Sequence record: MW250785 | Length of the DNA stretch: 64,000 bases | Direction: 5' to 3' (one strand) | From: Escherichia phage UPEC03 | Position numbers and translations under genes: made by a program | The notes under the pieces: generated by a model | The model's database searches: none | Seen by the model: only the letters and a program-made list of their open reading frames with translations | What the model was told of the DNA's origin: nothing | In this document: positions 1 to 64,000 of the stretch, in pieces | Layout: each line of letters starts with the position of its first letter | Position numbering within the stretch: the stretch's first letter is position 1

Positions 1-1218
1 AAGGATAAAGACGAGAAGAAATTCAGCAAGAAAGTATTGTCTTTGCTGGGTGCAATCAAGGATAATACATCCGGTCTTCTGGCTCGCTTTATCGGTTATT
101 CTCTCGAAGCGCTGGCGAAGTTTGCAAAATGGACTCTGATTATCGGTAGTATCGTATTTGCGATCGACGTACTGAGTAAGGTTGTTCAGAAGTGGTTCCA
201 GGATATTCTTGCAGAGGGTGAAGCCTCGAAAGATTTGTTTGGTTCATACTTCGGGAATATCAAAACCCTTGCTGAGAAAATCAACGAAGGTCTGCAAAAC
301 TTTGATATGAGTAATTTGGGCGAATCGCTGAAAAACTTGTTCCTTGAACCGTTTAAGGTTCTGGGCGATACCATCAAAACCGCAATCACGGAAGGTATCG
401 GTAATCTGATTTACGCTCTGGGTGAATATACCGGATCTGAAACAATTACCAACGCCGGACGCGGAATGAAAGTATCAGCACTGCGCGACAAACAAAAATA
501 CGGTCTTGAAATTGATCCCGATGACCTGATTCTGCTGAAACAGCAGGAGATCCAGGATCAGAATGATAAAGTGGTTGAGGCACGTTCTAAGGTTGTCGAA
601 CAGGTTAAGGCTACCCAGGGCGCATTCTCATATAGTTTCGGACAGCAAACAGACGCACAGAAAGCATTGTCTAAGCAATTGGAACAGATGCGCGATCGTG
701 TGGCTATTGAAGAAAAGATCACCGAAGAGAAGAAGAAAGAACTGAAAGCATTGCAGGAAAACCCCGCACTGTTACAGGCTGAGGTTGATAAAGAGAATAC
801 CGCTAATCGTAAGCGCGTGGACGAAACCAAACAGATCGAAGCCGCGCAAGCGAAAGCGAAACCTAAAGCGGATAATGAATTCGATCAGGGCGATGAAATC
901 CTGAACAAAGACAATCTGACGGGCAACGATAAAAAGGTAATGGAAAAACTCATAGAATCGCTTGAAGAGAAAAACAACTCCAAGAAACTTGACGAAGACG
1001 ATAGCGAACGATTCCGCTCAATGCTTGACCAGTGGCAGAACAAGATCGCCGCAGTACCGGAAAGCAGTGCAAGTATTGACAAGCAACCGGAAGCAGTGAA
1101 AGCCCCTGTTCAGCCTACAACGCCTAACAGCGTTCAGGTCAACAACAAAACAGTAAACAACACGGTTCAGCATTCAGTACAACGAACTGACCGTAAATCA
1201 TTGATTGCATTAGCTTAA
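1..1218 (+). CDS. Baseplate hub / tail-associated protein, T4 gp29-like, 5'-partial (continues upstream of window)
   Basis: Frame is open from nt 1 (listed start at 37 is only a TTG); K/E/Q-rich coiled-coil-like sequence; sits directly upstream of gp48- and gp54-like genes as in T4 order 29-48-54. Confidence 0.5.
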   Translation, partial: KDKDEKKFSKKVLSLLGAIKDNTSGLLARFIGYSLEALAKFAKWTLIIGSIVFAIDVLSKVVQKWFQDILAEGEASKDLFGSYFGNIKTLAEKINEGLQNFDMSNLGESLKNLFLEPFKVLGDTIKTAITEGIGNLIYALGEYTGSETITNAGRGMKVSALRDKQKYGLEIDPDDLILLKQQEIQDQNDKVVEARSKVVEQVKATQGAFSYSFGQQTDAQKALSKQLEQMRDRVAIEEKITEEKKKELKALQENPALLQAEVDKENTANRKRVDETKQIEAAQAKAKPKADNEFDQGDEILNKDNLTGNDKKVMEKLIESLEEKNNSKKLDEDDSERFRSMLDQWQNKIAAVPESSASIDKQPEAVKAPVQPTTPNSVQVNNKTVNNTVQHSVQRTDRKSLIALA

Positions 1219-1229
1219 AGGAAATTTAA

Positions 1230-2315
1230 ATGAAAATTACAGTATTGCAAGACACTGTACAATCATTTGCTGAAATCAAAAATGCTGGCATCCCCTCTGG
1301 GGGTGCTGCAACAACTAAAAACGCGTTGACTCAACCGATCGTAACAGCGGAATTTCCTTCCCAACGTGCAGCAGGTATTGATAACGCTTATAATGCATCA
1401 AGCCTGTATAATAACGGCTTGCTGTTCACAGCATATGATTTCACGGGTGGACTTGCACCAGGCAGTAAAGACAACTACCGCTCATTACGTCAGGCAGCAC
1501 AGAACGCGCAACAGATCCTTAGTGCCAACACTGGGAACGTTCGATACAAACAGGTTTTGAATACCCGTACTATGGGTACACTTAACCCCATTTGTCAAAT
1601 ACTTTTACCGCGAAGCCTGAACGATAACGAAGTGAACTCACACCGTTATCAGGATGCAACCGATAGTATTGTTGCTAAAGGTTTATCCCGTGCGGTATCA
1701 AACGTTATCTGGGGCGCTGTAGAATCCGTTTCTGGTGGTATTCTGGCAGACCGTAGGGAAGCAATCGACATCGGTACGAAAGCAGCGTTTCAAGGCTCTG
1801 ATAAGCGCACAAAGATGTATTACAATACATTCGTTATCGAAAGCCGTTATGACCTGCTGGAACTGATTAAAATCTATTACCTGTTCACGGTGCTGGGTTA
1901 TGGTACTACTTCTGGCGGTACTCCAGCAGAATTAGCCGGACTGGTTAAACAAGCGTATAATTCCAGCGCTTCGAAGGTTGCAAACGTTTTTGCACCATCA
2001 ACAAACCAGACGACAGCAAGCGATTTCAACGGCAGCATCGGGGATCAGATTGTTGACTTCGTATCGAACGTTGAAGTTATTAAATCGCCTCCTGTGTGGT
2101 TTATTCGTGACTTCCAGACAGGTGACAGTTTGCGGTTCCCTCATTCCACGTTCGGGCCAGCAGGTATTACCAGCGTTCGTTTCGGGCGTACAATGGACAA
2201 CATTGTAAATACGTTGAGAGAATCACCGAACACCCCGATCGCAGTTGAAATCGAAATTCAGTTTATGGAACTGATCGATATGCGTCAGGATTCGATTTTT
2301 GATACGCAGTATTAA
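1230..2315 (+). CDS. 48: Baseplate tail tube cap protein (T4 gp48-like)
   Basis: 361 aa (T4 gp48 is of similar size); ATG shortly after previous stop; synteny 29-48-54. Confidence 0.55.
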   Translation: MKITVLQDTVQSFAEIKNAGIPSGGAATTKNALTQPIVTAEFPSQRAAGIDNAYNASSLYNNGLLFTAYDFTGGLAPGSKDNYRSLRQAAQNAQQILSANTGNVRYKQVLNTRTMGTLNPICQILLPRSLNDNEVNSHRYQDATDSIVAKGLSRAVSNVIWGAVESVSGGILADRREAIDIGTKAAFQGSDKRTKMYYNTFVIESRYDLLELIKIYYLFTVLGYGTTSGGTPAELAGLVKQAYNSSASKVANVFAPSTNQTTASDFNGSIGDQIVDFVSNVEVIKSPPVWFIRDFQTGDSLRFPHSTFGPAGITSVRFGRTMDNIVNTLRESPNTPIAVEIEIQFMELIDMRQDSIFDTQY

Positions 2316-2324
2316 GGGGGAACA

Positions 2325-3188
2325 ATGTTCTATAGCGTAGATGAATTTTTGTCAGGAATGGCAAATAGAGACTTTCAGCGAAGCAACCTGTTTAGTGTTG
2401 TATTCGCAACCAGTCCTGCATCACGCATTCTCGACAGCACGATCGGGAGTATCCGCGATACTTTAATAGATGGTACTATGAGTTCCATTAACGCGAATAA
2501 CCCGAACGAGTTCATGAACGCTATTACAGGGGGCGTAAGCAAGCTATTCAGCTATACAGTTGATAAAGCTATTATGTCCCTGAACAAAACAGGTTTCAGT
2601 AAAATCATGGGGGCGTTAAGCCCTCGTTTAATTACTTCCCTGTTTGGTGATAGTGTTTACGGACAGATGCTAACAGAATTCCGTGACAAAATGATGTATA
2701 ATATGGGGTTGAGCATCGTTGGTGTTCAGTTGCCTGGCAAAACGCTGGGTTATGAATACGTGTATAATGGCGGTGTACCCCAGATCCGATTCACCCGACC
2801 GGAGAATGGAGAATTATCACTAACGTTCCGTGTGGATTCAGAAGCGCGTAACCTGAAAGTATTCAACGAATGGTTATCGGCTATTCGCGATGATATTACA
2901 GGCCAGTTCGCATTCATTGATGAAGTATCAAGCGCGATCCAGGTAAACTTACACAATCGCGATGGTGTCCCGCACAGCACGTATGTATTCCAGAAGTGTT
3001 TGCCTGTTAAAGTCAGCAACCCAGAACTGAGTTATGAAAGCAATAACGAAATCTGGACATTCACTGTTGACTTTGCATATAAAACAGGCTGGCTTGTCGA
3101 AGCAGATAAAGAAGGTTGGGACGGATTCAAACAATCACTTATCGAAGGGGCAGCAATTGCCGTTCGTGGTGTGGTTACAGGACAATAA
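2325..3188 (+). CDS. 54: Baseplate tail tube initiator (T4 gp54-like)
   Basis: 287 aa, tightly coupled downstream of gp48-like gene; assignment by synteny and size only. Confidence 0.5.
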   Translation: MFYSVDEFLSGMANRDFQRSNLFSVVFATSPASRILDSTIGSIRDTLIDGTMSSINANNPNEFMNAITGGVSKLFSYTVDKAIMSLNKTGFSKIMGALSPRLITSLFGDSVYGQMLTEFRDKMMYNMGLSIVGVQLPGKTLGYEYVYNGGVPQIRFTRPENGELSLTFRVDSEARNLKVFNEWLSAIRDDITGQFAFIDEVSSAIQVNLHNRDGVPHSTYVFQKCLPVKVSNPELSYESNNEIWTFTVDFAYKTGWLVEADKEGWDGFKQSLIEGAAIAVRGVVTGQ

Positions 3189-3206
3189 GGGGCGAAAGCC
3201 CCTTTT
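3187..3206 (+). terminator. GC-rich hairpin with GAAA loop and short T-run, directly followed by SD GAGG
   Basis: AAGGGGC-GAAA-GCCCCTTTT; the identical ~25-nt element recurs at 61439-61463 upstream of gp13. Confidence 0.4.
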
Positions 3207-3215
3207 GAGGTTAAA

Positions 3216-3959
3216 ATGATTGACATAATCCGCGTAAAACTCCCAGGTGGAGTGAAGCGATTCCCTATGTTTACCGTGCGCGATCAATTGAGTTTCTTAC
3301 TCACAAGCGCGGACATGGAAGGGAAGACGCTCACAGAACAGCAAGAAATGCTGGATGAAATTTTAGATATTCTGTATCCGGGTTATTCCCGCACCGAACA
3401 GGAAAACATTTTCACTAAGGTGTATTGTGTATCGTTCGGTAAGAACGCAATCAAGATCCGAATCAAAGGCAGCAGCGGACAATCAGAAGCATTCATGCAT
3501 GTAACTGATTACGTTTTGCAAAATGAATATGCCCTTGATGATTCGCTTACTCTGGGATTCAAATTCCCGAAACATCGTAACAACAGTGAACAATTATTCC
3601 TTGAATGTATCCAGTATGTCAAGCAGGACGGCGAAAGATACGAATGGAATGCATTAGACGAGGATACAAAGAACGCGATCCTGGATCTGGTGTCTATTGA
3701 AGATATGGAAAATATCGTTAAACTGTTACGCAAGTCCTGTCATGTTACCGTGCGTGATATTGAGTTCAGCGACTTATTGACACTGTACAAAATCCTGTTC
3801 AACAAATCAGAACTGAATGAGTTCTTCAAAACCAACTATTTGTTAAATAAGAATACCGTACAGATTGAACCTATAATGAATGGAAGCCCGATGGAACGTT
3901 CAATTTACGTTGCATTGCTGGCAGAAGACTTGAAACGAAAAGAGAATGCAAATGCGTAA
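3216..3959 (+). CDS. Putative baseplate hub assembly protein (T4 gp51-like by size and position)
   Basis: 247 aa; ATG at 3216 preceded by GAGG; lies between gp54-like and gp25; no motif recognised, synteny and size only. Confidence 0.35.
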   Translation: MIDIIRVKLPGGVKRFPMFTVRDQLSFLLTSADMEGKTLTEQQEMLDEILDILYPGYSRTEQENIFTKVYCVSFGKNAIKIRIKGSSGQSEAFMHVTDYVLQNEYALDDSLTLGFKFPKHRNNSEQLFLECIQYVKQDGERYEWNALDEDTKNAILDLVSIEDMENIVKLLRKSCHVTVRDIEFSDLLTLYKILFNKSELNEFFKTNYLLNKNTVQIEPIMNGSPMERSIYVALLAEDLKRKENANA

Positions 3960-4509
3960 ACATACCCCCCGACATATCCCAAAATATAATGTGACTTATC
4001 GCCCGTTAACCATTGGCGATCTTGATGATACGGATAACTTCATCATTGAAGGTGATGTGTTCAGGCATCAGCGCGATTATGTTTACATTATGGCTCTGTT
4101 CGACAGTATCAACAAAGAGACTGTAGATCTCCAAATCAAATGCCCTGAATGCGGGGAACTGATTAAGTTTGTGCTCAACCGTCATCATATCATGGTGGAT
4201 GAATACGAAGAAAAGCTGTATGGCAATGAGATCAAGATTTCAGTTGAACCACGTCGCACCGGAAAGGAAGAGTTACCCGAACTGATTAAGTTTGTTGTCA
4301 TCGACGGTGAACAAATCTTATGGGATGACTGTAAAGAGTCAGAGAAAGAAGCCGTTCTGGATAGTATCGACTATCCGGTCTTTAAATCAATAAATAGCGC
4401 CCTGGATAAGCCAGCAATCGTTGCAAACATTCCGGTAAGGTGTTCGTGTGGCTACGAGCATATCGTTGCACTGAGAGGCTTAGAGGCGTTTCTAAAGGTG
4501 GTTGGATAA
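3946..4509 (+). CDS. Putative baseplate hub subunit (T4 gp26-like by size and position); Cys-rich
   Basis: 187 aa, overlaps upstream gene by 14 nt and gp25 start region; CPECG...CSCG cysteine pairs; assignment by synteny only. Confidence 0.35.
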   Translation: MQMRKHTPRHIPKYNVTYRPLTIGDLDDTDNFIIEGDVFRHQRDYVYIMALFDSINKETVDLQIKCPECGELIKFVLNRHHIMVDEYEEKLYGNEIKISVEPRRTGKEELPELIKFVVIDGEQILWDDCKESEKEAVLDSIDYPVFKSINSALDKPAIVANIPVRCSCGYEHIVALRGLEAFLKVVG

Positions 4510-4510
4510 A

Positions 4511-4903
4511 ATGGGTGTTAACCTTCGCTTACTGTATAGCGATATCGATCCCAACTTAACAAAAGACTGGAACAATGACGTAACCGCCTCGAAAGGGGCG
4601 GCAGCGGTAAAGAATAGTCTGATCGGTATCGTAACAACACAAAAAGGCACACGGCCTTTCGATAGCAACTTTGGTTGTGAGATCGGGGAACAGATTTTCG
4701 AGAACATGAACCCGCTAACAGCGGAAGCAGTAAGGACTTCGATTGTCTCCGCGATCCGCACATACGAACCCCGTGTTTACAATCTGGATGTTGAAGTGAT
4801 TCCGCAGTATGACGAAAACGCAATCACCGTGACGATTTACTACAGCATCATTGATGAACCGGAAGAAGTAGAAAGAATCAAACTCCAGCTATCATCCTCA
4901 TAA
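4511..4903 (+). CDS. 25: Baseplate wedge subunit gp25 (GPW/gp25 family)
   Basis: 130 aa from ATG at 4511 (SD AGGTGG upstream; the listed 4502 start is TTG); size and sequence character typical of T4 gp25. Confidence 0.75.
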   Translation: MGVNLRLLYSDIDPNLTKDWNNDVTASKGAAAVKNSLIGIVTTQKGTRPFDSNFGCEIGEQIFENMNPLTAEAVRTSIVSAIRTYEPRVYNLDVEVIPQYDENAITVTIYYSIIDEPEEVERIKLQLSSS

Positions 4904-4905
4904 CA

Positions 4906-4930
4906 AAAAGCCCCTTTCGGGGCTTTTCTT
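4906..4930. terminator. Bidirectional intrinsic terminator between convergent gp25 (+) and minus-strand block
   Basis: AAAAGCCCC-TTTC-GGGGCTTTTCTT; A-run before and T-run after the stem. Confidence 0.55.
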
Positions 4931-5426
4931 ATTCCATCACGATCCAGCCCATTAGCTGTTGATATCGCAATTCGAACGGGGTGATGAAAGAGCGGTTATT
5001 GATAACCTTCGTCCCGTTGTAGGACTTAATCACTTCTTCACCACGAAGTACATATTCGTATACTTCGTCCATAGTGTCGTAACGCACTTCTTCGACTTCG
5101 AAGCAGAAGTTGGAATATTCAATCATCCCGATCTTGTTCGCGTAACGACGTTCGATACAACCCTGTTTTTCAATCTGAGTAATCGCAGTATCAATGAACT
5201 GCGCAAGTGCTTGCATGAAATTACCACATTCGACTTCACGGCCCCCGCTTGAGATAGCCAGGTAAACGCGGTTCAATCCATCATTACCGATGTAGCCGAT
5301 GCAATCGCCACCGATATTAACAGCCCACACTTTACCCATTGGCCCCATACCCATTCTGTTCTCACTACGAGAAACACCTTTCAGTAACAGTGCCATGATA
5401 CCGCCGCGAACGTAATTCATTTTCAT
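4929..5426 (-). CDS. Hypothetical protein (165 aa)
   Basis: ORF with ATG start, last gene of the minus-strand block; Gly-rich motifs but no family recognised. Confidence 0.5.
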   Translation of the reverse strand: MKMNYVRGGIMALLLKGVSRSENRMGMGPMGKVWAVNIGGDCIGYIGNDGLNRVYLAISSGGREVECGNFMQALAQFIDTAITQIEKQGCIERRYANKIGMIEYSNFCFEVEEVRYDTMDEVYEYVLRGEEVIKSYNGTKVINNRSFITPFELRYQQLMGWIVME

Positions 5427-5436
5427 GATAAGCCCC

Positions 5437-5667
5437 TTATTTTTTCAGGTTGATTAACCAAGATGGTTGGGTTTCTAAACTAACCGCTTTCCAAGCATAT
5501 GCAACACTATAACCGGAATACGTCTGACATACAACAGCATTTTCATTTAAATATTTCACTTTGTGATTTGCCTCTTGTTCATCCAGGGCAGCACACACGA
5601 TATTCTTTTCATACACCCCGCCGTTTGGCTGGATAATGGTTTCTTCAATCAGATAAACGCTGTTCAT
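5437..5667 (-). CDS. Hypothetical protein (76 aa)
   Basis: ORF coupled (4-nt overlap) to upstream gene. Confidence 0.45.
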   Translation of the reverse strand: MNSVYLIEETIIQPNGGVYEKNIVCAALDEQEANHKVKYLNENAVVCQTYSGYSVAYAWKAVSLETQPSWLINLKK

Positions 5668-5879
5668 GCTAATTCCTTCTCGATTGCTTCGATGATGTGG
5701 AGAACGTAACCGTTCAGTTCTTTTGCTTTATCAGCGGCTTCAACCATACCGTAACGAGGAACTTCTAAAACGTTCGCACCTTCGAGCAGGTTGCTTTCGA
5801 TGTCTACGATTACGTAGCTCTCACCGATTACTGCGCCTTTTCTCCAGTCTTTTACGAACTTCATCATTTTAGCTTTCAT
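5664..5879 (-). CDS. Hypothetical protein (71 aa)
   Basis: Listed ORF starts with GTG inside the upstream hairpin; ATG at 5879 with AAGGA SD is the likely start. Confidence 0.5.
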   Translation of the reverse strand: MKAKMMKFVKDWRKGAVIGESYVIVDIESNLLEGANVLEVPRYGMVEAADKAKELNGYVLHIIEAIEKELA

Positions 5880-5958
5880 GTTCTCGTTCCTTTTGGCTGT
5901 TCCGTTTCGATATGTGTAATATAACAAAGCCCTCACCGAGAGGCAAGGGCTTTTTTGA
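5880..5958 (-). promoter_or_regulatory. Terminator-promoter-leader module (copy 1 of 6)
   Basis: Minus strand reads AAAAAAGCCC-TTGCCT-N17-TATATTA-CACATATCGAAAC: hairpin with embedded -35-like TTGCNN, extended -10-like TGTTATATT, conserved leader. Confidence 0.45.
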
Positions 5959-5959
5959 T

Positions 5960-6250
5960 TTAATGCATAAAAGATTTGACGTACTTCACGATTTCTTCAC
6001 GACACATATCGACCGGAGTATCCTCTGCAATAGCAGCATGACAGAAGATTTCACCATCCAGCCAGAACGATAGCATGTACTGAATATCCCGACCTTCGTT
6101 TTCTTTCTGGTGTTTCTTGATGCGATCAAATGCATCATCCATACTTTCGGTAGCTGTAAGCATTTCAGATTCACCCGCTACAGCAGCCATTTCCCCAGCT
6201 TCATCACTGAATTCGCTTTCCAGTTCTTCCCAGTATACTATCGTTATCAT
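5960..6250 (-). CDS. Hypothetical acidic protein (96 aa)
   Basis: ATG start; E/D-rich. Confidence 0.5.
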   Translation of the reverse strand: MITIVYWEELESEFSDEAGEMAAVAGESEMLTATESMDDAFDRIKKHQKENEGRDIQYMLSFWLDGEIFCHAAIAEDTPVDMCREEIVKYVKSFMH

Positions 6251-6383
6251 GGATTACCCCAAACAGATTTTACATTTACAGAGAGGACATTCCGCCTCTT
6301 TAACGCGCAAGCGCTTTGTTGCTGTTCGCTTCGCTGTGTTGTGATCATACACATGCAAACAGCGATAACAGATCACCAATCGT

Positions 6384-6857
6384 TTAGCCGTCATAACCAC
6401 CACCGCAACGAACATCACCTTCAATGAACAGTTCGCGGTTATCTCTCAGGAGATTGTATTTCTTTTCGAGTTCCGGCCCGAATGCGTCCGCGTCGTCATA
6501 CCAGTCATAGTTATAACTTCCGGTTTCCTCGTCGTATTCCGGTTCGTCGCCGCACTCATTGAAGTGAACGATTTTAACATCATCCAGATTCAGTTCTTTC
6601 AGCTTGTCCCAGATGCGGGTTATTTCGACGCTATTACATCCGAACGCTTCCAGTGTGATTGTACCGTCATCATGTACTTGAGGAACACCCCAGCGCGGAC
6701 GATGATGAATTTCGGTGATCATATCCATCAGCGATTCAACGTTTGACTCACCGTAAATCTTTGCAACTTCCTGTTCTTTACCAGGGCGGACAAGTCCTAT
6801 CCCGATAATGAAACTACTGCTTGAGCTATTGCTCACGAACCCAGAACGGATCTTCAT
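6384..6857 (-). CDS. Hypothetical protein, conserved-N-terminus family (MKIRSGFVSNSSSSSFI...), acidic/aromatic C-terminus
   Basis: N-terminal 17 aa identical to ORF 10292-10804 with only synonymous codon differences; C-terminus D/E/Y/W-rich. Confidence 0.55.
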   Translation of the reverse strand: MKIRSGFVSNSSSSSFIIGIGLVRPGKEQEVAKIYGESNVESLMDMITEIHHRPRWGVPQVHDDGTITLEAFGCNSVEITRIWDKLKELNLDDVKIVHFNECGDEPEYDEETGSYNYDWYDDADAFGPELEKKYNLLRDNRELFIEGDVRCGGGYDG

Positions 6858-7045
6858 CGCCTTGCCTCGTATTTCGCGTTATCTGCGATTTTCTCATGAT
6901 ACAGGTTGTATGACAACACCAGCGGGATACAAGCTACTATAAGCCCGATGATAGCCAGTTGATATTCGCGTTTATCGAACGCCATGAATGTAATCGTAGC
7001 GCCCAGAATAAACACACCTAACGCAATGATGAAGAATAATGTCAT
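6854..7045 (-). CDS. Small membrane protein (two predicted TM helices)
   Basis: 63 aa, two hydrophobic stretches; 4-nt overlaps with both neighbours. Confidence 0.45.
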   Translation of the reverse strand: MTLFFIIALGVFILGATITFMAFDKREYQLAIIGLIVACIPLVLSYNLYHEKIADNAKYEARR

Positions 7046-7668
7046 TTTGGCAGGGTATCCATTTCACGAGATTTTGCTTTCAGGATGTCAATCACAGTAG
7101 TCATCGCCTGTTCTACATCACCATCATAGTGAACCAGGAATGTTTTGTGAAGTCCCATGATCAGACGATTGATGATATAAGCCATTTCTGACGGTAACAG
7201 TTTACCATTCTGGCGATCGTACTTTCCAAACAAGCGGTAGAGTTCTGCGCTGTTGCCTGGCTTCTCAATGCTGAAATTATGCATCCCAGACAGAATACCA
7301 TCCAGATACAGAACAGTTTTGTTATCACTACGCAGGTGTCCGCCGACCTTGTAGTAGTTGCTGAATACATACGGTTTTTCGCGGATATCTTCGATATCGA
7401 AATCACCATGATCTTCGATGTTGCCAACATGGGCGAAGAAATGATGATCTTCCAGTTCGAGAAGGATTGCACCCTTTTTGTATGGGAATCCGACTAAATC
7501 GATCTGCCAGCCATTTTCACCGACAAAGACATCATCGACAACCACGAAATCCGGCAGCATAGGCGCGTATGCGTGGTTCTTTTCGTTGTTTTCACGATAG
7601 GCTTGTGGTTCGGACAGATACAGGATATCGCCTTTTACAACTTCACCCCAGAATACGTTACGTGACAT
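7042..7668 (-). CDS. Hypothetical protein (208 aa)
   Basis: ATG at 7668 preceded by GAGGA; the listed start at 7707 lies within the upstream terminator hairpin. Confidence 0.5.
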   Translation of the reverse strand: MSRNVFWGEVVKGDILYLSEPQAYRENNEKNHAYAPMLPDFVVVDDVFVGENGWQIDLVGFPYKKGAILLELEDHHFFAHVGNIEDHGDFDIEDIREKPYVFSNYYKVGGHLRSDNKTVLYLDGILSGMHNFSIEKPGNSAELYRLFGKYDRQNGKLLPSEMAYIINRLIMGLHKTFLVHYDGDVEQAMTTVIDILKAKSREMDTLPK

Positions 7669-7709
7669 ATTATTTTCCTCAATATGCCCCCTTTCGGGGG
7701 CGGTCATTG

Positions 7710-9956
7710 TTAGATTTTGACTTCTTTTTCTTCCAGGACGATTTCACATTCGAATGATGTGGTTTCCCAGACTTTCCAGAAATCGGATGGAATATTATCT
7801 TCTTTCGGAAGAATATCTTTTGCAGCGATAGAAACTTTGGTTTCTTCGAAGTCCAGATCCGCGAACCATGCATGGGCTACTACAACACCGTACATTACGC
7901 GACTTAAACGGGCATTCAGTTTACGGACTTCCTGAATCGTTGCCTTTGTCTGCTTATCAAGATACTCGACTACCTGATCTTTGTCAAGCGCATCCAGTTC
8001 AGATTTCACCTGATCGTAAGCCCACAGGATAATCAGGTCGCCGTTGTTCAGTTTCTTCTTACCTTCGTCACGTTTCGCGACGGTAGCCGCTACAGCAGGA
8101 AGGGAGGAAACACCCTTGACTTTCACGTTCAGTTCTTTCGACATGTAAACATCAGTCGATTCTGTGCGCTCAACCTTCGGAGAGAACCCGTAATCACGAA
8201 TATCCTGTTCAGACAGCCATTCACCCGCTGCATCACCAAAGCGCTGTTTCAGCCCTTCTGCGTTGCGCAGTCCGATCGCGTTGTCACGGAAGAACTTCAT
8301 AACCTTCTGACGGCCTTTCAGGATTTCCAGACGCACGTTATCAGTCACGAACTCTTTACCGCTTAACCCGCGAGTCATGCCACGGTTAACCAGAGGCAGA
8401 GAGGTAAAGTCTACCAGTACCGACATACGGTCATCACCGATTTTTTCCAGCGGCTTGATAGTCAGGCCAGAAGCGCGAAGGTTTTTCAGTGTCGGAATAT
8501 CAGTTTCCAGCGGCAGAACTTTCACGTTCACGATACCATCTTTAACGATGGTGAAGTTACGCACCTGCTTAGTTTCGATTTTTTCCGGCAGACCGAATTC
8601 TTTCTGTTTGCTTTCTGGGATAGTCACATACCCTTCCAGATCCGTGTTGATGGAAATGTTAGGACGGGAACTGTTACCCACCAGATGTTTAACCGATACT
8701 TTGGTTGTGGTCTGGGTAAATTTCGGTGTCCAGACTTCATGCGCTACCATTTGCGCCGCCAGTGCTTTACGTTCTTCTGGGATTGCAGCGTTTGCGATCT
8801 GTTCGGTCAGTTGATCCAGTGTATCATCTTCTTTCTGTACAGTCTGACGGCCTGTGCGGTTATACGCCCAGTGCTCAGAAGACAGGTCGATCACTGTGTC
8901 AGTTTGTGCCAGCAGTTCGAGCGCATCAACCAGAGTGAACGCGTTTTCGTCTGGAACCATGTTGTAATCAATACCATCAACGAAACGCTGTGATGGATCT
9001 ACAACAGCCTGTGCAATCAGGTCTTTCGCGTTGGAGTAGTCCTGTTTGGTAAAGCAGTTGTCATACGCCTTGATCAGACGGACATCACCCAGCTTTTGAA
9101 GCACTTTCCATGCCAGATCAGGGTTCATTGTGTGCAGTGCATGATAAAGCACGACATACAGAACTTGCTGTTCGCTGGCGATGTTCGGATCGAATCCGTC
9201 AACATCATTAATCGCGTTTTCACCCAGCGCCCAGATGTTTTTGATGTGTTCTGGAACTAGCACAACACCGTTTGCAGCGTTCAGGACATACACGCACCCT
9301 TCGTCCAGGTAGATCGCATGGGTAGCATCAGCAACTTTGACTTCGATACGCGCGGAAGTCTGCGCGGTGATGATTTCGTTAAATGCTGGTTCGTATGCGT
9401 CGAAACCTTCAACGAATTTGTGCAATGCGTTGGTTGCTTCTGCCATTTTTTCCAGCAGAGGACGGTTTACATAATAACCGTATTCCAGGAACGCGATACT
9501 GTTGAAAGTCAGTGGCAGAACCGCACACGCTTTCAGAATATCATCGGTACGCCAGCAGTTATCATAACCATCAGTCAGGAAGATCAGGCTGTTCAGGTTG
9601 CCGTTTTCAGATTGCAGATCGGTAGCGATTTCCGCAGCCAGATTCAACGGCTCAACAAAGCCAGTACAACCCGTAGGTTTCAGGTAACGGTCGATAGCCG
9701 CGCAGATGTTAGACAGGTCAGAGACATTGCTAACCTTCTCACCACGGAACACCGTGCCGTAATCGCCTTTGCTGGAGAAGTACAGGATCGAAACGGTGTC
9801 ATCCTGTTTAACCAGACTCGCCAGATTTGCTTTCAGGTGTTTACGGATCTTAGGCAGTTCGTTGTACATTGAACCGGATACGTCACACACGAAAACGTGG
9901 TTTGTCGGGGTTGGCTTCGATACAGCGTTTTTGAATTCGATATTTGTGATTGACAT
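7710..9956 (-). CDS. von Willebrand factor A (vWA) domain protein, 748 aa (CobT-like?)
   Basis: N-terminal MIDAS-like motif VFVCDVSGSM (DxSxS) and downstream FLTDGYDN; ATG start; followed by GC hairpin at about 7685-7705. Confidence 0.7.
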   Translation of the reverse strand: MSITNIEFKNAVSKPTPTNHVFVCDVSGSMYNELPKIRKHLKANLASLVKQDDTVSILYFSSKGDYGTVFRGEKVSNVSDLSNICAAIDRYLKPTGCTGFVEPLNLAAEIATDLQSENGNLNSLIFLTDGYDNCWRTDDILKACAVLPLTFNSIAFLEYGYYVNRPLLEKMAEATNALHKFVEGFDAYEPAFNEIITAQTSARIEVKVADATHAIYLDEGCVYVLNAANGVVLVPEHIKNIWALGENAINDVDGFDPNIASEQQVLYVVLYHALHTMNPDLAWKVLQKLGDVRLIKAYDNCFTKQDYSNAKDLIAQAVVDPSQRFVDGIDYNMVPDENAFTLVDALELLAQTDTVIDLSSEHWAYNRTGRQTVQKEDDTLDQLTEQIANAAIPEERKALAAQMVAHEVWTPKFTQTTTKVSVKHLVGNSSRPNISINTDLEGYVTIPESKQKEFGLPEKIETKQVRNFTIVKDGIVNVKVLPLETDIPTLKNLRASGLTIKPLEKIGDDRMSVLVDFTSLPLVNRGMTRGLSGKEFVTDNVRLEILKGRQKVMKFFRDNAIGLRNAEGLKQRFGDAAGEWLSEQDIRDYGFSPKVERTESTDVYMSKELNVKVKGVSSLPAVAATVAKRDEGKKKLNNGDLIILWAYDQVKSELDALDKDQVVEYLDKQTKATIQEVRKLNARLSRVMYGVVVAHAWFADLDFEETKVSIAAKDILPKEDNIPSDFWKVWETTSFECEIVLEEKEVKI

Positions 9957-10292
9957 TTAAATTTTCTCGTATTTGAATTTTTCTAAAATTTCGTTAACTT
10001 TATTGCTTACTGCTTCGACTGTACGATCACACCCGAACTTACGCGCCAGGAGTTCAACGTATTCATCCATCGTAGTGAGTTTGGATTCTGCAACGTCAAA
10101 CGCAAGCGCATACATTACTGGATTCAATACTCGAACGATTTGGAGAGTATACTCGTTCAGTTCAAAACGTTCAAGATATTTTCGCAGAGAAAATACATCA
10201 AACGGTGCGGGGCGATCCTGGCTAAAGGGGATCGACTCCCCTAATGCATAGCGAGGCATAACAACACAGACTTCGGTTTTTAACTTATCCAT
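9957..10292 (-). CDS. Hypothetical protein (111 aa)
   Basis: ORF immediately upstream of the vWA gene, adjacent stop/start. Confidence 0.45.
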   Translation of the reverse strand: MDKLKTEVCVVMPRYALGESIPFSQDRPAPFDVFSLRKYLERFELNEYTLQIVRVLNPVMYALAFDVAESKLTTMDEYVELLARKFGCDRTVEAVSNKVNEILEKFKYEKI

Positions 10293-10804
10293 CAGTGATG
10301 ACTCTTTGATGTGTGTTCAAGGTTACGGAAGATGTTTCCATGTTCCAGTTGAGTTCCGATCGGGCCGCATTCATCGGAGTACGTGAATTCATAGATAAAC
10401 ACGCCGTCCTGATTGCCATACTTCGTGTTGTACTCTTCATACAACCACATTTTGATCAGAGCGTCTTTCTCTTCTGTGTCCAGATCGTACCAGTCTCGCC
10501 CGTCATACGCAAGCGCAATTTGAGGGTTTGAACGGTAGCGGGTTTCTGCGCTTTCTTCGGTTTCCCAGTCATAGCGTTTATCGTCGTAGAACGATTCAAA
10601 GCTATTACCCAGATGACCGCCTAAGTCACGGTGAACATGATTGACCACTTCTTCCGCTGTTAACGGAGGATTGTAGTAACCGCAGTTCGGAACGCAATCA
10701 CCCATCATTTCGCGCAGGTTGTCGATATTAGTCGGATCTTTCGGGAACCGGACGATGAAACTACTTGATGAACTGTTGCTCACAAAACCAGAACGGATTT
10801 TCAT
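10292..10804 (-). CDS. Hypothetical protein, conserved-N-terminus family (MKIRSGFVSNSSSSSFI...)
   Basis: Paralog of 6384-6857 in the first 17 aa; divergent acidic/aromatic C-terminus. Confidence 0.55.
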   Translation of the reverse strand: MKIRSGFVSNSSSSSFIVRFPKDPTNIDNLREMMGDCVPNCGYYNPPLTAEEVVNHVHRDLGGHLGNSFESFYDDKRYDWETEESAETRYRSNPQIALAYDGRDWYDLDTEEKDALIKMWLYEEYNTKYGNQDGVFIYEFTYSDECGPIGTQLEHGNIFRNLEHTSKSHH

Positions 10805-11034
10805 TTTACATCCTCAAATTGTAAGTTTTCTTTGGTTGCGTTCGCAATGGCTTTTTCGTTGCTCAGTGTTACTATGCGCAGACGTTCTCCAGTAAAGCCG
10901 TCGCATTCAGTGATACTTACCCAGTCAAAAGGTTTAGCCATTTCAATCGCACGTTCCAGCGATACGGTAGAACCGACCAAATCACTAAATGTATAGTAAT
11001 CTTCGCTTAAACTTTCAACAGTATAAATTTTCAC
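10801..11034 (-). CDS. Hypothetical protein (77 aa)
   Basis: Coupled small ORF (4-nt overlap). Confidence 0.4.
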   Translation of the reverse strand: MKIYTVESLSEDYYTFSDLVGSTVSLERAIEMAKPFDWVSITECDGFTGERLRIVTLSNEKAIANATKENLQFEDVK

Positions 11035-11273
11035 GATACTTTACCTTTTGTTTCAGATTTCAGGACGATGTTACTGTAAGGATCTTTTGCTACCAGTTCC
11101 CACAGGTCGCCAGGATGTTCCCCGCTACGGTAGACGGATGAACGGATGATTTCGTTAAACTTGCTCAGGGCTTCGTCTATGTCGTCATACCCGCATTTGA
11201 GAGGCTTACGGTTGCAACGAATGAAGAACATTTCGTTGGTATTCTCCCAGCGTTCGGCGTTTTTAACCTTCAT
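11031..11273 (-). CDS. Hypothetical protein (80 aa)
   Basis: Coupled small ORF. Confidence 0.4.
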   Translation of the reverse strand: MKVKNAERWENTNEMFFIRCNRKPLKCGYDDIDEALSKFNEIIRSSVYRSGEHPGDLWELVAKDPYSNIVLKSETKGKVS

Positions 11274-11542
11274 ACCGCCTCCATTTTACCAATGACTTCT
11301 TCGTATGTCACAGGGTTAGGTTCATAGCCGTTAGCGCCTATTGTATCGCCTACTCTGTTTCCTACTAAAGAAGCAACCGCAACTTTCTTGCCGTCTTTCC
11401 ACGCAGTGAAATGCAGATTATCCGCAACATACGGGAAGGTTTCGTGATTGTTCACCGCGTCGATGCAGTCCATAACGGTATCAGACGCGCAGATCAGATT
11501 ACCAGGTTCATAATCAACCAAACATTCAACAGTGTAAATCAT
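11270..11542 (-). CDS. Hypothetical protein (90 aa)
   Basis: ATG preceded by GAGGA and an upstream hairpin (11553-11575). Confidence 0.45.
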   Translation of the reverse strand: MIYTVECLVDYEPGNLICASDTVMDCIDAVNNHETFPYVADNLHFTAWKDGKKVAVASLVGNRVGDTIGANGYEPNPVTYEEVIGKMEAV

Positions 11543-11584
11543 AATAATTTCCTCACGAAAAAGCCCCTTTCGGGGCTTGATTAA

Positions 11585-11863
11585 TCAGTGTCCGAACACA
11601 CCACGAATAGACTCTGCGAACGCGTACAGTTCAGGGTTTTTCGCTTTCACTGTTTCGATTTGTTCCAGGATGTAATCTGGTTTGTATTTCGCACCGAACC
11701 AGCAGTAAGAGAAAGAACGATCCCACATGAACACGTTGTAGTATTCACCGTTACGCACTTCAACCATCACGTAACCTGGATTAGAACCCAGCGGGTAATC
11801 TTTCAGTAGATTAAATTTCGCACCAGCGCCAGTACATCCGTTAAACAGGTCATTAAAAGTCAT
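11585..11863 (-). CDS. Hypothetical protein (92 aa)
   Basis: ORF with ATG start. Confidence 0.45.
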   Translation of the reverse strand: MTFNDLFNGCTGAGAKFNLLKDYPLGSNPGYVMVEVRNGEYYNVFMWDRSFSYCWFGAKYKPDYILEQIETVKAKNPELYAFAESIRGVFGH

Positions 11864-11916
11864 GGTATGTTCCTTTTCAGTTTCGTTTCGGTAAAGCTAA
11901 TGTATCACTATCCTGG

Positions 11917-12453
11917 TCAGTATGCAATGTTTAATTTTGCAAATTTACCAAAATGTTTTATCGCTTCCCGATCGTATGCTTTTGCAGCCTCGTATTCGTC
12001 ACGATAGGAACCGATATGTTTAACCTTGCCGTCAATCTTTATCTGTGCAATGTAACGTATTCCAGTAGGTTGATCACGTACACATACACCCTTGAATCGA
12101 CTGGTTGCTACTCTTCGTTTAGTCCGGTTCTGACAGTTTCGGGATTGATCCGCTTCACGCAAGTTATCAATCCCGTCGCCAGCCTCAACACCATTTTTAT
12201 GATCAATCACATCAGGCAGTTTTCCGGTTGCAACGTAGTAGATGATTCGATGACGTAGATATCCTTTGCTTTTGAAATAAACGCGGGTATATCCTCCTTT
12301 AATCTTCGAACCTACTTCCTTTCCGATCAAGTCAGAACGTTTGTGTGACGTTCGTATAATTGTCCCCGTTTGTATATCAACAGAAACAGTTTTAAGGAAT
12401 TCGTCAATTCCTTTCTGTTCTTCTTCGATTGTTCTTAGTCCGTTGTGTGACAT
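11917..12453 (-). CDS. HNH endonuclease with C-terminal AP2-like DNA-binding domain (homing-endonuclease-like)
   Basis: HNH-type motif ...VIDHKNGVEAGDGIDNLREA...; AP2-like FKGVCVRDQPTGIRYIAQIKIDGKVKHIGSYRDEYEAAKAYD; paralog at 26069-26593; overlaps Dcm stop by 19 nt. Confidence 0.75.
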   Translation of the reverse strand: MSHNGLRTIEEEQKGIDEFLKTVSVDIQTGTIIRTSHKRSDLIGKEVGSKIKGGYTRVYFKSKGYLRHRIIYYVATGKLPDVIDHKNGVEAGDGIDNLREADQSRNCQNRTKRRVATSRFKGVCVRDQPTGIRYIAQIKIDGKVKHIGSYRDEYEAAKAYDREAIKHFGKFAKLNIAY

Positions 12454-13358
12454 AACACCTTCTTGATTTGTTTTGCTATAGCCTCGATTACTGGTATTGA
12501 AACAGAATTACCTGCTTGTTTATACGCTTGCATCTTGCTTTTGTTGATAATAAACGAATCTGGGAAACCCTGCAAACGAAAACACTCACGGGGAGTAAGT
12601 CTTCGGGGGTTCTTTCCTTCCTGCAATACCAGACATTGAACACCATCTTTATAGTAATTTGCAGTGATAGTCCCAGTGTGCGTAGAATCGCTTGTGACGG
12701 CCTGATAACCGAAACCCTTACCGTTTGCCTTATTTCGTTCCTTACGCTCTCTAAAGCCCTTCCATGCGTTATCTGACAGGGTGAACGAATCATCAGCATC
12801 TTCGAGGATGTCGCCTACGCGTGTAGGGGTACGCGGGGGAACCGGAAACGAAAAGAATACATCATCCAGGAAGCAGACAATAAACACGCGTTCCCGTCTT
12901 TGGGGTAGTCCGAAATCCTTTGTGTTCAGGCGTTGATAGAATACGTTATATCCTTCGGCCTCCAGAAGCCCGTAAATCGTTTTAAACGTCTTCCCCTTGT
13001 CATGGGTTAGCAGTTCAGGCACGTTCTCAAAGAACAACACACGGGGCTTTTTAGCGCGTATAATGCGGAGGATTTCGAAGAACACCGTACCGCGTACATC
13101 ATCAAAGCCCAGTTTCAATCCGGCTTTACTGAACGCCTGACACGGGAACCCCGCGAGCAGGATATCATGATCAGGTACTTTGTTTTCATCAATGGCGAAT
13201 AGATCACCCTGTAGGTTATCATCGCCCCAGTTTTCGATATATGTTTGCTGTGCGAACTTGTCGATTTCAGACGTTAAAAGGCATTCGACACCGCCGAACG
13301 CCTTATCAAATCCTAATCGAACCCCGCCCACACCAGCGCAGAGGTCAATTATTTTCAT
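12435..13358 (-). CDS. DNA (cytosine-5)-methyltransferase, Dcm-type
   Basis: Motif I DLCAGVGG, motif IV GFPCQAFS, ENV motif FFENVPEL; 307 aa. Confidence 0.85.
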   Translation of the reverse strand: MKIIDLCAGVGGVRLGFDKAFGGVECLLTSEIDKFAQQTYIENWGDDNLQGDLFAIDENKVPDHDILLAGFPCQAFSKAGLKLGFDDVRGTVFFEILRIIRAKKPRVLFFENVPELLTHDKGKTFKTIYGLLEAEGYNVFYQRLNTKDFGLPQRRERVFIVCFLDDVFFSFPVPPRTPTRVGDILEDADDSFTLSDNAWKGFRERKERNKANGKGFGYQAVTSDSTHTGTITANYYKDGVQCLVLQEGKNPRRLTPRECFRLQGFPDSFIINKSKMQAYKQAGNSVSIPVIEAIAKQIKKVLCHTTD

Positions 13359-13624
13359 ACGTCAAAATCAATCTCGTCGATTTTGTATGAGTTTTCGTCA
13401 ATGTCCGCCCATAGGGTTACATTAACGTGTTTGCTATCTTCGTACAACTGGCGACCATCAATCCCGCCCGTGTAATTGCTTTCGGTACGTTCAGTAACTT
13501 CCAGTCGGAGGCTATCGCGCATGATCTGAACAACAGCCTGTTCCAGTGTAACTGCGTCTGGGTTTTTGGTATCGCCCAGTACAACATCTTTAACGTTCAA
13601 AATAATATCAGTCATTAGTGCCAC
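13355..13624 (-). CDS. Hypothetical protein (89 aa)
   Basis: Coupled ORF between nucleotidyltransferase and Dcm genes. Confidence 0.4.
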   Translation of the reverse strand: MALMTDIILNVKDVVLGDTKNPDAVTLEQAVVQIMRDSLRLEVTERTESNYTGGIDGRQLYEDSKHVNVTLWADIDENSYKIDEIDFDV

Positions 13625-13857
13625 TCCGTTTTAATACCATGTCGGTATGCGTCAATCCCCAGCGGGGTAATCAGCAACCATGCTTTCGAATTATCGTGAT
13701 AGCCCGTTACCCTTCGAGCGTAACCTTTTTGAATCAGGGCATCACGCCCTGATTTGCTGGGTACGTCATCGAAATCTAAGTCTAGCACCTTAGTTGCATA
13801 TCCGTAAAGTTTATACAGAACATCAATTTCAGCGCCGGACAATTTAGGATACATCAT
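13615..13857 (-). CDS. Hypothetical protein (80 aa)
   Basis: Coupled ORF, overlaps both neighbours by a few nt. Confidence 0.4.
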   Translation of the reverse strand: MMYPKLSGAEIDVLYKLYGYATKVLDLDFDDVPSKSGRDALIQKGYARRVTGYHDNSKAWLLITPLGIDAYRHGIKTEWH

Positions 13858-14855
13858 TTGTAATACCCCACAACATGATCGCGGTATACGCGTTCGATGA
13901 AATCGTTCCAGAATTCGCGGTCAACTTCTTTCGGATATGTTGAAATCGCTGCAAGCCGTTCGACTTCGCCCATGACTTCTTCCAGCTTTTCCTGTACGGT
14001 TGCGAACGGTACGCCGCCAGCTTTAACCAGTTTCAGGAATGCGCTATCAGGCAGAGGATAAACGATATCACCATCTTTGTAAATCTGGATCAACTGCATA
14101 CCACCGCGCAACGCGTGACTTAAAGCCTTCCAGTCGATGCCGTTGTTGGCTTCTGCTTGTCGTGCGCGTTCTCCGTATTCATCCCAGAGTTTGTACACTG
14201 ACTTACGCATTTCATCGGCTTTGATCGTGAACTGGAATTTACGCCCCAGCACTTCATAGAAGTCCTGACAACCAGATTTCATTGTCGTGTCGGTAACGAA
14301 TCGGCAGAACTCGTTTGTAGGGAAACGATTCTTGATGTCAGACACTTTCACTTCACGCGTATAGCGTTTCATATCTGGTGTGAATTCCTGAATACCACCG
14401 ATCGTTTCGGTTTCTTTCAGTACATCGACAACTTCGCGCAGTGCAGCCAGTCGGGAACCTTTCACACCATATTTTGCGGCTTGCTTGCGAACATAACCGA
14501 ACAGGCCAGTTAGTTCAGTGGTGTAAAAACGCCAGCGGTTAGCGCGGATATACTGCCAGATTTCAGAGTTAGCGATCAGCTTGTCATCCGAAGCGTGAAG
14601 CATATCGAGCGCTACGGTATCACCATCACACGCAAGGCTGATAAACTTAGTCAGACTATACAACTGACGATCAACGTCGTCTACGGTGTTTTTAGAGCTT
14701 TTATCGCCCGTGCTGGTGTCGATAGACTTCTTCGCAGTGCCTAACAGGATTTCGCGAGGATGAGGGAGATAGATCCCTTTGTAGTCTTTATCGCTTGTTG
14801 GTGTTTCCAGTCCGTAAAGATGGGATCCAAAAATCATTTCAGTAATCATTTTCAT
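13854..14855 (-). CDS. Pol-beta superfamily nucleotidyltransferase-domain protein, function unknown
   Basis: N-terminal GSHLYGLETPTSDKDYKGIY matches the G[GS]x9-13Dx[DE] NTase signature; ATG at 14855 (listed 14870 start is TTG) overlaps HNH stop as TAATG. Confidence 0.6.
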   Translation of the reverse strand: MKMITEMIFGSHLYGLETPTSDKDYKGIYLPHPREILLGTAKKSIDTSTGDKSSKNTVDDVDRQLYSLTKFISLACDGDTVALDMLHASDDKLIANSEIWQYIRANRWRFYTTELTGLFGYVRKQAAKYGVKGSRLAALREVVDVLKETETIGGIQEFTPDMKRYTREVKVSDIKNRFPTNEFCRFVTDTTMKSGCQDFYEVLGRKFQFTIKADEMRKSVYKLWDEYGERARQAEANNGIDWKALSHALRGGMQLIQIYKDGDIVYPLPDSAFLKLVKAGGVPFATVQEKLEEVMGEVERLAAISTYPKEVDREFWNDFIERVYRDHVVGYYK

Positions 14856-15613
14856 TATACAAATCTCCAATAAAACCCTTTATGAGTTTTTCTTTTACCG
14901 TTACAGCATGAACTTACATGCCCTTTGTTATACCCCATTTCAACGGCTTCCACAATACCACCATTTAAAATAGTTTCTCTTTCTGTTTTGATACATTTCA
15001 TAATCAAAGGTTTTATCAATTCCGTCTTCTTTTGTGAAATATTAGCTAATGCAATTACATTTCTGATATCAGATTCACTCATTAAATCAGAAATCTTCTT
15101 TCTTAACCATACATAGCCTTGACTTTTGGCAAGTTTGCCGGAGCAACATTCATGAATATGACTAGGGTTAAATCCACGCAATTTCATTTCTTGCCGACCG
15201 CCTAATATGATAATCTCGTCTCCTGTTTCAAGGTTGAATCCGACAACTGGAATTATTTGCCGTTCCGACATTTTCTTTCTCGCTTCTTTCGTGAATATTG
15301 TAAGAGATTTTAATTTTCTCGCGTCGCTCATTTGCGAAGATGTCGTTTTGTATTTCTTAGTATTATGAGACATACGGAAAAAAGCATATCTCATTTTATC
15401 ACCAGCATACTTAGCAAGTAGATGATGAGCAAGATAATGCTCTTTATATGTTAAATATACTAAATTTTCGGGTTCATCAGTACCACCTAATGACTTAGCA
15501 ACGATATGGTGTATATCATAACCGCGCTTTCTATACTTTTTCGAGTAACCTTTAGGTATATCTCTTCTTTTTGCCAATGTAATTAGTTGGTCGTAAATAC
15601 GCTTATAGTTCAT
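14855..15613 (-). CDS. HNH homing endonuclease-like protein
   Basis: GYDIHHIVAKSLGGTDEPENLVYLTYKEHYLAHH HNH motif; ATG at 15613 with AAAGGAGAG SD (listed start is GTG). Confidence 0.75.
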   Translation of the reverse strand: MNYKRIYDQLITLAKRRDIPKGYSKKYRKRGYDIHHIVAKSLGGTDEPENLVYLTYKEHYLAHHLLAKYAGDKMRYAFFRMSHNTKKYKTTSSQMSDARKLKSLTIFTKEARKKMSERQIIPVVGFNLETGDEIIILGGRQEMKLRGFNPSHIHECCSGKLAKSQGYVWLRKKISDLMSESDIRNVIALANISQKKTELIKPLIMKCIKTERETILNGGIVEAVEMGYNKGHVSSCCNGKRKTHKGFYWRFV

Positions 15614-15743
15614 ACACTCTCCTTTAGGCGTATTTATCACTTAAAATCCGAACACGGTTTCCATAATCATTTTCATCAGAATTCAACCTTTAATGTTTTT
15701 GCGATCCCGCGCAATTCCGCGGTAGTAATAACAGGGATCATAA

Positions 15744-16016
15744 TCATTTCCTCACAGTTTCAAATTCTTCGTCAGATTTCCAGTACACGTTAAAGTTACG
15801 GCAATCGTGGTCGGAAGTCAACGTATATTTTTCTTTTGTTTTCTCGTCGGTGATCACCATCGTTTCATTCTCGATCGAGTCCACACCATAGACGAATACT
15901 TTATCACCGCGTTTATTCAGGAACGCTTCACCTGTTTCAACCAACTGCCAGCAGTTGACGGGTAAACCACCCGCACAGATCGGACGGTTTACGAGGCAGT
16001 AAGGACGTTTAATCAT
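15744..16016 (-). CDS. Hypothetical protein (90 aa)
   Basis: ORF with ATG start. Confidence 0.4.
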   Translation of the reverse strand: MIKRPYCLVNRPICAGGLPVNCWQLVETGEAFLNKRGDKVFVYGVDSIENETMVITDEKTKEKYTLTSDHDCRNFNVYWKSDEEFETVRK

Positions 16017-16207
16017 TTAAATTCTTCCATTGCATAGGAAGTAAGATCTTTGAAATACCTTGCGGTGTTGCCTTCTGGGTTGTTTGTAATCTCCATCAGG
16101 ATAACAGCACCATCAACTCCTGCTTTCTTAGCCATGAATGAAATGGCTTCGGTAGCAATAATCGTTGCTTTCATAACATCAGCTTTAGAAACGTTGATCG
16201 TATTCAT
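16013..16207 (-). CDS. Hypothetical protein (64 aa)
   Basis: First gene downstream of module copy 2. Confidence 0.4.
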   Translation of the reverse strand: MNTINVSKADVMKATIIATEAISFMAKKAGVDGAVILMEITNNPEGNTARYFKDLTSYAMEEFK

Positions 16208-16285
16208 TTTTCTTCCTTTTCATTATTCATGCGGTATGTGTATATAATACAAAAGCCCTCACGCGAACGCAAGGGCTTTTTTAAT
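16208..16285 (-). promoter_or_regulatory. Terminator-promoter-leader module (copy 2 of 6)
   Basis: Minus strand AAAAAAGCCC-TTGCGT-N17-TATTAT after NatV stop; hairpin 16251-16282. Confidence 0.45.
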
Positions 16286-16291
16286 CTTTTA

Positions 16292-17348
16292 TCAGAGTCC
16301 CGTGAAAGCTACAACGATTTGATAGTGGTCATCGAAGAATTCCCCTTGTCGTTGTACGACCTCATGTAAGGGCATCCAGAACGCCTCTAACGCATCGTCA
16401 GAACCGCCCATAATGCGGGGCAGACTACCATCATTGTTAGGCTCTAACTTGATGTACTGCGCCACAGTCGGTTTTGAGAAGTGTACGGAACGCTTCGGAT
16501 GATCGAACAACATCGAATTGCGGATTGAACCACGGATAACCTTTTCAGGAACCTTGATCCGTACCTCTTCGAGCAGTTCGCGGATCGCACAATCCAGGAA
16601 CGTTTCATTTGCGTTTTTGTGTCCGCCGGGAAGGGCTAACGCGTCTTTACCTGGGGCGAACTTACGACGAATTACCAGCAGGTGATTGTTGCACACAACC
16701 ACACTATCACCCGTGCAACAGTTTAGCGCGTCGGGGTATGGGTAGTTTTTGAATTTCTCCAATTCGCTTTCCCATTTCTCGTATTCGTAGAATAAACGCC
16801 AGAACGTGTCTTCCATCATCCATTTGTCGATATAATCAACGGTTGCTTGAGGAACAAAGCGCAACAGTTTCTTATCCCACCCGTTTTTATGGTTAAAGAT
16901 AATCGGACGCAGATCGGTTGCTGATAGATCCTTGCCGTTAATCTGGACAGGTGGAACTGGTACGTGTGTCCATCCGAACGCTTTAAGCCAGTATGAACCT
17001 GCATCTTTTTCGTAACCGTAGATAGCGATTTTGTCGCCTTTGGTTTCCCTGATAGCAGTACGAACAGAGGTTTTCCATTTCTCTTCGTTGTAAAGATAAT
17101 CTGGAATGTGCTCAAACTGAACACGAACAACATCTTCGATCGGGAAGTTAGCGTTTAACCATGAGAAGATCATGGTTTGACGCTCACGCGCCGTCAGCGG
17201 GTTTAAAACGTTAGGGTAAGCATATGCTGAACCCAGAAGGATGTAAACGATCTTTGCTTCTCCGAGTGCTTTACGCACCATTGCTGCATGACCATTATGG
17301 AAGGGTTGGAATCTGCCAATTACGACAGCTTTATCAAATTGTTTCATA
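16292..17348 (-). CDS. natV: Bifunctional NMN adenylyltransferase / Nudix hydrolase (NatV-like)
   Basis: N-terminal cytidylyltransferase motif GRFQPFHNGH; C-terminal Nudix box GGHKNANETFLDCAIRELLEEV; ATG at 17348 with GGAG SD (listed start is GTG). Confidence 0.8.
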
Positions 17349-17520
17349 ACGTGCTCCACGTTTAAAGGTTAATCATAAAACAGACGCAATCACCAATACA
17401 CCAAGAAAACCGCCAATAAAGCCGAAGAATAGCGAAATGAAGATAGTAAGGATGATCTGTTTTATGTTCATTGTAGTATTCTCGTTCGGAGAAAGCCCCC
17501 GCTCTGGGGGCTTTAAACCC

Positions 17521-18447
17521 TTATTTACGAGAATCGAAAATCACTTTACCAGCGTAATCAGAACCCATGACAGTTTGAGGTACACCGCCCTGATATTTTT
17601 CCGCGATGGTCTGCTGAACATCAAGTTCTTTCCAGCGAATCATTTCTGGTGTAATGGTACGCTGCAACACGGCGTTCGCTTCGGCTTCTTTCTTAGCCGC
17701 ATACAGACGGGCATCAGCATCACGCTCGTTAGCCTGTGCAGCATTGCTACGGGCTTCTTTATCGGCAATTGCCTGAACAACTGCCTGTTGAGCGATTTGC
17801 TCTTTACGTGCCAGTTCTGCTTTCTCTGCGTTCACCTGTTCTTCACGAATTTTCGTGTTTTCAACCTGCTTCTTGATCGCTTCCGGCAGGTCGATATCCT
17901 GCAAGAATACCTGTTTCACGGTGTAACCGTAAGGGCGGGCATACTCTTCAACTTCCTGCTGGATCGCGATCTGTAGCTGGCTTTGAACTTCTGCATTATA
18001 CAGATCCTGTGCTTTCGGTACAGATTTACCGAACTCACGGACAGTTGACAGAAGTTTTTCAGTCACATATTTATCCAGCGCCTGATCCTGACTACCCGCA
18101 TTGATACGGTTGATCGGGGCTTTGCTACCATCGAACTGTAACATCACGGTCATATCCACAGTGGATTTGAATTTATCCTGGGACGGAACCTGCAATTTGT
18201 CAAACTTCATTGCGATGTCTTTGGTGTTGAACACCTCGAAATCAGCCAGTGGATTTACCAGGTGGAAACCAGGCAGAACAGGCTTCGGTGAAACTTTACC
18301 CATGAAGGTTTGAGTTTTTACCGTACCATCCTGAACGATAGTGTACGAGTTCGGAACCAGCCACAGAGCGGCGATTACGCCCAGAGCGATCAGTGTGGTT
18401 TTCTTCGGGTTGTTTACGATAGTGTTTAAGTTCATCATTATTTCCAT
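17521..18447 (-). CDS. SPFH / Band 7 (prohibitin, HflC/K-like) membrane protein
   Basis: N-terminal TM segment LIALGVIAALWLV, SPFH-like core, A/E/K/Q-rich coiled-coil C-terminus. Confidence 0.7.
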   Translation of the reverse strand: MEIMMNLNTIVNNPKKTTLIALGVIAALWLVPNSYTIVQDGTVKTQTFMGKVSPKPVLPGFHLVNPLADFEVFNTKDIAMKFDKLQVPSQDKFKSTVDMTVMLQFDGSKAPINRINAGSQDQALDKYVTEKLLSTVREFGKSVPKAQDLYNAEVQSQLQIAIQQEVEEYARPYGYTVKQVFLQDIDLPEAIKKQVENTKIREEQVNAEKAELARKEQIAQQAVVQAIADKEARSNAAQANERDADARLYAAKKEAEANAVLQRTITPEMIRWKELDVQQTIAEKYQGGVPQTVMGSDYAGKVIFDSRK

Positions 18448-18508
18448 TGGGTTTATGTTTCAATTCGATAGTTATTCTATCATCACTTTTTCGCTTGTCA
18501 AACTCTTT

Positions 18509-18898
18509 TTAAGAAAGTTTTGTCAGCTTGTAAATCGTTTGATAGCACAAGCCTTTGATCTCGTCCAGGACGTTCTTCAATGAACTATCTACTGAATCAT
18601 AGATTTCGTTGGCTTCATCGGCTATTTTACGGAGATACGCGACCGTGTCAAGCACATTTTCTGTTTTTAATACGGGTTTGTATCGACCAGTAATGCCTAT
18701 ATGGATTTCGGTGAATTTATCAACCAAATCCTGCATATCTTCGTAAAACCCTTCAAATGCTTTATGCTGTGAATATGAACCAGTCGCAAAATGTGCGCTG
18801 TGCATATAGGTTACAGACATTAAGCAAGTGCCAATAAAGGCATCAATTTTACTCGCGGTATCGCGTTCTGTTACTTCGTTAAACGTCTGCATCTTCAT
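18509..18898 (-). CDS. Ferritin/Dps-like protein (tentative)
   Basis: HSAHFATGSYSQHKAFEGFYEDMQD resembles the Dps ferroxidase-site helix (two His 12 residues apart, then FE..YE..D); shorter than typical Dps. Confidence 0.4.
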   Translation of the reverse strand: MKMQTFNEVTERDTASKIDAFIGTCLMSVTYMHSAHFATGSYSQHKAFEGFYEDMQDLVDKFTEIHIGITGRYKPVLKTENVLDTVAYLRKIADEANEIYDSVDSSLKNVLDEIKGLCYQTIYKLTKLS

Positions 18899-18901
18899 CC
18901 C

Positions 18902-19186
18902 TTATGAACGATGAATAGCGGCGAATTCACTTGCAACCCGTAGCCCTAAACGTTTACATTCGGGTTCGGATTTACATTGCTTCTGCTGCCATTTTCGTTC
19001 CATGTAATTATAGAATAGTTCACTGATATTTACGCTGGGAGGGATGGTGTCAAGATATACCTGTAGCGCCGCATTGATATAGTAATCGAACTCTTTGGCG
19101 ACTACTGACCTATCATCAGCATGTGATGACGGAGACAAGATTAACAAACCAAACATCAGCGCTTTAGATATGCGTTTAATGTTCAT
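18902..19186 (-). CDS. Periplasmic lysis-inhibition protein, rI-like antiholin (tentative)
   Basis: 94 aa from ATG at 19186; signal/SAR-like N-terminus LLILSPSSHA; C-terminal two-Cys region; resemblance to T4 RI is from memory; located near tk. Confidence 0.45.
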   Translation of the reverse strand: MNIKRISKALMFGLLILSPSSHADDRSVVAKEFDYYINAALQVYLDTIPPSVNISELFYNYMERKWQQKQCKSEPECKRLGLRVASEFAAIHRS

Positions 19187-19236
19187 AAGCAATTCTCTAC
19201 GTGCTTACGGATCAACAATAGATCCGTTCCTGTATA

Positions 19237-19244
19237 TATTTATA
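19237..19244 (-). promoter_or_regulatory. Candidate T4-type late promoter (TATAAATA on minus strand)
   Basis: Exact TATAAATA about 50 nt upstream of the rI-like ATG, just downstream of a terminator. Confidence 0.35.
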
Positions 19245-19272
19245 GCAAAAAAGGGGCGATTCGCCCCTTATG
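19245..19272 (-). terminator. Intrinsic terminator (minus-strand orientation)
   Basis: GGGGCGAATCGCCCC followed by a T-run on the minus strand, after the stop of gene 19294-19686. Confidence 0.5.
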
Positions 19273-19293
19273 TAAAATTAGTCTAAAAATACA

Positions 19294-19686
19294 TCAAGTT
19301 ATCTCATACCAGCATAAGCTACGCTCAAAAGCGCGGATCTTATTTGCGTTCTCGATATTTTCATCCCATCCAATCACGCCAGCTTTCATCCGGCGTAACT
19401 CCTGACGCATTTTAGCGCGTACTTTCGAATCAATCTTTTTGACTGCGATTGAAAGCATCGCGGAGATATCACGATGAGCTTTGTTACCGTCGCGATTCAG
19501 GTTTTTATCGAACCGGATATATGCACAACCTGATTTGTGTTTCCAGTTGGTTGAGTACCAACGAATACCATCAGGGCTTTCTCCGTGCTGTGCATAATAC
19601 TGTGAAAATGCTTTTGTCTCTTCGATTTGTTCGATAGAGGACTTATCACGGACTGGAACATATTTCTTACGGTAAGTACGGCTCAT
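19294..19686 (-). CDS. Hypothetical basic protein (130 aa)
   Basis: ORF with ATG start between tk and rI-like gene. Confidence 0.45.
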   Translation of the reverse strand: MSRTYRKKYVPVRDKSSIEQIEETKAFSQYYAQHGESPDGIRWYSTNWKHKSGCAYIRFDKNLNRDGNKAHRDISAMLSIAVKKIDSKVRAKMRQELRRMKAGVIGWDENIENANKIRAFERSLCWYEIT

Positions 19687-19716
19687 AGTGTTCTCCTTTG
19701 TTTGTCTGAATACACC

Positions 19717-20301
19717 TTAACAGTTCAGACCAACATTATCAAGAAGTTTTTCGTGATAATGTTTGCGACAGAGCGAAACGTATTTGTCTTCGGCTCCGAT
19801 CTCAACCTGCGCCCCTTCGGTTACGAAGTTGCCTTGTGCGTCGATACGTGCAACCGTAGTTGCTTTACGCCCACAGTGACACATTCCGCGCAGTTCTCGG
19901 ATCTCGTCTGCCCAGGCCAGCAACCAGTAAGAACCCTCGAACAGATTCAACTGAAAATCAGTACGCAGACCGTAAGCCATTACAGGGATTTCGAGTTCAT
20001 CAACAACGCGACATAGATCGAAAACGTTTTTCTTCGAAAGGAATTGCGCCTCGTCAACGAAGATGCAAGCAATTTTATTCCGGCGCTGAATGTCCCAGAA
20101 CAGATCCATATCAGGCGCAATCAATTCACACTTTTCGTTCAGCCCGATACGCGAACTCACTGTGTTTGATGTGCGGGTGTCGATTGCTGGCTTATAGATT
20201 ACAACTCGCATACCGCGCTCTTTGTAATTGTGCGCGTCCGTCAATAGTCGCGCACTTTTGCCAGCGTTCATGGATGCATAGTGATAATACAATTTAGCCA
20301 T
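19717..20301 (-). CDS. tk: Thymidine kinase
   Basis: MAKLYYHYASMNAGKSARLL (P-loop), VDEAQFL, C-terminal zinc ribbon CHCGRKAT...CRKHY; ATG at 20301 with GGAG SD; the listed ORF carries a 39-codon upstream extension. Confidence 0.9.
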   Translation of the reverse strand: MAKLYYHYASMNAGKSARLLTDAHNYKERGMRVVIYKPAIDTRTSNTVSSRIGLNEKCELIAPDMDLFWDIQRRNKIACIFVDEAQFLSKKNVFDLCRVVDELEIPVMAYGLRTDFQLNLFEGSYWLLAWADEIRELRGMCHCGRKATTVARIDAQGNFVTEGAQVEIGAEDKYVSLCRKHYHEKLLDNVGLNC

Positions 20302-20575
20302 TGACACGCTCCACAAACTTAATATGATTCTGGAATTTGCCCTCACCTTCATGGTTTTTGCATGTTTTGTTTGAACAGTATATCCACCAATCCCACTCGT
20401 CGTAAGGGGGTTTGTCAATGTTCATGACGCAAATCAAAGGAAAATGACAATCCCGACAACGAACTTTTTCTATAATGTGTGCGTTAGCCAATTGAAAACC
20501 ATCCTTTACCCATGAGTTTTTCATTATGTCGCGCAAGATGCTCTTTGATTTCCGGTATCTGGATAGCAATATCAT
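20294..20575 (-). CDS. Hypothetical Cys-rich protein (start uncertain)
   Basis: Overlaps tk start by 8 nt and the upstream ORF by about 90 nt; CRDCHF...CSNKTC cysteines. Confidence 0.35.
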   Translation of the reverse strand: MILLSRYRKSKSILRDIMKNSWVKDGFQLANAHIIEKVRCRDCHFPLICVMNIDKPPYDEWDWWIYCSNKTCKNHEGEGKFQNHIKFVERVNG

Positions 20576-20699
20576 ACTCTTCTTTCGTCATAGTATGATT
20601 TGCGCAACCCATACACCCGCACACCTGCGCGTTACACCAACGGAGTGTTCCGTATGTCGCAATCACCTTCATTGCTTTAGCTTTGATTTTGTCAGTCAT
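20484..20699 (-). CDS. Hypothetical Cys-rich protein (71 aa)
   Basis: CNAQVCGCMGCANH cluster; overlaps downstream ORF in another frame. Confidence 0.35.
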   Translation of the reverse strand: MTDKIKAKAMKVIATYGTLRWCNAQVCGCMGCANHTMTKEEYDIAIQIPEIKEHLARHNEKLMGKGWFSIG

Positions 20700-20904
20700 G
20701 ATTAGCTCGCTCCACCGCTACCGCATCACGAACAGCATCGGTGATTTCATTTTCAACGAAATCCAGGATATCCGCTGTAATATCGTCGATACAGGATTGA
20801 TTGTAGTTACGTGAATCAGGATCATCATCTTCGGCATAATCCTGATACGCTTCGCCCAGTTGTTTCAGCTTGTGTTTTAACAGCTTTTGTTCTTGCGGTC
20901 TCAT
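20692..20904 (-). CDS. Hypothetical acidic protein (70 aa)
   Basis: Coupled ORF downstream of macrodomain gene. Confidence 0.4.
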   Translation of the reverse strand: MRPQEQKLLKHKLKQLGEAYQDYAEDDDPDSRNYNQSCIDDITADILDFVENEITDAVRDAVAVERANHD

Positions 20905-21398
20905 GATAAATCCGCCTTATGTGGATCAACCGATGGATCGAAGTGAACAACGATGATTGGATAATCACCCGTACACTCGTCGATAATGGCGCTAATACGC
21001 AACCAATCGCCACCAGCAAGCCCCGCACCGATAAGAGGGGTAATGATAGGCAATTTTTCAGGAAACGCACTGGCGCGTTCTACGGCGCTCACAAAGCATG
21101 ATCGGATTGCGTCATAATCCACTTGCGGGCCAGTACCCCAGAATTTAAACTGAGTGTAGGCATTGAAGACAATCTGACCTTCTTCCGTCATGTAGATGGA
21201 GTTAGTGCCTAACTTACGCTGGTCTCCTTTCATCGTCAATGCATCAATTTTGAACGCACCAGGGATTTTGTGCTTCACTTCTTTAGCAATACCCGCACCC
21301 ATGTTGCAATAACAGTTACACCCATGAATCAAGTGTACTTTTCGTTTCAGGAACAACTCTACAGCGTTCCCTTTGATTTCTTTAATAATCATTTTCAT
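20901..21398 (-). CDS. Macrodomain protein, TARG1/DarG-like (putative ADP-ribosyl hydrolase)
   Basis: HLIHGCNCYCNMGAGIA and PLIGAGLAGGDW resemble the TARG1 (C6orf130)/DarG macrodomain motifs; ATG at 21398. Confidence 0.65.
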   Translation of the reverse strand: MKMIIKEIKGNAVELFLKRKVHLIHGCNCYCNMGAGIAKEVKHKIPGAFKIDALTMKGDQRKLGTNSIYMTEEGQIVFNAYTQFKFWGTGPQVDYDAIRSCFVSAVERASAFPEKLPIITPLIGAGLAGGDWLRISAIIDECTGDYPIIVVHFDPSVDPHKADLS

Positions 21399-21622
21399 CA
21401 CCTGTATAGTGGCGGTAAGCCAGCACAGCCAGCCCCGCGATCACAACAATAACACACATTAAGATATAACCTGTGTTCATTTAAATTGGTCATCCCATCT
21501 TTGCCACGCTTCCAACTCGTCATCATATACAGGGAACGAGCTTTCGTTTGGCTTTTTAACGTAATACCAGATAATGATTGCAGCAGCAATCACACACCCA
21601 TAAAAGATCACTAATCCCAACA

Positions 21623-21943
21623 TCAGTATAATCCTATACCAGCGTTATATTCTTCAACCAGGTAAGTACGGAGTTTTTCACAACGTTCCTTATTTGGCGC
21701 TTTGGTGCAGAGGTTCATCATCGGTTCAGACTGCAAAAACTCACGCTGTTTAACCAGCTTCTGACGCTTGAAGAGGTGCGCATTTTCTTCGCCCCATACA
21801 TAAGCCGCGTCCAGTTGTTCAGCGATTACCTGTTCACATACCGCAACGTCTTTAATGTCACGATTATTGCAGAGTTCAGCCAGTCGATCATCAGCATGAG
21901 CAAAGCCAGCAAACAGAGTGAGTAACAGCGCAAGTTTTTTCAT
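21623..21943 (-). CDS. Secreted/periplasmic Cys-containing protein (106 aa)
   Basis: Signal peptide MKKLALLLTLFAGFAHA; four Cys in the mature part. Confidence 0.5.
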   Translation of the reverse strand: MKKLALLLTLFAGFAHADDRLAELCNNRDIKDVAVCEQVIAEQLDAAYVWGEENAHLFKRQKLVKQREFLQSEPMMNLCTKAPNKERCEKLRTYLVEEYNAGIGLY

Positions 21944-21952
21944 CGTTTTACC

Positions 21953-22564
21953 TTAGTATGAATCGTTTTCGATAGGGGTATAATAATGGGTTTCGCAGAC
22001 ATAAGCAAGCACTGATCGCAAACTATCGCTTTCAAATTCTGGCTTTTGATTGAGTTCCAGACTCCAGCCAGTGAAGCACATCCAGCGTTCTTCTGCAACG
22101 TCAAAGGCTAACCAATACATGTTGAACTGTGAACATGTATGTTCGAAGATGTCGAATAGTAGTTTACCGCCGATCGGTTTCACATATGGTTTCACGCGTT
22201 GAAGCGATTTCAGGACTGTTTCGAGGTTACTGCGATCCTCATTCATCGCGATACGAAGAATATGCTGATTGGTTTCTGGGTTGTATCCATCAATCCCCAA
22301 CCCCATATCCTGGAAGAACTTAGTCGCATCATGGAAAATCTCTCGTCCGCTGTTCGGGGAATTGATGTAAAACTTAATGCGTTGTTTTGGAGTCATCGCG
22401 CGGACACGGGAAGCGGTTTTGTGATCGATCTCTTCTTTGATGTCTTTGCGAGCGTTCAGAAGTTTATTCAGCTTTTCCTGGTAAGGTTTCATTACCGCCC
22501 TGATCTCGTCGATACGTTCATCAACGATCGCTAACTGCTGTTCCGGTGTCAGTTTAGTTTCCAT
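21953..22564 (-). CDS. Hypothetical protein (203 aa)
   Basis: ORF with ATG start. Confidence 0.5.
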   Translation of the reverse strand: METKLTPEQQLAIVDERIDEIRAVMKPYQEKLNKLLNARKDIKEEIDHKTASRVRAMTPKQRIKFYINSPNSGREIFHDATKFFQDMGLGIDGYNPETNQHILRIAMNEDRSNLETVLKSLQRVKPYVKPIGGKLLFDIFEHTCSQFNMYWLAFDVAEERWMCFTGWSLELNQKPEFESDSLRSVLAYVCETHYYTPIENDSY

Positions 22565-22565
22565 G

Positions 22566-22970
22566 TTAAGCCCCTACGCACACAAAGCGATCTTCAATTG
22601 CATCATTAACACATTCGTAAATGCTAACGTCATTCGGGACGTGCTTACGAATACCCACTTTCACGATATCCATGATCTCTTTGTTGCTGCCCCACACGTT
22701 CAGGTTGAAGTAAACACCGCCGCTATGAATTGTGCTGTTGCCAACATCAAGATACGTATCTTGACTTTCGCAGATAAACAGTTTGCGTTTTTCTTCTCCG
22801 TATGCGAAGTAGATACTGAACGATTCCATACGATGACGATCGACCGTGATGGTTTCCACTTTAACCTTTGGATCTTTGTTCAGTTCATCTAACACACCCT
22901 GAATGATGTGCAGCATGTTCGGCTTGATGATAGTCGGATGACTGGTGATAACTCGATGTGATGTGCTCAT
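22566..22970 (-). CDS. Hypothetical protein (134 aa)
   Basis: First gene after module copy 3. Confidence 0.5.
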   Translation of the reverse strand: MSTSHRVITSHPTIIKPNMLHIIQGVLDELNKDPKVKVETITVDRHRMESFSIYFAYGEEKRKLFICESQDTYLDVGNSTIHSGGVYFNLNVWGSNKEIMDIVKVGIRKHVPNDVSIYECVNDAIEDRFVCVGA

Positions 22971-23037
22971 AATTTAATCCTCAATAGTTGGTACACACAT
23001 AATAAAAAAGCCCCTGCGAAAATGCAAGGGCTTTTTA
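22971..23037 (-). promoter_or_regulatory. Terminator-promoter module (copy 3 of 6, variant -10)
   Basis: Minus strand AAAAAGCCC-TTGCAT-N17-TATTAT; hairpin 23005-23036. Confidence 0.4.
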
Positions 23038-23685
23038 TCAGATAATGCGTTTTTCTTCTAACAGCTTCGCGGTATGGTTAACCATGCGAGCATAATCACG
23101 GGCTTCTTTCTTTGAATACTTGAACCCCGCGTTGTAACTCGCCAGCGCCTTTTTCAAGTCGCCTTTGTGGTAATCAAGCCAGTATTCCAGTTCGTGAAGT
23201 GCGTACTTGGAACCACCCCGAAGGGTTTCGAGCTTATTGATTACTACGCGTTTGGAATATGATTTATCCATTCGTGCGGACGCGCTACGGGCTGTTACTT
23301 GAAAACAACCATAAGCATGATGATTCTTTTTGCCTTTCCCTACGTTCTCACATGCGCGAGACTCGATCCAGGCAATAGCCGCTAAATGATATCCCAAACG
23401 TTTCGATGTTTCCGATTCAACTGGCTTTGCAGTTTTGAGATCGTATTCGTTACCGATCCTGAAAGCGTACTCCAAAACCTTTTTCTGCTTTGGTGTAATA
23501 TCATCCAATTCCTTAACATAGCTGAGGGCATTGGCTGGCGCTTTCTTCATTACTGTTGCTTGTTGTAGCGGTAAAGTTGACTTCACAGAAGGGAGTGTTT
23601 GGATAAACTCTCCTAACGGATCAGTCGCCGCGTTGCCAGAAAAAGAGCATAAGAAAATGCTGGCAGCAAAGATAATTTTCTTCAT
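23038..23685 (-). CDS. Lytic transglycosylase (SLT domain) with signal peptide
   Basis: MKKIIFAASIFLCSFSGNA signal; SLT motifs AIAWIESR, YGCFQV, YNAG; ATG at 23685 (listed start is TTG). Confidence 0.75.
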   Translation of the reverse strand: MKKIIFAASIFLCSFSGNAATDPLGEFIQTLPSVKSTLPLQQATVMKKAPANALSYVKELDDITPKQKKVLEYAFRIGNEYDLKTAKPVESETSKRLGYHLAAIAWIESRACENVGKGKKNHHAYGCFQVTARSASARMDKSYSKRVVINKLETLRGGSKYALHELEYWLDYHKGDLKKALASYNAGFKYSKKEARDYARMVNHTAKLLEEKRII

Positions 23686-23736
23686 TGTAATACCTATTTG
23701 TAACAAGAGAGGGCTATGATACCCTCGTCTTATTAT

Positions 23737-24306
23737 TTATGCAACGATTTTACGCTGTTTTGCTTCGGTCAGCTTTTTCTCGATGAATTCAGCAATGTTA
23801 TAGTTTGAAATTGACGCAATCGGATCGTACAGCGCTATGATTTCATCAAACGATACCCGAACCACATGTTTAAAGTAAACGCTCCAGCTTGTCGTAAAGA
23901 TTTCGCTGTGATCAAATCCACAATTAGGACTGAACAAGGCGCGGTATTGGTATCCGCTGTATTTGGTCAGACGGCTTGTGCTGTGCGCGTTACTGGTGAT
24001 GAGGAATTTCCCTGTGTGAGTCTCAACCACGAAGAAATAACCCAGACGTTCTTTGTTGTCCAGCATCGTTTCAAACTTACGATTGTTTTCTTCGCGCTCA
24101 ACACGGGTTTCGATCATCTTCCAGACCTGTTCATATTCAGGCCAATCATGCTCGACAACAACCCCTTTTATGGGTTCTTTGCCTTGCTCTTTACGATAGC
24201 GATCAATTTTATTCACTACCGCAGAGAGAAGCAGTTTGTCGCTATCACTTAACGCCGCATCAATATCCGCATATTTAAGCACTGCATAACGTTCTTCGCG
24301 TTTCAT
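23737..24306 (-). CDS. Hypothetical protein (189 aa)
   Basis: ORF with ATG start. Confidence 0.5.
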   Translation of the reverse strand: MKREERYAVLKYADIDAALSDSDKLLLSAVVNKIDRYRKEQGKEPIKGVVVEHDWPEYEQVWKMIETRVEREENNRKFETMLDNKERLGYFFVVETHTGKFLITSNAHSTSRLTKYSGYQYRALFSPNCGFDHSEIFTTSWSVYFKHVVRVSFDEIIALYDPIASISNYNIAEFIEKKLTEAKQRKIVA

Positions 24307-24473
24307 ACTACTACATCCTTATCACAGACTGGACACCGGATCACACGATACACATCACGACCGCCAGTGTAATCAGTAGATACCTTTTCTTTGACATCCT
24401 GCGCAGTGTATGACAGAACAGCACCACAACGACAGGCAGTTTGTTTTGGGGTAATGCTTACAACTTGAACCAT
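24303..24473 (-). CDS. Small zinc-ribbon protein (56 aa, not in ORF track)
   Basis: MVQVVSITPKQTACRCG...CPVCDK; ATGA overlap with downstream gene start at 24306. Confidence 0.35.
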   Translation of the reverse strand: MVQVVSITPKQTACRCGAVLSYTAQDVKEKVSTDYTGGRDVYRVIRCPVCDKDVVV

Positions 24474-24480
24474 AATAACC

Positions 24481-24675
24481 TCACAAAAATAGTTTCACTT
24501 CGCTACCGCATTTCGGGCAGACGATATGTTTTTTCACGATGTAATCAGCAGCACGGAAGAAACCGTTGTAGAACACTTCGTTTTTCTTCTGTACATCAGA
24601 CAATTCATACTCTAACCCACTTTTGCAGTTAGCGCAAACGGTAATTAGCTTTGGACTAACAATAACGCTGATCAT
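24481..24675 (-). CDS. Small zinc-ribbon protein (64 aa)
   Basis: CANCKSG...CPKCGSE; ATG at 24675 with GAGGT SD just after a hairpin. Confidence 0.4.
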   Translation of the reverse strand: MISVIVSPKLITVCANCKSGLEYELSDVQKKNEVFYNGFFRAADYIVKKHIVCPKCGSEVKLFL

Positions 24676-24677
24676 GT

Positions 24678-24706
24678 ATACCTCACGAAAAAGGGGGCCG
24701 AAGCCC
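24678..24706 (-). terminator. GC-rich hairpin after PhoH
   Basis: AAGGGGGC-CGAA-GCCCCCTT, T-run on minus strand. Confidence 0.45.
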
Positions 24707-24712
24707 CCTTGA

Positions 24713-26059
24713 TTAAAAGTTCTCTTCGACGAATGCAGCCAGTCGCCCACGATATACGGTATCCAGGATCACATGACTTGAATGACCGTACTCTTTAAGT
24801 TTTTCAACCGCATACACAAAGCCGTTGTTAACAGCAGTGTTGCGCGGGTTGTCAATCTGTTTAATGTTCCCGCATAGTATCAGAAGGGTGTTCTCACCGC
24901 AACGGGAAATGATGGATTTGATTTCGTGATTGCTCAAGTTTTGACATTCATCAACAATCAGAACCGAACCTTTACCCGGATCAGGATGCCCGATTGAGCG
25001 CCCACGGAAGTAATACAGGCTAGGGAACTGGACAACGTTTTTCTCCAGCAGCCCTTCTACGTATTTGTCAACTTCCGGTTGATCCTTAAACAGAATGTTC
25101 AGGCTCGTAATACATGGTTCTACAGCAGGACGCAGTTTTTCGCCAAGAGTACCAGGTAAGAACCCGATTTCGCCCGACAGAGGGCTATCTGCCTTGACAT
25201 ACATCAGGTTTGCGAAGTGTCCCGCGTTTACCATGTGCATTGCACCAGCAACAGCCAGCATGGTTTTACCTGAACCCGCCGCGCCCATGATGGTCACAAC
25301 GTCATTGTTTTTGTCCAGAATAGCATCAACGAATGACGCTTGCAGAGCATCGCGAGGCTGAATTGTTTTCATCAGCTTACGCTTTAACGCCTGTTCGTGC
25401 TTAATAGGCAACACTTCAAGCTGAAACTCTCCAGCATTCACCACACGCCCTACAATCTCACCACACGATAGAATGTATTGGTTAGGGTAGAAATCCGCGT
25501 CAGGAAGCGATGAATACGTTATAACGGCAACAGGCCCGACATACTCCAGGACTTCAACAGTTTCCCAGAACAGAGGCAGGTCGATATAACCTGAATACAA
25601 CACATCACTATCTTTCAGCGAGTCATCGCCAGTGTATTGAAGAACCGAACAACCTTTAGACATCGCGATCAACAGCATGTTAATGTCACGAGTCACCAGA
25701 GTTGCGCCCTGCTGAATACAAGTTGCAATGATCCGCGCATCCTGTTTATCCAGAGGGAATTCTTCGGTGCCGTCATAATCGACGATTTTCAGTGTTACGC
25801 TTTCCGGTACTGCTGGGTTCGATAAGTTTAACGAAACCCCTGTTTGGGTAATTGCTTCATAATTTTGTCCCAGGATTGCTTTGGACAAAAGCCGGATCGC
25901 CAGTCGTGCTTCATGAGCGGTTCGCTCTTTGCTTTTCAGGTGATCCAGTTCTTCCATCGTTGCAGCGGTGATAATGATTTCGCTGTCAGGTTCGATGTAA
26001 GAATAGATTGAATATGGGTTACTAATCAAAACATTGGTGTCTAATACGTATTTTGACAT
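24713..26059 (-). CDS. phoH: PhoH-like ATPase with N-terminal PIN domain
   Basis: N-terminal YVLDTNVLI (PIN-like); Walker A GAAGSGKT; Walker B LIVDEC. Confidence 0.8.
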   Translation of the reverse strand: MSKYVLDTNVLISNPYSIYSYIEPDSEIIITAATMEELDHLKSKERTAHEARLAIRLLSKAILGQNYEAITQTGVSLNLSNPAVPESVTLKIVDYDGTEEFPLDKQDARIIATCIQQGATLVTRDINMLLIAMSKGCSVLQYTGDDSLKDSDVLYSGYIDLPLFWETVEVLEYVGPVAVITYSSLPDADFYPNQYILSCGEIVGRVVNAGEFQLEVLPIKHEQALKRKLMKTIQPRDALQASFVDAILDKNNDVVTIMGAAGSGKTMLAVAGAMHMVNAGHFANLMYVKADSPLSGEIGFLPGTLGEKLRPAVEPCITSLNILFKDQPEVDKYVEGLLEKNVVQFPSLYYFRGRSIGHPDPGKGSVLIVDECQNLSNHEIKSIISRCGENTLLILCGNIKQIDNPRNTAVNNGFVYAVEKLKEYGHSSHVILDTVYRGRLAAFVEENF

Positions 26060-26068
26060 ACATTAACC

Positions 26069-26593
26069 TTATGTGGTTTCGTTAAAAAATGTGCCGAAAA
26101 CCTCTTTCGCTTTCCGGTCATAAACGGCTTTTGCTTCTTCTGGAGTGGTATAATACCCCAAAAATTTTCTTTTTCCATCTATGTTTATCTGCGCTTTATA
26201 CTTCCCATTTGCTTTGTGATAAGAAACACCTTTCAACCCCGTACTGCTGTTTGAATTACATTTCTTTTTCATCGCGTTTTGTTGGTTCGTCGCTTTCTGT
26301 AGATTTCTTGCTGTATCTCCATTTTCAACACCATACACATGATCTACGATAGGAGGAAGATAACCATTCTCAACGTAAAACACTATTCGGTGTCGCAAAT
26401 ACATAGAACCTTTAAAATGAATTTGGGAATACTCGTTCTTGCTTCCGGCTTCACTTCCAGGAGACATAGGGCCGCGCTGAATTTTCCAATACACTTTTCC
26501 CGTAGATGTATCAACATCTACATAACTCAGAAGAGACTCAATCCCTTGAATCTCTTCCTGTATGGTTCTTGATGAATAACCATGACTTTTCAT
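26069..26593 (-). CDS. HNH endonuclease with AP2-like domain (paralog of 11917-12453)
   Basis: MKSHGYSSRTIQEEIQGIESLL... parallels the other HNH-AP2 protein; AP2-like LKGVSYHKANGKYKAQINIDGKRKFLGYY; ATG at 26593 overlaps upstream stop by 1 nt. Confidence 0.7.
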   Translation of the reverse strand: MKSHGYSSRTIQEEIQGIESLLSYVDVDTSTGKVYWKIQRGPMSPGSEAGSKNEYSQIHFKGSMYLRHRIVFYVENGYLPPIVDHVYGVENGDTARNLQKATNQQNAMKKKCNSNSSTGLKGVSYHKANGKYKAQINIDGKRKFLGYYTTPEEAKAVYDRKAKEVFGTFFNETT

Positions 26594-27063
26594 TACATAC
26601 CCAAACGGATAATATGGATATATGGGAACGGGTGAAGATGACTTGAACGCATACACAAGGTCAGTGTTTTTGCCAGTTCAAACCGTTCGTCGATCGTCAT
26701 GTCGCATTCATCGAAAATCAGGTTGATTGCCTGATACTTGATCGTTTGTCCACGGAAAATGGTATTCAGATCTTGACGTTTCGACAGAATGAAAGACGAA
26801 TCAGCGCCCTTATCCATTCCATGTTCTGCCGCAGCACAAATACCCATTTGCTTTGTCGGCGCAACGTAGATATTCAGTGTCCCTTTCGACTGCTTGATGA
26901 TATCGAAAGCCGCTTTGGTTTTACCCGACATCCGGCCCATATCCAGCGCAGTTTCGAAAATAGACACACCGCCGCATTCTTGCCCCCAACGCCCATCAAT
27001 GATTCGCGCAAGGTGCAGGTTACGTGACTGCTTTACAGCGTCAACATAGAATTGTGAAATCAT
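26593..27063 (-). CDS. Hypothetical P-loop-like protein (156 aa)
   Basis: Deviant Walker A-like GRMSGKT and Walker B-like LIFDECD; directly upstream of the HNH gene. Confidence 0.4.
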   Translation of the reverse strand: MISQFYVDAVKQSRNLHLARIIDGRWGQECGGVSIFETALDMGRMSGKTKAAFDIIKQSKGTLNIYVAPTKQMGICAAAEHGMDKGADSSFILSKRQDLNTIFRGQTIKYQAINLIFDECDMTIDERFELAKTLTLCMRSSHLHPFPYIHIIRLGM

Positions 27064-27072
27064 GTTGTCGCC

Positions 27073-27468
27073 TTATGCAAGTTCAACGTGTGGTGCGTCG
27101 ATAAATTTCGTTTCAATAGGAAGATTTGGATCGTTCTTCCAGTTGATACCGTAACGCAGTTTTACACCCTGTTCACCAGCGGCTTGTTTCACTGCATTCA
27201 GGACAGGCAACCACACTTTCGGGTTAGTCTGCCAGCCAGCAGGGAGAACGCTAGGATACAGATCCACAGCATCACCAGTGATGTGTTTTGAGTTCATGGT
27301 CTGGGAAACACCCTTGCGGACGTTCTCGCGCTGTTGCTCTACGGTGCGCAGACCTTCGCGTACACCAAAATCAACAGGCGAGAGTTCCAAAGCACGTTTT
27401 ACCACCTTAACCAGTTCCGGCTTCACGCCTTGCAGGTTGTTCAGGCTTTTCTGACTAAATTTAAACAT
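27073..27468 (-). CDS. Endolysin, L-alanyl-D-glutamate peptidase (M15 family, T5 Lys-like)
   Basis: SKHITGDAVDL (SxHxxGxAxD) and C-terminal DAPHVELA; overall pattern resembles T5 endolysin; AGAGG SD. Confidence 0.8.
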   Translation of the reverse strand: MFKFSQKSLNNLQGVKPELVKVVKRALELSPVDFGVREGLRTVEQQRENVRKGVSQTMNSKHITGDAVDLYPSVLPAGWQTNPKVWLPVLNAVKQAAGEQGVKLRYGINWKNDPNLPIETKFIDAPHVELA

Positions 27469-27535
27469 ACATACCTCTTTATGAAAATACCCTATGGGCT
27501 ACACAGGGTATTTACGGTTTAAGAGGCGCAACGTT

Positions 27536-27961
27536 TTACATGTAACCCCAAATTGCATCTTCCGCGCGATCGCGTTTCCAGCGAATCGTCATTTCAACAC
27601 TCTCCTGTTTGTCATCAGGAGGAAGTTTATCATTATTGATTTGTTCAATATATGCTTGCGCATCTGCTTCGCTACGGAACAACGCATGGAAATTATAATG
27701 GTTGCGCCCAGTTACGTTACGATCATCCAGAGAGAATTGACCTTTATTTTCCCAATCATCATACACAGTGATTCCGTTAACAAACAGCCCCAGCCCACGA
27801 TGTTCACGCGGGAAGCCAGTGATGATATGTTTTCGACCCATCTGTGCCTTTTCACCAGTGATACTGATTACTTCGTACAGGATTGCGCCAGGTTTGATAT
27901 CTTTCAGGACAGCACGTTTTTCAAAAGCGTTCATAATGTATTCCTCACAATTAGTTTTCAT
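27536..27961 (-). CDS. Hypothetical protein (141 aa; start may be internal ATG)
   Basis: ORF with ATG start. Confidence 0.45.
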   Translation of the reverse strand: MKTNCEEYIMNAFEKRAVLKDIKPGAILYEVISITGEKAQMGRKHIITGFPREHRGLGLFVNGITVYDDWENKGQFSLDDRNVTGRNHYNFHALFRSEADAQAYIEQINNDKLPPDDKQESVEMTIRWKRDRAEDAIWGYM

Positions 27962-27989
27962 ATACAGATTACCACAATCTGTTTTGATG

Positions 27990-28310
27990 TCAACAAGGTC
28001 TATCGTTTTTATTTGGGAAAGTTAACTGGAACAGGCGATCGTGTAATCCCTCGATCCGCTCATACGCTTGTTTCAGGATCGTCTTATCTTCTGGGTTCGT
28101 TGTCTCGATACAGATCAGTTCGTCCGAGTCGATAGCGATCACATCATCCATCAGTGAAGCGAATACGTTCACGTCAGGGTGAGTCAATTCCTTTATCTCC
28201 GCTTCCATCCCGTCATGCTGGGATAACAGTTCGATGATATCGCGCTGTAGATCTCCCTGGTACGGGAATCCGGTTTGAAGATGGTTAATAATTCTTTCTG
28301 CTTTGGTCAT
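27990..28310 (-). CDS. Hypothetical acidic protein (106 aa)
   Basis: ATG preceded by AGGTG and a hairpin (28325-28345). Confidence 0.45.
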   Translation of the reverse strand: MTKAERIINHLQTGFPYQGDLQRDIIELLSQHDGMEAEIKELTHPDVNVFASLMDDVIAIDSDELICIETTNPEDKTILKQAYERIEGLHDRLFQLTFPNKNDRPC

Positions 28311-28347
28311 ATTTCACCTACAAAAAAAGCCCCTTTCGGGGCTGGGA

Positions 28348-28611
28348 TTAAATGTCTTTGCACTGGCAAACACCGTATTTGGTGAAAGGCTTGTCACCGC
28401 TCAGGTAAGACCAGAAATCGCAAGCCTGTTCAGCGGTTTCGAAGATTACAGCATCATAGAAGCCGTGTTCTTCGTTACCATCTTTATTGAGGAACACAGG
28501 AAGCCAGCTTTGCGGTTTGAAGCAGTCAGTAACAACTACCCAACCTTCTTTCGCTTTCATTGCTTCTTTGTTCGCTTCAACCATTTCCAGCATTTCGTTC
28601 AGTAAGTTCAT
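28348..28611 (-). CDS. Hypothetical protein (87 aa)
   Basis: ORF with ATG start. Confidence 0.45.
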   Translation of the reverse strand: MNLLNEMLEMVEANKEAMKAKEGWVVVTDCFKPQSWLPVFLNKDGNEEHGFYDAVIFETAEQACDFWSYLSGDKPFTKYGVCQCKDI

Positions 28612-28683
28612 TTCAATCCCCTTGTTTATCTGTTTCGTTGTCTACGAGAGAGATATTATCACAACGGGGATTAGTGTCAACAG

Positions 28684-28947
28684 TTATTCGAAACGAATTG
28701 TGCTATTTTTGAAAAACATTCCAGAGCACACAGATCCTTTGATCTGCTTGCCGTTCACACCAGTTGCTTCGAATCCGGTTGAGTATGTGTCTTTTTCAGA
28801 ACATGCAAACCACTTGTAACCCGTGAACTGGATGTTCGTATAACCCTGTGCTTCCAGGATACGCTGTGCCTCTTTCTCGTCAGTACAGCTTGACTGCAAG
28901 AACACAACAACGACAACCATCAAAATACACACAACAATTTTCCACAT
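28684..28947 (-). CDS. Small secreted/lipoprotein-like protein (87 aa)
   Basis: Hydrophobic N-terminus IVVCILMVVVVVFLQSSC with a lipobox-like Cys. Confidence 0.45.
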   Translation of the reverse strand: MWKIVVCILMVVVVVFLQSSCTDEKEAQRILEAQGYTNIQFTGYKWFACSEKDTYSTGFEATGVNGKQIKGSVCSGMFFKNSTIRFE

Positions 28948-28950
28948 AAT

Positions 28951-29379
28951 TTATACTCTTTTAAGGTTAGTTTTGCTGGCTTCGATCCAGCTTACTTGGT
29001 TAGATCCAATATCACCCAGACATACAGTTGTATGACTAAATGTGTTCGGTAAAGAAACACCATCAGGAGATAACAACAAATCATGTACACTTACGCTGGT
29101 TGCATACAAATAACCACCGGACGTATACAGTGTTTTTATGAAATCATATGAATCGTTGGGCCACTTGAAACGGTATTTCTGGTTCCAGAGTTCAACTTCA
29201 TGCACATCATATTCATCGAACAGGGGATCGTTGCCCTTTGTCGCTTCGTAAAGCGCACCGCGCCATTCAACTAAATCCGCTTCGATATCACTTACACAAA
29301 ACTCTTCTTTTGCGCTCAGTTTATCAAGCATCATTTCAATAGTGCGGATAGCCATGCTTAATTCACGATCGAGTTTCAT
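28951..29379 (-). CDS. Hypothetical protein (142 aa)
   Basis: Internal ATG at 29379 gives an ATGA overlap with the upstream gene. Confidence 0.45.
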   Translation of the reverse strand: MKLDRELSMAIRTIEMMLDKLSAKEEFCVSDIEADLVEWRGALYEATKGNDPLFDEYDVHEVELWNQKYRFKWPNDSYDFIKTLYTSGGYLYATSVSVHDLLLSPDGVSLPNTFSHTTVCLGDIGSNQVSWIEASKTNLKRV

Positions 29380-29738
29380 ACAATACCCTCTTCTTCGAGC
29401 ACTTCCCAGATCAGGCGATCCAGGTGCATCAGGTTCCACATAACGGAGTCATACGAACCCAGCGAGCGGGAGTAAATCACTCCCCATGAACGATAAGCCT
29501 TTTGGAATGATTCAGCACTGTTTTCATCGTGCGGCATATCGTCACCCGAAGCGATCAGCAGTTTCAGAACCATCAGGCTATTGAGTGCCTTTGGTGTGAA
29601 TTCCTGTTCGCTTAACTTCATCGCGTAGCGTTCGATGATCGCGATTGACTTCGGATCTTTAATACGCCCATCTGTACGGCGCGTTTTAAACGCTCTCATT
29701 AATTCATCAACTACGGCGGTACACTTCATATGCTTCAT
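29376..29738 (-). CDS. Hypothetical protein (about 120 aa)
   Basis: Start placed at internal ATG (29738 or 29729); still overlaps upstream gene by 23-32 nt. Confidence 0.4.
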   Translation of the reverse strand: MKHMKCTAVVDELMRAFKTRRTDGRIKDPKSIAIIERYAMKLSEQEFTPKALNSLMVLKLLIASGDDMPHDENSAESFQKAYRSWGVIYSRSLGSYDSVMWNLMHLDRLIWEVLEEEGIV

Positions 29739-30084
29739 CCTTTTCCTGTACAGACATCCGATTATAGCGGATCTCTTCGCGCTGTTCAACTTCTCTCACT
29801 GCTTCGGCTTTCTTTTCAGCGGTGAGTATGTGATGTACTACAGCGTTTCGGATTTCCCAGAGATATTCAATCATCTGCATATCTTCAACGGTGTGGTAGC
29901 CTTTCATATCACATTCAAATACAATTTCATCGCGTTCTGCCATTGCCACCTGTGCGGTAGAAGGACAAATAACCATTCCAGAGTATTTTTCAATCAACGA
30001 TTCCAGTGTACGCGGTTTTGCTGGAATGTCAATAGATACCGGAACCATTCGCATCGTTGAATCATTATGGGATTGGTAAATCAT
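29707..30084 (-). CDS. Hypothetical protein (125 aa)
   Basis: ORF coupled to upstream gene. Confidence 0.45.
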   Translation of the reverse strand: MIYQSHNDSTMRMVPVSIDIPAKPRTLESLIEKYSGMVICPSTAQVAMAERDEIVFECDMKGYHTVEDMQMIEYLWEIRNAVVHHILTAEKKAEAVREVEQREEIRYNRMSVQEKDEAYEVYRRS

Positions 30085-30377
30085 CAGAATGTGATCTCCG
30101 CAAACTGCATTCTACGCTCAATCGCATGGATAGCGTTATCACGCTGTTCTTTGTTTTCATATCCAGCCCAGGTAATCGGAGTTGAACAGATCAGGTGAAA
30201 AGTGATTGCTGGGTGTCTCTTCCCTTCAACAACGATTGTTGCATCATCTTCGATCCAGGTTACGTGATCCAGATTCACCGGATAGTTTCTTACGGTAACA
30301 GTTTCACCAACCATAGGCGACACGTCCAGAATATCACGATCACGAACGTATGATTTAATACGAGATACGATTAACAT
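30084..30377 (-). CDS. Hypothetical protein (97 aa)
   Basis: 1-nt overlap with the upstream large gene. Confidence 0.45.
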   Translation of the reverse strand: MLIVSRIKSYVRDRDILDVSPMVGETVTVRNYPVNLDHVTWIEDDATIVVEGKRHPAITFHLICSTPITWAGYENKEQRDNAIHAIERRMQFAEITF

Positions 30378-31531
30378 TATTTCAACTCCACTGCATATAC
30401 ATCGGTTTCAGGGGCTTTGTGTACGCGCATATCTTTACCACATACCGCATAAGCCGGACAGTTACGGCAACCGTTATGATCCTTGTTGCCCGTCAGTTCT
30501 TTACGGAACTGTTTTGTTTTCGGGTGTTCCCAGATATCCTTCACAAAATCTTCGGCTTCCAGAACATCCAGACCTTCTTCCCAGCCACCTTCAACCCAAC
30601 GTTCGGTAAACGAGCAAGGGAAGAACTGACCACGTTCATTAATGTAAGAGCTAAACATCGTCGCTTCACAGTCTTCGGCGTATTGCTTGTACTGTTCGAA
30701 GTTCGGGTGTCCCTCCATCGCTTCAACGAAAGCGGGGGCTGAACAGCTATCGAATCCAAATCCTACACCAGAATCGAGGCAATATTCAACAAGTTTTTTA
30801 TATTGTTCGCGGGTAACGGTGTCCCAGTTCTTACCGCGTCCTTTTTGTTTCAGTCCCAGGAACACGATCGCGTTGACTTGTTTCAGGCGCGGATCATTCT
30901 TCACGGCATCAACCACGTTAAACGCATCATCATAGGTTTTCGAGCTAACCATGAAGTGAAGGTTGATTTGCTGTTGTCCGGCTTCTGTCAGGTTCGCTAC
31001 TGAGTCGAAAGCGACATCAAAACCAGCGTGTTTATAAACCGATACCGCAACAGCCCCAGCAACCGCCGCTAAACGCGCTGCAACGTCTTTTGATACGTCA
31101 GCAATGGTAAGGTTCGGTACAATGCCTTTAGAACGCGCATACGCCATCATATCGAACATATCAGGGTTTGTTTGCCCCTGTGCATCAGCACCGAGTGCGC
31201 ATTGAGTCAGCCAGGGCATTTTGTCGATGATTTTTTTGAAGTTGGCAAGATCCATGTTGAACCCGTTAGGGTTATTGGACTTGTAGCAGAACCCGCAGAG
31301 TTTACCAGCGGGACCATTACATTTGGTAGTGATCTCAACATCCAAGATTTCTGGGAATGGGGCATAGGTAGGATCAGTTTCGAACGATGTTCCCCAGCGA
31401 GCAAACTCACCAGTTTTAACGTTGAAATTGTAGTTGTACCAATTAGAGCGAGCGAAGCGCATATTACCCTGCTGGTAAATCATTAGCGAAGGGGCTTTCA
31501 TTACAGTCTGTGCGCGGTCAATAATATCCAT
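30377..31531 (-). CDS. Cys-rich protein, radical-SAM/SPASM-like (tentative; non-canonical Cx7CxFC)
   Basis: N-terminal CNGPAGKLCGFCY (aromatic residue before the third Cys); C-terminal CRNCPAYAVCG cluster; 384 aa. Confidence 0.4.
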   Translation of the reverse strand: MDIIDRAQTVMKAPSLMIYQQGNMRFARSNWYNYNFNVKTGEFARWGTSFETDPTYAPFPEILDVEITTKCNGPAGKLCGFCYKSNNPNGFNMDLANFKKIIDKMPWLTQCALGADAQGQTNPDMFDMMAYARSKGIVPNLTIADVSKDVAARLAAVAGAVAVSVYKHAGFDVAFDSVANLTEAGQQQINLHFMVSSKTYDDAFNVVDAVKNDPRLKQVNAIVFLGLKQKGRGKNWDTVTREQYKKLVEYCLDSGVGFGFDSCSAPAFVEAMEGHPNFEQYKQYAEDCEATMFSSYINERGQFFPCSFTERWVEGGWEEGLDVLEAEDFVKDIWEHPKTKQFRKELTGNKDHNGCRNCPAYAVCGKDMRVHKAPETDVYAVELK

Positions 31532-31542
31532 GTATATAGTTC

Positions 31543-31749
31543 TCAGAATTTAATGTGGGATTGGAAAACAGCACGAGCAAGTGTTTCGCTATCGAACGGG
31601 ATTGATGTTCCCTGGTCTTTGCTGTCAATGTTAACGCGCCAGAACTCACTAGACCCGTTTTTGGTGGAGTAATGCATCAGCGTTACCGTCTTATTCTTTT
31701 CCAGGAAGGTGCGTTTATCAATCTCTGTTTTTATTTCGTGCTGCATCAT
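31543..31749 (-). CDS. Hypothetical protein (68 aa)
   Basis: Coupled small ORF; weak similarity to ORF 32073-32273. Confidence 0.4.
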   Translation of the reverse strand: MMQHEIKTEIDKRTFLEKNKTVTLMHYSTKNGSSEFWRVNIDSKDQGTSIPFDSETLARAVFQSHIKF

Positions 31750-32006
31750 TTTACACTCCGTTTCAGTTTACGTTCGTCAGCCAGTTCTTTTTTGTACGTT
31801 TTGATGTACTTCCCGTTAAGGATGCGAAGCTGTTGGAAAACTTTGTTGCACAAAGCACGTTTTGCTTTGTATTCCTGCGTATTACGGATTGATTCGACCG
31901 TCATACCCATTTCGTTTTTAGGGTACGCGCTCAACTCCCTGCCGATCTCTCTGTGCCAGTTGCTTAACTGATCACGCTGTGCTTTGTACTCTTCAAAAGT
32001 TAACAT
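31746..32006 (-). CDS. Hypothetical basic protein (86 aa)
   Basis: Coupled small ORF. Confidence 0.4.
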   Translation of the reverse strand: MLTFEEYKAQRDQLSNWHREIGRELSAYPKNEMGMTVESIRNTQEYKAKRALCNKVFQQLRILNGKYIKTYKKELADERKLKRSVK

Positions 32007-32072
32007 AACAATCTCCGGTTTCGTTTCTATGTGTGTAAGGTATCATTACCCTACACACAACGCAAGCGATTT

Positions 32073-32273
32073 TTATTTTCCGTAAAGAACACAATATTCT
32101 TTATATTTTTCACGGGCTTTTTCTTCATTACTAAAGGAAACTCCCATTCCAAAATCAGAACCTTCGAACGTAACATCCCACGATTCATACCCATCTTCCG
32201 AATAATAGGAAAGTGTTATTTTACGATCTTCAAGAACAAGTTGTTCAACAACAATATCAATTTCAGTAGTCAT
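32073..32273 (-). CDS. Hypothetical protein (66 aa)
   Basis: ATG overlaps upstream small ORF stop (ATGA). Confidence 0.4.
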   Translation of the reverse strand: MTTEIDIVVEQLVLEDRKITLSYYSEDGYESWDVTFEGSDFGMGVSFSNEEKAREKYKEYCVLYGK

Positions 32274-32416
32274 AGTTCATTTCCATAATCTTTTGCTGCA
32301 TCTTCGGGGGTTGCGTCCAGTCGGTAAAGCTCAACGGCTAACGGACTGGGTTTGATTTCGCGGTTCAGGATCTCACTGATACCGCGAAGGAATTCGATAT
32401 AAGGACGGAATCTCAT
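32270..32416 (-). CDS. Small ORF (48 aa, not in ORF track)
   Basis: MRFRPYIEFLRGISEILNREIK...; ATGA overlaps at both ends link it into the coupled chain. Confidence 0.35.
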   Translation of the reverse strand: MRFRPYIEFLRGISEILNREIKPSPLAVELYRLDATPEDAAKDYGNEL

Positions 32417-32664
32417 TTGATACGTACCGCGTTAAAAGCCTGGTTGCGCAGTTCATAAGCCTGTTCAAGCTGTTCTGTAGTGAACAGAGGACTATCGGTG
32501 TTAGTGGTGAAACTGCAAATGGTTTTGTTGTCGGCGTTAACTTCTTCAACAACGATTTCATAACCCCAGATCCCGCTGTACTCACATTTCACGTTACGGT
32601 ACTTGATGTAAACCGCAGCAACATCTTCTTTTTTGTAGTTCCGGCTTTTGTAGATGATTTCCAT
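32413..32664 (-). CDS. Hypothetical protein (84 aa)
   Basis: ATG at 32664 with AAGGAGGA SD; the listed ORF extends upstream through the conserved leader. Confidence 0.5.
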   Translation of the reverse strand: MEIIYKSRNYKKEDVAAVYIKYRNVKCEYSGIWGYEIVVEEVNADNKTICSFTTNTDSPLFTTEQLEQAYELRNQAFNAVRIK

Positions 32665-32730
32665 GATATCCTCCTTCGTTTCGATGTGTGTAATATAACA
32701 AAACCCCTCACCATAGACAAGGGGTTTCTT
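32665..32730 (-). promoter_or_regulatory. Terminator-promoter-leader module (copy 4 of 6)
   Basis: Minus strand AAACCCC-TTGTCT-N17-TATATTA-CACACATCGAAACGAAGGAGG-ATG. Confidence 0.5.
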
Positions 32731-32746
32731 TAACAAAAAGTGCTAT

Positions 32747-33349
32747 TTAATAGTATCCAGGATCTTTGAAGTGTGCTTTCATATATCGCAGAATTTCACG
32801 CAACATCTGGGTTTGCTCATGTCCACACTGTGAAGCCATATCGATCATGACGCGAGTCATTTCGACGTTCTCCAAGCTGGTTATACGCTGTTTTAAGGCT
32901 TTGTTTTCCTCTTCCAACTCAACCATACGGTCATATGCTTTGATGCGCTCCAAAGGCATATCAGGGCGCTGTTTGAGGACACGGGCGCGTGACACTTCGC
33001 ATTCGTGATTTGCTTTCCAGTGATCACGTTCACCAGCAATTTTATCATTCTCCTGGTGTAGACGTACAATCTCTTTAAGGAGGCGTTCAGTGGTATCGGG
33101 ATCAAACGAAACCATGTATTGCATCAGGGATTGCAACCACAGATCCTCTTGTACCGCCTGTAACGCTTTAGGCCCAATAATGGTAAACTCGCGTTTCTTC
33201 ATGTTGCTACCGCAACCGTAGTTAACGTTACCCGCAATCGAACCTGGTTGATTAGTACCATCCCATTTGTCACCGATAACAGGTTTTACTTGCTGAATAG
33301 CACGATTCAGCATTTCGAATTCTTCATCTAAAATCATTTCATATCCCAT
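32747..33349 (-). CDS. Hypothetical protein with coiled-coil region (200 aa)
   Basis: ORF with ATG start. Confidence 0.5.
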   Translation of the reverse strand: MGYEMILDEEFEMLNRAIQQVKPVIGDKWDGTNQPGSIAGNVNYGCGSNMKKREFTIIGPKALQAVQEDLWLQSLMQYMVSFDPDTTERLLKEIVRLHQENDKIAGERDHWKANHECEVSRARVLKQRPDMPLERIKAYDRMVELEEENKALKQRITSLENVEMTRVMIDMASQCGHEQTQMLREILRYMKAHFKDPGYY

Positions 33350-33738
33350 AATTCATATTGTGAGCGAAGGATAGCGTAAAGGCTACCGATATGGATTGTG
33401 TCTACCGGACACTGGAAAAGATCCCCGCGCATCATGTTAAACTCGATATCGTTACGTTCAACATAGTTACCGATCATTGATGTCCAACCCATCACCAGGT
33501 TATAACCATCTTCTGATAACCCATAAGCCAGCCTAACCATGATACAACGCTTATCAGCCAGTTCTACGCGCATATGGGTACTGGTATGAGTGACCTTGTT
33601 CGGGAATCTGCGAAACATTTTAGTAAGGAGTTTGGCGGTTTCAATATTGAACGCCAGTTCTTGATCCTTACTGGTCTGGTTGTCATGACGGCGATTCAGA
33701 TACTTTTCCATTTTTGGGTTGAGATTCACATGTTGCAT
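33334..33738 (-). CDS. Hypothetical protein (134 aa)
   Basis: ORF with ATG start. Confidence 0.45.
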   Translation of the reverse strand: MQHVNLNPKMEKYLNRRHDNQTSKDQELAFNIETAKLLTKMFRRFPNKVTHTSTHMRVELADKRCIMVRLAYGLSEDGYNLVMGWTSMIGNYVERNDIEFNMMRGDLFQCPVDTIHIGSLYAILRSQYELWDMK

Positions 33739-33944
33739 AATATATTCCTCACAGGTTTAAAGCGTTCTTTTCCGGTTCCATTACATGAACTGCATTTCGG
33801 AGATCGGTCGCTATCATATCGCCCAGATCCATTACATGCAACACATTTCCGTAATTTCCAGCCATACACGAACCGCATATAATCGGTTCGTGCGGCCTTG
33901 CGTTCGTGGAAGTTCATACTTTGTTGTAAACCTGAACAACCCAC
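33726..33944 (-). CDS. Small DnaJ-type zinc-finger protein (CxxCxGxG x2)
   Basis: CVACNGSG and CSSCNGTG repeats. Confidence 0.45.
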   Translation of the reverse strand: MGCSGLQQSMNFHERKAARTDYMRFVYGWKLRKCVACNGSGRYDSDRSPKCSSCNGTGKERFKPVRNILCNM

Positions 33945-34117
33945 ATTTCGATGTTCGGTGAGTAAGTAACGTTCACCATCGGCATAGTGCGGTATTTGTA
34001 TGCGGCTTTGTACGCATCGAGTTCAGTCGGAACACAGAAAGAGAAACCGTTGTCATAACGTTCTGCGTTAGAAACTTCACAACCAACTACAGAAGCAATG
34101 TTTTTGTTCATGTTCAT
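33914..34117 (-). CDS. Hypothetical protein (67 aa)
   Basis: ATG at 34117 downstream of module copy 5; the listed ORF extends through the leader. Confidence 0.45.
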   Translation of the reverse strand: MNMNKNIASVVGCEVSNAERYDNGFSFCVPTELDAYKAAYKYRTMPMVNVTYSPNIEMWVVQVYNKV

Positions 34118-34119
34118 GA

Positions 34120-34195
34120 TGTTTTCCTTTCTCTGTTTCGTTTCGATGTGTGTAATATAACAAAGCCCCTGCATTGCTGCAAGGGCTTTTTTCAC
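34120..34195 (-). promoter_or_regulatory. Terminator-promoter-leader module (copy 5 of 6)
   Basis: Minus strand AAAAAAGCCC-TTGCAG-N17-TATATTA-CACACATCGAAAC. Confidence 0.5.
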
Positions 34196-34196
34196 T

Positions 34197-34505
34197 TTAA
34201 TCGAATTTTTCTGGCAACTGGTCTACAAGTGCTTGAGTTTGATGAAGTTCTTCACTCAATTTATCACGATAATGAACCAATTCGCGGGTTCTTGATGCGG
34301 AATAGCTAATGAGTTTATCAGCGGTAGCGGTGTAACCGTAACCAGCACACGCGATTTCCAGTTTTGCGTTATCGCCGTTAGGTACGCGGATATGAGCATA
34401 CGCCAGCAAGTTTTTAACCGCTTGCAACAGTTCATGATCTTCTTTGCCGATGATAAACTGGTTTGGTTCTGCTGAATCCATATACAGTTCTTCGTCTTTG
34501 TTCAT
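34197..34505 (-). CDS. Hypothetical protein (102 aa)
   Basis: ORF with ATG start. Confidence 0.45.
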   Translation of the reverse strand: MNKDEELYMDSAEPNQFIIGKEDHELLQAVKNLLAYAHIRVPNGDNAKLEIACAGYGYTATADKLISYSASRTRELVHYRDKLSEELHQTQALVDQLPEKFD

Positions 34506-35035
34506 TTTGCAGCCTTATACATTTCCAGGACGCGGTTCATGTGATCTTGAGATTGAGGCACACCCGCGAAGTTCAGTTTGATGAAGAATTCCAGACGATC
34601 CTTTTTGGTGCATTCATCCAGCCCCAGGGCAGGTAATGAAATGTTTTCAAAGGCTCGTTGTTCGTGTCGTGGTATTTCGTCCCAGAACAAACGGGAACCG
34701 TCCGGCATAGGAATCCCAATTTCACCTTCGTAGACTTTGATAATCGTCGTCAGGCGTTGTTTGCCGTCGATCACTTCTACCCAATGGGTTTCGTTGAACT
34801 GACTATCAACCGCGATCGCAATGATACCGCAAGGGAAACCACTGATCAGGGTAGTCAGAAACGCATCTTGCTCTTTCTGCGTCCACACATAGGGGCGCTG
34901 GTAAGATGGATTCAGATCCAGATCTTTATTCTTCCACCAATGCAGATAACTCCCAACCATGATCGCGTGATCGCGACTGCGAAAAGTTAACTGATCGCGG
35001 ATACGGTTATGAACCGGAATATCATCTTTAGACAT
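34502..35035 (-). CDS. DUF262 / ParB-like (GmrSD N-terminal-type) domain protein
   Basis: YQRPYVWTQKEQDAFLTTLISGFPCGIIAI and VIDGKQRLTTI (DGQQR-like) signatures; 177 aa, no nuclease domain attached. Confidence 0.65.
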   Translation of the reverse strand: MSKDDIPVHNRIRDQLTFRSRDHAIMVGSYLHWWKNKDLDLNPSYQRPYVWTQKEQDAFLTTLISGFPCGIIAIAVDSQFNETHWVEVIDGKQRLTTIIKVYEGEIGIPMPDGSRLFWDEIPRHEQRAFENISLPALGLDECTKKDRLEFFIKLNFAGVPQSQDHMNRVLEMYKAAK

Positions 35036-35357
35036 GATTCACCACCCAGCCCAACAAACCAGTATTGATAGCCGCAACGGTAAGGCAAATCACCGCCAAC
35101 ACCCGCGCGTTATGAACTTTGGTTTTCAGTTCTGCGATCTCCTGATCATTTTCACTTTCGAACTCTTCACGGGTTCCATAGTAACCAGGATCAGCAGCGG
35201 TTGCCGGACGAACTGCATCTTTTTCAACGATGGTTGCATAACCGCTCGTTACTTTCGTTGCTCCGTACCAGTCACCGCGATCGTTATTGATGATCAGGTG
35301 ATCACCCTTCGCGTTATGCTTCGACTTACCAATGACAACTACACGTTCACCATTCAT
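35028..35357 (-). CDS. Hypothetical protein with C-terminal TM helix (109 aa)
   Basis: C-terminal LAVICLTVAAINTGLLGWVV. Confidence 0.45.
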   Translation of the reverse strand: MNGERVVVIGKSKHNAKGDHLIINNDRGDWYGATKVTSGYATIVEKDAVRPATAADPGYYGTREEFESENDQEIAELKTKVHNARVLAVICLTVAAINTGLLGWVVNHV

Positions 35358-35364
35358 AATATAA

Positions 35365-35625
35365 TCACTCTTTCACGTTTTGTTGTAAGAACTCTAACAG
35401 CTTTCCTTCGGCCTGTAAAGCATAAAGTTTATTCAGCTTTGCGATATTTTCAAAGTCTGATTTTTCGCTGAACGACCAGACCCCATCATCGGAAACCAGC
35501 GCACCGATTGATACGCCAGTTTCAGGATCACGCGTCAACGCCAGCCCCAGGGGATGCAGGATATCTTTATTGATTTTCCAAATCAGCCCCAATTGAGATA
35601 AGGTGTTGAAATCAACGTGACTCAT
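35365..35625 (-). CDS. Hypothetical protein (86 aa)
   Basis: ORF with ATG start. Confidence 0.4.
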   Translation of the reverse strand: MSHVDFNTLSQLGLIWKINKDILHPLGLALTRDPETGVSIGALVSDDGVWSFSEKSDFENIAKLNKLYALQAEGKLLEFLQQNVKE

Positions 35626-36008
35626 TTAGGCAATGCCCCGAAAGACAGCAGCCCCATACGATGATCGTTATCTGATTCACCAGTGCTGAATTCAAATTCT
35701 TCACCGCTGATACTGATAGCGCGGAAACCGTCTTTCAGGTATGGCAACAGATACAGAGGGATCAGCATCATGTTTGAATCGTCGCTCCACTTACGGAAGC
35801 CCAGATTTTTCATTTCTTCCAGCGTCAAATCATTCGGATCGACGGGTTCGAAATCAGGGGAAGCGTAAAGGCGTCCAGGCAGATCGCGAATATTTTTCAC
35901 GGTGAATGAATCACCCCAGGACTGATACACGGTAGGTTCAGCGGCGCGGGTTGCGGTAGCCAGGAGGATCATTTGACAGATTTGAAAAGTTGTTGCTTTT
36001 GGTTTCAT
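35622..36008 (-). CDS. Secreted protein (128 aa)
   Basis: Signal-peptide-like N-terminus ICQMILLATATRAA. Confidence 0.45.
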   Translation of the reverse strand: MKPKATTFQICQMILLATATRAAEPTVYQSWGDSFTVKNIRDLPGRLYASPDFEPVDPNDLTLEEMKNLGFRKWSDDSNMMLIPLYLLPYLKDGFRAISISGEEFEFSTGESDNDHRMGLLSFGALPK

Positions 36009-36418
36009 GATGTATATCCCACAAGTTTAGTCAGTAAATTCCCCATAGTCTTACGCGCATGATCGCGGATCTGGCTATACGGAACATATTTGAAGTCATC
36101 CATTTCAGTAATGGTTCGACCATTTTTAACGAAGGTTGAAGCACAAACACATTTTTCTGCTTCGGGGTAATTATTACCCACATATACGAATAACACAAGC
36201 TCTTTTTTACTCGTATAATCAATCAGACCCAGGCTCAACAGTTCGTGTTGTTCAACTACAACGCCCGTTTCCTCGAAGCATTCACGGATAGCAGCATTGA
36301 TCGGGGATTCGCCTTTTTCGATATGCCCCTTTGGGATGTCCCAATGAGGCGTTTCGGTTGCGTGGCCCATTAAAACGCTGCCGTTATTCAGGAAGAGAAT
36401 ACCAGCAGACCGTTCCAT
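36005..36418 (-). CDS. Nudix hydrolase
   Basis: Nudix box GHIEKGESPINAAIRECFEETGV. Confidence 0.75.
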   Translation of the reverse strand: MERSAGILFLNNGSVLMGHATETPHWDIPKGHIEKGESPINAAIRECFEETGVVVEQHELLSLGLIDYTSKKELVLFVYVGNNYPEAEKCVCASTFVKNGRTITEMDDFKYVPYSQIRDHARKTMGNLLTKLVGYTS

Positions 36419-36663
36419 TACTGTGCTCCGAACTTACGATCGTATGCTGCCAGCGCTTTATCTGCTGCATCAACTGCCTGAGTGTGTTTGTTAGCGGATT
36501 TCTCGCTGAACACTTCGCGGTAAATGGCAACCCAGAGGGATCGGCGGGTCTGTTCGCTTTCTTCATTGACGCGAGAAGCCGCAAAAGCGTTATGTTCTTT
36601 GATCAGTTGTGCGAATTCAGCATCATGATCAATGGTTTGTTGTTGAATAGCTGTAGAAGTCAT
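36418..36663 (-). CDS. Hypothetical protein (81 aa)
   Basis: Coupled ORF. Confidence 0.4.
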   Translation of the reverse strand: MTSTAIQQQTIDHDAEFAQLIKEHNAFAASRVNEESEQTRRSLWVAIYREVFSEKSANKHTQAVDAADKALAAYDRKFGAQ

Positions 36664-36938
36664 AATTCACCTATTTCTTTCAGTTCAGTTTTGAGTTTTT
36701 CGAGAGTCGATTGGTACTGAATGCCGTTTTCTGGATTTGGCAGACGGGCATAATACAGCGTACCAGTTTTGTTGATGTCTGACAACACCTCTTGATCGAG
36801 GGTAGCCGGATCGATGCCAAAAGCCATTTTAAACATGGTTTCCGCGTCTGGGGCGAATCCGTGAGAGAATGCAAACCCCAGCTTTTTATCAAACTGCATC
36901 AGGGATACTTTGTTACCCATTGATATCTTATTCCCCAT
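36660..36938 (-). CDS. Hypothetical protein (about 90 aa; start uncertain)
   Basis: Internal ATG chosen to limit overlap with the upstream gene. Confidence 0.4.
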   Translation of the reverse strand: MGNKISMGNKVSLMQFDKKLGFAFSHGFAPDAETMFKMAFGIDPATLDQEVLSDINKTGTLYYARLPNPENGIQYQSTLEKLKTELKEIGEL

Positions 36939-37224
36939 AATGTTCTTCGTAATCCTCGCATTCTGGGAGATAGGTTTCGCAGAACATACACAGCGTGAAG
37001 AATGTAGGCTGGCGAATTCCGATATTATCGGGTAAGTACATCCAGAACGTGTTAGCAAACACGATGAACGTTTTCAGGTTTTCAACGGTTACGGTACTGA
37101 CACCATCATAACCGGATTGAGCAATTGCGCGTTCCAGGGGAACAGGGTATTGCTCGCAGTAATCGACGTAATGATCGCTTGTTACAAGCGCATTAGCCGC
37201 TTTTACGAGATCGGTAATTTTCAT
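36928..37224 (-). CDS. Hypothetical protein (98 aa)
   Basis: ORF with ATG start. Confidence 0.4.
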   Translation of the reverse strand: MKITDLVKAANALVTSDHYVDYCEQYPVPLERAIAQSGYDGVSTVTVENLKTFIVFANTFWMYLPDNIGIRQPTFFTLCMFCETYLPECEDYEEHYGE

Positions 37225-37487
37225 TCAATATATCCCCAACGAATTTTTACGTTATCTTCTGACGCCGGACTTGTAGGAGTTGGGTATGGATAACTTTGCG
37301 CTTCCCACAGATAAACAATGGCGTGTTTTGTCAATTCTTCGATAACTTCATCGAAAGTACCGACACTGGTTTGTAAAGGCAACGAGAAAGGTTTATCGTT
37401 GGTTTCTACTTGAGCGATTGGCCCATCTACCAAGATAACACGAACCGTTGTGTGCTCAGACATATGAGCATAGATTTTGTTTTTCAT
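37221..37487 (-). CDS. Hypothetical protein (88 aa)
   Basis: Coupled ORF. Confidence 0.4.
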   Translation of the reverse strand: MKNKIYAHMSEHTTVRVILVDGPIAQVETNDKPFSLPLQTSVGTFDEVIEELTKHAIVYLWEAQSYPYPTPTSPASEDNVKIRWGYIE

Positions 37488-37822
37488 GCGGGTACATATT
37501 CCACTTTGACAGGTTTTGCAATAAGGCGTTCTTTGGTGAAGCCTTGCCCGTTACAGATATCACAAGTAACGTTGAAGTCTTCCATCTGATCAACCCAGCC
37601 AGAATCCGGTAAGCCAGAAGGATACGTGTTAACACGCACAACTTCGAACCCTTTACCATCGCATTTCGGGCATTTGTGCGGGTACTGGGATTTAACCATA
37701 CTCAGCAGTTGCCCCAGCGTTGTTGAACGATCGAAGCGTTCGACCAGTGCCATTACATCAGCAATACGAATCGAACCAGCATCAATAACGGTATACAGGT
37801 TTTTCGGTACATTTGAGCGCAT
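37484..37822 (-). CDS. Small DnaJ-type zinc-finger protein (CxxCxGxG x2)
   Basis: CPKCDGKG and CDICNGQG; ATG at 37822 (listed ORF has an implausible Cys/Ser-rich extension). Confidence 0.45.
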   Translation of the reverse strand: MRSNVPKNLYTVIDAGSIRIADVMALVERFDRSTTLGQLLSMVKSQYPHKCPKCDGKGFEVVRVNTYPSGLPDSGWVDQMEDFNVTCDICNGQGFTKERLIAKPVKVEYVPA

Positions 37823-38062
37823 AGTATATTTCTCACTTAAAAATTTTTTTGATGAAAGAGAGGAACAATCCACCACCGAACATGATCCAGTATCCCGCGC
37901 CGTCACCGTTAAACAGGACATACACAGCGACACCATAGCAAAAGATTTCCGCGATATTCAGTAAGTTTCTCATAACTCCCTCCTTTGTCTACACCAGGTA
38001 TTTTACCAGAAAGTAGATTACTGTCAACAACAAAGTTTTATCAACCCACTTATCACCAGTCA

Positions 38063-38203
38063 TTAGTAATCCCCTACAGGTTGAGAAGATGCAACGCTCA
38101 GTATACGGAAAGAGCATTCATTCCATTTGCAATAAGTTTTCGCACAGTGAACAGTGCCTTTCATTACAAACCCGTTTGAGAACACCAGCCAGTAAAGTTT
38201 CAT
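38063..38203 (-). CDS. Small hypothetical protein (46 aa)
   Basis: ATG at 38203 with AAAGGAGG SD downstream of module copy 6. Confidence 0.35.
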   Translation of the reverse strand: MKLYWLVFSNGFVMKGTVHCAKTYCKWNECSFRILSVASSQPVGDY

Positions 38204-38268
38204 GATTGCCTCCTTTGTTTCGACACCCCTAATATAACAAAAGCCCCTGCACGAATGCAAGGGCTTTT
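38204..38268 (-). promoter_or_regulatory. Terminator-promoter-leader module (copy 6 of 6)
   Basis: Minus strand AAAAAAGCCC-TTGCAT-N17/18-TATATTA-GGGGTGTCGAAAC. Confidence 0.45.
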
Positions 38269-38269
38269 T

Positions 38270-38827
38270 TCAAATATTTTTCAACATGTGTAGTTGAGGC
38301 GGACAATCTTTTGAAGCAATCAGGCGATCCAGGCGTGACATAACGCGTCTGTAGCCGTCATACTCGAACTTGATTTTAGGTGCGATGTAATTAACATGGA
38401 TCGCGTTTCGCGTGTTCAGGCTCAATGTATACTCAGGGATAACGGTTCGGAATCGTACAGCAATCACTGGCTTTTCGTGAGCAATAGAATCATCCATGTT
38501 TTCAAACATCTGGACGGTGAACGCACAGGCAAACACTTTGCCATTGATCCGGCGATATGCAATGACTTCCTGCATACCTTCGTTTTTCGCTTTCACCGCG
38601 TAATGCAGAACGTTACACGAATAATGTTTAGCGAGACTATTAAGAATTTCACTGTAGATCGCAAAGTCTTTTTTGACTGACGCGGAACGATCCAGGAATC
38701 GGTCTGCGATGTGATCTGTAGTCATTGAAACCTTTGTCACATACCAATCACTTAACGCTTTACTGAAATTTTGGTTAACTTCTCTGCGTAAGTTATTGAT
38801 AACATACATCAATCGTGCTCTGTTCAT
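38270..38827 (-). CDS. Hypothetical protein (185 aa)
   Basis: ORF with ATG start. Confidence 0.5.
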   Translation of the reverse strand: MNRARLMYVINNLRREVNQNFSKALSDWYVTKVSMTTDHIADRFLDRSASVKKDFAIYSEILNSLAKHYSCNVLHYAVKAKNEGMQEVIAYRRINGKVFACAFTVQMFENMDDSIAHEKPVIAVRFRTVIPEYTLSLNTRNAIHVNYIAPKIKFEYDGYRRVMSRLDRLIASKDCPPQLHMLKNI

Positions 38828-38830
38828 AAA

Positions 38831-39454
38831 TCACCCATTATGTTTGAAGTATTCGATCTGACGCAGACGTTTTTCTGCTGCCTCTTTCGAATCATATTCA
38901 CCAAGTTCTTTCGTGCGATCATGGTTCAGCACAACCCACTTATCGCCGCGATGTTCGATGTGCTCCGTGATGTCTTCAACTTTCTTATCAAGATCCAGCG
39001 GTTCAGCATCTTCCTCGATAATAGTCAAATCTACGGGCAGTGTCAACAGTCTTTTAACTCCGCTGATATCTTCGATGCGGGAATCATATGCGAGCGTTAC
39101 GTGTGGTTTGTAATCGTCATAATCGTATGTTGCTCCAGCATCCATTGCATCTTTGAAGCGGCTATGGAGATAATCAGATTCCAGAACGCCCACGATCGTA
39201 TTACCGTATTTCGTTTCCCACTTCTCCACGTCAACCAGTCGGGCAGGTTCAGAGATACCGGAGGCAGGGAACAGATCAACCGTCTTACGGCTATACACAA
39301 TCGTTGTATGCAGTTTTGCAGCGGAAACAGGATTCTCTACACCCAGAAGTTTTTGCACCTTCGCGAGCGCTTCACAGGAAGCCTGATCGAACTTCGCACA
39401 CATATAGATCCCCGGATCAACTACGGGTTTCGCTACTTCAATAAAACTTTTCAT
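38831..39454 (-). CDS. 2H phosphoesterase-like protein, candidate Acb1 (anti-CBASS) homolog with C-terminal extension
   Basis: Two H-x-T motifs (LHTTIVYS, PHVTLAYD) typical of the 2H/LigT fold; next to gp57A-like and gp1 genes, as 57B is next to gene 1 in T4. Confidence 0.5.
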   Translation of the reverse strand: MKSFIEVAKPVVDPGIYMCAKFDQASCEALAKVQKLLGVENPVSAAKLHTTIVYSRKTVDLFPASGISEPARLVDVEKWETKYGNTIVGVLESDYLHSRFKDAMDAGATYDYDDYKPHVTLAYDSRIEDISGVKRLLTLPVDLTIIEEDAEPLDLDKKVEDITEHIEHRGDKWVVLNHDRTKELGEYDSKEAAEKRLRQIEYFKHNG

Positions 39455-39512
39455 GTGTACTCCAAATGAAAAAGGGGCTTTCGCCCCCAGTGGTTAAACG
39501 CCTAAGCGTTAA

Positions 39513-39779
39513 TTATGCTTTTGATGCATCAATCGCTTCATTATCACCAGCGATTTCTACTGTTGCTGGCAGAAGTGCTTTGATCGCGCCGATCAGGGCA
39601 TCAGGGGATACACCCTGCGAACCGTCGATTTCCAGAAGACCGCAAATCTGGCCTACGAGTTGACGGTGATTTGCCAGTTCTTGTTCTTTACCCTGAATGA
39701 TTTCGTTCAGGTCGAATACACGGGCTTTCAGGATCAGGACATCGTTTTGAAGCTGTTGGGTTTGGTTTTGTTCAGTCAT
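39513..39779 (-). CDS. Tail fibre assembly chaperone gp57A-like
   Basis: 88-aa coiled-coil protein (...DVLILKARVFDL...IGAIKALL...); resemblance to T4 gp57A is from memory; adjacent to gene 1. Confidence 0.45.
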   Translation of the reverse strand: MTEQNQTQQLQNDVLILKARVFDLNEIIQGKEQELANHRQLVGQICGLLEIDGSQGVSPDALIGAIKALLPATVEIAGDNEAIDASKA

Positions 39780-39782
39780 TGT

Positions 39783-40451
39783 TTACACTCTTAAAAGATT
39801 GAATACATTAAGCACGTTGCGTTTCAAATCGTCTAACGTACCATTATTTAGGATTGTATAATCACTCAAGCCAGGTGTCAAACCTTTCTCCGTTGAATGA
39901 TTATCTTCAATACCAGTTTCACGTTCAAGGAACACAAAGCGAGTCCCGAACTTGCTCAGGTATTTATATTCGTGCGGTTGACGCACATCGGTAATGATAA
40001 AGTGATCCGCGTAGGATTTCAACATTTTTTGAAGCGCAATTGAAGTCCAGATAGACGGATCTACTTTACAAACAATATCAGTCCCGAACACCTGCATCAA
40101 ACGGCGAATCGTCCAGGGCTGGGTGTTTTCTTCGCAAATTTTATGAGCGATAACATCTGCGTTACTCATGAAGAACCCGCGAGAACTTAATTTTTTGATA
40201 CCGCTAGAAAACAGCGTGTATGCATCGTTATTGGACATCACCAGCGGGGCTTCACGATCACCCTCATAGAATGGGTTCTTCGCTGCCAGCGCTCGCAATT
40301 GCGTGTTATCGTGATGTTCCATAGAACGTTTCAGGATAGCTTTGATTTCGTCGGCTAACGCGATAACTTCAACATTGCGGAAGTTATGCACAACCATTTG
40401 AGCAACGGTATCTTTACCCGTTCGCTTTTTACCACAAATACCATAAATCAT
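39783..40451 (-). CDS. 1: Deoxynucleoside monophosphate kinase
   Basis: P-loop GICGKKRTGKDT; IRRLMQVFGTD, TDVRQPHE and HSTEKGL parallel T4 gp1 motifs. Confidence 0.85.
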   Translation of the reverse strand: MIYGICGKKRTGKDTVAQMVVHNFRNVEVIALADEIKAILKRSMEHHDNTQLRALAAKNPFYEGDREAPLVMSNNDAYTLFSSGIKKLSSRGFFMSNADVIAHKICEENTQPWTIRRLMQVFGTDIVCKVDPSIWTSIALQKMLKSYADHFIITDVRQPHEYKYLSKFGTRFVFLERETGIEDNHSTEKGLTPGLSDYTILNNGTLDDLKRNVLNVFNLLRV

Positions 40452-40999
40452 TTTTGCGTTTTCCGTGGAGTAGGCACGATCACCCGTCCGTCGATCTCAA
40501 TTTCCATGTGAGCGAAGTTGAACATCGTCATACAGGATACGGCTTCATCCGAATCATTGGTATACATAAGCTCAAGCTCTCCGAGGTTGGAGGGCCAAGC
40601 GCCATAGAAGCGAAATGTCGCTACAGTTTTTGACTGCGAGTTATCCAGGATATGCAAAGCCATTGCCTGTTGTGGTTCACTCCAACGCACGGAATCGAAG
40701 GTGTTAAAATCGACAGTACCGAGCATCCAAAGGTAAACCCCAAGATACGATCGCAGTTCTTCATCAACAGCAAAACGAATAGTCAGTGGATCGAACTCCA
40801 TTGCAGATCCTGGGATCTTCCCTCGAATCATTGGGTTCAGTGGGACATCCGTAATTGGAATGTTGATAGAAGGTAGTGTAACACCCTGAACTTGTAGTTT
40901 CAACCCTTTTACATAATCATTGTCAGGAATATCTAACATGAAGTTAGTAGGTGAAATCTGGTTCAGGATCATAGCAGTTGTATTCATGATGATCTCCAT
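40448..40999 (-). CDS. Tail completion / sheath stabiliser protein (gp3-like)
   Basis: 183 aa; 4-nt overlap with gene 1; T4 order 1-3-2-4. Confidence 0.45.
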   Translation of the reverse strand: MEIIMNTTAMILNQISPTNFMLDIPDNDYVKGLKLQVQGVTLPSINIPITDVPLNPMIRGKIPGSAMEFDPLTIRFAVDEELRSYLGVYLWMLGTVDFNTFDSVRWSEPQQAMALHILDNSQSKTVATFRFYGAWPSNLGELELMYTNDSDEAVSCMTMFNFAHMEIEIDGRVIVPTPRKTQK

Positions 41000-41025
41000 T
41001 TTATAGATATTTAGATCAAGACCGT

Positions 41026-41184
41026 GAGCGAAGCGAACACACGAACGAAGTGAGTGTTATGTACGATGTACTGTTTATAATATTTATATTTTATATATAG
41101 AGAAAACAGTACATTTCCGTATACTTTTTATACAATCGTTAACTATCCGTCTTCGCTTCGCTTGACGGAACTCGCTTCGCTCGC
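41026..41184. promoter_or_regulatory. Divergent intergenic region with nested inverted repeats
   Basis: GAGCGAAGCGAAC (41026-41038) vs TCGCTTCGC (41153-41161, 41172-41180); inner ATGTACTGTTT (41066-41076) vs AAACAGTACAT (41104-41114) around an AT-rich core holding minus-strand TATAAATA (41081-41088). Confidence 0.4.
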
Positions 41185-41210
41185 GATCTAATTTTTAGTT
41201 GATCTATTCA

Positions 41211-41217
41211 ATAAATA
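41211..41217 (+). promoter_or_regulatory. Candidate late promoter (ATAAATA) for gene 41256-42041
   Basis: caATAAATAgg about 39 nt upstream of the ATG; an overlapping sigma70-like TTGATC-N17-TATCAT is also present. Confidence 0.35.
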
Positions 41218-41255
41218 GGTATATCATACCTATACTTTCAAAAGAGATTGAAAAC

Positions 41256-42041
41256 ATGAAATCATTCAAAGAACTACTTTCTGAATCTGTTCAGAACAAA
41301 AAATTTGCTAAGACCGTTGATCTGGTTGACCGTGGTAACGCTGCAAAAGGTCAGATCGGTTTCCTGCATTTTGCACATGGTGCTGATTACGATGTGTATG
41401 CGCCGGACTCCCACGATCTCGCTTACTTCGGTAAAGGTGTTGTCCGCCTGAAAGGTAAAACCACTGGTAAGACTCAGGCAGCGTATATTGACTGGGCGAA
41501 AGGCACTGTTTCATTCTACAGCGGTGATCCTGCTGACGATCTGAAATTTGACAAGCCACTGAAATTCAAAGGCGCTTCCCTGTACAAAGAAGCCGAAGAA
41601 AACCTGGATCTGTACAATCAGTTGGCGGAAGATTTCGAGATTGATCTGCCTCTGGATGAAGCATTGGTGAAAGGAAAGGTGTACAAGCTCCCAAGTAACG
41701 ATATGTGCTTGCTGTATACCGGACGTACCAAAACCAAAGAAACAGGTGAATACGCCGTGTTTACGGTTGTAGATGCCTCTGGTAAGCCTCGTCTGGTATC
41801 GGGTAAACGCTTTACCCAGGAATACAAAGGTGATGTTCTGTCTAAACTGGTTCTAGCTGAATCAGAAGATTTGAACGAAGCCGCTAAAGATATTCGCGAA
41901 AAAGTTATTGCGGTGTTGGTGAAACGTGGGTTTAACGAAAAAGACGCAGAAAAGATGGTTGATAAAAACCTGAAAGATGCGATGAAGGTTCGACCTGGCG
42001 CAACCCCTGGCAAACTCGCGGAAATCGTGAGTATCCTGTAA
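41256..42041 (+). CDS. Hypothetical late protein (261 aa)
   Basis: ATG at 41256 (listed start at 41199 is TTG); visibly optimised codons (CGT, CTG, GGT, AAC); own promoter and strong terminator; inserted between gp3-like and gp2-like genes on the opposite strand. Confidence 0.6.
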   Translation: MKSFKELLSESVQNKKFAKTVDLVDRGNAAKGQIGFLHFAHGADYDVYAPDSHDLAYFGKGVVRLKGKTTGKTQAAYIDWAKGTVSFYSGDPADDLKFDKPLKFKGASLYKEAEENLDLYNQLAEDFEIDLPLDEALVKGKVYKLPSNDMCLLYTGRTKTKETGEYAVFTVVDASGKPRLVSGKRFTQEYKGDVLSKLVLAESEDLNEAAKDIREKVIAVLVKRGFNEKDAEKMVDKNLKDAMKVRPGATPGKLAEIVSIL

Positions 42042-42045
42042 AAAT

Positions 42046-42078
42046 AAAGCCCCTTCCTTTCGGTTGGGGCTTTTTTGT
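42046..42078. terminator. Intrinsic terminator between convergent genes
   Basis: AAAGCCCC-TTCCTTTCGGTT-GGGGCTTTTTTGTT. Confidence 0.6.
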
Positions 42079-42932
42079 TAATATCTGTTCCAAACTTTCT
42101 TCGCGCTGTATGGTTTTCCTTTGGACTGGAAAGCCTGTGTAGGCAACCAAACTGCTTTCGCCCAATCTTTTGGGGCGATCTCTGCAAGTGGTGAACGTAG
42201 ATGGGCTGGCAGATAGGCTTTGATCATTTGATCAGCCCCGCGCATTCCCTTCACGTTGTTCCAGTTGATTTTCAGTCTGGTTTTGTTAGAAAGTCGATCT
42301 GTTGATCCGTAGCCACGTTTCAGGAGTTCTTCTAAAAACTCTTGACGTGCTCGCGGTGGCGCATAGTGCAAGTTCAGCCCGTAAAGAACCAAGTTACCCG
42401 CTTTCGAACGTCCTGAACCCAGGAAAATGATCAGCGGGAACCGATCCCAGTATGGCAGGGTGTCTTTGTATTTCGCATCGTAGATGAACGTATACAAACG
42501 ACCCGTTGCTGGTTTCGCAACCCTGTGCGTCTTAATGCTGGTTTTGATGAAATCACCAAACCAATCGGTCGAATCTTTCTGACGTTTCGCAGCGGTTACA
42601 CCAACAGTCATTTTCTTCAAACTGTTGCGGAAATCGTTTACGATATCAACCGCGTGTTTTTTGCGATAATCATTACGTTTGCGTCGGGCTTCGGTTTCTG
42701 CTTTACGGCGTTCGATTTCATCATCAATCTGCTGCTTATAGCGGTGCATAGACTTTGTGAACGTTGCGTATGCAATCCCGTTTTCGTCCGCGAACTTTTT
42801 GGCTGTCATGCCTTTTAATTTTGCGCGTCGGAATTTGATACCAAGTTCAACCCATTCACCCAGCTTTCGCTTCGGTGGTGGTTTTGGCTTGTCTTCTTCT
42901 GCGATGATCTCGAACTCAAAAATAAAACTCAT
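42078..42932 (-). CDS. DNA end protector protein (gp2-like)
   Basis: 284-aa basic protein; strong SD GGAGGG; minus-strand AATAAATA late-promoter-like motif about 20 nt upstream (42951-42957); synteny 4-2-3-1. Confidence 0.45.
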   Translation of the reverse strand: MSFIFEFEIIAEEDKPKPPPKRKLGEWVELGIKFRRAKLKGMTAKKFADENGIAYATFTKSMHRYKQQIDDEIERRKAETEARRKRNDYRKKHAVDIVNDFRNSLKKMTVGVTAAKRQKDSTDWFGDFIKTSIKTHRVAKPATGRLYTFIYDAKYKDTLPYWDRFPLIIFLGSGRSKAGNLVLYGLNLHYAPPRARQEFLEELLKRGYGSTDRLSNKTRLKINWNNVKGMRGADQMIKAYLPAHLRSPLAEIAPKDWAKAVWLPTQAFQSKGKPYSAKKVWNRY

Positions 42933-42953
42933 AATTCCCTCCGTTTAGGGTAT

Positions 42954-43421
42954 TTATTGCCCTTTCCATCCGAACACACGTTTCAATGTGTCCTCTGTGA
43001 TGATCTTGAACTCCCAGCCCTTTTGTTTTGCTGCTGCATTCGCGGCTTTCCATTTGTCAATGTTTACTGCATACGTATACAGTGCATCAACGAATTTCTT
43101 TTTGTTGTGAACGTTGTTGTTCGCTGGCTTAGGTGGGGGCAACGTTTCTTTCATCGGTTTGACTTCCCAAAGGTAGGTCACTCCATTATCCATTTCGACA
43201 TAGAAATCCATGAAGTAACGCCGTCGCTTTCCGTCTGCGTTGCTGAAATAAGGGATCACAACGCATTCTGAATTCCACCTCTTTACGTGGGGATTTCGGT
43301 CTAACCAATTCATTATATATTTTTCCCATGAAGAACGATATGTTATTTTTCTGGGATCTCCTTTATACTTTTCTATCTGTTGTGGCATAAAGGAACCTTT
43401 GTATGTCTGTCTTCCAGTCAT
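42954..43421 (-). CDS. Head completion protein (gp4-like)
   Basis: 155 aa (T4 gp4 about 150 aa); position between gp2-like gene and the 53/5 block. Confidence 0.45.
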   Translation of the reverse strand: MTGRQTYKGSFMPQQIEKYKGDPRKITYRSSWEKYIMNWLDRNPHVKRWNSECVVIPYFSNADGKRRRYFMDFYVEMDNGVTYLWEVKPMKETLPPPKPANNNVHNKKKFVDALYTYAVNIDKWKAANAAAKQKGWEFKIITEDTLKRVFGWKGQ

Positions 43422-44089
43422 TATTTCACCTTACAATTATCAAAATGCCACCTATACATTGCTCTGGGGTTTCCTTCTTTTCCGCAATGTGGACATATTA
43501 CAGGTTTCGTGTTTTTAGCTGAGTCGCGCATCTTTTGTTTTGCTTCTTCGCTAATAATTCTTCCTGTTAACGAAGCGCTAAGGTTATCTCTATGCTCTTT
43601 AGAACGGTTTGACGCAACTCTACTCATTTTTTGTTTGAATTCATCACTTCTCTTTATTCCGGTCATCCCTTCGGAAATACTTTTCTTGTGTGCTTCTGAT
43701 AGCGGTTTCCCTTTTATTGATTCTCGTCTTTTTCGTTTCCAATCATCGCTACGTGGTGGGTGTTTAGTCCCTATAGAATTGATTCGATTTTGTTCGGCTA
43801 CTTTCTCTCTGATCCATCCGTAAGTTCGAGAAGTCATTCTTCCAGAATGAAATCTTGATGCCATTGACATCATCTTACACGCGTATATAAGTTTTCCGTT
43901 TGTTGGGTACATTTTGACGAGTAGTTGATGGGCGAGATAGTGTTCTTCGGCAGTGAGACAAACGATATTTTCGGGTTCGTCCATTCCTCCCATACACCGA
44001 GGGATGATGTGATGGTTTTCTGAATACCCGCTTATAGTTCTTGATTGTGCTCTTTTGATAAGAAGTTCATAGTGTTTGCGGTAATTCAT
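43421..44089 (-). CDS. HNH homing endonuclease-like protein with basic repeats and C-terminal zinc ribbon
   Basis: HHIIPRCMGGMDEPENIVCLTAEEHYLAHQ; C-terminal CPHCG...C; AT-rich; sits between gp4-like and gp53. Confidence 0.75.
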   Translation of the reverse strand: MNYRKHYELLIKRAQSRTISGYSENHHIIPRCMGGMDEPENIVCLTAEEHYLAHQLLVKMYPTNGKLIYACKMMSMASRFHSGRMTSRTYGWIREKVAEQNRINSIGTKHPPRSDDWKRKRRESIKGKPLSEAHKKSISEGMTGIKRSDEFKQKMSRVASNRSKEHRDNLSASLTGRIISEEAKQKMRDSAKNTKPVICPHCGKEGNPRAMYRWHFDNCKVK

Positions 44090-44098
44090 GCGTATTCC

Positions 44099-44105
44099 CT
44101 AAATA
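44099..44105 (+). promoter_or_regulatory. Candidate late promoter (CTAAATA) for gp53-gp5 operon
   Basis: ccCTAAATAgt about 32 nt upstream of the gp53 GTG, with AGGAGA SD between. Confidence 0.4.
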
Positions 44106-44136
44106 GTAGTAATATTCATATTTAGGAGAAGCCATC

Positions 44137-44691
44137 GTGTTGTTCTCATTCTTTCCACCAGTTGATTACAAAGGCACACCAACTACTGATATCTACCGCG
44201 ATTATCGTTTTTACTTTAACCGCGTGATCAGGAATTATAAGCCGCGTACATATCAACTGACAGGTTCATTAAGACCCGAACAATTAGCGGAAACGCTATA
44301 CGGAAACCAGCAATACTACTGGGTTATCCTGATGCTTAACGATAATTACGATCCGTTTTACGGATGGATTACCGATCAGGAAACGGCTTATCAATGCGCT
44401 ATCCAGCGTTATTCAAAAGCAGGTGGTGAACAGGTTCTTTATCATATGGATGGTAAGGGCAACCGTTATTACAATTTGGTTGAAGACCCTACGAATCCCG
44501 GTCATTGGTATGACAAAGGCGATAAGAACATGCGTTATTTGCAGTACCAGGGAACATTAGTCCCTGTAGATATTTATGAAGATGCGGTGCTTCAAAATGA
44601 AGCAAAACGAACCATCAAGATTATTAACCCCTCTGATATTCAATCATTTGTAAGTGATTATATCAAGGAAATGGAAAAGGCAAACCTATGA
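44137..44691 (+). CDS. 53: Baseplate wedge subunit gp53-like
   Basis: 184 aa, GTG start with AGGAGA SD; overlaps gp5 start (ATGA). Confidence 0.6.
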   Translation: MLFSFFPPVDYKGTPTTDIYRDYRFYFNRVIRNYKPRTYQLTGSLRPEQLAETLYGNQQYYWVILMLNDNYDPFYGWITDQETAYQCAIQRYSKAGGEQVLYHMDGKGNRYYNLVEDPTNPGHWYDKGDKNMRYLQYQGTLVPVDIYEDAVLQNEAKRTIKIINPSDIQSFVSDYIKEMEKANL

Positions 44692-46454
44692 AATACGGTG
44701 GAAATAAATACTCCCCTTTCTTTGAGGGGGTGGTCGAAGAAGTCGATGATCCTCGTCTATTGGGGCGTGTTCAGGTGCGTGTATTCGGTGAGCATCCGGC
44801 ACAGAAACAAAAATCTGAAACTATCGGTATTCCGGTTGAGGAATTGCCGTGGATGATGCCTATTCAGGATATTCGCAGCGCCGCTATTTCTGGTGTTGGT
44901 TTTTCCCCGACTGGTATCACGCGCGGTAGTTTCGTTATCGGTTACTGGCGCGATAAATGGCACCAGGACGGCGTTATACTGGGAACCTTTGCGGGTGAGT
45001 ACCGAGAGAAGCCGGACACCCAGAAAGGCTTCTGTGACCCGTTTGGTGAGTATCCTCGTTATGTAGGTAACGATGTCAACGTACTGGCTCGCGGTGGCGC
45101 AGAGGGGCGCGGTTCTTCAAGCGTGATTATTCGTGATGCTAACAGTTCGTTAGCTGTCAATCCAGATGATCGCCCACTTGACGAGATCCCAGAAGATAAC
45201 CGACCTGATACTGGTGGGTTTACGATAGAAAAAATGATCCGTGGTGATGAAGGTATTAGATTGACGTGGTATTATGATGTTAAAGGTTATACCATCGGGA
45301 TCGGGCACTTTTTCTTAACCGCACCACAAGGAACAGACCCAGCAGTTGTTAACGCTGCGTTATCTAAACAAATTGGCAGAACGGTTACTGGTGTTCCTGG
45401 ATCAATCACTGCTGATGAAGCGAGTGTTTTATTTCAGCAGGATTTAGCTAAAGTTCATAACGATATTCAGAATAATAGCAAAGTTCGCGAAGTGTATGTG
45501 ACGTTAAACCGTCCTCGTCAAATGGCTATTGAAAATATGTGCTTCCAGATGGGTGTTGGTGGTGTCGCCAAATTTACGAATGCTCTGGCTGCTATGAAGC
45601 GTCAGGACTGGCAAACCGCTTACAACGAACTGCGAAACTCTACATGGGCTAACCAGACGCCAGGACGTTCTTCACGCGTATCTAAAATCGTTCTGACGGG
45701 CAACCTTGAATCATACGGTGTTCAGGTTCCAGATCCAGAAGGGCGTTCATTGAGTGCTGCTTATAATGCGGTGGTTCTGCAAGCAAGCAACCCAGAAGAT
45801 CCTTTTGTTCCTGGTGATACCCGCGTAATGTTCGAGGAACCTAAATCGGCATACGCTGCTGCATATCCATACAACATGGTATTCGAATCCCGTTCTGGAC
45901 ACATTCAGGAATTCGACGACACCCCAGGCTTTGAGCGTTACAACCGCGTTCACCCAGCAGGATCATACGAAGAAATTCGTCCTGATGGAACCCGTGTTGT
46001 TAAAATCGTTGGTGATGATTATCAAATCGTCATGCAAGGCCGTAAATTAAACGTCAAGGGTAATTTGCAGGTTGTTATCGAGGGTGATGCGTTCATTTAC
46101 AATATGGGTAACGTTCAACAGACCGTTGATGGTAACGTGACCGAGTTCGTGCGCGGTAACGTGAATCAAACCGTTGAAGGTGAATATTTGGGGCTGATTA
46201 AAGGCAACGCAGAATTAACCGTTGAAAAAGATGCAACCGTAAACGTGAATCAGAATTTAATGGCTAACGTTAAACAGAATGCAACCGTTGCCGTAACTGA
46301 GGATGCAACAATTACCGCAAAAAATGCTCTGATTGATATTGAGCAAGATTTGGATATTGGCGCACGTAATATCAACATACGAGCATCGAATAATACTTTC
46401 ATTGATTCCGGCGCACTGACTAAGATCACTGGCGGAACAGTCCAGGTAGGTTAA
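44688..46454 (+). CDS. 5: Baseplate hub subunit and tail lysozyme gp5
   Basis: Central T4-lysozyme-like domain (DEGIRLTWYYDVKGYTIGIGH, MCFQMGVGGVAKFTNAL, WANQTPGRSSRV); C-terminal beta-helix repeats (VxGNxxxxV). Confidence 0.9.
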   Translation: MKYGGNKYSPFFEGVVEEVDDPRLLGRVQVRVFGEHPAQKQKSETIGIPVEELPWMMPIQDIRSAAISGVGFSPTGITRGSFVIGYWRDKWHQDGVILGTFAGEYREKPDTQKGFCDPFGEYPRYVGNDVNVLARGGAEGRGSSSVIIRDANSSLAVNPDDRPLDEIPEDNRPDTGGFTIEKMIRGDEGIRLTWYYDVKGYTIGIGHFFLTAPQGTDPAVVNAALSKQIGRTVTGVPGSITADEASVLFQQDLAKVHNDIQNNSKVREVYVTLNRPRQMAIENMCFQMGVGGVAKFTNALAAMKRQDWQTAYNELRNSTWANQTPGRSSRVSKIVLTGNLESYGVQVPDPEGRSLSAAYNAVVLQASNPEDPFVPGDTRVMFEEPKSAYAAAYPYNMVFESRSGHIQEFDDTPGFERYNRVHPAGSYEEIRPDGTRVVKIVGDDYQIVMQGRKLNVKGNLQVVIEGDAFIYNMGNVQQTVDGNVTEFVRGNVNQTVEGEYLGLIKGNAELTVEKDATVNVNQNLMANVKQNATVAVTEDATITAKNALIDIEQDLDIGARNINIRASNNTFIDSGALTKITGGTVQVG

Positions 46455-46456
46455 TC

Positions 46457-48547
46457 ATGATCATGGATTACGAAACCATCATTGATGGGATTATGCAAAA
46501 TTTTCAGCATCCTTGCGATGCTGAGATCCCCGCTGGATATTACCGACGCGTTATCTGGCAGGGACACACAGAAAATTACCCCGCTGTTGGGGTAGAATGG
46601 GCGACCGAAATCATCCCGATCGGAACTCACCTGTATACGAGTTCCCCTTTCGGGCAGAAAAGCGATCCGCTTCCGGTGGTGAACTCTCCAAACGTACCCA
46701 CAAACCCAGATGGAAGCCCTGGAGTTTCTACTGATATTCTGGTTACGAAGATTGGTTATTATTTCGCCAGTCAAGCGGATATTGATGCCTATATCACATC
46801 GATCGGGGCTACGAAGCTCGCGGGCAATGACTGGTACGGGGCTGATTTGTCAAAAGCGAATCTGTTCAAGAACCCTGGCGAACTCGCAATGTACAAGGCG
46901 GAAAACTCCGGTGGTTACTTGCTAACTTCCGGCCCCCGTTGCGATCAGCGAATCCGACAGGTATACAATCAGACTACAGGCGCATTTACCAGCATTGATT
47001 ATTACTGGAATGGCAATCGTATTGCTTACATGAAACACGACGAATCCCCAGCGCACCAGTGCAAGTATACAGGGATGTCAGTAAACACGAACGCAGATAC
47101 CAGTATTCCTCCGGTTCCTCCGGCTCTCCCGTCAACGTATGGGGCGCTACCGAGTGAGATCTCTTTGTTGCGTTCTGCTCGTTCTGGACTGGGTTGTATT
47201 CCGGCGACCGTAGGCTTTGCATACACTAACATTAGTGATGCTATGTTGTCCGCATGGAACGAGACTCGTAAAACGTTCAAGCTGGCTTTTGATATGCTGA
47301 CGGGTACGATTAAGAACGGTACGGGCATTGCGACGATGTTTGACGGGCTTTCGATCGGGATGGAAGAAATCACAGCGGGTGCTCTGGCATTGTCACAGCA
47401 AGCATGGCAAACCGCAATGAAGGTATTCCGACAGATCATTAGCTCTGCGTTTAACATCGTGGGCGGGGCGTGGGATTTGATCAAGAATTTCCTCCCGACT
47501 GTTGCGATCATGGGTGTTGCGATCAACATTTACGATCTGGTGTTTGGTGATAGTTCGGTTCAATCCCTGAAAGATTCTTTCCAGTCTCTGATTGATTCCG
47601 GCGCACAGACGTATGAAAGCGTCATAAACGCAATATACGGGGCTATAGGCAGTTCTTACAACTACGCCGTTGAATACGTCAAGGCTGGCGCTCGCGACCT
47701 TGTAGACGCGTGTAGCGCGTTATTTGACTGGTGTTTGACTATGTTCCAAAATGGTTGCGTTGCTTTGGTGGATTTGTACGGGCGTATGATGCAGATCTGG
47801 TCAATGCCTCCTGAAACACCAAACCCGCTTTGGTCTGCGGTGTTGGCTATCCGTAACATCATGCGGCAGATTAAACCACTTGATGTGATTCTGGGCGGTA
47901 ACTTCCCAGGGTTTACAGCAATGGATCTGTATCAGCAAGCACAGGTCAAGGTTAAAGCAGTTATCGATGCATCATATGCGCAGATCTCCGCATTGTATGA
48001 ACAGGCGCAAGAAGTTTACAAAACCTTGACTTCTCAGACTCAGGAAAGGGATTCGATTAAACGTAAGTTCGACCAGTACCTTAACTGGATGTGGGAACCT
48101 GTAACTGAAATGGCTACCGCTGCTTATCAGGCTTCACTCGATGCAGCAAACGCGGCTATTGCAGCGACTAAGGCAACATATGAGGGCATCAAGGCGCAGA
48201 TCGCATTGTTGCAGGATGGATTGAAAGACACCTACAGCATGGCGATGGATGAACTCAAGAAACTTCCTGTAATGGCTCAGATTAACCAGTTCTTAGGTTA
48301 CTGTGGGGTTGCATTCGATGACCTGTTAAAAACGTATGACAACGCACTGACGGGCGCTAAATCGCTATACAAAGACTTTGTTGACAGTTCCAGATCGTTT
48401 AAGGATACATGCAAAGTAATATATAACCAGATTTGTACGCTTGCCCTAAGTAAAGTGACTCAATATGTTAACAAGCTATTGTCTCTGATTGGACTTGCGA
48501 TCACTTTCGGTTCGATTAGTGTTTGCGTCCCTATGGTTCAATACTAA
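46457..48547 (+). CDS. Hypothetical 696-aa protein between gp5 and gp6 with hydrophobic helices
   Basis: ATG 2 nt after gp5 stop; hydrophobic segments (NFLPTVAIMGVAINIYDLVF; C-terminal LLSLIGLAITFGSISVCVPMV) and long helical A/Q-rich region; no PAAR motif seen. Confidence 0.6.
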   Translation: MIMDYETIIDGIMQNFQHPCDAEIPAGYYRRVIWQGHTENYPAVGVEWATEIIPIGTHLYTSSPFGQKSDPLPVVNSPNVPTNPDGSPGVSTDILVTKIGYYFASQADIDAYITSIGATKLAGNDWYGADLSKANLFKNPGELAMYKAENSGGYLLTSGPRCDQRIRQVYNQTTGAFTSIDYYWNGNRIAYMKHDESPAHQCKYTGMSVNTNADTSIPPVPPALPSTYGALPSEISLLRSARSGLGCIPATVGFAYTNISDAMLSAWNETRKTFKLAFDMLTGTIKNGTGIATMFDGLSIGMEEITAGALALSQQAWQTAMKVFRQIISSAFNIVGGAWDLIKNFLPTVAIMGVAINIYDLVFGDSSVQSLKDSFQSLIDSGAQTYESVINAIYGAIGSSYNYAVEYVKAGARDLVDACSALFDWCLTMFQNGCVALVDLYGRMMQIWSMPPETPNPLWSAVLAIRNIMRQIKPLDVILGGNFPGFTAMDLYQQAQVKVKAVIDASYAQISALYEQAQEVYKTLTSQTQERDSIKRKFDQYLNWMWEPVTEMATAAYQASLDAANAAIAATKATYEGIKAQIALLQDGLKDTYSMAMDELKKLPVMAQINQFLGYCGVAFDDLLKTYDNALTGAKSLYKDFVDSSRSFKDTCKVIYNQICTLALSKVTQYVNKLLSLIGLAITFGSISVCVPMVQY

Positions 48548-48551
48548 ATAC
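48545..48551 (+). promoter_or_regulatory. Candidate late promoter (CTAAATA) upstream of gp6
   Basis: aCTAAATAcc about 20 nt upstream of the gp6 ATG. Confidence 0.3.
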
Positions 48552-48570
48552 CCGATAAAGAGGGGTAATA

Positions 48571-50481
48571 ATGGCTACTTTAAAGAAACAAATTAATCAG
48601 ATCCCCGATATTTTTGTCGGGGCTACTTTCGAAGAAATCAAAGCGGACTTAATTAACTGGCTCCGTGGACAAGAAGAATTCAAAGACTACGATTTTTCAG
48701 GCTCGCGTATGAACGTGCTTGTGGATCTGCTGGGTTATGCTACTCTGTACATTCAACAGATGGGTAACACTGCACTGTTCGAATCGTTTATTCGTACTGC
48801 GGCGCTTCGTAGCTCTGTTGTGCAACACGCTCAAGATTTGGGCTATATGCCGGATTCCCGTACTGCTGCAAGCACTGCGATCATGGTTACTGCTAAAAAC
48901 CCACTGAACCCGACATCGATCCGTATTCCGCGCGGTACGAAATTCATCGGTACAGTAAAACAGACAAACAGTTTCCCGTTCGTCGTATCTGATGACGTGG
49001 TTATCGTTCGTGACAAAGACAACAACTATGTTTCTATGCTGAACATCGTTCAGGGGCGTTTAGTACGTACCGAAGTCATCTTCGACGGCTCTACTATCCT
49101 GATTCGAGATCCAAACATCGATCGTAGTCAGGTTCGCGTTACTGTTAACGGCGCACAATGGGATGACTGGACGAATGAAAGTATCGTAAACGCCACGGGC
49201 GCATCAACAATTTTCTATATGCGTGAAACTGTGGACGGACACACCGAAGTTTACTTTGGTGAAGGTGAAACAAGCCAACAAGTCGCGGGTGGTGCTCTGA
49301 CTGCTGATTATATCGGTGGTCTGAAACCAGCAAACGGATCAACTATCGTTATTGAATATATTTCGACGAACGGAGAAGATGCTAACGGTGCTGAAAACTT
49401 TGTTTACGTGGATACGCTGACAAACATTAGCATTACCAGCATCACCGAAAACCCTACAGATTCCTCTGATTATGTCGGTGCTGATGGTGGTGGCGAACCG
49501 GAGAATATTGAACGTATTCGTGAACTGGCTCCGATCATGCGTGAGACACAGCGACGTTGCGTTACTGCATCGGATTATGAATCGTTCTTGTCACACCGTT
49601 TCGGTTCTGTTATTCAGGCGGTTCAGTGTTTTACCGATAGCGAGAAACCTGGTTATGCATTCATTTCCGTTAAGCCTAAATCTGGTTTACGGTTGACTTC
49701 TGTACAAAAAGAAGACATGCAAAACTATCTTGCGAAGTATAATCTTGCGACGATCACGCCGTCTATTCTCGACCCGAACTACTTGTATATTGTACAAAGC
49801 ATCAAAGTAACGTATGATATCAGCAAACTCGTTGAGTCGGAAGAATGGTTGCGCGGTCAGGTAATCACAGCGATTGATAATTACTATACTGATAACGTTG
49901 AAATTTTCAACAAATCATTCAGTAAGTCCAAAATGTTAACCTATGTTGATAATGCGGACGTGTCGATCATTGGTTCCTCTGCTACGATTAGCCTGTTGCG
50001 TGAACTGGACAACTACTACAGCGCCCCAATGTCAGGTATTCACTTCCTGAACCAAGTAGCGCCGCGCAGTATTGTTTCGAACGGTTTCAAGTACACAAAC
50101 GCCGCTGGTGATTCGTATAACGTTCGTTATGCGTCAACCGCTGCCAACAGTTCTGGACGGGCAAAAATCGTGATTGGGCCTTTCAAAAACGGCGATATCG
50201 CTATTACTGCGTATACAGGAACCGATTTTAATAAATACCCAGGAGTCACGGATCGTACTAAATATTACGAAGTCGGATATGCGGAACACTACACTGATTT
50301 CATTAGTTTCGATCTGGGTGTGCTTAACGTCCCTGCTGAACGCTTTAGCGCTGCATACATCGAACTGACAGCAACACCGTTAGAAGAAACTATTTTCACC
50401 CGCGATGGTTCCTTGATTGTATTTGAAAACGATCTACGTCCTCAATATACAACGCTGACGATGAACCCGATCAGTCAATAA
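48571..50481 (+). CDS. 6: Baseplate wedge subunit gp6
   Basis: N-terminal IPDIFVGATFEEIKADLINWLRGQEEFKDYDFSGSRMNVLVDLLGYATLYIQQ closely parallels T4 gp6; 636 aa. Confidence 0.85.
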   Translation: MATLKKQINQIPDIFVGATFEEIKADLINWLRGQEEFKDYDFSGSRMNVLVDLLGYATLYIQQMGNTALFESFIRTAALRSSVVQHAQDLGYMPDSRTAASTAIMVTAKNPLNPTSIRIPRGTKFIGTVKQTNSFPFVVSDDVVIVRDKDNNYVSMLNIVQGRLVRTEVIFDGSTILIRDPNIDRSQVRVTVNGAQWDDWTNESIVNATGASTIFYMRETVDGHTEVYFGEGETSQQVAGGALTADYIGGLKPANGSTIVIEYISTNGEDANGAENFVYVDTLTNISITSITENPTDSSDYVGADGGGEPENIERIRELAPIMRETQRRCVTASDYESFLSHRFGSVIQAVQCFTDSEKPGYAFISVKPKSGLRLTSVQKEDMQNYLAKYNLATITPSILDPNYLYIVQSIKVTYDISKLVESEEWLRGQVITAIDNYYTDNVEIFNKSFSKSKMLTYVDNADVSIIGSSATISLLRELDNYYSAPMSGIHFLNQVAPRSIVSNGFKYTNAAGDSYNVRYASTAANSSGRAKIVIGPFKNGDIAITAYTGTDFNKYPGVTDRTKYYEVGYAEHYTDFISFDLGVLNVPAERFSAAYIELTATPLEETIFTRDGSLIVFENDLRPQYTTLTMNPISQ

Positions 50482-50485
50482 TTTC

Positions 50486-50517
50486 AACCCCTGTCATCCG
50501 GCAGGGGTTTTTTGTTT
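50486..50517 (+). terminator. Intrinsic terminator after gp6
   Basis: AACCCCTG-TCATCCGG-CAGGGGTTTTTTGTTT. Confidence 0.6.
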
Positions 50518-50518
50518 G

Positions 50519-50525
50519 CTAAATA
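50519..50525 (+). promoter_or_regulatory. Candidate late promoter (CTAAATA) upstream of gp7
   Basis: gCTAAATAtg about 36 nt upstream of the gp7 ATG, immediately after the terminator. Confidence 0.35.
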
Positions 50526-50561
50526 TGGGATATAAGTAAAACGCAAATTTGGAGAAACATA

Positions 50562-53500
50562 ATGATTAAAGCGCCGTCAATTACCAGTTTGCGCGTTGAT
50601 AAACTGGCTGCTAACTTCGTATATTTGAAGTGGGATAGCGTAGGCATGGATTTCTACTACGTGGTAGAAATGGCTGAAACTCGCGGTGCGGGTGGTGCTG
50701 TGGTTCCAGATGATGAACTTACCTGGTTTCAATTAGGTTACGCATATCAGAACGAATGGTTTTCTTCTGACGTACAGCCCAACAGCTATTACAAATATCG
50801 CGTCATGGTTACGCATAAAGGCTTTGACCCGTCTGACTGGGTTTATACAGAGGAACTCTGGACATTCGATCTCAACGCATACACATATTCGACTATGCGT
50901 GAATTCACACCAAGTGATGCATTCATAAACGAAAAATTTTCAAAGAATAACAGAAACTACGTGAATTTTGATTCTGATGTGGTAATGGCGGCTCTGATGA
51001 AAGAAGACTTTGTGTTTTCTCCATTATACACCGACGTTTCACAAATCAGTGATAAAATCCTTACTCAAGAAAACTATCATGAGATCCAGGATCATATCGA
51101 ACACGTTTGTAACGACATTAACAGAACTTTCCTGGTAGCGTCAAACGGTTTGCTTTATCTGTTTGAACGTTTTCAGAACATGGCGAAGGTATCAAACGAC
51201 AAAGGGCAAACATGGCATTACTACAAGGCGTTTAACGACCGCGTAGGAAACCCTGTATCGCGCTCTGTTGCGTATCAAAGCCGAAACACAACCTATGTAC
51301 TGGGTTACGATCGTATCTTCTACGGGCGCACCTCAACAGATATTCGCTGGTCTGCGGACGATGTGCGATTCTCTGCTGATGATGTTACGTTTGCCAAACT
51401 GGGGAACCAGACGGGCTTAGATTTCGATGTAGACTCATACAACACGTTTGCTAAATTGCCTGGTAACGTGGCGAAATATGCCGAAGCAATGGCCTGTTCT
51501 GATGGCTGGCTCTATGTTGCTGCTAAAAACGTCATGCGTCGTATCGCTCTGAAACAGACACCGATCGATACGAACCCAAGTTCACCAACGTTCGGGGAAA
51601 AGATTTTCGATACTGTTAGCTATACAATCGTACCTGGTAATGATAAGATTGTTGTTAAGAAAATGGATGTTATGGACGGCATTCTGTACGCGCTTGTAAC
51701 GGGTGAGGTGAAAACTGCTCTGTTAGATCCAACAAAACCTGCTAACGTTAAATCGTCTACTGCATCCGGTGTGTATCAGTGGCAAGAAGACACTAAAACT
51801 TTTGTACGCCTGTACGGGAACACGGAAAAAGAACGTTTCTTCATTGAACATCAATACACCAATATGTCAACAAACGGTACAGAAATTTTCATTTCTGTTG
51901 CAAACTACAAGTATCCTGGAACTTTACCAGATCCAGAACTGGTGGTGGAAAACCCAGCGTTGGTTGATGCGGTGAAATATGATCTGCGTCCTGGCTATAC
52001 CTCCAGCCTTGCGATCAACTTCACGACGATTCGCGCACACATCGACGATCCTACTGTGTGGAAATTTGGTGCTCAGGAATACTACAACGAGGCAAACTAT
52101 AGTTGGTTCTTCCGCGATTCTGTTCGCACATGGATTACCAATGATAACCGCCCTCTGGTGGTGTACCCGAAAATAACGTATACGCTAGTTACTGATAGTG
52201 CTGGCACGTCATCATCGCTTCGTGTTAACCGTGAAGTGTGGGATCGTGGTAATGTGAAAATCTATATCAACAACATCAAGTTTACTGGTTTTACCAAGTA
52301 CACTAACGGTGTGTTACTGTATAAGAGTTCAGGCGAAATCATCGGATTTTATGAGTTGAGTTATCGCGCCCGTGACAGTTTAACGATTTTCTGGAAACCA
52401 GACAATACTTTGTTGATTGCTAATCTGATTCAGCAGGAACGAGAAAAACCATATACGCCAGATCTGTCTCCTGGTTTGATTGACCCAGATTTAAGCCATA
52501 TGATTACGCGCTTTGCGCCTCAAAGCTATCTGGAACAGCAATATTTCGAGAAGTTCGGGGAATATTATTTGCAGTTCGTTTCATTGGGTGAAAATACCTA
52601 TTATAACAAACTGTTGAACCTGATCAGGAACAAATATCCTCGCGAACCAAACAGCGTTGAATATCTCTGGTCGGAAGTAAACCGCCGTAATATCTACCTG
52701 GATAAATCGAAACGTGATCAGGTTGTTCGGTTCTTCGAATCCCGTGCGAGTGACTTCTATTCGTCAAAGGGTATCGAAACCAGTTACAAATTCCTGTTCA
52801 AAATGCTGTATAACGAAGATGTTACCGTTGAAATCGAAAGTTCAAACACTCTCGAATATGATATTTTGGTATCGTCAACGAATATCAGCCAGGATATTGT
52901 AGGCCGGACGATTTACACACCAACAGCAAGAGCTAACGTGACGTATATCGAACGCAACTATGAAAACGGACAATTACGCTGGTCAATGACTCTGCATAAC
53001 GTGATAGGAAACTTCCTTGAAGGTCAGGTTGTCAAGTCAGAAAAAACTAACTTTACTGGAATGGTTCTGCGTGGTGTTCGTGGTAAACAAATGGCGAATA
53101 ACTCGATCGACTACTTCAACCGTGGACGTTCGTACTATGTGATGAAAATTCGTTCGAATCTACCAGCATCCCGTTATAAGGATGATGTTCTGCGATTCGT
53201 TCACCCTGTAGGCTTCGGTTTTATTGGAATCACGATGTTGACTGTTTTCATTAACTCTGGTTTGTCTATGACGCATAGCGAAACGATTATTGATATTCTT
53301 CGAAATTATCGCTATGACAGTGGTTATCCGAAGTATTGGCCTGATCGTGTAGCCCGTCTTGATGGTAACGGAAATCAGACATTCGACCTCGTAACAGGAG
53401 AAGCATTATATGATGCACATCCTAAAGCCGGACAGCTTTTTGATGTTCCTCCTGAATATGATGTTGATGAACAACCGCTGAATGGTGTTTTACCTTCTGC

Positions 53501-53645
53501 GCGTCGATTTGATCAAAGTCCACTGTTCGATAGCTCTGCGGTTAAATACTCTCAGTTCCGTAACTTAGTGGAAAAACGATTGAAAGATGACGCTGGTAAT
53601 CCACGCGATCCAAATCCACCGTCACAAAGAAAGGTAGGAAAATAA
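50562..53645 (+). CDS. 7: Baseplate wedge initiator gp7
   Basis: 1027 aa (T4 gp7 is of similar size); position between gp6 and gp8. Confidence 0.7.
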   Translation: MIKAPSITSLRVDKLAANFVYLKWDSVGMDFYYVVEMAETRGAGGAVVPDDELTWFQLGYAYQNEWFSSDVQPNSYYKYRVMVTHKGFDPSDWVYTEELWTFDLNAYTYSTMREFTPSDAFINEKFSKNNRNYVNFDSDVVMAALMKEDFVFSPLYTDVSQISDKILTQENYHEIQDHIEHVCNDINRTFLVASNGLLYLFERFQNMAKVSNDKGQTWHYYKAFNDRVGNPVSRSVAYQSRNTTYVLGYDRIFYGRTSTDIRWSADDVRFSADDVTFAKLGNQTGLDFDVDSYNTFAKLPGNVAKYAEAMACSDGWLYVAAKNVMRRIALKQTPIDTNPSSPTFGEKIFDTVSYTIVPGNDKIVVKKMDVMDGILYALVTGEVKTALLDPTKPANVKSSTASGVYQWQEDTKTFVRLYGNTEKERFFIEHQYTNMSTNGTEIFISVANYKYPGTLPDPELVVENPALVDAVKYDLRPGYTSSLAINFTTIRAHIDDPTVWKFGAQEYYNEANYSWFFRDSVRTWITNDNRPLVVYPKITYTLVTDSAGTSSSLRVNREVWDRGNVKIYINNIKFTGFTKYTNGVLLYKSSGEIIGFYELSYRARDSLTIFWKPDNTLLIANLIQQEREKPYTPDLSPGLIDPDLSHMITRFAPQSYLEQQYFEKFGEYYLQFVSLGENTYYNKLLNLIRNKYPREPNSVEYLWSEVNRRNIYLDKSKRDQVVRFFESRASDFYSSKGIETSYKFLFKMLYNEDVTVEIESSNTLEYDILVSSTNISQDIVGRTIYTPTARANVTYIERNYENGQLRWSMTLHNVIGNFLEGQVVKSEKTNFTGMVLRGVRGKQMANNSIDYFNRGRSYYVMKIRSNLPASRYKDDVLRFVHPVGFGFIGITMLTVFINSGLSMTHSETIIDILRNYRYDSGYPKYWPDRVARLDGNGNQTFDLVTGEALYDAHPKAGQLFDVPPEYDVDEQPLNGVLPSARRFDQSPLFDSSAVKYSQFRNLVEKRLKDDAGNPRDPNPPSQRKVGK

Positions 53646-54638
53646 ATGGCTCAACAAAACATTTACCGTGCGGTTGTAACTGGTAAGTTCCGCACGGAAA
53701 ACATGATGAACTTTCGCGAAATGATCGGGGATGCCTCCGATCATAACTCGATTTATATGTCGATCGGGAGAACTGAACAATGGGCGGATAATGAATCCGA
53801 CCCAGAATTCGCGCCCCCTTATCCTAACGATGATACAGATGGTATTGTCGATATGTGGACGCATATGATCGGGATGACTAAAGTTCCTGGCGAAATGATT
53901 GATGCGATCGTTCCCCGTAAAGACTGGGGCGATACACGATATCCGAACCCTAAAATCTTTTACGTTAATGATATTGTGGTTGTCAACTCCGCTCCTTATA
54001 ACCGTACTGACTACGGTAAAGGATGGATGGTATATCGCGTTGCTGACGTTCCTGATATCGGTTCTTGCTCTATCTCCAGCATCACGGGGAAAGTTGAATG
54101 TGTGCGTATTGGTGGCGTTTGGACACCTACACACGAATCGATCGAACCTCCACGCGGAGAAGCGAACGGTATTGATATGGGCGACGGTTATATCTGGGAA
54201 TATCTCTACACGATTCCACCAGATGTTGTGATCAACCGTTGCACAAACGAACATATCGTTGTTCCGTTCCCGAATGAACTCGAAGAAGATCCGGTTCGCT
54301 GGGGTTACGACAACGTAATCAAATGGTATCCAGATATGTATGATTTGGTTTACCGAATGAAGGTTCACTCAATGCGATTCCGTGCGTATATGGATTCGTT
54401 GTTCTTCCCGCAAGCCTCTTTACCTGGGAACCGTGGATTCCGTCAAGTAAGCGTTATTGTAAACCCGCTACTTAAAAAGGCGCAACCCTCAGACCCAGAA
54501 GTAAAAGCAACAGGCCAGTATTACACACGGAATCAACTTGAACTGGATTCAGGACAAATGATCTATATGGAAAACCGTCAACCGATTATTCGTTCTCCTG
54601 ATCAGACCGAAGAAGTCAGTATTATTTTCGAATTCTAA
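53646..54638 (+). CDS. 8: Baseplate wedge subunit gp8
   Basis: IYRAVVTGKFRTENMMNF...FAPPYPNDDTDGIVDMWTHMIGMTKV parallels T4 gp8; 330 aa. Confidence 0.8.
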   Translation: MAQQNIYRAVVTGKFRTENMMNFREMIGDASDHNSIYMSIGRTEQWADNESDPEFAPPYPNDDTDGIVDMWTHMIGMTKVPGEMIDAIVPRKDWGDTRYPNPKIFYVNDIVVVNSAPYNRTDYGKGWMVYRVADVPDIGSCSISSITGKVECVRIGGVWTPTHESIEPPRGEANGIDMGDGYIWEYLYTIPPDVVINRCTNEHIVVPFPNELEEDPVRWGYDNVIKWYPDMYDLVYRMKVHSMRFRAYMDSLFFPQASLPGNRGFRQVSVIVNPLLKKAQPSDPEVKATGQYYTRNQLELDSGQMIYMENRQPIIRSPDQTEEVSIIFEF

Positions 54639-54648
54639 GGAAACCATA

Positions 54649-55512
54649 ATGGCATATCAAACAGGTAAAAAATTGATTGACGTGGGGCAGATCGGCAACC
54701 CGTCAACTGGTGATCCGCTGTATGACGGCGGTGTTAAATTAAACGAAATGGTAACGAACATATACAACGCATTTGGTGATGTTCGTCTGCTTAGTGCTAA
54801 TAATGGCGTTGGTACAATGTTGCTTCACGCGACTGGTTATTATCAAAAGCTGCCTCGCACATATTATTCAGGGAACCCGATCGAATTGGGTTCTTTGCAT
54901 GATATGGATACTTCTACAGGGCCGATTACAGTTGTTCTCCCTACGGGTAAGTTAGGTGAAGGATGCTATTTCATAAATAGTAACGGTAGCGTTTCTGTTG
55001 ATCGCCCTATTGTTTTCCGTCCTCAAGTTGGCGATGGAATTACGGGAGTACAGGATCAGCTTTACGTGACCTCCCCGTATACCCGCGTTATGCTGTGGTG
55101 TACGAAGAAAGAGGGTTCAGTAACTACATGGGATTATTCAGTAGAATCAATGTTCGGTTCTAAAACAATGCCCGTTGACGCTACCAAACTAATTTTGAAA
55201 GCATCATCTACCGCAATACCGTTATTTGGTTACAGTGAGTTCAGCGGCGCGAAACTTCTCGTGTATGCTGAAAATATGAGAGGTACAGTCACTAAAATGG
55301 CTGAAATTCTGTTAGGCGTGGATCGTGTCGCTCGAAATGTGTATTCAACTGAATATGCAGTATTGAAAAACAGCGACGATGATATGTACACGCTAAACTT
55401 CACTGTTGGCGCTGGTGATGTGGTATATGCTAACGTTCAATCCAAACTCGAAGATCGTATTAAGTTTACGATTAAAGCGATTGACACCATTAAATCAGGG
55501 ATCGCAGCATGA
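54649..55512 (+). CDS. 9: Baseplate wedge / long tail fibre attachment protein gp9
   Basis: KKLIDVGQIGNPSTGDPLYDGGVKLNEMVTNIYNAFGD...HATGYYQK parallels T4 gp9; 287 aa. Confidence 0.8.
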   Translation: MAYQTGKKLIDVGQIGNPSTGDPLYDGGVKLNEMVTNIYNAFGDVRLLSANNGVGTMLLHATGYYQKLPRTYYSGNPIELGSLHDMDTSTGPITVVLPTGKLGEGCYFINSNGSVSVDRPIVFRPQVGDGITGVQDQLYVTSPYTRVMLWCTKKEGSVTTWDYSVESMFGSKTMPVDATKLILKASSTAIPLFGYSEFSGAKLLVYAENMRGTVTKMAEILLGVDRVARNVYSTEYAVLKNSDDDMYTLNFTVGAGDVVYANVQSKLEDRIKFTIKAIDTIKSGIAA

Positions 55513-57326
55513 AACAAGAAATTATTATTGGTAACGTGGTTGATGACGGCGCTGGCGATTACTTACGCCGTGGTGGTCAAAAGACAAACGCGAACTTTAC
55601 CGAACTTTACAACAAGCTGGGTGATGGGGAAATCCCTCACCCAGCGGGTGCATGGAAAACGCATTCAGCCCCTACGCTATCCCCTATTTTCGGTGATTCG
55701 TGGGCGCTGAATACAAGTAACAACCGTATTACTGTAAACCTCCCTAAAGGCGGCGTAAGCGATTATAACAAGGTTATTCGTCTACGTGACGTATGGAGTA
55801 AATGGGCTACCAACAACGTGCGTCTGATTCCTGCAAGCGGAGACACCATTAAAGGTTCCCCGACTTACAAAGAATTGTACAAAGATTTCATGGATGTTGA
55901 ATTGGTTTATTGTTCTCCTGGTCGCTGGGAATATGTCGAAAACAAACAGATCGACAAAATCACTACTTCGGATCTTGCAACCGTATCAAAAGAAACGTAT
56001 ATCGCTACACAGGGACAGACAGACTTTCCTAACGTATTTGGCCCTAATAACTCGTATAACGTCCGTGCTTTGGAAGTTTACTATCGCGGTAACTTGCTGT
56101 ACATCGACGACAAAAACGGCTTTGTAGAGGCAAACAGTGATTACGGTTCGCCTGGTGCTAGCGCCGGACAACTGGTAGATCTGGATGGGGTGAATATTCG
56201 CCTCAAACGTCCGTGTAACGCTGGTGACACGCTTCAATTCGTTACCTATCTGGATGGTATTGCCGCATGGCGTTCGACGTATGAGGCGCATACTATGCGC
56301 GTATACAACACAGGCGACACCGAACAGGTTAGTGTTCCTGGCGAAATCTGGGTTGGTGACTTGTCAACCAAACGCGAATTCACCAATGCCGAGTTCGGGA
56401 TCAGTCCTCGTATTCTGGTAAACCCTAACTCGTTTGAACTGCTGCTTAACGGTCGTCAACTGGTTAAAGCTGGTGATGCGGATCTCCCGACCTTTACGTG
56501 CGAAGGGGCACAAGGTTACGATGAATCAAGCTGTTTGGCTAACTCCGGTGCGTGGGTTCCCTCTGGACAGGACTACAGCCTAATTTTCGTTGATTCTATT
56601 GTAACTGGTATCAAATTCGCTCAACCTCTGGAAACTCGCGATGTCGTAACAATTCGTTGGTTCAACAATGATATCGGTACGGTGATGGAATGGGACGGTG
56701 TAGGCGGTATTAAAGAACATACTGATAAGATTTATCTGAACAACGAAGAAGAAGTTGTTCTGGTGAATCAGATTGAATATACCGATTACAACAACCCGAC
56801 ACAGAAAACCGCTCGAAAAGTAGCCGATACCTTTACTGGTCGTCTGCTGGATCTGCAAGCGTTCTTTGATGTGATTCACCCGATTGGGACAATCTACGAA
56901 AACGCACACAACGACGCGAACCCAGGCGATTATATGGGCTTTGGTATCTGGACACGTTATGCCGAAGGAATGTTCCTTGCTGGCTGGACTACCGATGAAG
57001 CCGATAGTGATTTTGGTCTGAATAATAACGATCTGGATGGTTCCGGTCAACCAACTCATACTTCTGGTGGCACTGGTGGCGAACGTGGTTACGAAATCAA
57101 ACCGATCAACGTTCCTCAAATTCAGTCAACCGATAAGGTTCTGATTAAAGACGCGAACGGGATCATTATTATCGGGGGCTGTCAGGTTGATCCTGATGCG
57201 AAGGGGCCAGGTTACACTAAATACCGCGAGGATGTAATTAAAGTAAATCAGGGTAACACTACCCCCGATAAACTTAGAACGCTCCCGCCATATATTACTG
57301 TTCATCGCTGGATAAGGGTAGCATAA
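55509..57326 (+). CDS. 10: Baseplate wedge / short tail fibre attachment protein gp10
   Basis: MKQEIIIGNVVDDGAGDYLRRGG...ELVYCSPGRWEYVENKQIDKIT...YITVHRWIRVA closely parallels T4 gp10; 605 aa. Confidence 0.9.
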   Translation: MKQEIIIGNVVDDGAGDYLRRGGQKTNANFTELYNKLGDGEIPHPAGAWKTHSAPTLSPIFGDSWALNTSNNRITVNLPKGGVSDYNKVIRLRDVWSKWATNNVRLIPASGDTIKGSPTYKELYKDFMDVELVYCSPGRWEYVENKQIDKITTSDLATVSKETYIATQGQTDFPNVFGPNNSYNVRALEVYYRGNLLYIDDKNGFVEANSDYGSPGASAGQLVDLDGVNIRLKRPCNAGDTLQFVTYLDGIAAWRSTYEAHTMRVYNTGDTEQVSVPGEIWVGDLSTKREFTNAEFGISPRILVNPNSFELLLNGRQLVKAGDADLPTFTCEGAQGYDESSCLANSGAWVPSGQDYSLIFVDSIVTGIKFAQPLETRDVVTIRWFNNDIGTVMEWDGVGGIKEHTDKIYLNNEEEVVLVNQIEYTDYNNPTQKTARKVADTFTGRLLDLQAFFDVIHPIGTIYENAHNDANPGDYMGFGIWTRYAEGMFLAGWTTDEADSDFGLNNNDLDGSGQPTHTSGGTGGERGYEIKPINVPQIQSTDKVLIKDANGIIIIGGCQVDPDAKGPGYTKYREDVIKVNQGNTTPDKLRTLPPYITVHRWIRVA

Positions 57327-57991
57327 TGAAACAACAATTTATTTCCAAAACAAGGGAGGGGGCGAAAGTCCCTTCCCGCGAAGCAGATTTTTTACAATAT
57401 GAAATGGGTACGAAAGACCCTTTGATTGGTGGTAAACGTACTATCGGCGGCGCTAACGTCGATCAGCTTCGCAAAGGGGTTGATTATCCTAACGTACAAT
57501 CAGCAATCGACGATCTATATTCTTTATCTCAGCAGATCCCGATTAACGGGGTGATTATGATGACCGAAGATAGTCCGCCGTCTGCTGTTCAGCAAGTAGA
57601 AACAATTAAGTTTGGCGGTGCGGTATTAAACCCAGACCCGGATCAGACAAAAGCAACTATTCACGTATACGGATTCCCATTTGTATTCGATAATACAACT
57701 AACGCATCAAGTGTGTGTGAAGAAGTATATAACACCTTTAACGATTTTGTTACCCATGAAAAATATTTCGATTTGGTGACTCGTAAAGGGCTTAACGGGG
57801 AAATGCTGGAAGTTCGTTTTATTGATGCAGTTCCGCATCCGGTAACTAATAAAACAGAAAACGGTATTTCTATGGTCGGTACGATCGACGTTCAGGCTAA
57901 ATCTGGTTATGGCACATGGTCGAAATTGGGTGAAGTTGATTTGGCAGTCACACCAACAATTCCGATCTACTATTTCCAGCGTATTGCATAA
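57326..57991 (+). CDS. 11: Baseplate wedge subunit gp11
   Basis: 221 aa (T4 gp11 is of similar size); position between gp10 and gp12. Confidence 0.65.
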   Translation: MKQQFISKTREGAKVPSREADFLQYEMGTKDPLIGGKRTIGGANVDQLRKGVDYPNVQSAIDDLYSLSQQIPINGVIMMTEDSPPSAVQQVETIKFGGAVLNPDPDQTKATIHVYGFPFVFDNTTNASSVCEEVYNTFNDFVTHEKYFDLVTRKGLNGEMLEVRFIDAVPHPVTNKTENGISMVGTIDVQAKSGYGTWSKLGEVDLAVTPTIPIYYFQRIA

Positions 57992-58000
57992 GGATAACAA

Positions 58001-59392
58001 ATGAGTAACAACACAATTAACCACGTAAGCGATGCGTCCGTTTACGTGACTTTTGATCCTACGGGTACGCAATGGCCTAGCACGTATAAAAACGTCCAAC
58101 AGGCTCTTTCTGTTATCGGTAGTTGGGCGCGTACTGATGTTGGCTTGCCTGTTGCTGCTCCTGGCTTCCGTGGTATAGCCGCTATCGCGACACAGGCGCA
58201 AATTGACGCTGGTACTGATAACACAACGATTGTTACCCCTGCATTGCTGCAATATCGTTTACAGAACCCTCATGCGTCACAAATCGTATGGGGGTACACT
58301 CGCTATGCAACTGATGCTGAATCGGTAACTGTTTCGAACGATCTGGTAACTATTACCCCTCGTTCGTTGAATTACGTGTTCAATAACAGAAAATCAACAG
58401 AAACCGTGTGGGGTTCTGCTAAACTGTCAACTACTGCTCAGGCAACGTCCGGCACTGATGACACAACCGCAATGACTCCGCTTAAAGTTAAACAGGCGAT
58501 CTCTGCTCTGGTTCCGGTACAATCCAACGCAACAGAAAGTTCGTTTGGTTTGGTTCAGTTGGCTACCGTCGCAGAAGTCCGCGCAGGTACAATCCGTGAT
58601 GGATTTGCGATTTCACCATACACGTTTATTCGTCTGACTGCAAGCGAAAGCGATTTAGGTTTACTCCGCATCGCTACCCAGGCAGAAGTAAACGCGGGTA
58701 CTGATAATACCAAAGTGATCACCCCGCAAAAACTTGCGGCTGTTAAGGGTTCCGGCTCTGCTTTCGGTATGGTTAAATTATCAACAGAAATCAATACTGG
58801 ATTAGCAAACACCGCGTTATCTGCTGGTGCAAACGTTGTTCCGAGTAACCGAAACAGTGCGATCACTGGCGGTGCATTGTATCAGGGTTCAATTACTGCT
58901 GACAATAAATACCAGACAAAGACTGATGTTGACGCAAATATCCCGATCGGATGCATGATGCTTGCTGCATTCAACTCCGATGCAGGAAACCTGTTTATCT
59001 GTAACGGTCGCTCATTAAGCACGACAACTTACGCAGATCTGTTTGCCCGTATCGGGTACACGTATGGTGGTTCAGGCGGTACTTTCAACCTCCCAGATAT
59101 GCGCGGTGTTGCTGCTCGCGGATTTGATGCTGGACGTGGTTTAGACCCAGGTCGCGGGTTTGGTACTTACCAGGAAGATATGTATGAATCTCACGGACAT
59201 GATCTGGAATTGATTTATAACAATGGTGGTAACATTCCAAGAAGTCAAGCGATTTACGAACTGAAAGGCGCAGAAAAGAATGACCAACGAGTTATTCATT
59301 TCGACAACCGCTATACCCGTGCGCTTCCTAATGGCGGCACAGAAACACGAATGAAAAACGTTGCGGTCAACTATGTAATTCGAGTACGATAA
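58001..59392 (+). CDS. 12: Short tail fibre protein gp12
   Basis: 463 aa; repetitive A/T/G-rich shaft; C-terminal NLPDMRGVAARG and HGH motif as in the gp12 receptor-binding domain. Confidence 0.7.
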   Translation: MSNNTINHVSDASVYVTFDPTGTQWPSTYKNVQQALSVIGSWARTDVGLPVAAPGFRGIAAIATQAQIDAGTDNTTIVTPALLQYRLQNPHASQIVWGYTRYATDAESVTVSNDLVTITPRSLNYVFNNRKSTETVWGSAKLSTTAQATSGTDDTTAMTPLKVKQAISALVPVQSNATESSFGLVQLATVAEVRAGTIRDGFAISPYTFIRLTASESDLGLLRIATQAEVNAGTDNTKVITPQKLAAVKGSGSAFGMVKLSTEINTGLANTALSAGANVVPSNRNSAITGGALYQGSITADNKYQTKTDVDANIPIGCMMLAAFNSDAGNLFICNGRSLSTTTYADLFARIGYTYGGSGGTFNLPDMRGVAARGFDAGRGLDPGRGFGTYQEDMYESHGHDLELIYNNGGNIPRSQAIYELKGAEKNDQRVIHFDNRYTRALPNGGTETRMKNVAVNYVIRVR

Positions 59393-59403
59393 AGGGGTTA
59401 TCC

Positions 59404-61434
59404 ATGATTTCAAAACTTAACCCGTTACCTAAGATCCCGTTTGTTGATGGAGTCCCTACGGACTCCACGCAAACAAAGATCCAATGGATTATTAACGGCG
59501 AAACTCTCAATGGTGCAAACACCAAAACCACTAATGAGGGTTCATTAAACAGAAGCGGTGTTATGGTTCAACAGAACGCCGTGCAACTGGAACAAAACAC
59601 AACTACACAGACATCGAAGATCAACGAAGTCATTGATCAGGTTAACCTCATTAGTGAAAACCTTGCCGCAATCTCTGATGAAAGTGTAATTGAAAAACTG
59701 GATCAGGTTGTTTCTGATGTAGCAGTTCTTAAAGTCGATATGACTGGTGTTCAGAGTACCTTAGCAGGTCAAGTGCTCAAAGTACAGGACATTGAAAAAG
59801 AAATTGGTGTATGGGATTCGACAACCGATCCTAAACACCGCACGATCCGTAAAGATATCATTTTCCTGAAAGGTGAAATGGGCGCGTATCCGGGCTTTAA
59901 CGAAAACGGTGATGTAGATCCTTCGTCTACTGGCTCCGGCATGAAATACAAAATCATGACGAACGCACAGGCTATTTCTATTCACGAAGGGCGTATTACC
60001 CGCCTCGAAGATGATTGGGCTAACTCAGACGTAGGACATCTAACCGATGAAGTGACCGATCTGCGTAACGAAATGGGGCCGAAACATTTGGCAACCTTCG
60101 AATCCGTATACGTGCGCTTAAATGGCATTGGGACGCGTTTAACTGGTATCGATAACGAACTGACAAGCATCAACCAGTATATCGGTCGTAGCGGTTCTGG
60201 TGGCACTGGTAGCATCGTTAACCGTATGAGTGTAGCAGAACAGAACATCGTTACTCTACAAACTCAGGTAAACGATCCTGTTGTTGGTGTTCTTCCTCGC
60301 GTGATCCTGCTCGAAAGTTCTGTTGGTAACTCTCAGGTTCCTGGCAGTATCCGTTATGATATCAGTACCATGAAGCGTGACATTGGCGATCTTAGTATGA
60401 TTGTTGGTGAATCAAGCGACGATGGACTGCGCGGAGAAATGGCGCAGGTATTGACGGATATCGGTACTGACGTACAGCCAACGAGCATAAAAGGCCGTAT
60501 TCTGAACCTGGAAAACACCCAGCGTGACGATCATCAATCACTCGTTGATGTTACTGCAATTGTTGGTAATACATCGTCTGGTCTGGTAGCTGCTAATATC
60601 GCGATGGGTAAAGCCGTCTACGGTGATGCAGCAAGTTCCGATCCGTTCCTGAAAGACGGTATTCAGAAAACTGCTCGCGATAGTAAAGCTGCAATCGGCG
60701 TGAACACTACTGGTTCTGAAACTGGTTTGTATAAACTGATTTCCGATCTGACTGCTCGCGTTGCTGCTCTTGAAGGTGGTTCTGGTGGTGATCTCGCGGC
60801 CCGTGTTACCGATCTGGAAAACAACAAAGCATCACATGATGACGTTGCGGCGGCTCTGGTTCCATATATCACAGAAGTTGAAGCAGACGCGAAATATGTT
60901 GCAAAAACTGTTCCTCTGGTGTTCGATCAGAACATTTCTGGAAACAGTAATTACACCGAAGGAAACACAATTTCGTTCAGCGTAGTTGTTTCAGGTGGCG
61001 CTACCCCTTACACTTACCAGTGGAAGAAAGATAACGTCAACGTAGGAACTGATAGCGCAACATTCTCTAAAGCTGGGGCAACCTCTGCTGATGATGGTGT
61101 GTACAAAGTTGTCGTGACTGACGCGGAAAATACTGTAATTACTTCCAACGAAGTGACTGTTACCGTTTATCCGGCGCTGACACTAAGCACTGATATTGCT
61201 GACGTTACTGTAACTACTGGTGATCCATTAACGCTTCATGTTGTGGCAACTGGTGGTAAAGCTCCATACGCGTATCAGTGGAATAAAGACGGTTCTGATT
61301 TGACTGGTGAAACTACAGATACTCTGACAGTAGCAACGGCGGCAAGCGAAAACGCTGGCGTGTACTTTGTTTCTGTTCTGGATGACCTGGGTAATTCCAT
61401 CGAATCAACTCACGCAACCGTTACGGTTCAATAA
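59404..61434 (+). CDS. wac: Fibritin (wac, neck whiskers) with two C-terminal Ig-like domains
   Basis: N-terminus LPKIPFVDGVPTDSTQTKIQWIINGETLNGANT parallels T4 fibritin; long coiled-coil; C-terminal tandem repeats GGATPYTYQWKKDNVNV / GGKAPYAYQWNKDGSDL. Confidence 0.75.
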   Translation: MISKLNPLPKIPFVDGVPTDSTQTKIQWIINGETLNGANTKTTNEGSLNRSGVMVQQNAVQLEQNTTTQTSKINEVIDQVNLISENLAAISDESVIEKLDQVVSDVAVLKVDMTGVQSTLAGQVLKVQDIEKEIGVWDSTTDPKHRTIRKDIIFLKGEMGAYPGFNENGDVDPSSTGSGMKYKIMTNAQAISIHEGRITRLEDDWANSDVGHLTDEVTDLRNEMGPKHLATFESVYVRLNGIGTRLTGIDNELTSINQYIGRSGSGGTGSIVNRMSVAEQNIVTLQTQVNDPVVGVLPRVILLESSVGNSQVPGSIRYDISTMKRDIGDLSMIVGESSDDGLRGEMAQVLTDIGTDVQPTSIKGRILNLENTQRDDHQSLVDVTAIVGNTSSGLVAANIAMGKAVYGDAASSDPFLKDGIQKTARDSKAAIGVNTTGSETGLYKLISDLTARVAALEGGSGGDLAARVTDLENNKASHDDVAAALVPYITEVEADAKYVAKTVPLVFDQNISGNSNYTEGNTISFSVVVSGGATPYTYQWKKDNVNVGTDSATFSKAGATSADDGVYKVVVTDAENTVITSNEVTVTVYPALTLSTDIADVTVTTGDPLTLHVVATGGKAPYAYQWNKDGSDLTGETTDTLTVATAASENAGVYFVSVLDDLGNSIESTHATVTVQ

Positions 61435-61439
61435 TTAAT

Positions 61440-61459
61440 AAGGGGCGAAAGCCCCTTTT
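61440..61459 (+). terminator. GC-rich GAAA-loop hairpin with T-run, followed by SD (repeat of element at 3187-3206)
   Basis: AAGGGGC-GAAA-GCCCCTTTTGAGG identical to 3187-3210. Confidence 0.4.
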
Positions 61460-61468
61460 GAGGATCAT

Positions 61469-62392
61469 ATGATTACTAACAACCCTGAACAACTGAAAGA
61501 TGAAATTCTTCGTCGTCTGGGCGCACCAATCATCAAAATCGAAATCACACAAGACCAGATTTATGACTGTATTCAACGTGCTCTCGATTTATACGCAGAA
61601 TATCATTACAACGGTACGAACAAAAGTTATATTATTCTGACACTGGGCGAAGATAACCCACGTAACGTTTTCGATTTGAGCAAAGAGCATATTTTCGCGA
61701 TCACAAAAGTATTGCGTACAAACATGGGTTCACTGACCACGATGGACGGTACAGCGGTTTATCCGTGGTTTACCGATTTCCTGATGGGGCTTACTGGTGG
61801 TTCTCTGGGCGGTCGCTGTGCATCAAGCGTGTACGGTATGAACGCATACGGGGCTGATATGGGTTACTTTACCCAGATGATGTCTTATCAGCGCTCAATG
61901 CAAGATCTGCTGGCTCCGCTGCCTGATTACTGGTTCAACGATGATACTGGTCAGTTCTGCGCGTGGGGGCAGGTGAACAACGGCGATATTCTTGTTCTCG
62001 AAGCGATGGTTCGTTCCTTCGTTGATGTTCCTAGCTCCGTAGGAAGCATCGCAGGATACGCTACGGCGGGTTCTAACGCAGTGGAAGACCAATCCATAGC
62101 CGACATCTACGATAACCCTTACAACAGCGTTGTGGGCGGTGTACGCGCGGGACAGGGTTCAACTGTTACGGGCGGAACGTCCGCATATAACAACCGCTGG
62201 GTAAAAGACTACTCTACAGCGCTGGTGAAAGAGATCAACGGACAAATTCTGGCTAAATTCCAGGGGATGCAATTGCCTGGCGGTGTTTCTCCAGATGGTA
62301 CGCGATTAATTCAGGAAGCAGAAACCAAACTGCAAAGTCTGCGCGATGAACTGATTTCGATGTCTGACGCAGTACCGATCATTATGGTGTAG
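61469..62392 (+). CDS. 13: Neck protein gp13
   Basis: 307 aa (T4 gp13 is of similar size); follows wac. Confidence 0.6.
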   Translation: MITNNPEQLKDEILRRLGAPIIKIEITQDQIYDCIQRALDLYAEYHYNGTNKSYIILTLGEDNPRNVFDLSKEHIFAITKVLRTNMGSLTTMDGTAVYPWFTDFLMGLTGGSLGGRCASSVYGMNAYGADMGYFTQMMSYQRSMQDLLAPLPDYWFNDDTGQFCAWGQVNNGDILVLEAMVRSFVDVPSSVGSIAGYATAGSNAVEDQSIADIYDNPYNSVVGGVRAGQGSTVTGGTSAYNNRWVKDYSTALVKEINGQILAKFQGMQLPGGVSPDGTRLIQEAETKLQSLRDELISMSDAVPIIMV

Positions 62393-62400
62393 GGGGAATA

Positions 62401-63147
62401 ATGCAAAACTGGGATGAAAGTTTATTCGCTCAGTTGTCTACGGGGGAAGGGGTTGATCGCAACTTAAAGGATCAGGTCACTAACCCGTATGTAAACTGGT
62501 ACAAATACAACCCGACACAACAGCTACACGATTCACTGACAGCAGAATCAATCCAGATGAAATCGCCTGATATGTATTACGTCCGGCGCGACTTCGTGAA
62601 TATTGATAAGATCCTGGGCGAAGACCGAGAATCCAAATTTACGAAGTCATGGAAAATTGCTGCATATATTGAATCGTATGCCAACTATGAAGGACAACGA
62701 GATTTCTTTAGTAAATTTGGTCTGAGTTCAAACGATGAAATGACGCTGGTAATTAACCCTCGTTTGTTCGCACATCAAACTGATGGTGGTATTCCTGTTC
62801 TGGGGGATCTGGTTTATTTCCCTATGGACAATAGCCTGTTTGAAATTACGTGGGTAGAAGCCGATCCGTTCTATCAGTTCGGTGATCGTCCTCAACGCAA
62901 AATCAACCTTGCGAAATTCATCTACACAGGTGAAGAACTGGCTCCTGAATTGCAGCGAAATGAAGGAATCCACATTGAACCTGATGCAGAACTGGATCTC
63001 GAACCGATTCGAAATCTTGACGGGCTGGCTGATATTAACATTGAACAGTACGAAGAAGACAAAGAATTTGAAAGAGAAGGTGATGAATTCATCGAATCTT
63101 TTGATGTTGTCAACGGACGCGGTTCACCGTTTGCAAGTCTGCCATAA
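62401..63147 (+). CDS. 14: Neck protein gp14
   Basis: 248 aa (T4 gp14 about 256 aa); follows gp13. Confidence 0.6.
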   Translation: MQNWDESLFAQLSTGEGVDRNLKDQVTNPYVNWYKYNPTQQLHDSLTAESIQMKSPDMYYVRRDFVNIDKILGEDRESKFTKSWKIAAYIESYANYEGQRDFFSKFGLSSNDEMTLVINPRLFAHQTDGGIPVLGDLVYFPMDNSLFEITWVEADPFYQFGDRPQRKINLAKFIYTGEELAPELQRNEGIHIEPDAELDLEPIRNLDGLADINIEQYEEDKEFEREGDEFIESFDVVNGRGSPFASLP

Positions 63148-63150
63148 ATA
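63144..63150 (+). promoter_or_regulatory. Candidate late promoter (ATAAATA)
   Basis: cATAAATAcg overlapping the gp14 stop, upstream of ORF 63157-63930. Confidence 0.3.
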
Positions 63151-63156
63151 CGTTAT

Positions 63157-63930
63157 ATGGGTATAGGCGGAAGTCTATACCCTCTTCGAAGAGGATTTTA
63201 TGATATGGTTGCAAAAATCTCTATAGAACAAAGAGAACATCAATTAAAAGAACGTTGTGCGGAATTAGAACTATCTTTTGATGGATGGGTAGACCAATCA
63301 GCGATCACAAAATATTCAAAGTTTTATGTTGTTTGCAGTAAAGGACATAGAACAGAAAAACAGATCAAACCATTTGTCAACAAAAGTCGTCCAAACGGAT
63401 GTTATTTGTGTTCCCCTAAGATGAAAATATCAAAGGAAAACAGAATCAAGGAAATCAAAACTCTTACAGATTCAATTGGATATACATTCATAGATTTCGT
63501 TGGGGTGTATAAAGATGCACACACAAAAATATCAATGGTTTGCGATAAAGGCCATAATTGGGATGTAAGTATAGTTGCTTTTCTCAATCAAGGTCATCGC
63601 TGTAAAAAATGCGCAACGTCTGGGTTCAATCCGAACAAACCAGCATACGTATACGTACAATCACTATCTGGAAAATTTCTGAAATTTGGGATAACCAACA
63701 GAACACCAAAGAAAAGAATGTGTGCGCAATCAAATAAATCCGTTTATAAACACGAACTGGTTTATCAAAAATTATTCGATAAAGGTATTGATGCAATGAG
63801 TATTGAACAGAAGATCAAACAATCTCTTATTTGTGGCGTAGTTGATAAATCAGATATGATGGATGGATATACAGAAACAACAGATATATCCAATTACGAT
63901 AAACTGTTGAATATTATAGAAGGAGTATAA
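63157..63930 (+). CDS. AT-rich zinc-finger protein, possible homing endonuclease (GIY-YIG-like motif in C-terminal half)
   Basis: CSKGH...CYLCS and CDKGHNW...CKKCATSG pairs; KPAYVYVQSLSGKFLKFGITNRTPKKR resembles GIY...YIG...R; codon usage unlike flanking neck genes; start may be internal ATG at 63205. Confidence 0.4.
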   Translation: MGIGGSLYPLRRGFYDMVAKISIEQREHQLKERCAELELSFDGWVDQSAITKYSKFYVVCSKGHRTEKQIKPFVNKSRPNGCYLCSPKMKISKENRIKEIKTLTDSIGYTFIDFVGVYKDAHTKISMVCDKGHNWDVSIVAFLNQGHRCKKCATSGFNPNKPAYVYVQSLSGKFLKFGITNRTPKKRMCAQSNKSVYKHELVYQKLFDKGIDAMSIEQKIKQSLICGVVDKSDMMDGYTETTDISNYDKLLNIIEGV

Positions 63931-64000
63931 AATTGTTTGGATACTGGTATAATAGTTCGCTGCGTAACTACATTGTTCTTATGGGACAATTGTTTAACCA

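Follow-up and report, generated by a model that had tools for sequence, protein, structure and literature searches.

What role does the nested inverted repeat upstream of tail gene 3 play in the phage that carries it? The window, that is, the whole stretch of 64,000 nucleotides of Escherichia phage UPEC03 (MW250785) that was analysed, comes from a Pseudotevenvirus, an RB43/leE-like T4-type phage of the Straboviridae, and corresponds by BLAST to positions 61268-126333 of Cronobacter phage leE. Megablast with positions 40400-42100 returned 99% matches to Pseudotevenvirus phages of Enterobacter, Cronobacter, Citrobacter and Klebsiella. A first-pass annotation had offered two readings of the intergenic repeat, an operator for divergent promoters and a cruciform or origin-like element. 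The former is poorly supported, whereas the latter finds support in a conserved palindrome with compensatory changes in its inner stem, present in three copies per genome at conserved sites, two of which lie at skew minima and strand switches. Our preferred reading is that 41019-41189 is one of three DNA-level, cruciform-capable elements of replication-origin type, and we put its probability at roughly 0.4. The features on which the argument draws are listed below, with the copy in the window called c1.

40448-40999, minus strand: gene 3 (head-proximal tip of the tail tube), left neighbour of c1; probable start at 40987, following the leE annotation
41008-41014, minus strand: CTAAATA late-promoter-like motif of gene 3, outside the palindrome
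41019-41189, no strand assigned: whole composite imperfect palindrome, copy c1, from its outer inverted repeat, DNA fold and BLAST
41026-41038, plus strand: left outer arm, word 1, GAGCGAAGCGAAC, holding the GCGAAGC mini-hairpin motif (GNA triloop)
41040-41056, plus strand: left arm, word 2, CACGAACGAAGTGAGTG, a potential hairpin with a GAA loop and tandem G.A mismatches
41066-41076, plus strand: inner inverted repeat, left arm, ATGTACTGTTT, with covariation in columns 28-35 of alignment A1
41081-41088, minus strand: TATAAATA, flagged by the first-pass annotation, incidental
41086-41106, no strand assigned: AT-rich centre ATATTTTATATATAGAGAAAA, proposed unwinding core or apical region
41104-41114, plus strand: inner inverted repeat, right arm, AAACAGTACAT, with covariation in alignment A1
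41147-41168, no strand assigned: right-arm stem-loop CCGTC TTCGCTTCGCTT GACGG, from the sequence and from RNA and DNA folds
41171-41183, minus strand: right outer arm, reading CGAGCGAAGCGAG on that strand, pairing with 41026-41036
41199-41227, plus strand: sigma-70-type promoter TTGATC-17-TATCAT (9/12 consensus), facing away from c1 and toward the 261-aa ORF
41256-42041, plus strand: 261-aa ORF between genes 3 and 2, right neighbour and constant companion of copy c1

To the left, gene 3 has a late-type motif of its own. Late genes in the window are preceded by CTAAATA or ATAAATA, CTAAATA being found directly upstream of genes 53, 6 and 7 as well, and RB43, RB16 and vB_EcRAM-01 (RAM) keep the motif of gene 3 at c1 in the form C/ATAAATA. 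On the right, the 261-aa ORF occupies a place where the T4 map presumably has no gene between 3 and 2. It has no Pfam match and no sequence match in the PDB; it matches PHROG 7322, a function-unknown PHROG, and its homologues form 16 clusters, which include the proteins of Phynn and JC221. Its AlphaFold2 model (pLDDT 73) gave no global Foldseek match at E ≤0.001. The sole local structural match, between the C-terminal ~50 residues and domain III of RuvA, was too weak for use.

Copy c1 is built of GC-rich outer arms, an inner stem of 7-8 bp and an AT-rich centre. The outer arms had been placed as GCGAAGCGA at 41028-41036 and TCGCTTCGC at both 41153-41161 and 41172-41180, and all three positions are confirmed; the outer inverted repeat is larger than was first given, with 18 nt at 89% (41019-41036 / 41172-41189). 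TCGCTTCGC occurs four times in the window against 0.53 expected, a count reached in 0 of 100 shuffles. The 11-bp inner repeat, likewise confirmed, extends to 23-nt arms with 78% complementarity, and its left arm is preceded by a direct ATGTAC duplicate at 41059-41064. The stem-loop of the right arm is kept in c1 copies and in copies from bacterial islands, to which we return below. From about 41077 to 41106 there are two G and no C, so that an AT-rich unwinding-type stretch of the T4 R-loop origin class is present. Among the copies sampled, every one from a Pseudotevenvirus-type phage and every B- or C-type island copy has the same 21-bp centre; those of A-type islands, Phynn, JC221 and Mm5 depart from it by one to a few bases.

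Two smaller items of the first-pass annotation proved to be present and without bearing on the element. The minus-strand TATAAATA, which we tried as a late promoter, is incidental, because it is not conserved between copies (neither the RB43 copies nor leE c2 have it) and its three hits in 64 kb are at chance level. The recurrence of TTCGCTTCGC near 6322 is an exact 9-mer at 6326-6334, lying among overlapping ORFs with none of the other motifs, and is unrelated. A search for further matches to the inner 11-mer gave three at up to one mismatch against 1.4 expected; since this is not significant alone, the reality of the inner repeat rests on its conservation and covariation.

The words in the arms recall the d(GCGAAGC), or GNA-triloop, mini-hairpins reportedly described by Hirao and colleagues. 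The arm words hold GCGAAGC, and the middle base of the loop is the variable one, as seen in word 1 of Phynn, RAM and the islands (GAA, GTA, GCA, GGA); on each strand, the 5' half carries the purine-rich version. The likeness is to a structural motif, not to a functional family, and the hairpins here are predicted ones. The word 2 motif is kept in all Pseudotevenvirus copies and occurs in leE on the plus strand only, once per copy.

The full genome of leE carries the element (~155-170 bp) three times by BLAST, always in the same orientation, at the following places.

c1, leE 103787: between gene 3 and the ORF; counterpart of the copy in the window
c2, leE 31382: between rnh, reading leftward, and gene 55, reading rightward (BLAST)
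c3, leE 139463: between gene 24 and uvsY, both reading rightward (BLAST)

The middle ~65 nt are near-identical among the three. GAGCGNAGCGA, CACGAMCGWAGKGAGTG and TATATATAGAGAAAA are confined in leE to these elements in a fixed strand pattern: GAGCGNAGCGA is present exactly six times in the 181-kb genome, three times per strand, and TATATATAGAGAAAA three times, on the plus strand only and once per element. BLAST finds the element in about 64 phage records, all Pseudotevenvirus-like. All three syntenic sites are occupied in RB43, RB16, vB_EcRAM-01 and Morganella phage Mm5; both sites fetched from Phynn and the one fetched from JC221 also hold it. The first-pass annotation had named lack of conservation in related phages as grounds for giving up its claim, and the repeats are conserved. 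The fully sampled phages showed no variable insertion sites that would point to mobile, MITE-like behaviour, the same three positions being used across genera, and no target-site duplications were seen at the phage copies. The repeat breaks assemblies: two GenBank records (Mm5 and HK6) and one contig of IMG/VR begin or finish inside the element. A scan of IMG/VR with the AT-rich core returned mostly the same known genomes together with unrelated AT-rich contigs.

Base pairing in the inner stem is under selection. Alignment A1 comprises 29 sequences, but its rows are related and the copies partly homogenised, so that it represents roughly five or six independent stem variants rather than 29. 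Within it, the inner stem has six pairs in which both partners change (UA/AU 15:14 and GC/CG 15:14 are examples), and columns 29-34 are paired nearly throughout. The covariation score was 0.228, compared with 0.084 for shuffled alignments (reached in 0 of 500) and 0.018-0.051 when the partners were slid. The variants are as follows.

leE and the window: left ATGTACTG, right CAGTACAT
RB43, RB16 and CfP1: left AACTACAT, right ATGTAGTT
vB_EcRAM-01: left ATGTCTAC, right GTAGACAT
Phynn: left ATGTCCAC, right GTGGACAT
Mm5: left TGTACCCT, right AGGGTACA

Mm5 has in addition an outermost stem of its own, AACGTAGTTT/AAACTACGTT. In EC-W2, the leE-type stem ATGTACTG/CAGTACAT is found at c1 and the RAM-type stem ATGTCTAT/GTAGACAT at c3. 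Since the variants differ within a single genome, each copy needs only to be complementary to itself; this mixture argues against one sequence-specific binding protein and favours a structural role.

Fold prediction, which the first-pass annotation had proposed as a check, agrees with this. As single-stranded DNA, the 181-nt c1 region folds at -32.7 kcal/mol compared with -17.4 for shuffled sequences (z = -5.35, with 0 of 200 as good), and the other copies behave in the same way (z = -5.72 for c2, -11.18 for c3 and -6.05 for c2 of Mm5); all fold as whole-element palindromes. The lower stem TGTACG/CGTATA of the predicted fold is paired in 45% of the alignment and was rejected as unsupported. 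The apical AT helix is near-invariant in A1, so covariation is uninformative there. Wobble cells show no preference of strand (four T.G and four C.A), and with even counts folding of only one strand cannot be claimed.

The promoters around the element read away from it. At c2 they are TTGACT-16-TATAAT and TTGAAA-17-TATAAT, and at c3 TTGACC-17-TATAAT and TTGACT-16-TATAAT, all matching the consensus at 11 of 12 positions and directed outward on both sides. At c1, no leftward sigma-70 promoter was found on the left side. No strong promoter reading into c1 or c2 was found either, and the sole inward or internal candidate is a weak promoter-like site present in all copies (TAGAGA-16-TATACT, 9/12). 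Since the flanking promoters face outward, the element is probably untranscribed from outside, and it most likely acts as DNA and not as RNA. The surroundings of c1, c2 and c3 showed no TGCTT MotA box. Scanned for intrinsic terminators, c1 and c3 gave no hit and c2 gave one, a terminator-like hairpin at its end (AGCGCTTCGCGCT, then GATTTTATT).

The positions of the copies are origin-like. In leE, c2 (31.4 kb) and c1 (103.8 kb) coincide with the two minima of cumulative GC skew and with the two major switches of the coding strand, and the position of c1 (104 kb) is the global minimum of the genome; c3 is not at a skew extremum. In T4-type phages skew also tracks the direction of transcription, so this coincidence is not independent evidence. 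Copy c3 lies directly upstream of uvsY, and c2 adjoins rnh, which we take to be a neighbour of gene 34 on the T4 map. To our knowledge, the origins of T4-type phages beyond T4 itself are essentially unmapped. In T4, oriE, oriF and oriG sit at switches of the transcribed strand, oriF being ori(uvsY) and oriG ori(34), and origin fragments of ~100 bp lead to plasmid replication in infected cells (PMC3016281).

The element resembles these T4 origins (Kreuzer & Brister 2010, PMC3016281) in several respects: they too are several short sites per genome with an AT-rich unwinding region, placed at strand switches, one of them at uvsY and one beside rnh, and the ability of small fragments to replicate plasmids would explain why host elements copy a phage sequence. 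It differs from them in others. There is no sequence similarity between the two, BLAST with the element returning only the Pseudotevenvirus-like records. The T4 origins have no common motif (PMC3016281) and are not palindromes, whereas the phage copies described here are near-identical palindromes. Finally, oriF and oriG, the two well-studied ones, depend on a MotA middle promoter that transcribes into the unwinding element, whereas here the strong promoters read outward.

A route by which such an element might work can be outlined. Its invariant AT-rich centre would unwind easily, bracketed as it is by the covarying 7-8 bp stem and by GC-rich arms made of GNA-triloop hairpin words; with the centre held within the stem and these arms, the duplex could either open or extrude a cruciform. 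Early sigma-70 promoters would fire outward on one or both sides, and the negative supercoiling of the twin-domain kind that this generates would favour opening. The opened or branched DNA might then serve as a loading site for the phage replisome. T4 gp59 prefers forked and cruciform DNA. Both the extrusion of a cruciform in vivo and the activity of the element as an origin are what we infer from these features. The outward direction of the strong promoters counts against an origin, as does the weakness of the one inward or internal candidate. The invariance of the centre and of the arm words counts against this model as well, since a simple unwinding element would not need it; it suggests that a protein or enzyme may read the sequence. 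No reading fully accounts for the invariant centre together with the arm words.

An alternative that we hold to be unlikely, yet set before the others, is that the element is an insulator cassette of promoter and terminator of the PeSL type. Its GC-rich stem-loops would halt or insulate transcription beside near-consensus early promoters, and as a repeat it would also let phages exchange modules by recombination, with one another and with host elements. In other T4-type phages, stem-loops joined to sigma-70 early promoters mediate shuffling (PMC2839356, PMC4122927). The element shares with the PeSLs (Arbiol et al. 2010, PMC2839356; Comeau et al. 2014, PMC4122927) a GC-rich stem-loop beside a near-consensus sigma-70 early promoter, its repetition within the genome and its plausibility as a substrate for recombinational exchange. 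Every copy abuts a strong outward early promoter (11/12 at c2 and c3, 9/12 at c1); c2 has its terminator-like hairpin and c3 comes after gene 24, a late gene; the copies of EC-W2 form a mosaic, and the arms of the island copies are chimeric, the left being c2-like and the right c1-like. However, PeSLs are short, numerous and clustered in hyperplastic regions beside ORFan genes, whereas the element is ~170 bp of nested palindromes around an invariant AT-rich centre, occurs in only three copies at conserved core-gene junctions, and is found in bacterial islands as well. A terminator-like site is lacking at c1 and c3, and with no strong promoter reading into c1 or c2, no transcription would enter there for a terminator to stop. 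Neither the invariant 21-bp centre nor the covarying inner stem is accounted for by a simple terminator, and the PeSL papers make no mention of RB43-type phages.

The remaining evidence comes from outside the phages. A metagenome scan with the arm word revealed full-length copies beyond the phages. Two contigs from metagenomes carry the element, as do two E. coli chromosomes, a circular plasmid of 10.8 kb and a record deposited as a Citrobacter plasmid. In the gene neighbourhoods examined, with one exception, it adjoins a gene of the YagK/YfjJ ("inovirus-type Gp2") family. All 12 examined loci that encode close homologues of the island protein have the element, 160-200 bp downstream and oriented as the gene is, and in five other contexts it lies 178-867 bp downstream, again in the same orientation. 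The sole exception among the neighbourhoods examined is the L171 island, where the element is present and the upstream gap holds no ORF of at least 70 aa. The protein has the HUH-like motifs HYHCW and YLAK and matches YagK_YfjJ_C at E = 1e-10 and, weakly, REP_ORF2-G2P. Neither tblastn nor an HMM run over all six-frame ORFs found a homologue in the phage genome, and a cognate HUH-type gene on the same replicon is thus a feature of the island copies and not of the phage. Literature searches on YfjJ and YagK gave nothing relevant.

As the island element adjoins an HUH-type gene that the phage is missing, it may belong primarily to that system. The element would then be a rolling-circle or mobilisation origin, or a nick site, of the HUH-type, inovirus-Gp2-like YagK/YfjJ protein, and the phage copies would be either domesticated acquisitions or the place where the island protein attacks the phage; we regard this as quite unlikely. 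The origins on which HUH enzymes act are hairpins or cruciforms that hold a conserved nick sequence, and such a sequence would explain an invariant centre inside a variable stem. The double-strand and single-strand origins that HUH Rep proteins serve in rolling-circle replicons (pT181, pMV158, Ff gpII and stem-loop origins of the geminivirus type) likewise have a conserved sequence in or near an extrudable hairpin of variable stem, and the adjoining HUH-type gene of the bacterial copies fits them too; single-strand origins of such replicons are similar in size and in their imperfect-palindrome architecture. Against this, the phage has no HUH gene, and we know of no T4-type phage that uses a rolling-circle initiator. 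The synteny of the three phage sites from genus to genus implies that the function in the phage is ancient. Nor does the inner-repeat type follow the identity of the protein: A- and B-type elements occur beside proteins that are 88% identical to one another, while island proteins 45% identical carry identical A-type elements. Lastly, L171 has the element without the gene, and the locus of a 58%-identical homologue has no element.

Control of the flanking early promoters by a phage or host protein that binds the symmetric arms, the other reading offered by the first-pass annotation, is in our view improbable. The architecture is symmetric, the outer-arm sequence is highly conserved, and at c2 and c3 the outer arms end immediately upstream of the -35 hexamers of the divergent promoters. 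The c1 copy, however, has a single flanking sigma-70 promoter, with none reading leftward. The inner half-sites lie ~70-110 bp from the promoters and are wholly different between phages, and as EC-W2 mixes variants they are not uniform even within one genome. The islands keep the element without equivalent promoters on the left side. No candidate regulator was found, and the adjacent 261-aa ORF has no match to a DNA-binding domain.

That the element is, or is part of, a small or cis-regulatory RNA is very improbable: both strands of the c1 region fold strongly as RNA (z = -6.1 and -5.4), several stem cells are G.U-compatible and the weak internal promoter-like site is followed at c2 by the terminator-like hairpin, but the strong promoters are all directed away from the element, wobble pairs show no strand preference, a plausible terminator for a candidate small RNA exists at c2 only, the islands keep the element despite different flanks, and an Rfam scan of the region (E up to 10) gave only noise, the best hit being let-7 at 21 bits compared with a gathering threshold of 53.5. 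An Rfam match to DUF805b near a widespread hairpin-word array was set aside as a different motif.

If the element is an origin, as we prefer, and confers phage-dependent replication, the matching copies in host islands would be expected. Islands hold leE-type, RB43-type and RAM-type inner stems, and the similarity in some of them does not stop at the end of the element but reaches into the -35 region of the c1 promoter of the phage, TTTTTAGTTGATCTA. A fuller and doubtful proposal is that a Pseudotevenvirus-type origin has been copied by serine-recombinase YagK/YfjJ defence islands of Enterobacter, Citrobacter and E. coli in variants matching the local phages, so that infection amplifies the island, which is perhaps also recombined into or packaged by the phage. 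If true, a phage-triggered or satellite-like island would for the first time be tied to lytic phages of the T4 type, and it would be a natural counterpart of the Kreuzer-Alberts origin-plasmid system. We know of no satellite described for a T4-type phage. Like the phage satellites and phage-inducible islands PLE, PICI and P4, they are mobile elements of the host in which a cis element related to a specific lytic phage accompanies a replication-type gene and recombinases; they differ in that those examined hold defence genes as cargo and lack genes for capsids, packaging or the redirection of a helper.

The element is thus a phage cis-acting, origin-like palindrome for which no description was found in the PeSL papers, the T4 origin review or full-text literature searches, and its link to defence islands is unexpected. 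A genus and its relatives share a recognisable, structure-constrained element in three copies at origin-like positions, which provides a concrete sequence for tests of origin function. Its near-identical copies in mobile defence islands connect a cis element of lytic T4-type phages with host defence, and their neighbour is an uncharacterised HUH-type gene of the YagK/YfjJ family, part of the E. coli 'y-ome'. The role of YagK/YfjJ, the question of whether defence islands sense or ride on T4-type phages, and that of whether an arms race lies behind the rapid turnover of the inner stem, in which pairing is preserved, are thereby made testable.

The islands are found in Enterobacter, Citrobacter, Leclercia, Kluyvera, Klebsiella and E. 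coli, and of these, Enterobacter, Citrobacter, Klebsiella and E. coli also figure among the recorded hosts of the phages. The islands are located at malX or near yeiP. Besides a large serine recombinase and a resolvase they encode defence cargo, which comprises a Gabija-like OLD ATPase with a UvrD helicase, a CBASS cyclase, a TIR protein and an SMC-like ATPase. Some of the island copies are flanked by a 44-bp direct repeat of the left arm.

The two arm words, which are the GC-rich hairpin motifs composing the outer arms of the element, share a common architecture, C-GA-NC-GNA-GN-GA-G. This describes a hairpin with tandem G.A mismatches and a GNA triloop, as exemplified by CGAGCGTAGCGAG, CACGAACGAAGTGAGTG and ACGACCGAAGGGAGT. 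In a scan of genome contigs (records L169-L190), arm-type words were observed at 22 loci, versus roughly 2 expected by our own estimate. No family covering these recurrent words was found in Rfam. Example loci from the scan are given below.

Arm-type words in genome contigs
L176, 7260-7500, minus strand: arm-type words
L173, 7000-7090: arm-type words
L181, 5586-5700: arm-type words
L186-L190, contig ends: arm-type words

Such words were spread over very diverse bacteria and one archaeon, frequently as tandem arrays, the taxa being Bacteroidia, Chitinophaga, Cytophagaceae, Calditrichia, Clostridia, Mycobacterium and Altarchaeum.

In two of the phage genomes a small 'hypothetical protein' ORF is annotated over c2, the copy between rnh and gene 55; each is probably an artefact of gene prediction on the palindrome.

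Small ORFs annotated over c2
L002, 31327-31461: ORF E_051 of Cronobacter phage leE
L011, 254-400: ORF of vB_EcRAM-01

The core of the element is the start or end point of published genome records and metagenome contigs. Records with a terminus inside it are those of Mm5 (ends of L191/L192), in which 40 nt are duplicated at the junction, and HK6 (end of PP337149.1), together with the IMG/VR contigs L031 and L033. Evidently, these assemblies were broken or mis-joined by the three-copy repeat.

Copy c1, beside gene 3, has a constant companion in a 261-aa ORF. Its family is small, with 16 clusters and Phynn and JC221 as the named members; His and Asp residues are invariant (LHxxHG.D...D.HD), and the C-terminal modules are swappable. 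Using Foldseek, no significant match was obtained for the whole fold, and the last ~50 residues showed a local likeness to RuvA domain III (probability 0.98, 49 columns).

Upstream of its late genes this phage carries CTAAATA or ATAAATA in place of the T4 consensus TATAAATA, which occurs only 3 times in the 64 kb of the window, i.e. at chance level. Genes 4 and 53 are separated by an ORF that resembles HNH-type homing endonucleases; the close relative leE has no annotated gene at this position.

Other features of the window
41256-42041: 261-aa ORF beside c1
43421-44089, minus strand: HNH-type ORF, 222 aa
41008-41014, 44099-44105, 44119-44125, 48544-48550 and 50519-50525: CTAAATA/ATAAATA late-gene motifs

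Some of the bacterial islands carry a second copy of the element's left arm, in direct orientation, immediately past the right arm. This repeat, ACTTCAA..GAAGCGAAGGACACGAACGTAGTGAGTG, is about 44 bp long; pTR has it at full length, L051 in a degenerate form.

Left-arm direct repeats in islands
L167 (pTR_1_35), 4700-5060
L201-L205
L051, 10700-10760

A further island record, L168 (C. freundii p6_C, 1-8077), was deposited as a plasmid, yet it contains genes such as torA, torD and yeiP. Its island encodes a CBASS cyclase (SMODS and AGS-C domains) ~440 bp downstream of the element and in the same orientation.

Follow-up and report, generated by a model that had tools for sequence, protein, structure and literature searches.

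The window analysed here, a 64,000-nucleotide stretch of Escherichia phage UPEC03, belongs to a myovirus of the T4 type that is RB43-like (genus Pseudotevenvirus). The open reading frame (ORF) of interest encodes 261 amino acids and lies on the plus strand between genes 3 and 2, which are both on the minus strand; the surrounding 2.5 kb are 99.0-99.5% identical to the Cronobacter/Enterobacter phages Cronuts, PF-CE2, Taquito and leB. Neighboring genes were assigned from their ORFs together with PHROG and Pfam matches.

39513-39779, minus strand: gp57A
39783-40451, minus strand: gp1, dNMP kinase
40448-40999, minus strand: gp3
41011-41191, no strand: nested inverted repeat with GC-rich arms and an AT-rich palindrome core, directly 5' of the ORF's promoter
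41199-41227, plus strand: sigma-70-like promoter (TTGATC, 17-nt spacer, TATCAT), framing the late motif
41210-41217, plus strand: late-promoter-like motif AATAAATA (T4 consensus TATAAATA)
41243-41248, plus strand: weak AGAGAT element resembling a Shine-Dalgarno sequence, about 8-9 nt 5' of the ATG
41256-42041, plus strand: the 261-aa ORF (261 codons and stop; phrog_7322), candidate internal head protein
42046-42079, both strands: intrinsic terminator (A-run, hairpin, T-run) between the convergent ORF and gp2
42078-42932, minus strand: gp2, DNA end protector
42954-43421, minus strand: gp4
43421-44089, minus strand: HNH homing endonuclease
44137-44691, plus strand: gp53
44688-46454, plus strand: gp5

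An earlier note, made from the sequence, had proposed a gene at this position, and its homologues bear this out: although the ATG is nested in a longer TTG-started frame that opens at 41199 on the same strand, the homologues begin at the same MKSFKE, and the product matches phrog_7322 with E = 1.6e-171. A homology search, which the earlier note had suggested, retrieved 174 phage records, 163 of which cover at least 80% of the protein, and every family member of traceable source is from a phage. Every one of these records is labeled either 'hypothetical' or 'tail completion protein'. The latter name implies a gp3-type function, but the protein matches no tail family in Pfam or PHROG and the true gp3 is encoded by its minus-strand neighbor. 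We have therefore dropped the label, which in PF-CE2 and other records is probably an annotation slip. Searches with the whole protein gave no significant match in Pfam or NCBIfam. The PDB gave no match by sequence, and Foldseek found none there at E <= 0.001. Fold searches overall gave no informative match; the N-terminal domain resembles R9TJK7, a 118-aa uncharacterized protein of Vibrio phage nt-1 (target-normalized TM-score 0.68).

In T4, Kanagawavirus (CIP9, PEi20) and Moonvirus (CF1), genes 4-2-3-1-57A-57B follow one another on a single strand, with genes 2 and 3 adjacent and the gap between them empty. The ORF thus does interrupt a conserved 4-2-3-1 string, as had been proposed, and relative to these phages it is an insertion. 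As a gene on the opposite strand that carries both a late-type promoter motif and a terminator, it constitutes a separate transcription unit. The same gap holds a homologue in Lw1, RB43, leB, KP27 (Slopekvirus, 80% amino acid identity) and Yersinia phage JC221 (69%). We also considered the gp3/gp2 gap as a general hot spot for internal protein genes of T4-type phages and rejected this, as the gap is empty in Tevenvirinae and in Krischvirus contains an unrelated 84-aa ORF that lacks a capsid targeting sequence.

Transcription signals around the ORF

The late-promoter-like motif recognized in the earlier note is confirmed as AATAAATA, 39 nt before the ATG. A survey of late genes in leB indicates that this is a normal late-promoter variant for the group, the same as at the major capsid gene: AATAAATA precedes gp23 (the major head protein), gp2, gp232 and the homologue of the 261-aa ORF; TATAAATA precedes gp20, gp21, gp22, gp34 and gp3; CATAAATA precedes gp15, gp19, inh and the distal long-tail-fiber subunit gene (which we take to be gp37); and CTAAATA is found before many baseplate genes. 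A perfect TATAAATA occupies the homologous position in JC221. Within the window, 7 of the 15 NATAAATA sites are followed within 100 nt by a start codon on the same strand, where a rough estimate of the chance expectation is about 1.

The sigma-70-like promoter that frames the late motif scores 9/12, which alone is not significant (2 sites found versus 2.6 expected). Its arrangement of -35, late motif and -10 is retained in Lw1, RB43, JC221 and KP27, and it is positionally homologous to the near-consensus sigma-70 promoters of gp55 and uvsY in leB. From their sequences, the sigma-70-like and late elements may form an overlapping early/late promoter. The Shine-Dalgarno-like element is kept in Lw1 and RB43.

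Downstream, the strong intrinsic terminator described in the earlier note is upheld: the hairpin at 42046-42073 with its T-run has a minimum free energy of -17.1 kcal/mol (z = -4.7), and none of 200 shuffled sequences folds as well. A simple consensus scan overlooked it because the stem holds an internal T-T bulge. The element is conserved in Lw1, RB43 and KP27, and in JC221 its inner stem is inverted with the pairing kept; a 94% identical copy occurs at another convergent junction in leB. Its 5' A-run, the convergent genes on either side, its conservation, and the annotation of a terminator on both strands by the authors of the KP27 genome together indicate that it is bidirectional.

The nested inverted repeat upstream of the promoter contains the minus-strand TATAAATA (41081-41088) that serves gp3. 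As single-stranded DNA it folds strongly (z = -5.5), and JC221 retains its arms. In leB the element occurs twice more, 5' of gp55 and of uvsY (86-89% identity), and a sigma-70-type promoter follows each of these copies. An Rfam search of the flanking non-coding DNA, including this repeat, gave no match at threshold. Like the PeSL cassettes of T4-type phages, the locus combines a repeated, structured intergenic element with a sigma-70-like promoter, whereas PeSL cassettes carry a short GC stem-loop terminator in place of the 180-bp nested inverted repeat seen here. PeSL cassettes mediate modular shuffling in T4-type phages (PMC2839356, PMC4122927), and by analogy such repeats could explain how the transcription unit arrived between genes 3 and 2.

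Codon usage, distribution and age of the gene

The earlier note described a marked bias of the ORF towards CTG, CGT, GGT and AAC codons, which it took as a sign of very high expression. With the published E. coli Sharp-Li weights, the ORF has a codon adaptation index (CAI) of 0.478 and ranks 8 of 88 ORFs, the window mean being 0.365 (sd 0.088); its neighbors gp2, gp3, gp4 and gp1 reach 0.345, 0.261, 0.232 and 0.338, respectively. When the synonymous codons of this protein were redrawn according to their use across the window, the CAI was 0.372 +/- 0.028 (z = 3.8, P = 0.0006). The bias is thus real, and the codon statistics of the ORF differ from the average, but it is only moderate, placing the ORF within the top 10-15% and not as an outlier. 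Among the four named codons, CTG (16 of 27 versus 41%, p = 0.04) and GGT (13 of 20 versus 45%, p = 0.06) are raised, while CGT (4 of 8) and AAC (7 of 8) are not individually significant. In leB, the homologue ranks 23 of 168 among ORFs of at least 100 aa in the whole genome, and the CAI values of the relevant genes are 0.697 for gp23, 0.533 for gp18, 0.526 for gp22, 0.516 for gp19, 0.494 for the Hoc-like gene, 0.469 for the homologue, 0.464 for gp24 and 0.460 for Wac. Fairly high expression, like that of gp24, the Hoc-like protein and Wac, fits these values, though the homologue falls below gp23, gp18, gp19 and gp22. The proposal of a highly expressed late gene is thus supported, but the strength of the bias had been overstated. 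The size of the codon bias is typical of moderately to highly abundant virion proteins and is not exceptional.

The same note raised the possibility that the gene is a moron, which would mean a recent horizontal acquisition with autonomous expression, codon-optimized in a former host context and serving a non-virion role. The ORF does carry a promoter and a terminator of its own, runs against its neighbors and sits at a site that is empty in T4, and the repeated cassettes at both ends of the gene could have mediated an insertion. However, three diverged lineages have the gene at this locus, with amino acid identity as low as 69%, its GC content is typical (0.45 versus 0.443 for the window), and its codon bias matches that of the phage's own abundant late genes. 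Exhaustive searches showed the family to be small: it forms 16 clusters at 90% identity, and a profile run against 1.84 billion representative proteins recovered 11 clusters (50% identity); all named members are from phages, and no annotated bacterial family occurs among the 11 clusters. None of the features by which a moron is recognized, atypical composition with patchy presence among close relatives or bacterial homologues, was found. The shared locus across the clade, the typical GC content and the phage-only homologues instead argue that the gene is an old, phage-specific feature of its clade. We regard a moron as highly improbable, and this reading is largely refuted by the present evidence. 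Both it and the 'tail completion protein' annotation are corrected here.

A candidate N-terminal targeting tag on a modular protein

The internal proteins (IPs) of T4 enter the prohead by way of a capsid targeting sequence (CTS) of about 10 residues, MKTYQEFIAE, and a protease removes this peptide (PMC8442874). About 1000 IP molecules, described as highly basic, stay in the T4 head (PMC8442874). IPs are highly diverse, and the CTS is the sole part that they share (PMC3012670).

The first ten residues of the 261-aa protein resemble this sequence. The T4 proteins start with MKTYQEFIAEA (ipII, ipIII) and MKTFKEFTSTTTPVSTITEA (ipI, MKTFKEFTS...), annotated IPs of CIP9, CF1 and PEi20 start with MKTY.EF[ILM].E, and individual annotated IP starts from other genera read MKTYQEFIAES, MKTYQEFITEA and, in PEi20, MKTYDEFLTES. 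The ORF starts with MKSFKELLSES and members of its family with MKTFKELITES (P0003), MKNFKEFLNEV and MKSFKEMLSES. MKSFKELLSE fits the CTS pattern MKT[YF]xEF[IL]xE (about 10 residues), and it ends in a prohead-protease motif ([LI]-x-E followed by a small residue), which from the sequence would place a cut at L8-S9-E10/S11. F4, K5 and E10 do not vary across an alignment of 17 family sequences, in which residues 1-10 are conserved at 0.79 and residues 11-33 at 0.55. In 19 of 21 family members, including relatives at about 40-50% identity, the Glu of an [LI]xE motif falls at residue 9-13. In Slopekvirus the CTS pattern is exact if translation starts at a TTG three codons past the annotated ATG, giving MKKFKEFLTE/G.

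Within leB, the N-terminus of the homologue tied for second among 579 ORFs in similarity to the T4 CTS (z = 4.2). The top scorer is gp232 (MKSFKDFTSLDE/A), a P-loop protein of 277 aa that resembles zeta toxins (Pfam PF06414, 4e-8); its gene has a CAI of 0.528 and lies on the opposite strand behind a AATAAATA promoter of its own. No other CTS-like N-terminus was found within the 64-kb window, and gp232 is the one further case in leB. Starts of the MKSF or MKTF type also occur in leB on NadV (MKTFNELNS), a 57B-like protein (MKSFLEV) and a small UvsW.1-like ORF. Since these proteins are unlikely to be packaged, the first four residues alone are weak evidence of targeting.

The remainder of the protein was examined in the family alignment and in an AlphaFold2 model built on it (mean pLDDT 69), from which the following modules were delimited.

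41256-41285, plus strand: residues 1-10, MKSFKELLSE, candidate CTS by likeness to T4, ending in L-S-E/S; modeled as a low-confidence helix
41298-41621, plus strand: residues ~15-122, N-terminal beta-rich domain, the family core by alignment (pLDDT ~75-84)
41622-41660, plus strand: residues 123-135, linker 1, with LAE/D and LDE/A (pLDDT <50; [LI]xE in 21 of 21 members)
41661-41861, plus strand: residues ~136-202, middle beta domain, absent from some members
41862-41882, plus strand: residues 203-209, linker 2, flanked by LAE/S and LNE/A (pLDDT <50)
41883-42038, plus strand: residues 210-261, swappable C-terminal three-helix module, phrog_9411 (E = 5.8e-18)

The model thus comprises three domains folded at pLDDT 70-85, joined by two linkers that are predicted to be disordered. 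The tag and N-terminal domain are always present in the family and the middle domain is optional, while three unrelated C-terminal modules interchange across members, at times in tandem, and RB43 has no such module. The phrog_9411 module also exists free-standing (60% identity), as a 53-aa leB gene that sits beside denV in a minus-strand block of DNA-replication genes. The protein contains 7 [LI]xE motifs where 2.3 are expected, a three-fold excess (P = 0.004), and the Glu residues of 4 of the 7 fall inside the 13% of the sequence that forms the low-confidence linkers. Motifs of this kind close the tag and occur in both linkers, and throughout the family each module junction has kept them; those of linker 2 are found in every member with a middle domain, regardless of its C-terminal module. 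As judged from the motifs, this conservation would allow cleavage by the prohead protease into separate modules.

The mature protein would have a pI of 7.65, with 32 K, 8 R, 23 D and 16 E (40 K+R versus 39 D+E), and only its C-terminal module is basic (pI 9.5). Candidate similarities in the mature part were rejected in each case. No similarity to T4 IPI, IPII or IPIII was found. Mimicry of RuvA domain III by the C-terminal module was indicated by three weak signals, but a profile of 8 sequences recovered no RuvA and Pfam RuvA_C was unmatched. A metal-binding or catalytic site comprising the invariant H38, H41, D51, H53 and D54 was discarded, its histidines being missing in more distant members.

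A probable internal head protein and competing explanations

The earlier note had assigned no product to the ORF; its T4-type CTS points to an internal head protein. A conserved N-terminus that matches the CTS and ends in a protease motif makes this the most likely product, and we put the probability that the ORF encodes a CTS-bearing IP of an RB43-like T4-type phage at about 65%. Several further observations are in keeping with it. The gene bears candidate signals of late, high-level expression, namely the same AATAAATA variant as gp23 and a CAI that is in the range of gp24, the Hoc-like gene and Wac and far above that of the low-copy gp2, gp3 and gp4. Its location is comparable, since IP genes of T4-type phages are found in this part of the map, with ipI next after 57B in the string 4-2-3-1-57A-57B. 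In leB, genes for the prohead core, its protease and its scaffold (gp67, gp68, gp21 and gp22) are annotated at 130297-132454; these genes lie beyond the 64-kb window. Similarity confined to the tag, with no family in Pfam, PDB or NCBIfam, fits proteins that share the CTS alone (PMC3012670). Overall, phrog_7322 is best explained as a previously unrecognized family of CTS-bearing internal head proteins.

Other properties sit less comfortably with an IP. The mature protein is near-neutral where T4 IPs are highly basic, a property that is typical of them but not strictly defining; at 251 residues it exceeds T4 IPI-III in size; gene 21 is not among the genes of the window, the protease being presumed from relatives; and the sigma-70-like promoter, itself conserved, would point to early transcription, for which an IP has no need. 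A literature search for virion proteomics or N-terminal sequencing of Pseudotevenvirus, Slopekvirus, KP15/KP27 or RB43, and for the protein accessions, found none.

As an internal head protein, the product would be transcribed late from its own AATAAATA promoter, to which the overlapping sigma-70-like promoter may add early transcription. The 29-kDa precursor would be carried into the assembling prohead core by its ten-residue tag, and a gp21-type prohead protease would then cut after Glu10, removing the tag. The mature, lysine-rich protein of about 27.7 kDa would stay in the head with the DNA and be injected into the next host cell, where it could act ahead of all phage gene expression. The gene and its signals, its codon bias and synteny, the conserved N-terminal motif and the modularity are observed, whereas we infer that the protein is packaged, cut and injected and that it may have a target in the host. 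In T4, IPI* meets the host defense GmrSD; this analogy, together with the modular polymorphism of the family, suggests that the mature protein may be a host-directed binder or counter-defense factor under diversifying pressure.

The same tag could instead deliver an accessory of the prohead core or scaffold, which the protease would fragment at several [LI]xE sites and which would be largely expelled or reduced to peptides, like gp22, gp67 and gp68. The excess of [LI]xE motifs, their concentration in the linkers and the near-neutral charge of the protein, which is unlike that of T4 IPs, are compatible with this role, and leB gp67 likewise starts with MKEFIEAI. However, neither three folded domains nor C-terminal modules that are swapped between phages would be expected of a disposable scaffold, and a gene that is absent from most T4-type phages cannot be a required core component. 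We thus consider such a role unlikely. Much the same doubt attaches to a late non-virion protein, such as an assembly chaperone or a factor in superinfection exclusion or late host takeover, whose likeness to the CTS would be coincidental or driven by translation. Selection on translation initiation is possible given the AAA second codon and A/U-rich start, several unrelated proteins of the same genome begin with MKSF or MKTF, the sigma-70-like promoter suggests a role beyond late times, and the literature search turned up no proteomic evidence that places the protein in the virion. Yet initiation would leave the invariant Glu10 within an [LI]xE/small motif unexplained, residues 4-10 are conserved while residues 11-33 vary freely, and the tag recurs on a second late gene of high CAI, gp232; these data make a protein with no place in the virion seem improbable.

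Compared with T4 IPs, the proposed internal head protein shares the tag pattern MK[TS][YF]xE[FL][IL]xE plus a small residue (about 10 residues), a candidate late promoter, high codon adaptation, a non-essential and lineage-specific distribution, no conserved sequence past the tag, and a map position near the 4-2-3-1-57A-57B-ipI block. It differs in that its mature part, of about 251 residues in three domains, has no sequence or fold similarity to T4 IPs, which comprise 76-183 residues and are strongly basic; in that its gene runs opposite to genes 3 and 2, which flank it; and in that its packaging and cleavage are predicted. Hypervariable IP loci of T-even phages have reportedly been described by Repoila et al. 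in 1994 and by Comeau and Krisch in 2005. At those loci the same targeting tag is combined with different cargo by replacement of whole small genes, whereas phrog_7322 keeps its tag and N-terminal domain and swaps C-terminal modules within one gene at a fixed locus (IPs are summarized in PMC3012670 and PMC4122927).

Phages of the RB43, KP15 and KP27 types are widely isolated for possible therapeutic use against Klebsiella, Enterobacter, Cronobacter and Citrobacter. If the 261-aa protein is injected with the DNA, it would be among the first phage factors to face host defenses, as with T4 IPI* and GmrSD, and its swappable modules would be candidate determinants of host range or counter-defense. 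Packaging of foreign proteins by means of a CTS tag is already practiced in T4, and the conserved ten-residue tag would offer a comparable handle for the heads of these phages.

In the giant phages phiKZ and SPN3US, head-internal proteins carry propeptides that are cut at short Glu-ending motifs by a prohead protease like T4 gp21 (PMC5694885, PMC7411985). The [LI]xE motif at each junction of the 261-aa protein would permit similar multi-site processing, although the giant phages are a different group with a different motif context, and multi-site cleavage here is a prediction. The internal head protein might then be a capsid-targeted polyprotein, in which a single tag would bring 2-3 independently folded domains into the prohead, to be cut apart at [LI]xE/[AS] linkers and injected as small proteins. 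We regard this as a tentative proposal with the odds clearly against it. Were it correct, the exchange of C-terminal modules would let these phages vary the set of proteins that they inject, and one such module also exists free-standing in an early-gene block.

Modules of the ORF's family and its GenBank labels

The ORF's C-terminal 48 residues have a free-standing paralogue of 53 aa in leB, a close relative of the window phage (L003 and L005 denote leB DNA). This protein, gp016, matches the ORF's module at 60% identity (phrog_9411), and its gene adjoins denV inside a minus-strand block of DNA-replication genes; the module thus appears to be made in two ways, as a separate small gene product and as part of a candidate packaged protein. 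In the protein alignment of the family (A1), RB43 ORF200w (L009:2501-3109, RB43 DNA) and some relatives are 202-204 aa long and lack the C-terminal module, while other members carry either of two unrelated alternative C-terminal modules or a tandem pair, with lengths of up to 340-344 aa. A homologue is labeled 'tail completion protein' in MW629017.1 (PF-CE2), PP337149.1 (HK6), and LC589952.1 (vB_EkoM5VN). Since the ORF's product matched no tail family, this label is probably wrong, a slip from the adjoining true gp3.

A second leB protein, gp232, has an MKSFK... targeting-like N-terminus as in the ORF (MKSFKDFTSLDE|A). Its gene has its own AATAAATA promoter and a high codon adaptation index (0.528, E. 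coli weights), and the protein features a P-loop kinase domain resembling that of zeta toxins (Pfam PF06414, 4e-8). gp232 is a candidate encapsidated, injected kinase.

L003:10411-10572 (-), leB gp016
L005:41792-42625 (-), leB gp232, outside the window

Repeated element, promoters, and terminator

Upstream of the ORF lies a nested inverted repeat, in which an AT-rich palindrome (ATGTACTGTTT...AAACAGTACAT) sits inside GC-rich arms (GAGCGAAGCGA / TCGCTTCGCTC).

41011-41191, nested inverted repeat, ~180 bp
L003:31918-32072 and L005:35494-35604, its copies in leB
41081-41088 (-), perfect TATAAATA of gp3, within the repeated element
42951-42958 (-), AATAAATA of gp2, within the end of gp4

Each genome holds three copies, 5' of the ORF, gp55, and uvsY, every one followed by a sigma-70-type promoter. 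The element matched no Rfam family, and as single-stranded DNA it folds strongly (z = -5.5). The copy 5' of uvsY recalls the T4 ori(uvsY) origin. Possible roles for the repeat are promoter cassette, binding site for a protein, or origin of replication. The motifs belonging to gp3 and gp2 suggest that genes 4, 2, and 3 can each be transcribed separately, besides as one operon.

The terminator hairpin between the ORF and gp2 (42046-42081) recurs in leB (136657-136692) as a 94% identical copy, again where two genes converge, close to UvsW-like helicase genes.

Other loci in the window

43421-44089 (-), HNH/NUMOD-type homing endonuclease gene, 222 aa, inserted between gp4 and gp53
6384-6857 (-), ORF of 157 aa
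10292-10804 (-), ORF of 170 aa

The endonuclease gene was found at this site in none of 62 related phage records (megablast, DNA level). The flanking gp4 DNA is only ~91.5% identical to relatives, versus ~99% in the adjacent region, a drop that resembles the footprint left by homing or co-conversion.

The 157- and 170-aa ORFs, apparently paralogues, share the unusual N-terminus MKIRSGFVSNSSSSSFI and are separated by ~3.4 kb containing a 748-aa gene of high codon adaptation index.

Follow-up and report, generated by a model that had tools for sequence, protein, structure and literature searches.

How did an HNH endonuclease gene come to stand between two conserved genes of a T4-like phage, gp4 and gp53, and which DNA would its product cut? 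In T4-like phages, mosaicism and marker exclusion are driven to a large part by free-standing homing endonucleases, and to our knowledge few of them have a known target. The window, i.e., the whole stretch of 64,000 nucleotides (64 kb) of Escherichia phage UPEC03 (sequence record MW250785) that was analysed, comes from a Pseudotevenvirus genome (RB16/GAP161 group). The first-pass annotation had placed an HNH gene between a gp4-like gene and gp53, and this was borne out, with exact coordinates, for a minus-strand ORF of 222 aa. The locus is composed of the following features.

42954-43421, minus strand: gp4 head completion gene (TnsA-like nuclease), 155 aa, in frame, abutting the endonuclease gene via TAATG.
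43421-44089, minus strand: probable free-standing MobE-family HNH homing endonuclease gene (HEG), 222 aa, matching PHROG 655 and MobE.
44090-44136, no strand assigned: intergenic region; contains two CTAAATA motifs, late-promoter-like and divergent.
44137-44691, plus strand: gp53 baseplate wedge gene (Pfam E 4.6e-63), divergent from the HEG.

The gp4 gene is a true orthologue, 52% identical to T4 gp4 (E 4e-60) and provided with a Pfam TnsA-like N domain, and gp53 starts with GTG where its relatives have ATG. Both genes are intact and uninterrupted, and the HEG is a separate ORF outside any intron or intein, with a GC content of 0.399 versus 0.443 for the window. Its TAA stop shares one nucleotide with the gp4 ATG (GTGAAATAATGACTGG), and its final codons (TGTAAGGTGAAATAA) contain a Shine-Dalgarno-like AAGGTG for gp4; translation of gp4 might be coupled to that of the HEG via TAATG and this embedded ribosome site. 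Transcription of the HEG itself would start from the late-promoter-like CTAAATA upstream of it, with AGGGAA serving as ribosome site. The two intergenic CTAAATA motifs are located at 44099-44105 (plus strand) and 44119-44125 (minus strand). CTAAATA is a putative late promoter motif, of which eight copies occur within the 64-kb window versus about eight expected by chance for a 7-mer, and it is only the placement just upstream of late genes that is suggestive. A scan of positions 42800-44400 for sigma-70 promoters and terminators gave counts near the shuffled expectation.

It is very probable, judging from sequence, that 43421-44089 encodes a free-standing HNH homing endonuclease of the T4 Mob (MobE-like) family. 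The 222-aa protein matches PHROG 655 ("homing endonuclease", E 8e-64), over its first 75 aa it shares 57% identity with T4 MobE (E 3e-27), and hhalign pairs the two proteins with a probability of 99.95% (E 1.5e-38). Pfam scores for HNH (PF01844; 16.9 bits, gathering cut-off 21.4) and HNH_5 (16.8 bits, cut-off 27.5) stay below threshold because the motif is short and divergent, whereas the homology to MobE is unambiguous. Three regions can be distinguished within the protein.

43928-44029, minus strand: HNH catalytic core, aa 21-54 (YSENHHIIPRCMGGMDEPENIVCLTAEEHYLAH).
43505-43777, minus strand: NUMOD3-like helical repeat region, aa ~105-195, presumed DNA-binding linker.
43433-43495, minus strand: C-terminal zinc-knuckle CPHC...H...C, aa 199-219.

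In an alignment of 51 family sequences, H26, H27, N41, H50, and H54 are invariant, and C199, P200, C202, H215, and C219 are nearly so. The structure model predicts a strand-strand-helix at aa 24-27, 42-45, and 47-60 with a pLDDT of ~97, so that the catalytic residues, together with this modelled fold, would form the metal finger of HNH (His-Me finger) nucleases. When the family profile was searched against the PDB, aa 21-50 aligned to the HNH core of McrA (E 1.3e-3), and the profile also matched the HNH domain of a group II intron maturase (E 0.011); a PDB sequence search with the single protein retrieved just weak Cas8-HNH matches (E ~0.5). Pfam NUMOD3 (PF07460) reaches 17.9 bits in the 222-aa protein versus a cut-off of 20.4, PF07460 is precomputed for many of its homologues, and the model folds aa ~105-195 into six short helices. 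It is most likely that these NUMOD3-like repeats and the C-terminal zinc knuckle read the DNA target.

Comparison with related phages clarifies how the gene is distributed. None of the 197 matching phage records contains it, and the best of these records align on both sides over a 673-bp gap. The closest HEG-less relatives have a 43-bp spacer at the site in a backbone that is locally 99-100% identical. T4 itself carries nothing in the spacer between genes 4 and 53. Homologues with amino acid identities of 41-93% were examined in 13 genomic contexts, spanning at least six named genera and several unclassified backbones, and all 13 adjoin gp4, lying between gp53 and gp4 in 12 cases and just downstream of gp4 in one. 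Presence/absence polymorphism exists inside a single genus, as phages KEN25_1 and KEN25_2 demonstrate for Jiaodavirus. The gp53/gp4 spacer is a long-lived slot for one endonuclease family across many genera.

In the window, the HEG lies in a foreign patch of about 900 bp (~43252-44150), outside of which the backbone is 99-100% identical to that of phage phi1_146010. Two parts of this patch can be delimited by comparison with other loci.

43252-43421, minus strand: co-converted gp4 5' end, codons 1-53, with the crossover within 43252-43262.
43982-44089, minus strand: codons for aa 1-36 of the HNH protein, of a second donor type, delimited by comparison with loci L007 and L016.

Versus the HEG-less locus L001, the window is 100% identical on both flanks and 68-80% identical in 43251-43400, and on the other side the backbone sequence returns past nt 12 of gp53. 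The co-converted gp4 tract differs from the HEG-less backbone in 30 codons, 26 of them synonymously. The metagenomic phage L007 shows the reverse profile: positions 43250-43980 are 94-100% identical to it, and gp4 nt 1-159 are 98-100% identical to this donor type, whereas its flanks reach just ~75%, and its backbone is at best 75.7% identical to known phages. Codons 1-53 of gp4 share their donor lineage with most of the HEG (aa 37-222), and the identity of these two segments to the metagenomic phage amounts to 97-100%. Within HNH codons 37-222, 15 synonymous and 5 non-synonymous differences separate the window from L007, an excess consistent with purifying selection. The first 36 residues are of another provenance, being 69% identical to the L007 protein versus 86% (82% at the nucleotide level) to the P0031 allele of L016. 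L016 is also the match for the intergenic region 44090-44136 (98% identity), which does not resemble the 43-bp spacer found in HEG-less relatives, and the window allele is a chimera of L007-type and L016-type sequence. A search of IMG/VR for this second donor with an exact 30-mer from the intergenic region gave no match.

The HEG is probably a recent arrival, copied by recombination from a distant phage together with the first 53 codons of gp4. A co-converted flank of foreign origin is the footprint expected of homing, and the donor and the recipient, as well as the two crossover points, are identifiable to within ~10 bp. The insertion junctions fall in homologous sequence. Two other sources were considered and discarded: the borders of the insertion display neither a flanking target duplication nor direct or inverted terminal repeats of a transposon or insertion sequence, and the in-genome paralogue at 14855-15613, with only 46% amino acid identity, does not qualify as gene-conversion source of the odd HNH N-terminus.

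Where the foreign tract ends within gp4 might indicate where the enzyme acts. In three independent comparisons of HEG-bearing and HEG-less alleles, the divergent tract ends at gp4 nt ~155-165. The window and the HEG-less backbone differ by 39 mismatches in nt 1-159 and then by none until nt 237; Jiaodavirus KEN25_1 and KEN25_2 differ by 44 mismatches in nt 1-154 and by none until nt 352; and between L016 and L001 mismatches are dense up to nt 160. At this tract end, HEG-bearing alleles read TCN-GAR-TGC (S-E-C), whereas HEG-less ones read AGY-GAA-GAR (S-E-E).

43263-43271, minus strand: gp4 codons 51-53, TCA GAA TGC (S-E-C), proposed immunity change near the predicted target.

In the window, S-E-C replaces AGT GAA GAG (S-E-E) of the HEG-less backbone, the alternative sequences of codons 51-53 being AGTGAAGAG and TCAGAATGC. 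S-E-C is carried by the window and by L007, L008, L009, L016, L021, and L004, and S-E-E by L001, L002, L020, and 21 HEG-less IMG/VR loci. Based on the shared tract end and the codon change found there, we infer that the HEG targets a site around TGGAACAGTGAAGAGGTTGTGATCCC, which belongs to the 5' part of gp4 and is ~160 bp away from the insertion point. The predicted span, gp4 nt ~150-170, is situated just upstream of a conserved coding block, VVIPYFSNADGK(K/R)RRYF. The prediction can be tested, as it names 26 bp of gp4 and a specific, putative immunity change in 6 of 9 bases.

The S-E-C alleles were located by searching for the endonuclease gene, which introduces an ascertainment bias, and unbiased degenerate-pattern scans of IMG/VR and of JGI metagenome contigs retrieved no S-E-C gp4 allele, so that the link between S-E-C and the HEG is drawn from alleles found via the HEG. 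Furthermore, homologues of the 41%-identity subclade adjoin unchanged S-E-E alleles (L013, L028, and L047), and the proposed immunity change is therefore not universal in the family. The common tract end could also mark the start of usable homology or the descent of one patch, and not the cut site.

During co-infection, the endonuclease would nick or cut the gp4 allele of a HEG-less phage, and the phage recombination machinery would mend the break using the HEG-bearing genome as template. Repair would copy the HEG plus all sequence between it and the break, and the S-E-C substitutions might confer self-immunity at the predicted target. Such homing, with the target inside gp4, is our preferred reading and a probable one. 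A further-reaching reading, less likely than not, is that a MobE-like lineage is dedicated to gp4, an essential gene, across much of the Straboviridae and has been reshaping this gene as it spreads, through an immunity-type 5' end (serine-codon switch and E53C), a frameshift in several genera, and recombination of alleles within the slot. If this is true, the target can be read from natural recombination junctions, at gp4 nt ~155-165.

Among other explanations, an active HEG whose recognition site spans the insertion point (gp4 start and spacer), as with intron-encoded enzymes, fares best, although we regard it as unlikely. The shared tract end would then be a by-product of homology, and indeed gp4 from nt ~160 is the most conserved DNA nearby and a natural crossover point for diverged phages. 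Insertion at the gp4 ATG breaks the junction of spacer and ATG, which would be enough for immunity, and the 41%-identity subclade with its S-E-E codons is in line with such a site. However, the DNA replaced in Jiaodavirus extends from gp4 -13 to +154, with zero changes on the gp53 side, an asymmetry that is expected if the break occurs inside gp4. In HEG-bearing alleles of two genera, 6 of 9 bases, including those for a non-conservative E-to-C exchange, are altered exactly at the tract end, and other runs of identity between L001 and L007, for example 17 nt at the gp4 start, have not been used for crossover. In addition, the sites at which MobE and SegG act are distant from their own genes (PMC2790892).

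Still less probable is that the cassette was a passive passenger, moved with its flank by ordinary homologous recombination between co-infecting T4-like phages, and that the endonuclease now is inactive or plays no part in its own spread. Mosaicism is high in T4-like genomes generally, the window itself shows many small block replacements relative to phi1_146010, the two donor types in the patch reveal plain recombination inside the cassette, and the activity of the enzyme is deduced from its sequence. Against this stand the full set of intact catalytic and zinc-binding residues, the 15-to-5 predominance of synonymous differences from the closest allele, and the occupation of the same slot by one family in at least six named genera. 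Also, a short foreign tract centred on the HEG, with the same gp4 end in three backbones, is unexpected for random crossovers.

That the protein has been domesticated, as an accessory factor that works with gp4 and gp2 in head completion or DNA-end processing, is very improbable: HNH proteins assist terminases in HK97-like phages, and the HEG is tightly linked and translationally abutted to gp4, which it adjoins in every context examined, in a cluster of late structural genes where a late-promoter-like motif is present, but it is missing from all 197 related records, including viable phages with 99-100% identical flanks, its catalytic domain is MobE-like, and its same-slot alleles are shuffled and diverge down to 41% identity, a pattern that is typical for selfish elements but untypical for a morphogenetic factor under conservation.

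Homing into gp4, as preferred here, concerns one of five genes that the first-pass annotation had grouped as four HNH genes and a possible GIY-YIG-like ORF. All five ORFs exist, and for the last of them, 63157-63930, the GIY-YIG-like label is unproven. The companions of the HEG are the following.

11917-12453, minus strand: HNH_3 + AP2 endonuclease gene, paralogue a; at its start, 19 nt are shared with the 3' end of a C5-methyltransferase gene.
26069-26593, minus strand: HNH_3 + AP2 endonuclease gene, paralogue b; at its start, 1 nt is shared with the upstream stop.
14855-15613, minus strand: second MobE-like HNH gene; the C-terminus of its product is I-HmuI NUMOD-like.
15641-15676, minus strand: mini-ORF encoding MKMIMETVFGF and a stop, upstream of the second HNH gene.
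63157-63930, plus strand: endonuclease-family gene with two CapR Zn-finger domains, PHROG 681 ("endonuclease"), T5.141 homologue.

The two HNH-AP2 proteins are paralogues, as had been proposed (40% identity, E 5e-37), and both match PHROG 99 ("HNH endonuclease"; E 2.6e-48 for 11917-12453 and E 1e-55 for 26069-26593). HNH_3 scores 27.2 bits in 11917-12453 (cut-off 24.8) and 21.5 bits in 26069-26593, and AP2 is detected in 26069-26593 only, at 24.7 bits, below the cut-off of 33.3; by their order of domains, HNH_3 and then AP2, both would belong to the AP2-associated HNH class. The second MobE-like protein is 46% identical to the focal protein and 38% to MobE in its N-terminus, and the stop of its gene overlaps the ATG of a nucleotidyltransferase gene by 1 nt. 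The mini-ORF upstream, a remnant that duplicates the 5' end of this nucleotidyltransferase gene, matches ATGGAAACCGTGTTCGG in the HEG-less allele. The C-terminal nuclease domain of 63157-63930 is putative, and its catalytic family is unproven: searches of Pfam (E<=10), NCBIfam, and PDB sequences found no GIY-YIG or T5orf172 match, and Foldseek with an alignment-based model (pLDDT 83.5) found no GIY-YIG match. The invariant Y166, KFGIT176-180, R187, and E217, on a strand-strand-helix-strand-helix, fit the GIY-YIG pattern by eye only.

At each of the five loci there are relatives that do not carry the same gene in the orthologous position, which leaves the earlier reading of these genes as insertions standing. 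In phi1_146010 another gene takes the place of 11917-12453. This gene and the one at 14855, which is polymorphic among relatives, occur together only in phage Banach; a few relatives have one of them and most have neither. Among the matches listed, 26069-26593 is present in ~22 relatives, with others shorter by an indel of ~525 bp, and 63157-63930 is present in ~10 relatives and elsewhere absent or swapped for a different "mobile endonuclease". One-nucleotide TAATG overlaps, which had been read as consistent with insertion, do occur at three of the five genes (at the stops of the focal gene and of 14855, and at the start of 26593). Ordinary genes of this phage group often overlap in the same way, at least nine 1-nt junctions being present in an annotated relative, so that TAATG coupling is not specific to endonuclease genes. 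Nor is the load of endonuclease genes heavy, as had been claimed: together the five genes account for 5.1% of the 64 kb, a density that is typical for T4-like phages and not exceptional, given that T4 has 15 homing endonuclease genes in 169 kb (PMC2988022).

The closest known system is T4 MobE, a free-standing gene between nrdA and nrdB whose product is, by experiment, a nicking homing endonuclease. MobE nicks the 5' region of its downstream gene, and the recombination point maps there (PMC2790892), which is the geometry inferred here for gp4. Like 43421-44089, MobE is free-standing between conserved genes and has a TAATG-type 1-nt overlap with its neighbour (PMC2988022). In contrast, MobE has 141 aa versus the 222 aa found here, the NUMOD3-like helical repeats and the CPHC..H..C zinc knuckle being extra, and its target is nrdB in the early nrd operon, whereas the slot described here is that between gp53 and gp4 in the late structural cluster, with gp4 as presumed target.

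Annotated homologues upstream of gp4 in other Straboviridae, e.g., those of Yersinia phiR1-RT (g148), Klebsiella Jiaodavirus KEN25_1 and Roth77, Providencia PSTRCR_121, Aeromonas avDM9-HANS, and Erwinia COW86c, belong to the same protein family (41-53% identity over the full length) and occupy the same gp53/gp4 slot, but at the DNA level the window gene has no match among them. Several of these annotated alleles have a +1 frameshift in gp4, which is lacking in the window; in several genera it splits gp4 into ORFs of 37 and 118 aa. In RB16 and GAP161 a Seg-like gene resides in the adjacent gp2/gp4 spacer. In GIY-YIG homing systems, a neighbouring conserved gene is cut, and the HEG is then converted together with flanking markers (PMC2988022, and work cited in PMC2790892); the mode of spread is the same, although the catalytic family is another (HNH here) and no sequence relationship exists. 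In a study that deals with endonuclease genes of phages like ICP1 and T5 (PMC10448857; Barth, Dunham and Seed 2023), nuclease genes are reported at boundaries of genetic exchange, and the same is seen in this window. Two classes treated there, T5orf172/CapR and the AP2-associated "IPA-HNH", are both lacking in T4 (PMC10448857), and the likeness to these systems is limited to the companion genes of 43421-44089.

As the slot occurs in Klebsiella, Enterobacter, and Cronobacter therapy phages, such elements will bias the outcome of co-infection in cocktails. The current understanding of how they work is unchanged by these findings: compared with the known systems, 43421-44089 is an element of an ordinary kind, whose spread can be seen here with unusual clarity.

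The HNH gene placed by the first-pass annotation between a gp4-like gene and gp53 of Escherichia phage UPEC03 (MW250785) is confirmed, and its interpretation as a homing endonuclease gene is supported. The ORF (43421-44089, minus strand) encodes 222 aa, and its stop codon shares one base (GTGAAATAATGACTGG) with the start codon of the downstream gene, which is indeed the T4 gp4 orthologue (52% identity, E 4e-60); gp53 is the divergent neighbour (Pfam E 4.6e-63). Gene order (gp3, gp2, gp4 / gp53, gp5, gp6 onward) and DNA identities of 96-99% to Klebsiella, Enterobacter, and Cronobacter phages of the RB16/GAP161 group assign the window (GC 0.443) to a T4-like Pseudotevenvirus. Pfam scores of the focal protein for HNH and NUMOD3 are both below the cut-offs; it matches PHROG 655 'homing endonuclease' (E 8e-64), and T4 MobE aligns with its first 75 residues (57% identity, E 3e-27; hhalign probability 99.95%). 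In the family alignment of 51 sequences, H26, H27, N41, H50, and H54 are invariant and a C-terminal CPHC...H...C knuckle is nearly so, and the family profile aligns the HNH core of McrA to residues 21-50 (E 1.3e-3). In the alignment-based AlphaFold model (pLDDT 88), the motif forms a strand-strand-helix unit; six short helices come next, and then a small zinc knuckle. By its sequence, the gene is a predicted free-standing homing endonuclease gene of the MobE (HNH) family.

The focal gene is present in none of the 197 phage records matching the region; the best of these align on either side of a 673-bp gap, and in phi1_146010, a close relative without the gene, the empty site is a 43-bp gp4-gp53 spacer. 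A sensitive DNA search with the gene recovered only 71% identity, in the HNH motif region of endonuclease genes located elsewhere in other phages. Within Jiaodavirus, 37 records carry a focal-family homologue and many others lack about 714 bp. The other four endonuclease loci of the window are polymorphic among relatives as well. Thus, orthologous positions are not occupied by the same genes in all relatives, and presence/absence polymorphism at all five loci supports the homing-gene reading. About 20 relatives cease to align at ~45231, inside gp5 (44688-46454). In the gp5 region, Enterobacter phage EC-F1 has ~600 extra bp and a gene annotated as 'homing endonuclease', suggesting that relatives have a further polymorphic element within or close to gp5; gp5 of the window is intact (588 aa).

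Judged by sequence comparison, the cassette is a chimera of two endonuclease alleles in a phi1_146010-like backbone, three sources in all. Window and phi1_146010 are 99-100% identical on both sides and 68-80% identical in 43251-43400. Their gp4 genes differ by 39 mismatches in nt 1-159, the next one being at nt 237; 30 of codons 1-53 differ (26 synonymously), compared with only 8 of the 102 that follow. P0001, the focal protein's closest homologue (93% identity), is encoded on an SRA-assembled contig, L007, with the same gp53/HNH/gp4/gp2 arrangement. L007 is 94-100% identical to the window over 43250-43980 and only ~75% in its flanks, and its backbone reaches at most 75.7% identity with known phages. 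The left crossover maps to 43252-43262, and the window diverges from L007 from ~43982 on. HNH residues 1-36 have 69% identity to P0001 and 86% to P0031, a 232-aa allele in the same slot of contigs L016 and L017; these contigs share ~90% backbone identity with the window. Over the intergenic positions 44100-44150, window and L016 agree at 98%, and phi1_146010-type sequence returns after gp53 nt 12. It is the L007-like and L016/P0031-like segments between phi1_146010-type flanks that mark the cassette as chimeric. No target duplication was found at its borders, the junctions being homologous. Over focal codons 37-222, window and L007 differ by 15 synonymous and 5 non-synonymous changes, compatible with continued selection on the gene. 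The gp53 start codon (44137-44139) is GTG in the window, L016, and locus L009 and ATG in relatives lacking the endonuclease gene, and this change falls within the imported patch. Window 44138-61314 (baseplate, tail-fibre, and whisker block) has overall only ~87% identity to phi1_146010 with flanks at 95-98%, a drop that indicates separate module exchange in the host-range genes; further small replaced blocks are found at 16014-16241, 20304-20484, 32006-32279, 32700-32864, 33022-33334, and 37224-37481.

During homing, the stretch from the homing gene to the break is obligatorily copied along with the gene. Two further comparisons of alleles with and without the gene share the gp4 position at which the divergent tract ends between window and phi1_146010. 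KEN25_1 (with) and KEN25_2 (without), both recorded as Jiaodavirus like KLB2, differ by 44 mismatches in gp4 nt 1-154 and then by none until nt 352; gp53 has 0 mismatches, and the replaced DNA begins 13 nt upstream of the gp4 ATG. Between L016 and phi1_146010, mismatches are dense to gp4 nt 160. At this boundary, alleles accompanied by the gene (window, L007, L008, L009, L016, L021, and L004) read TCN GAR TGC (S-E-C) and alleles without it (phi1_146010, GAP161, and locus L020) AGY GAA GAR (S-E-E); T4 has S-E-T. The S-E-C alleles are known from loci found via the endonuclease gene, and unbiased scans of IMG/VR and JGI metagenome contigs for S-E-C gp4 alleles found none. With a degenerate pattern for the S-E-E/AGY form, 39 IMG/VR loci were retrieved, ~21 with gp53 directly upstream and no endonuclease gene and 2 with a 41%-identity homologue from another subclade; these subclade homologues sit beside unchanged S-E-E codons. 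Just downstream of TGGAACAGTGAAGAGGTTGTGATCCC lies the conserved VVIPYFSNADGK(K/R)RRYF coding block, which could simply be the point where homology resumes. The distal tract end coincides in three backbones, at a 6/9-base change including E53C, which points to a predicted target around TGGAACAGTGAAGAGGTTGTGATCCC in gp4.

Thirteen homologue contexts were examined. The homologue lies between gp53 and gp4 in metagenomic relatives with 93, 75, and 69% identity, for P0031, in Klebsiella phages Clarke_MM3, Roth77, and KLB2, and in Providencia Gualtarvirus, Aeromonas Biquartavirus, Yersinia Tegunavirus, and Erwinia COW86c; in Aeromonas phiWae14 it is immediately downstream of gp4. Since a Seg-like GIY-YIG gene occupies the adjacent gp2/gp4 spacer of RB16 and GAP161 (L002 1430-2119), the whole gp3-gp2-gp4-gp53 stretch is a landing zone, a hot zone for multiple elements. 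In Providencia PSTRCR_121, the gp2/gp3 spacer is occupied as well, by a 'putative mobile endonuclease' (L005 4916-5593). Nuclease genes located where genetic exchange begins or ends, and the shuffling of their domains, have been described (Barth, Dunham and Seed 2023; PMC10448857).

The spacer of the occupied allele contains divergent CTAAATA motifs at 44099 (+) before gp53 and 44119 (-) before the endonuclease gene; their count in the window is at chance level and the placement alone is suggestive. A putative ribosome site, AGGGAA, precedes the endonuclease ATG. Within the final endonuclease codons, TGT AAG GTG AAA TAA, an AAGGTG precedes the overlapping gp4 start codon and could serve gp4 translation, so that gp4 need not be silenced by the insertion. 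In several endonuclease-bearing relatives, gp4 carries one extra nucleotide directly behind the YRS(S/T)WE codons (TGGGAGCRATTT-C-RTKATG) and is thereby divided into ORFs of ~37 and ~118 aa:

L004 3659-4109, gp4 with 1-nt insertion
L021 1660-2110, gp4 with 1-nt insertion
L014 2686-3136, gp4 with 1-nt insertion
L012 ~2700-3136, gp4 with 1-nt insertion
L016 ~4701-5169, gp4 with 1-nt insertion

Carriers are Jiaodavirus Roth77, KEN25_1, and KLB2, Yersinia phiR1-RT, and the Logan contigs L016 and L017; gp4 is in frame in KEN25_2, phi1_146010, and GAP161, which lack the gene, in T4, and in the window. The split could be explained by an internal restart behind GGGAG, by +1 slippage on UUU-C, or by dispensability of the N-terminus.

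The four further ORFs reported for the window all exist, and the proposed paralogy of the two HNH_3+AP2 proteins holds (40% identity, E 5e-37). The start of the HNH-AP2 gene 11917-12453 (-) overlaps by 19 nt the 3' end of a C5 cytosine DNA methyltransferase gene (12435-13358, -; Pfam E 3e-92), and phi1_146010 has a different 441-bp gene at its position. The focal protein and the 14855-15613 product have the MobE-like N-terminal domain in common (46% over 84 aa), whereas the latter differs in its C-terminus, which is of the I-HmuI NUMOD-like kind. Just upstream of this gene, a mini-ORF (ATGAAAATGATTATGGAAACCGTGTTCGGATTTTAA, MKMIMETVFGF*; 15641-15676, -) duplicates the 5' end of the nucleotidyltransferase gene downstream of it and agrees with the phi1_146010 allele lacking the endonuclease (ATGGAAACCGTGTTCGG), and the functional nucleotidyltransferase now begins MKMITEMIFGS; the mini-ORF looks like a remnant of the pre-insertion 5' end, which would place the insertion within a few bases. 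ORF 63157-63930 (+), a homologue of phage T5 gene T5.141 (36% identity), is assigned to PHROG 681 'endonuclease' and contains a pair of CapR zinc-finger domains (Pfam E 8e-18). Its C-terminal domain, with invariant Y166, KFGIT176-180, R187, E217, and DGYTET and a strand-strand-helix-strand-helix topology, resembles GIY-YIG/T5orf172 by eye; profile, sequence, and fold searches did not confirm this identity, and the domain may represent a T5orf172/GIY-YIG nuclease branch that profiles do not yet model. In relatives, the gp14/gp15 slot is either empty or filled by this gene or by a different 'mobile endonuclease'. CapR/T5orf172 and AP2-HNH classes have been described (Barth, Dunham and Seed 2023; PMC10448857). 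The 1-nt TAATG overlaps taken as a sign of passenger insertion are real at three of the five genes but are not special, being frequent between ordinary genes of an annotated relative too. The five genes, each GC-poor (0.34-0.41), make up 5.1% of the window; beside the 15 such genes in the 169 kb of T4 (PMC2988022), five in 64 kb is typical, and the description of the load as heavy cannot be upheld.

The cassette is a clean natural example, with donor types named and crossovers resolved to ~10 bp, and it yields a concrete, testable target prediction in gp4. A literature search for a gp4-directed endonuclease or a gp53/gp4 hot spot found no describing paper, which is absence of evidence only; several GenBank phages have a gene in this slot annotated merely as 'homing endonuclease'. 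Unlike in the window, the gp53/gp4 slot is empty in T4. MobE of T4 acts on nrdB, which follows mobE: the enzyme nicks the non-coding strand in the 5' part of that gene, and recombination points map there (PMC2790892). A nick in the 5' region of the downstream gene is the same geometry as that predicted here for gp4.
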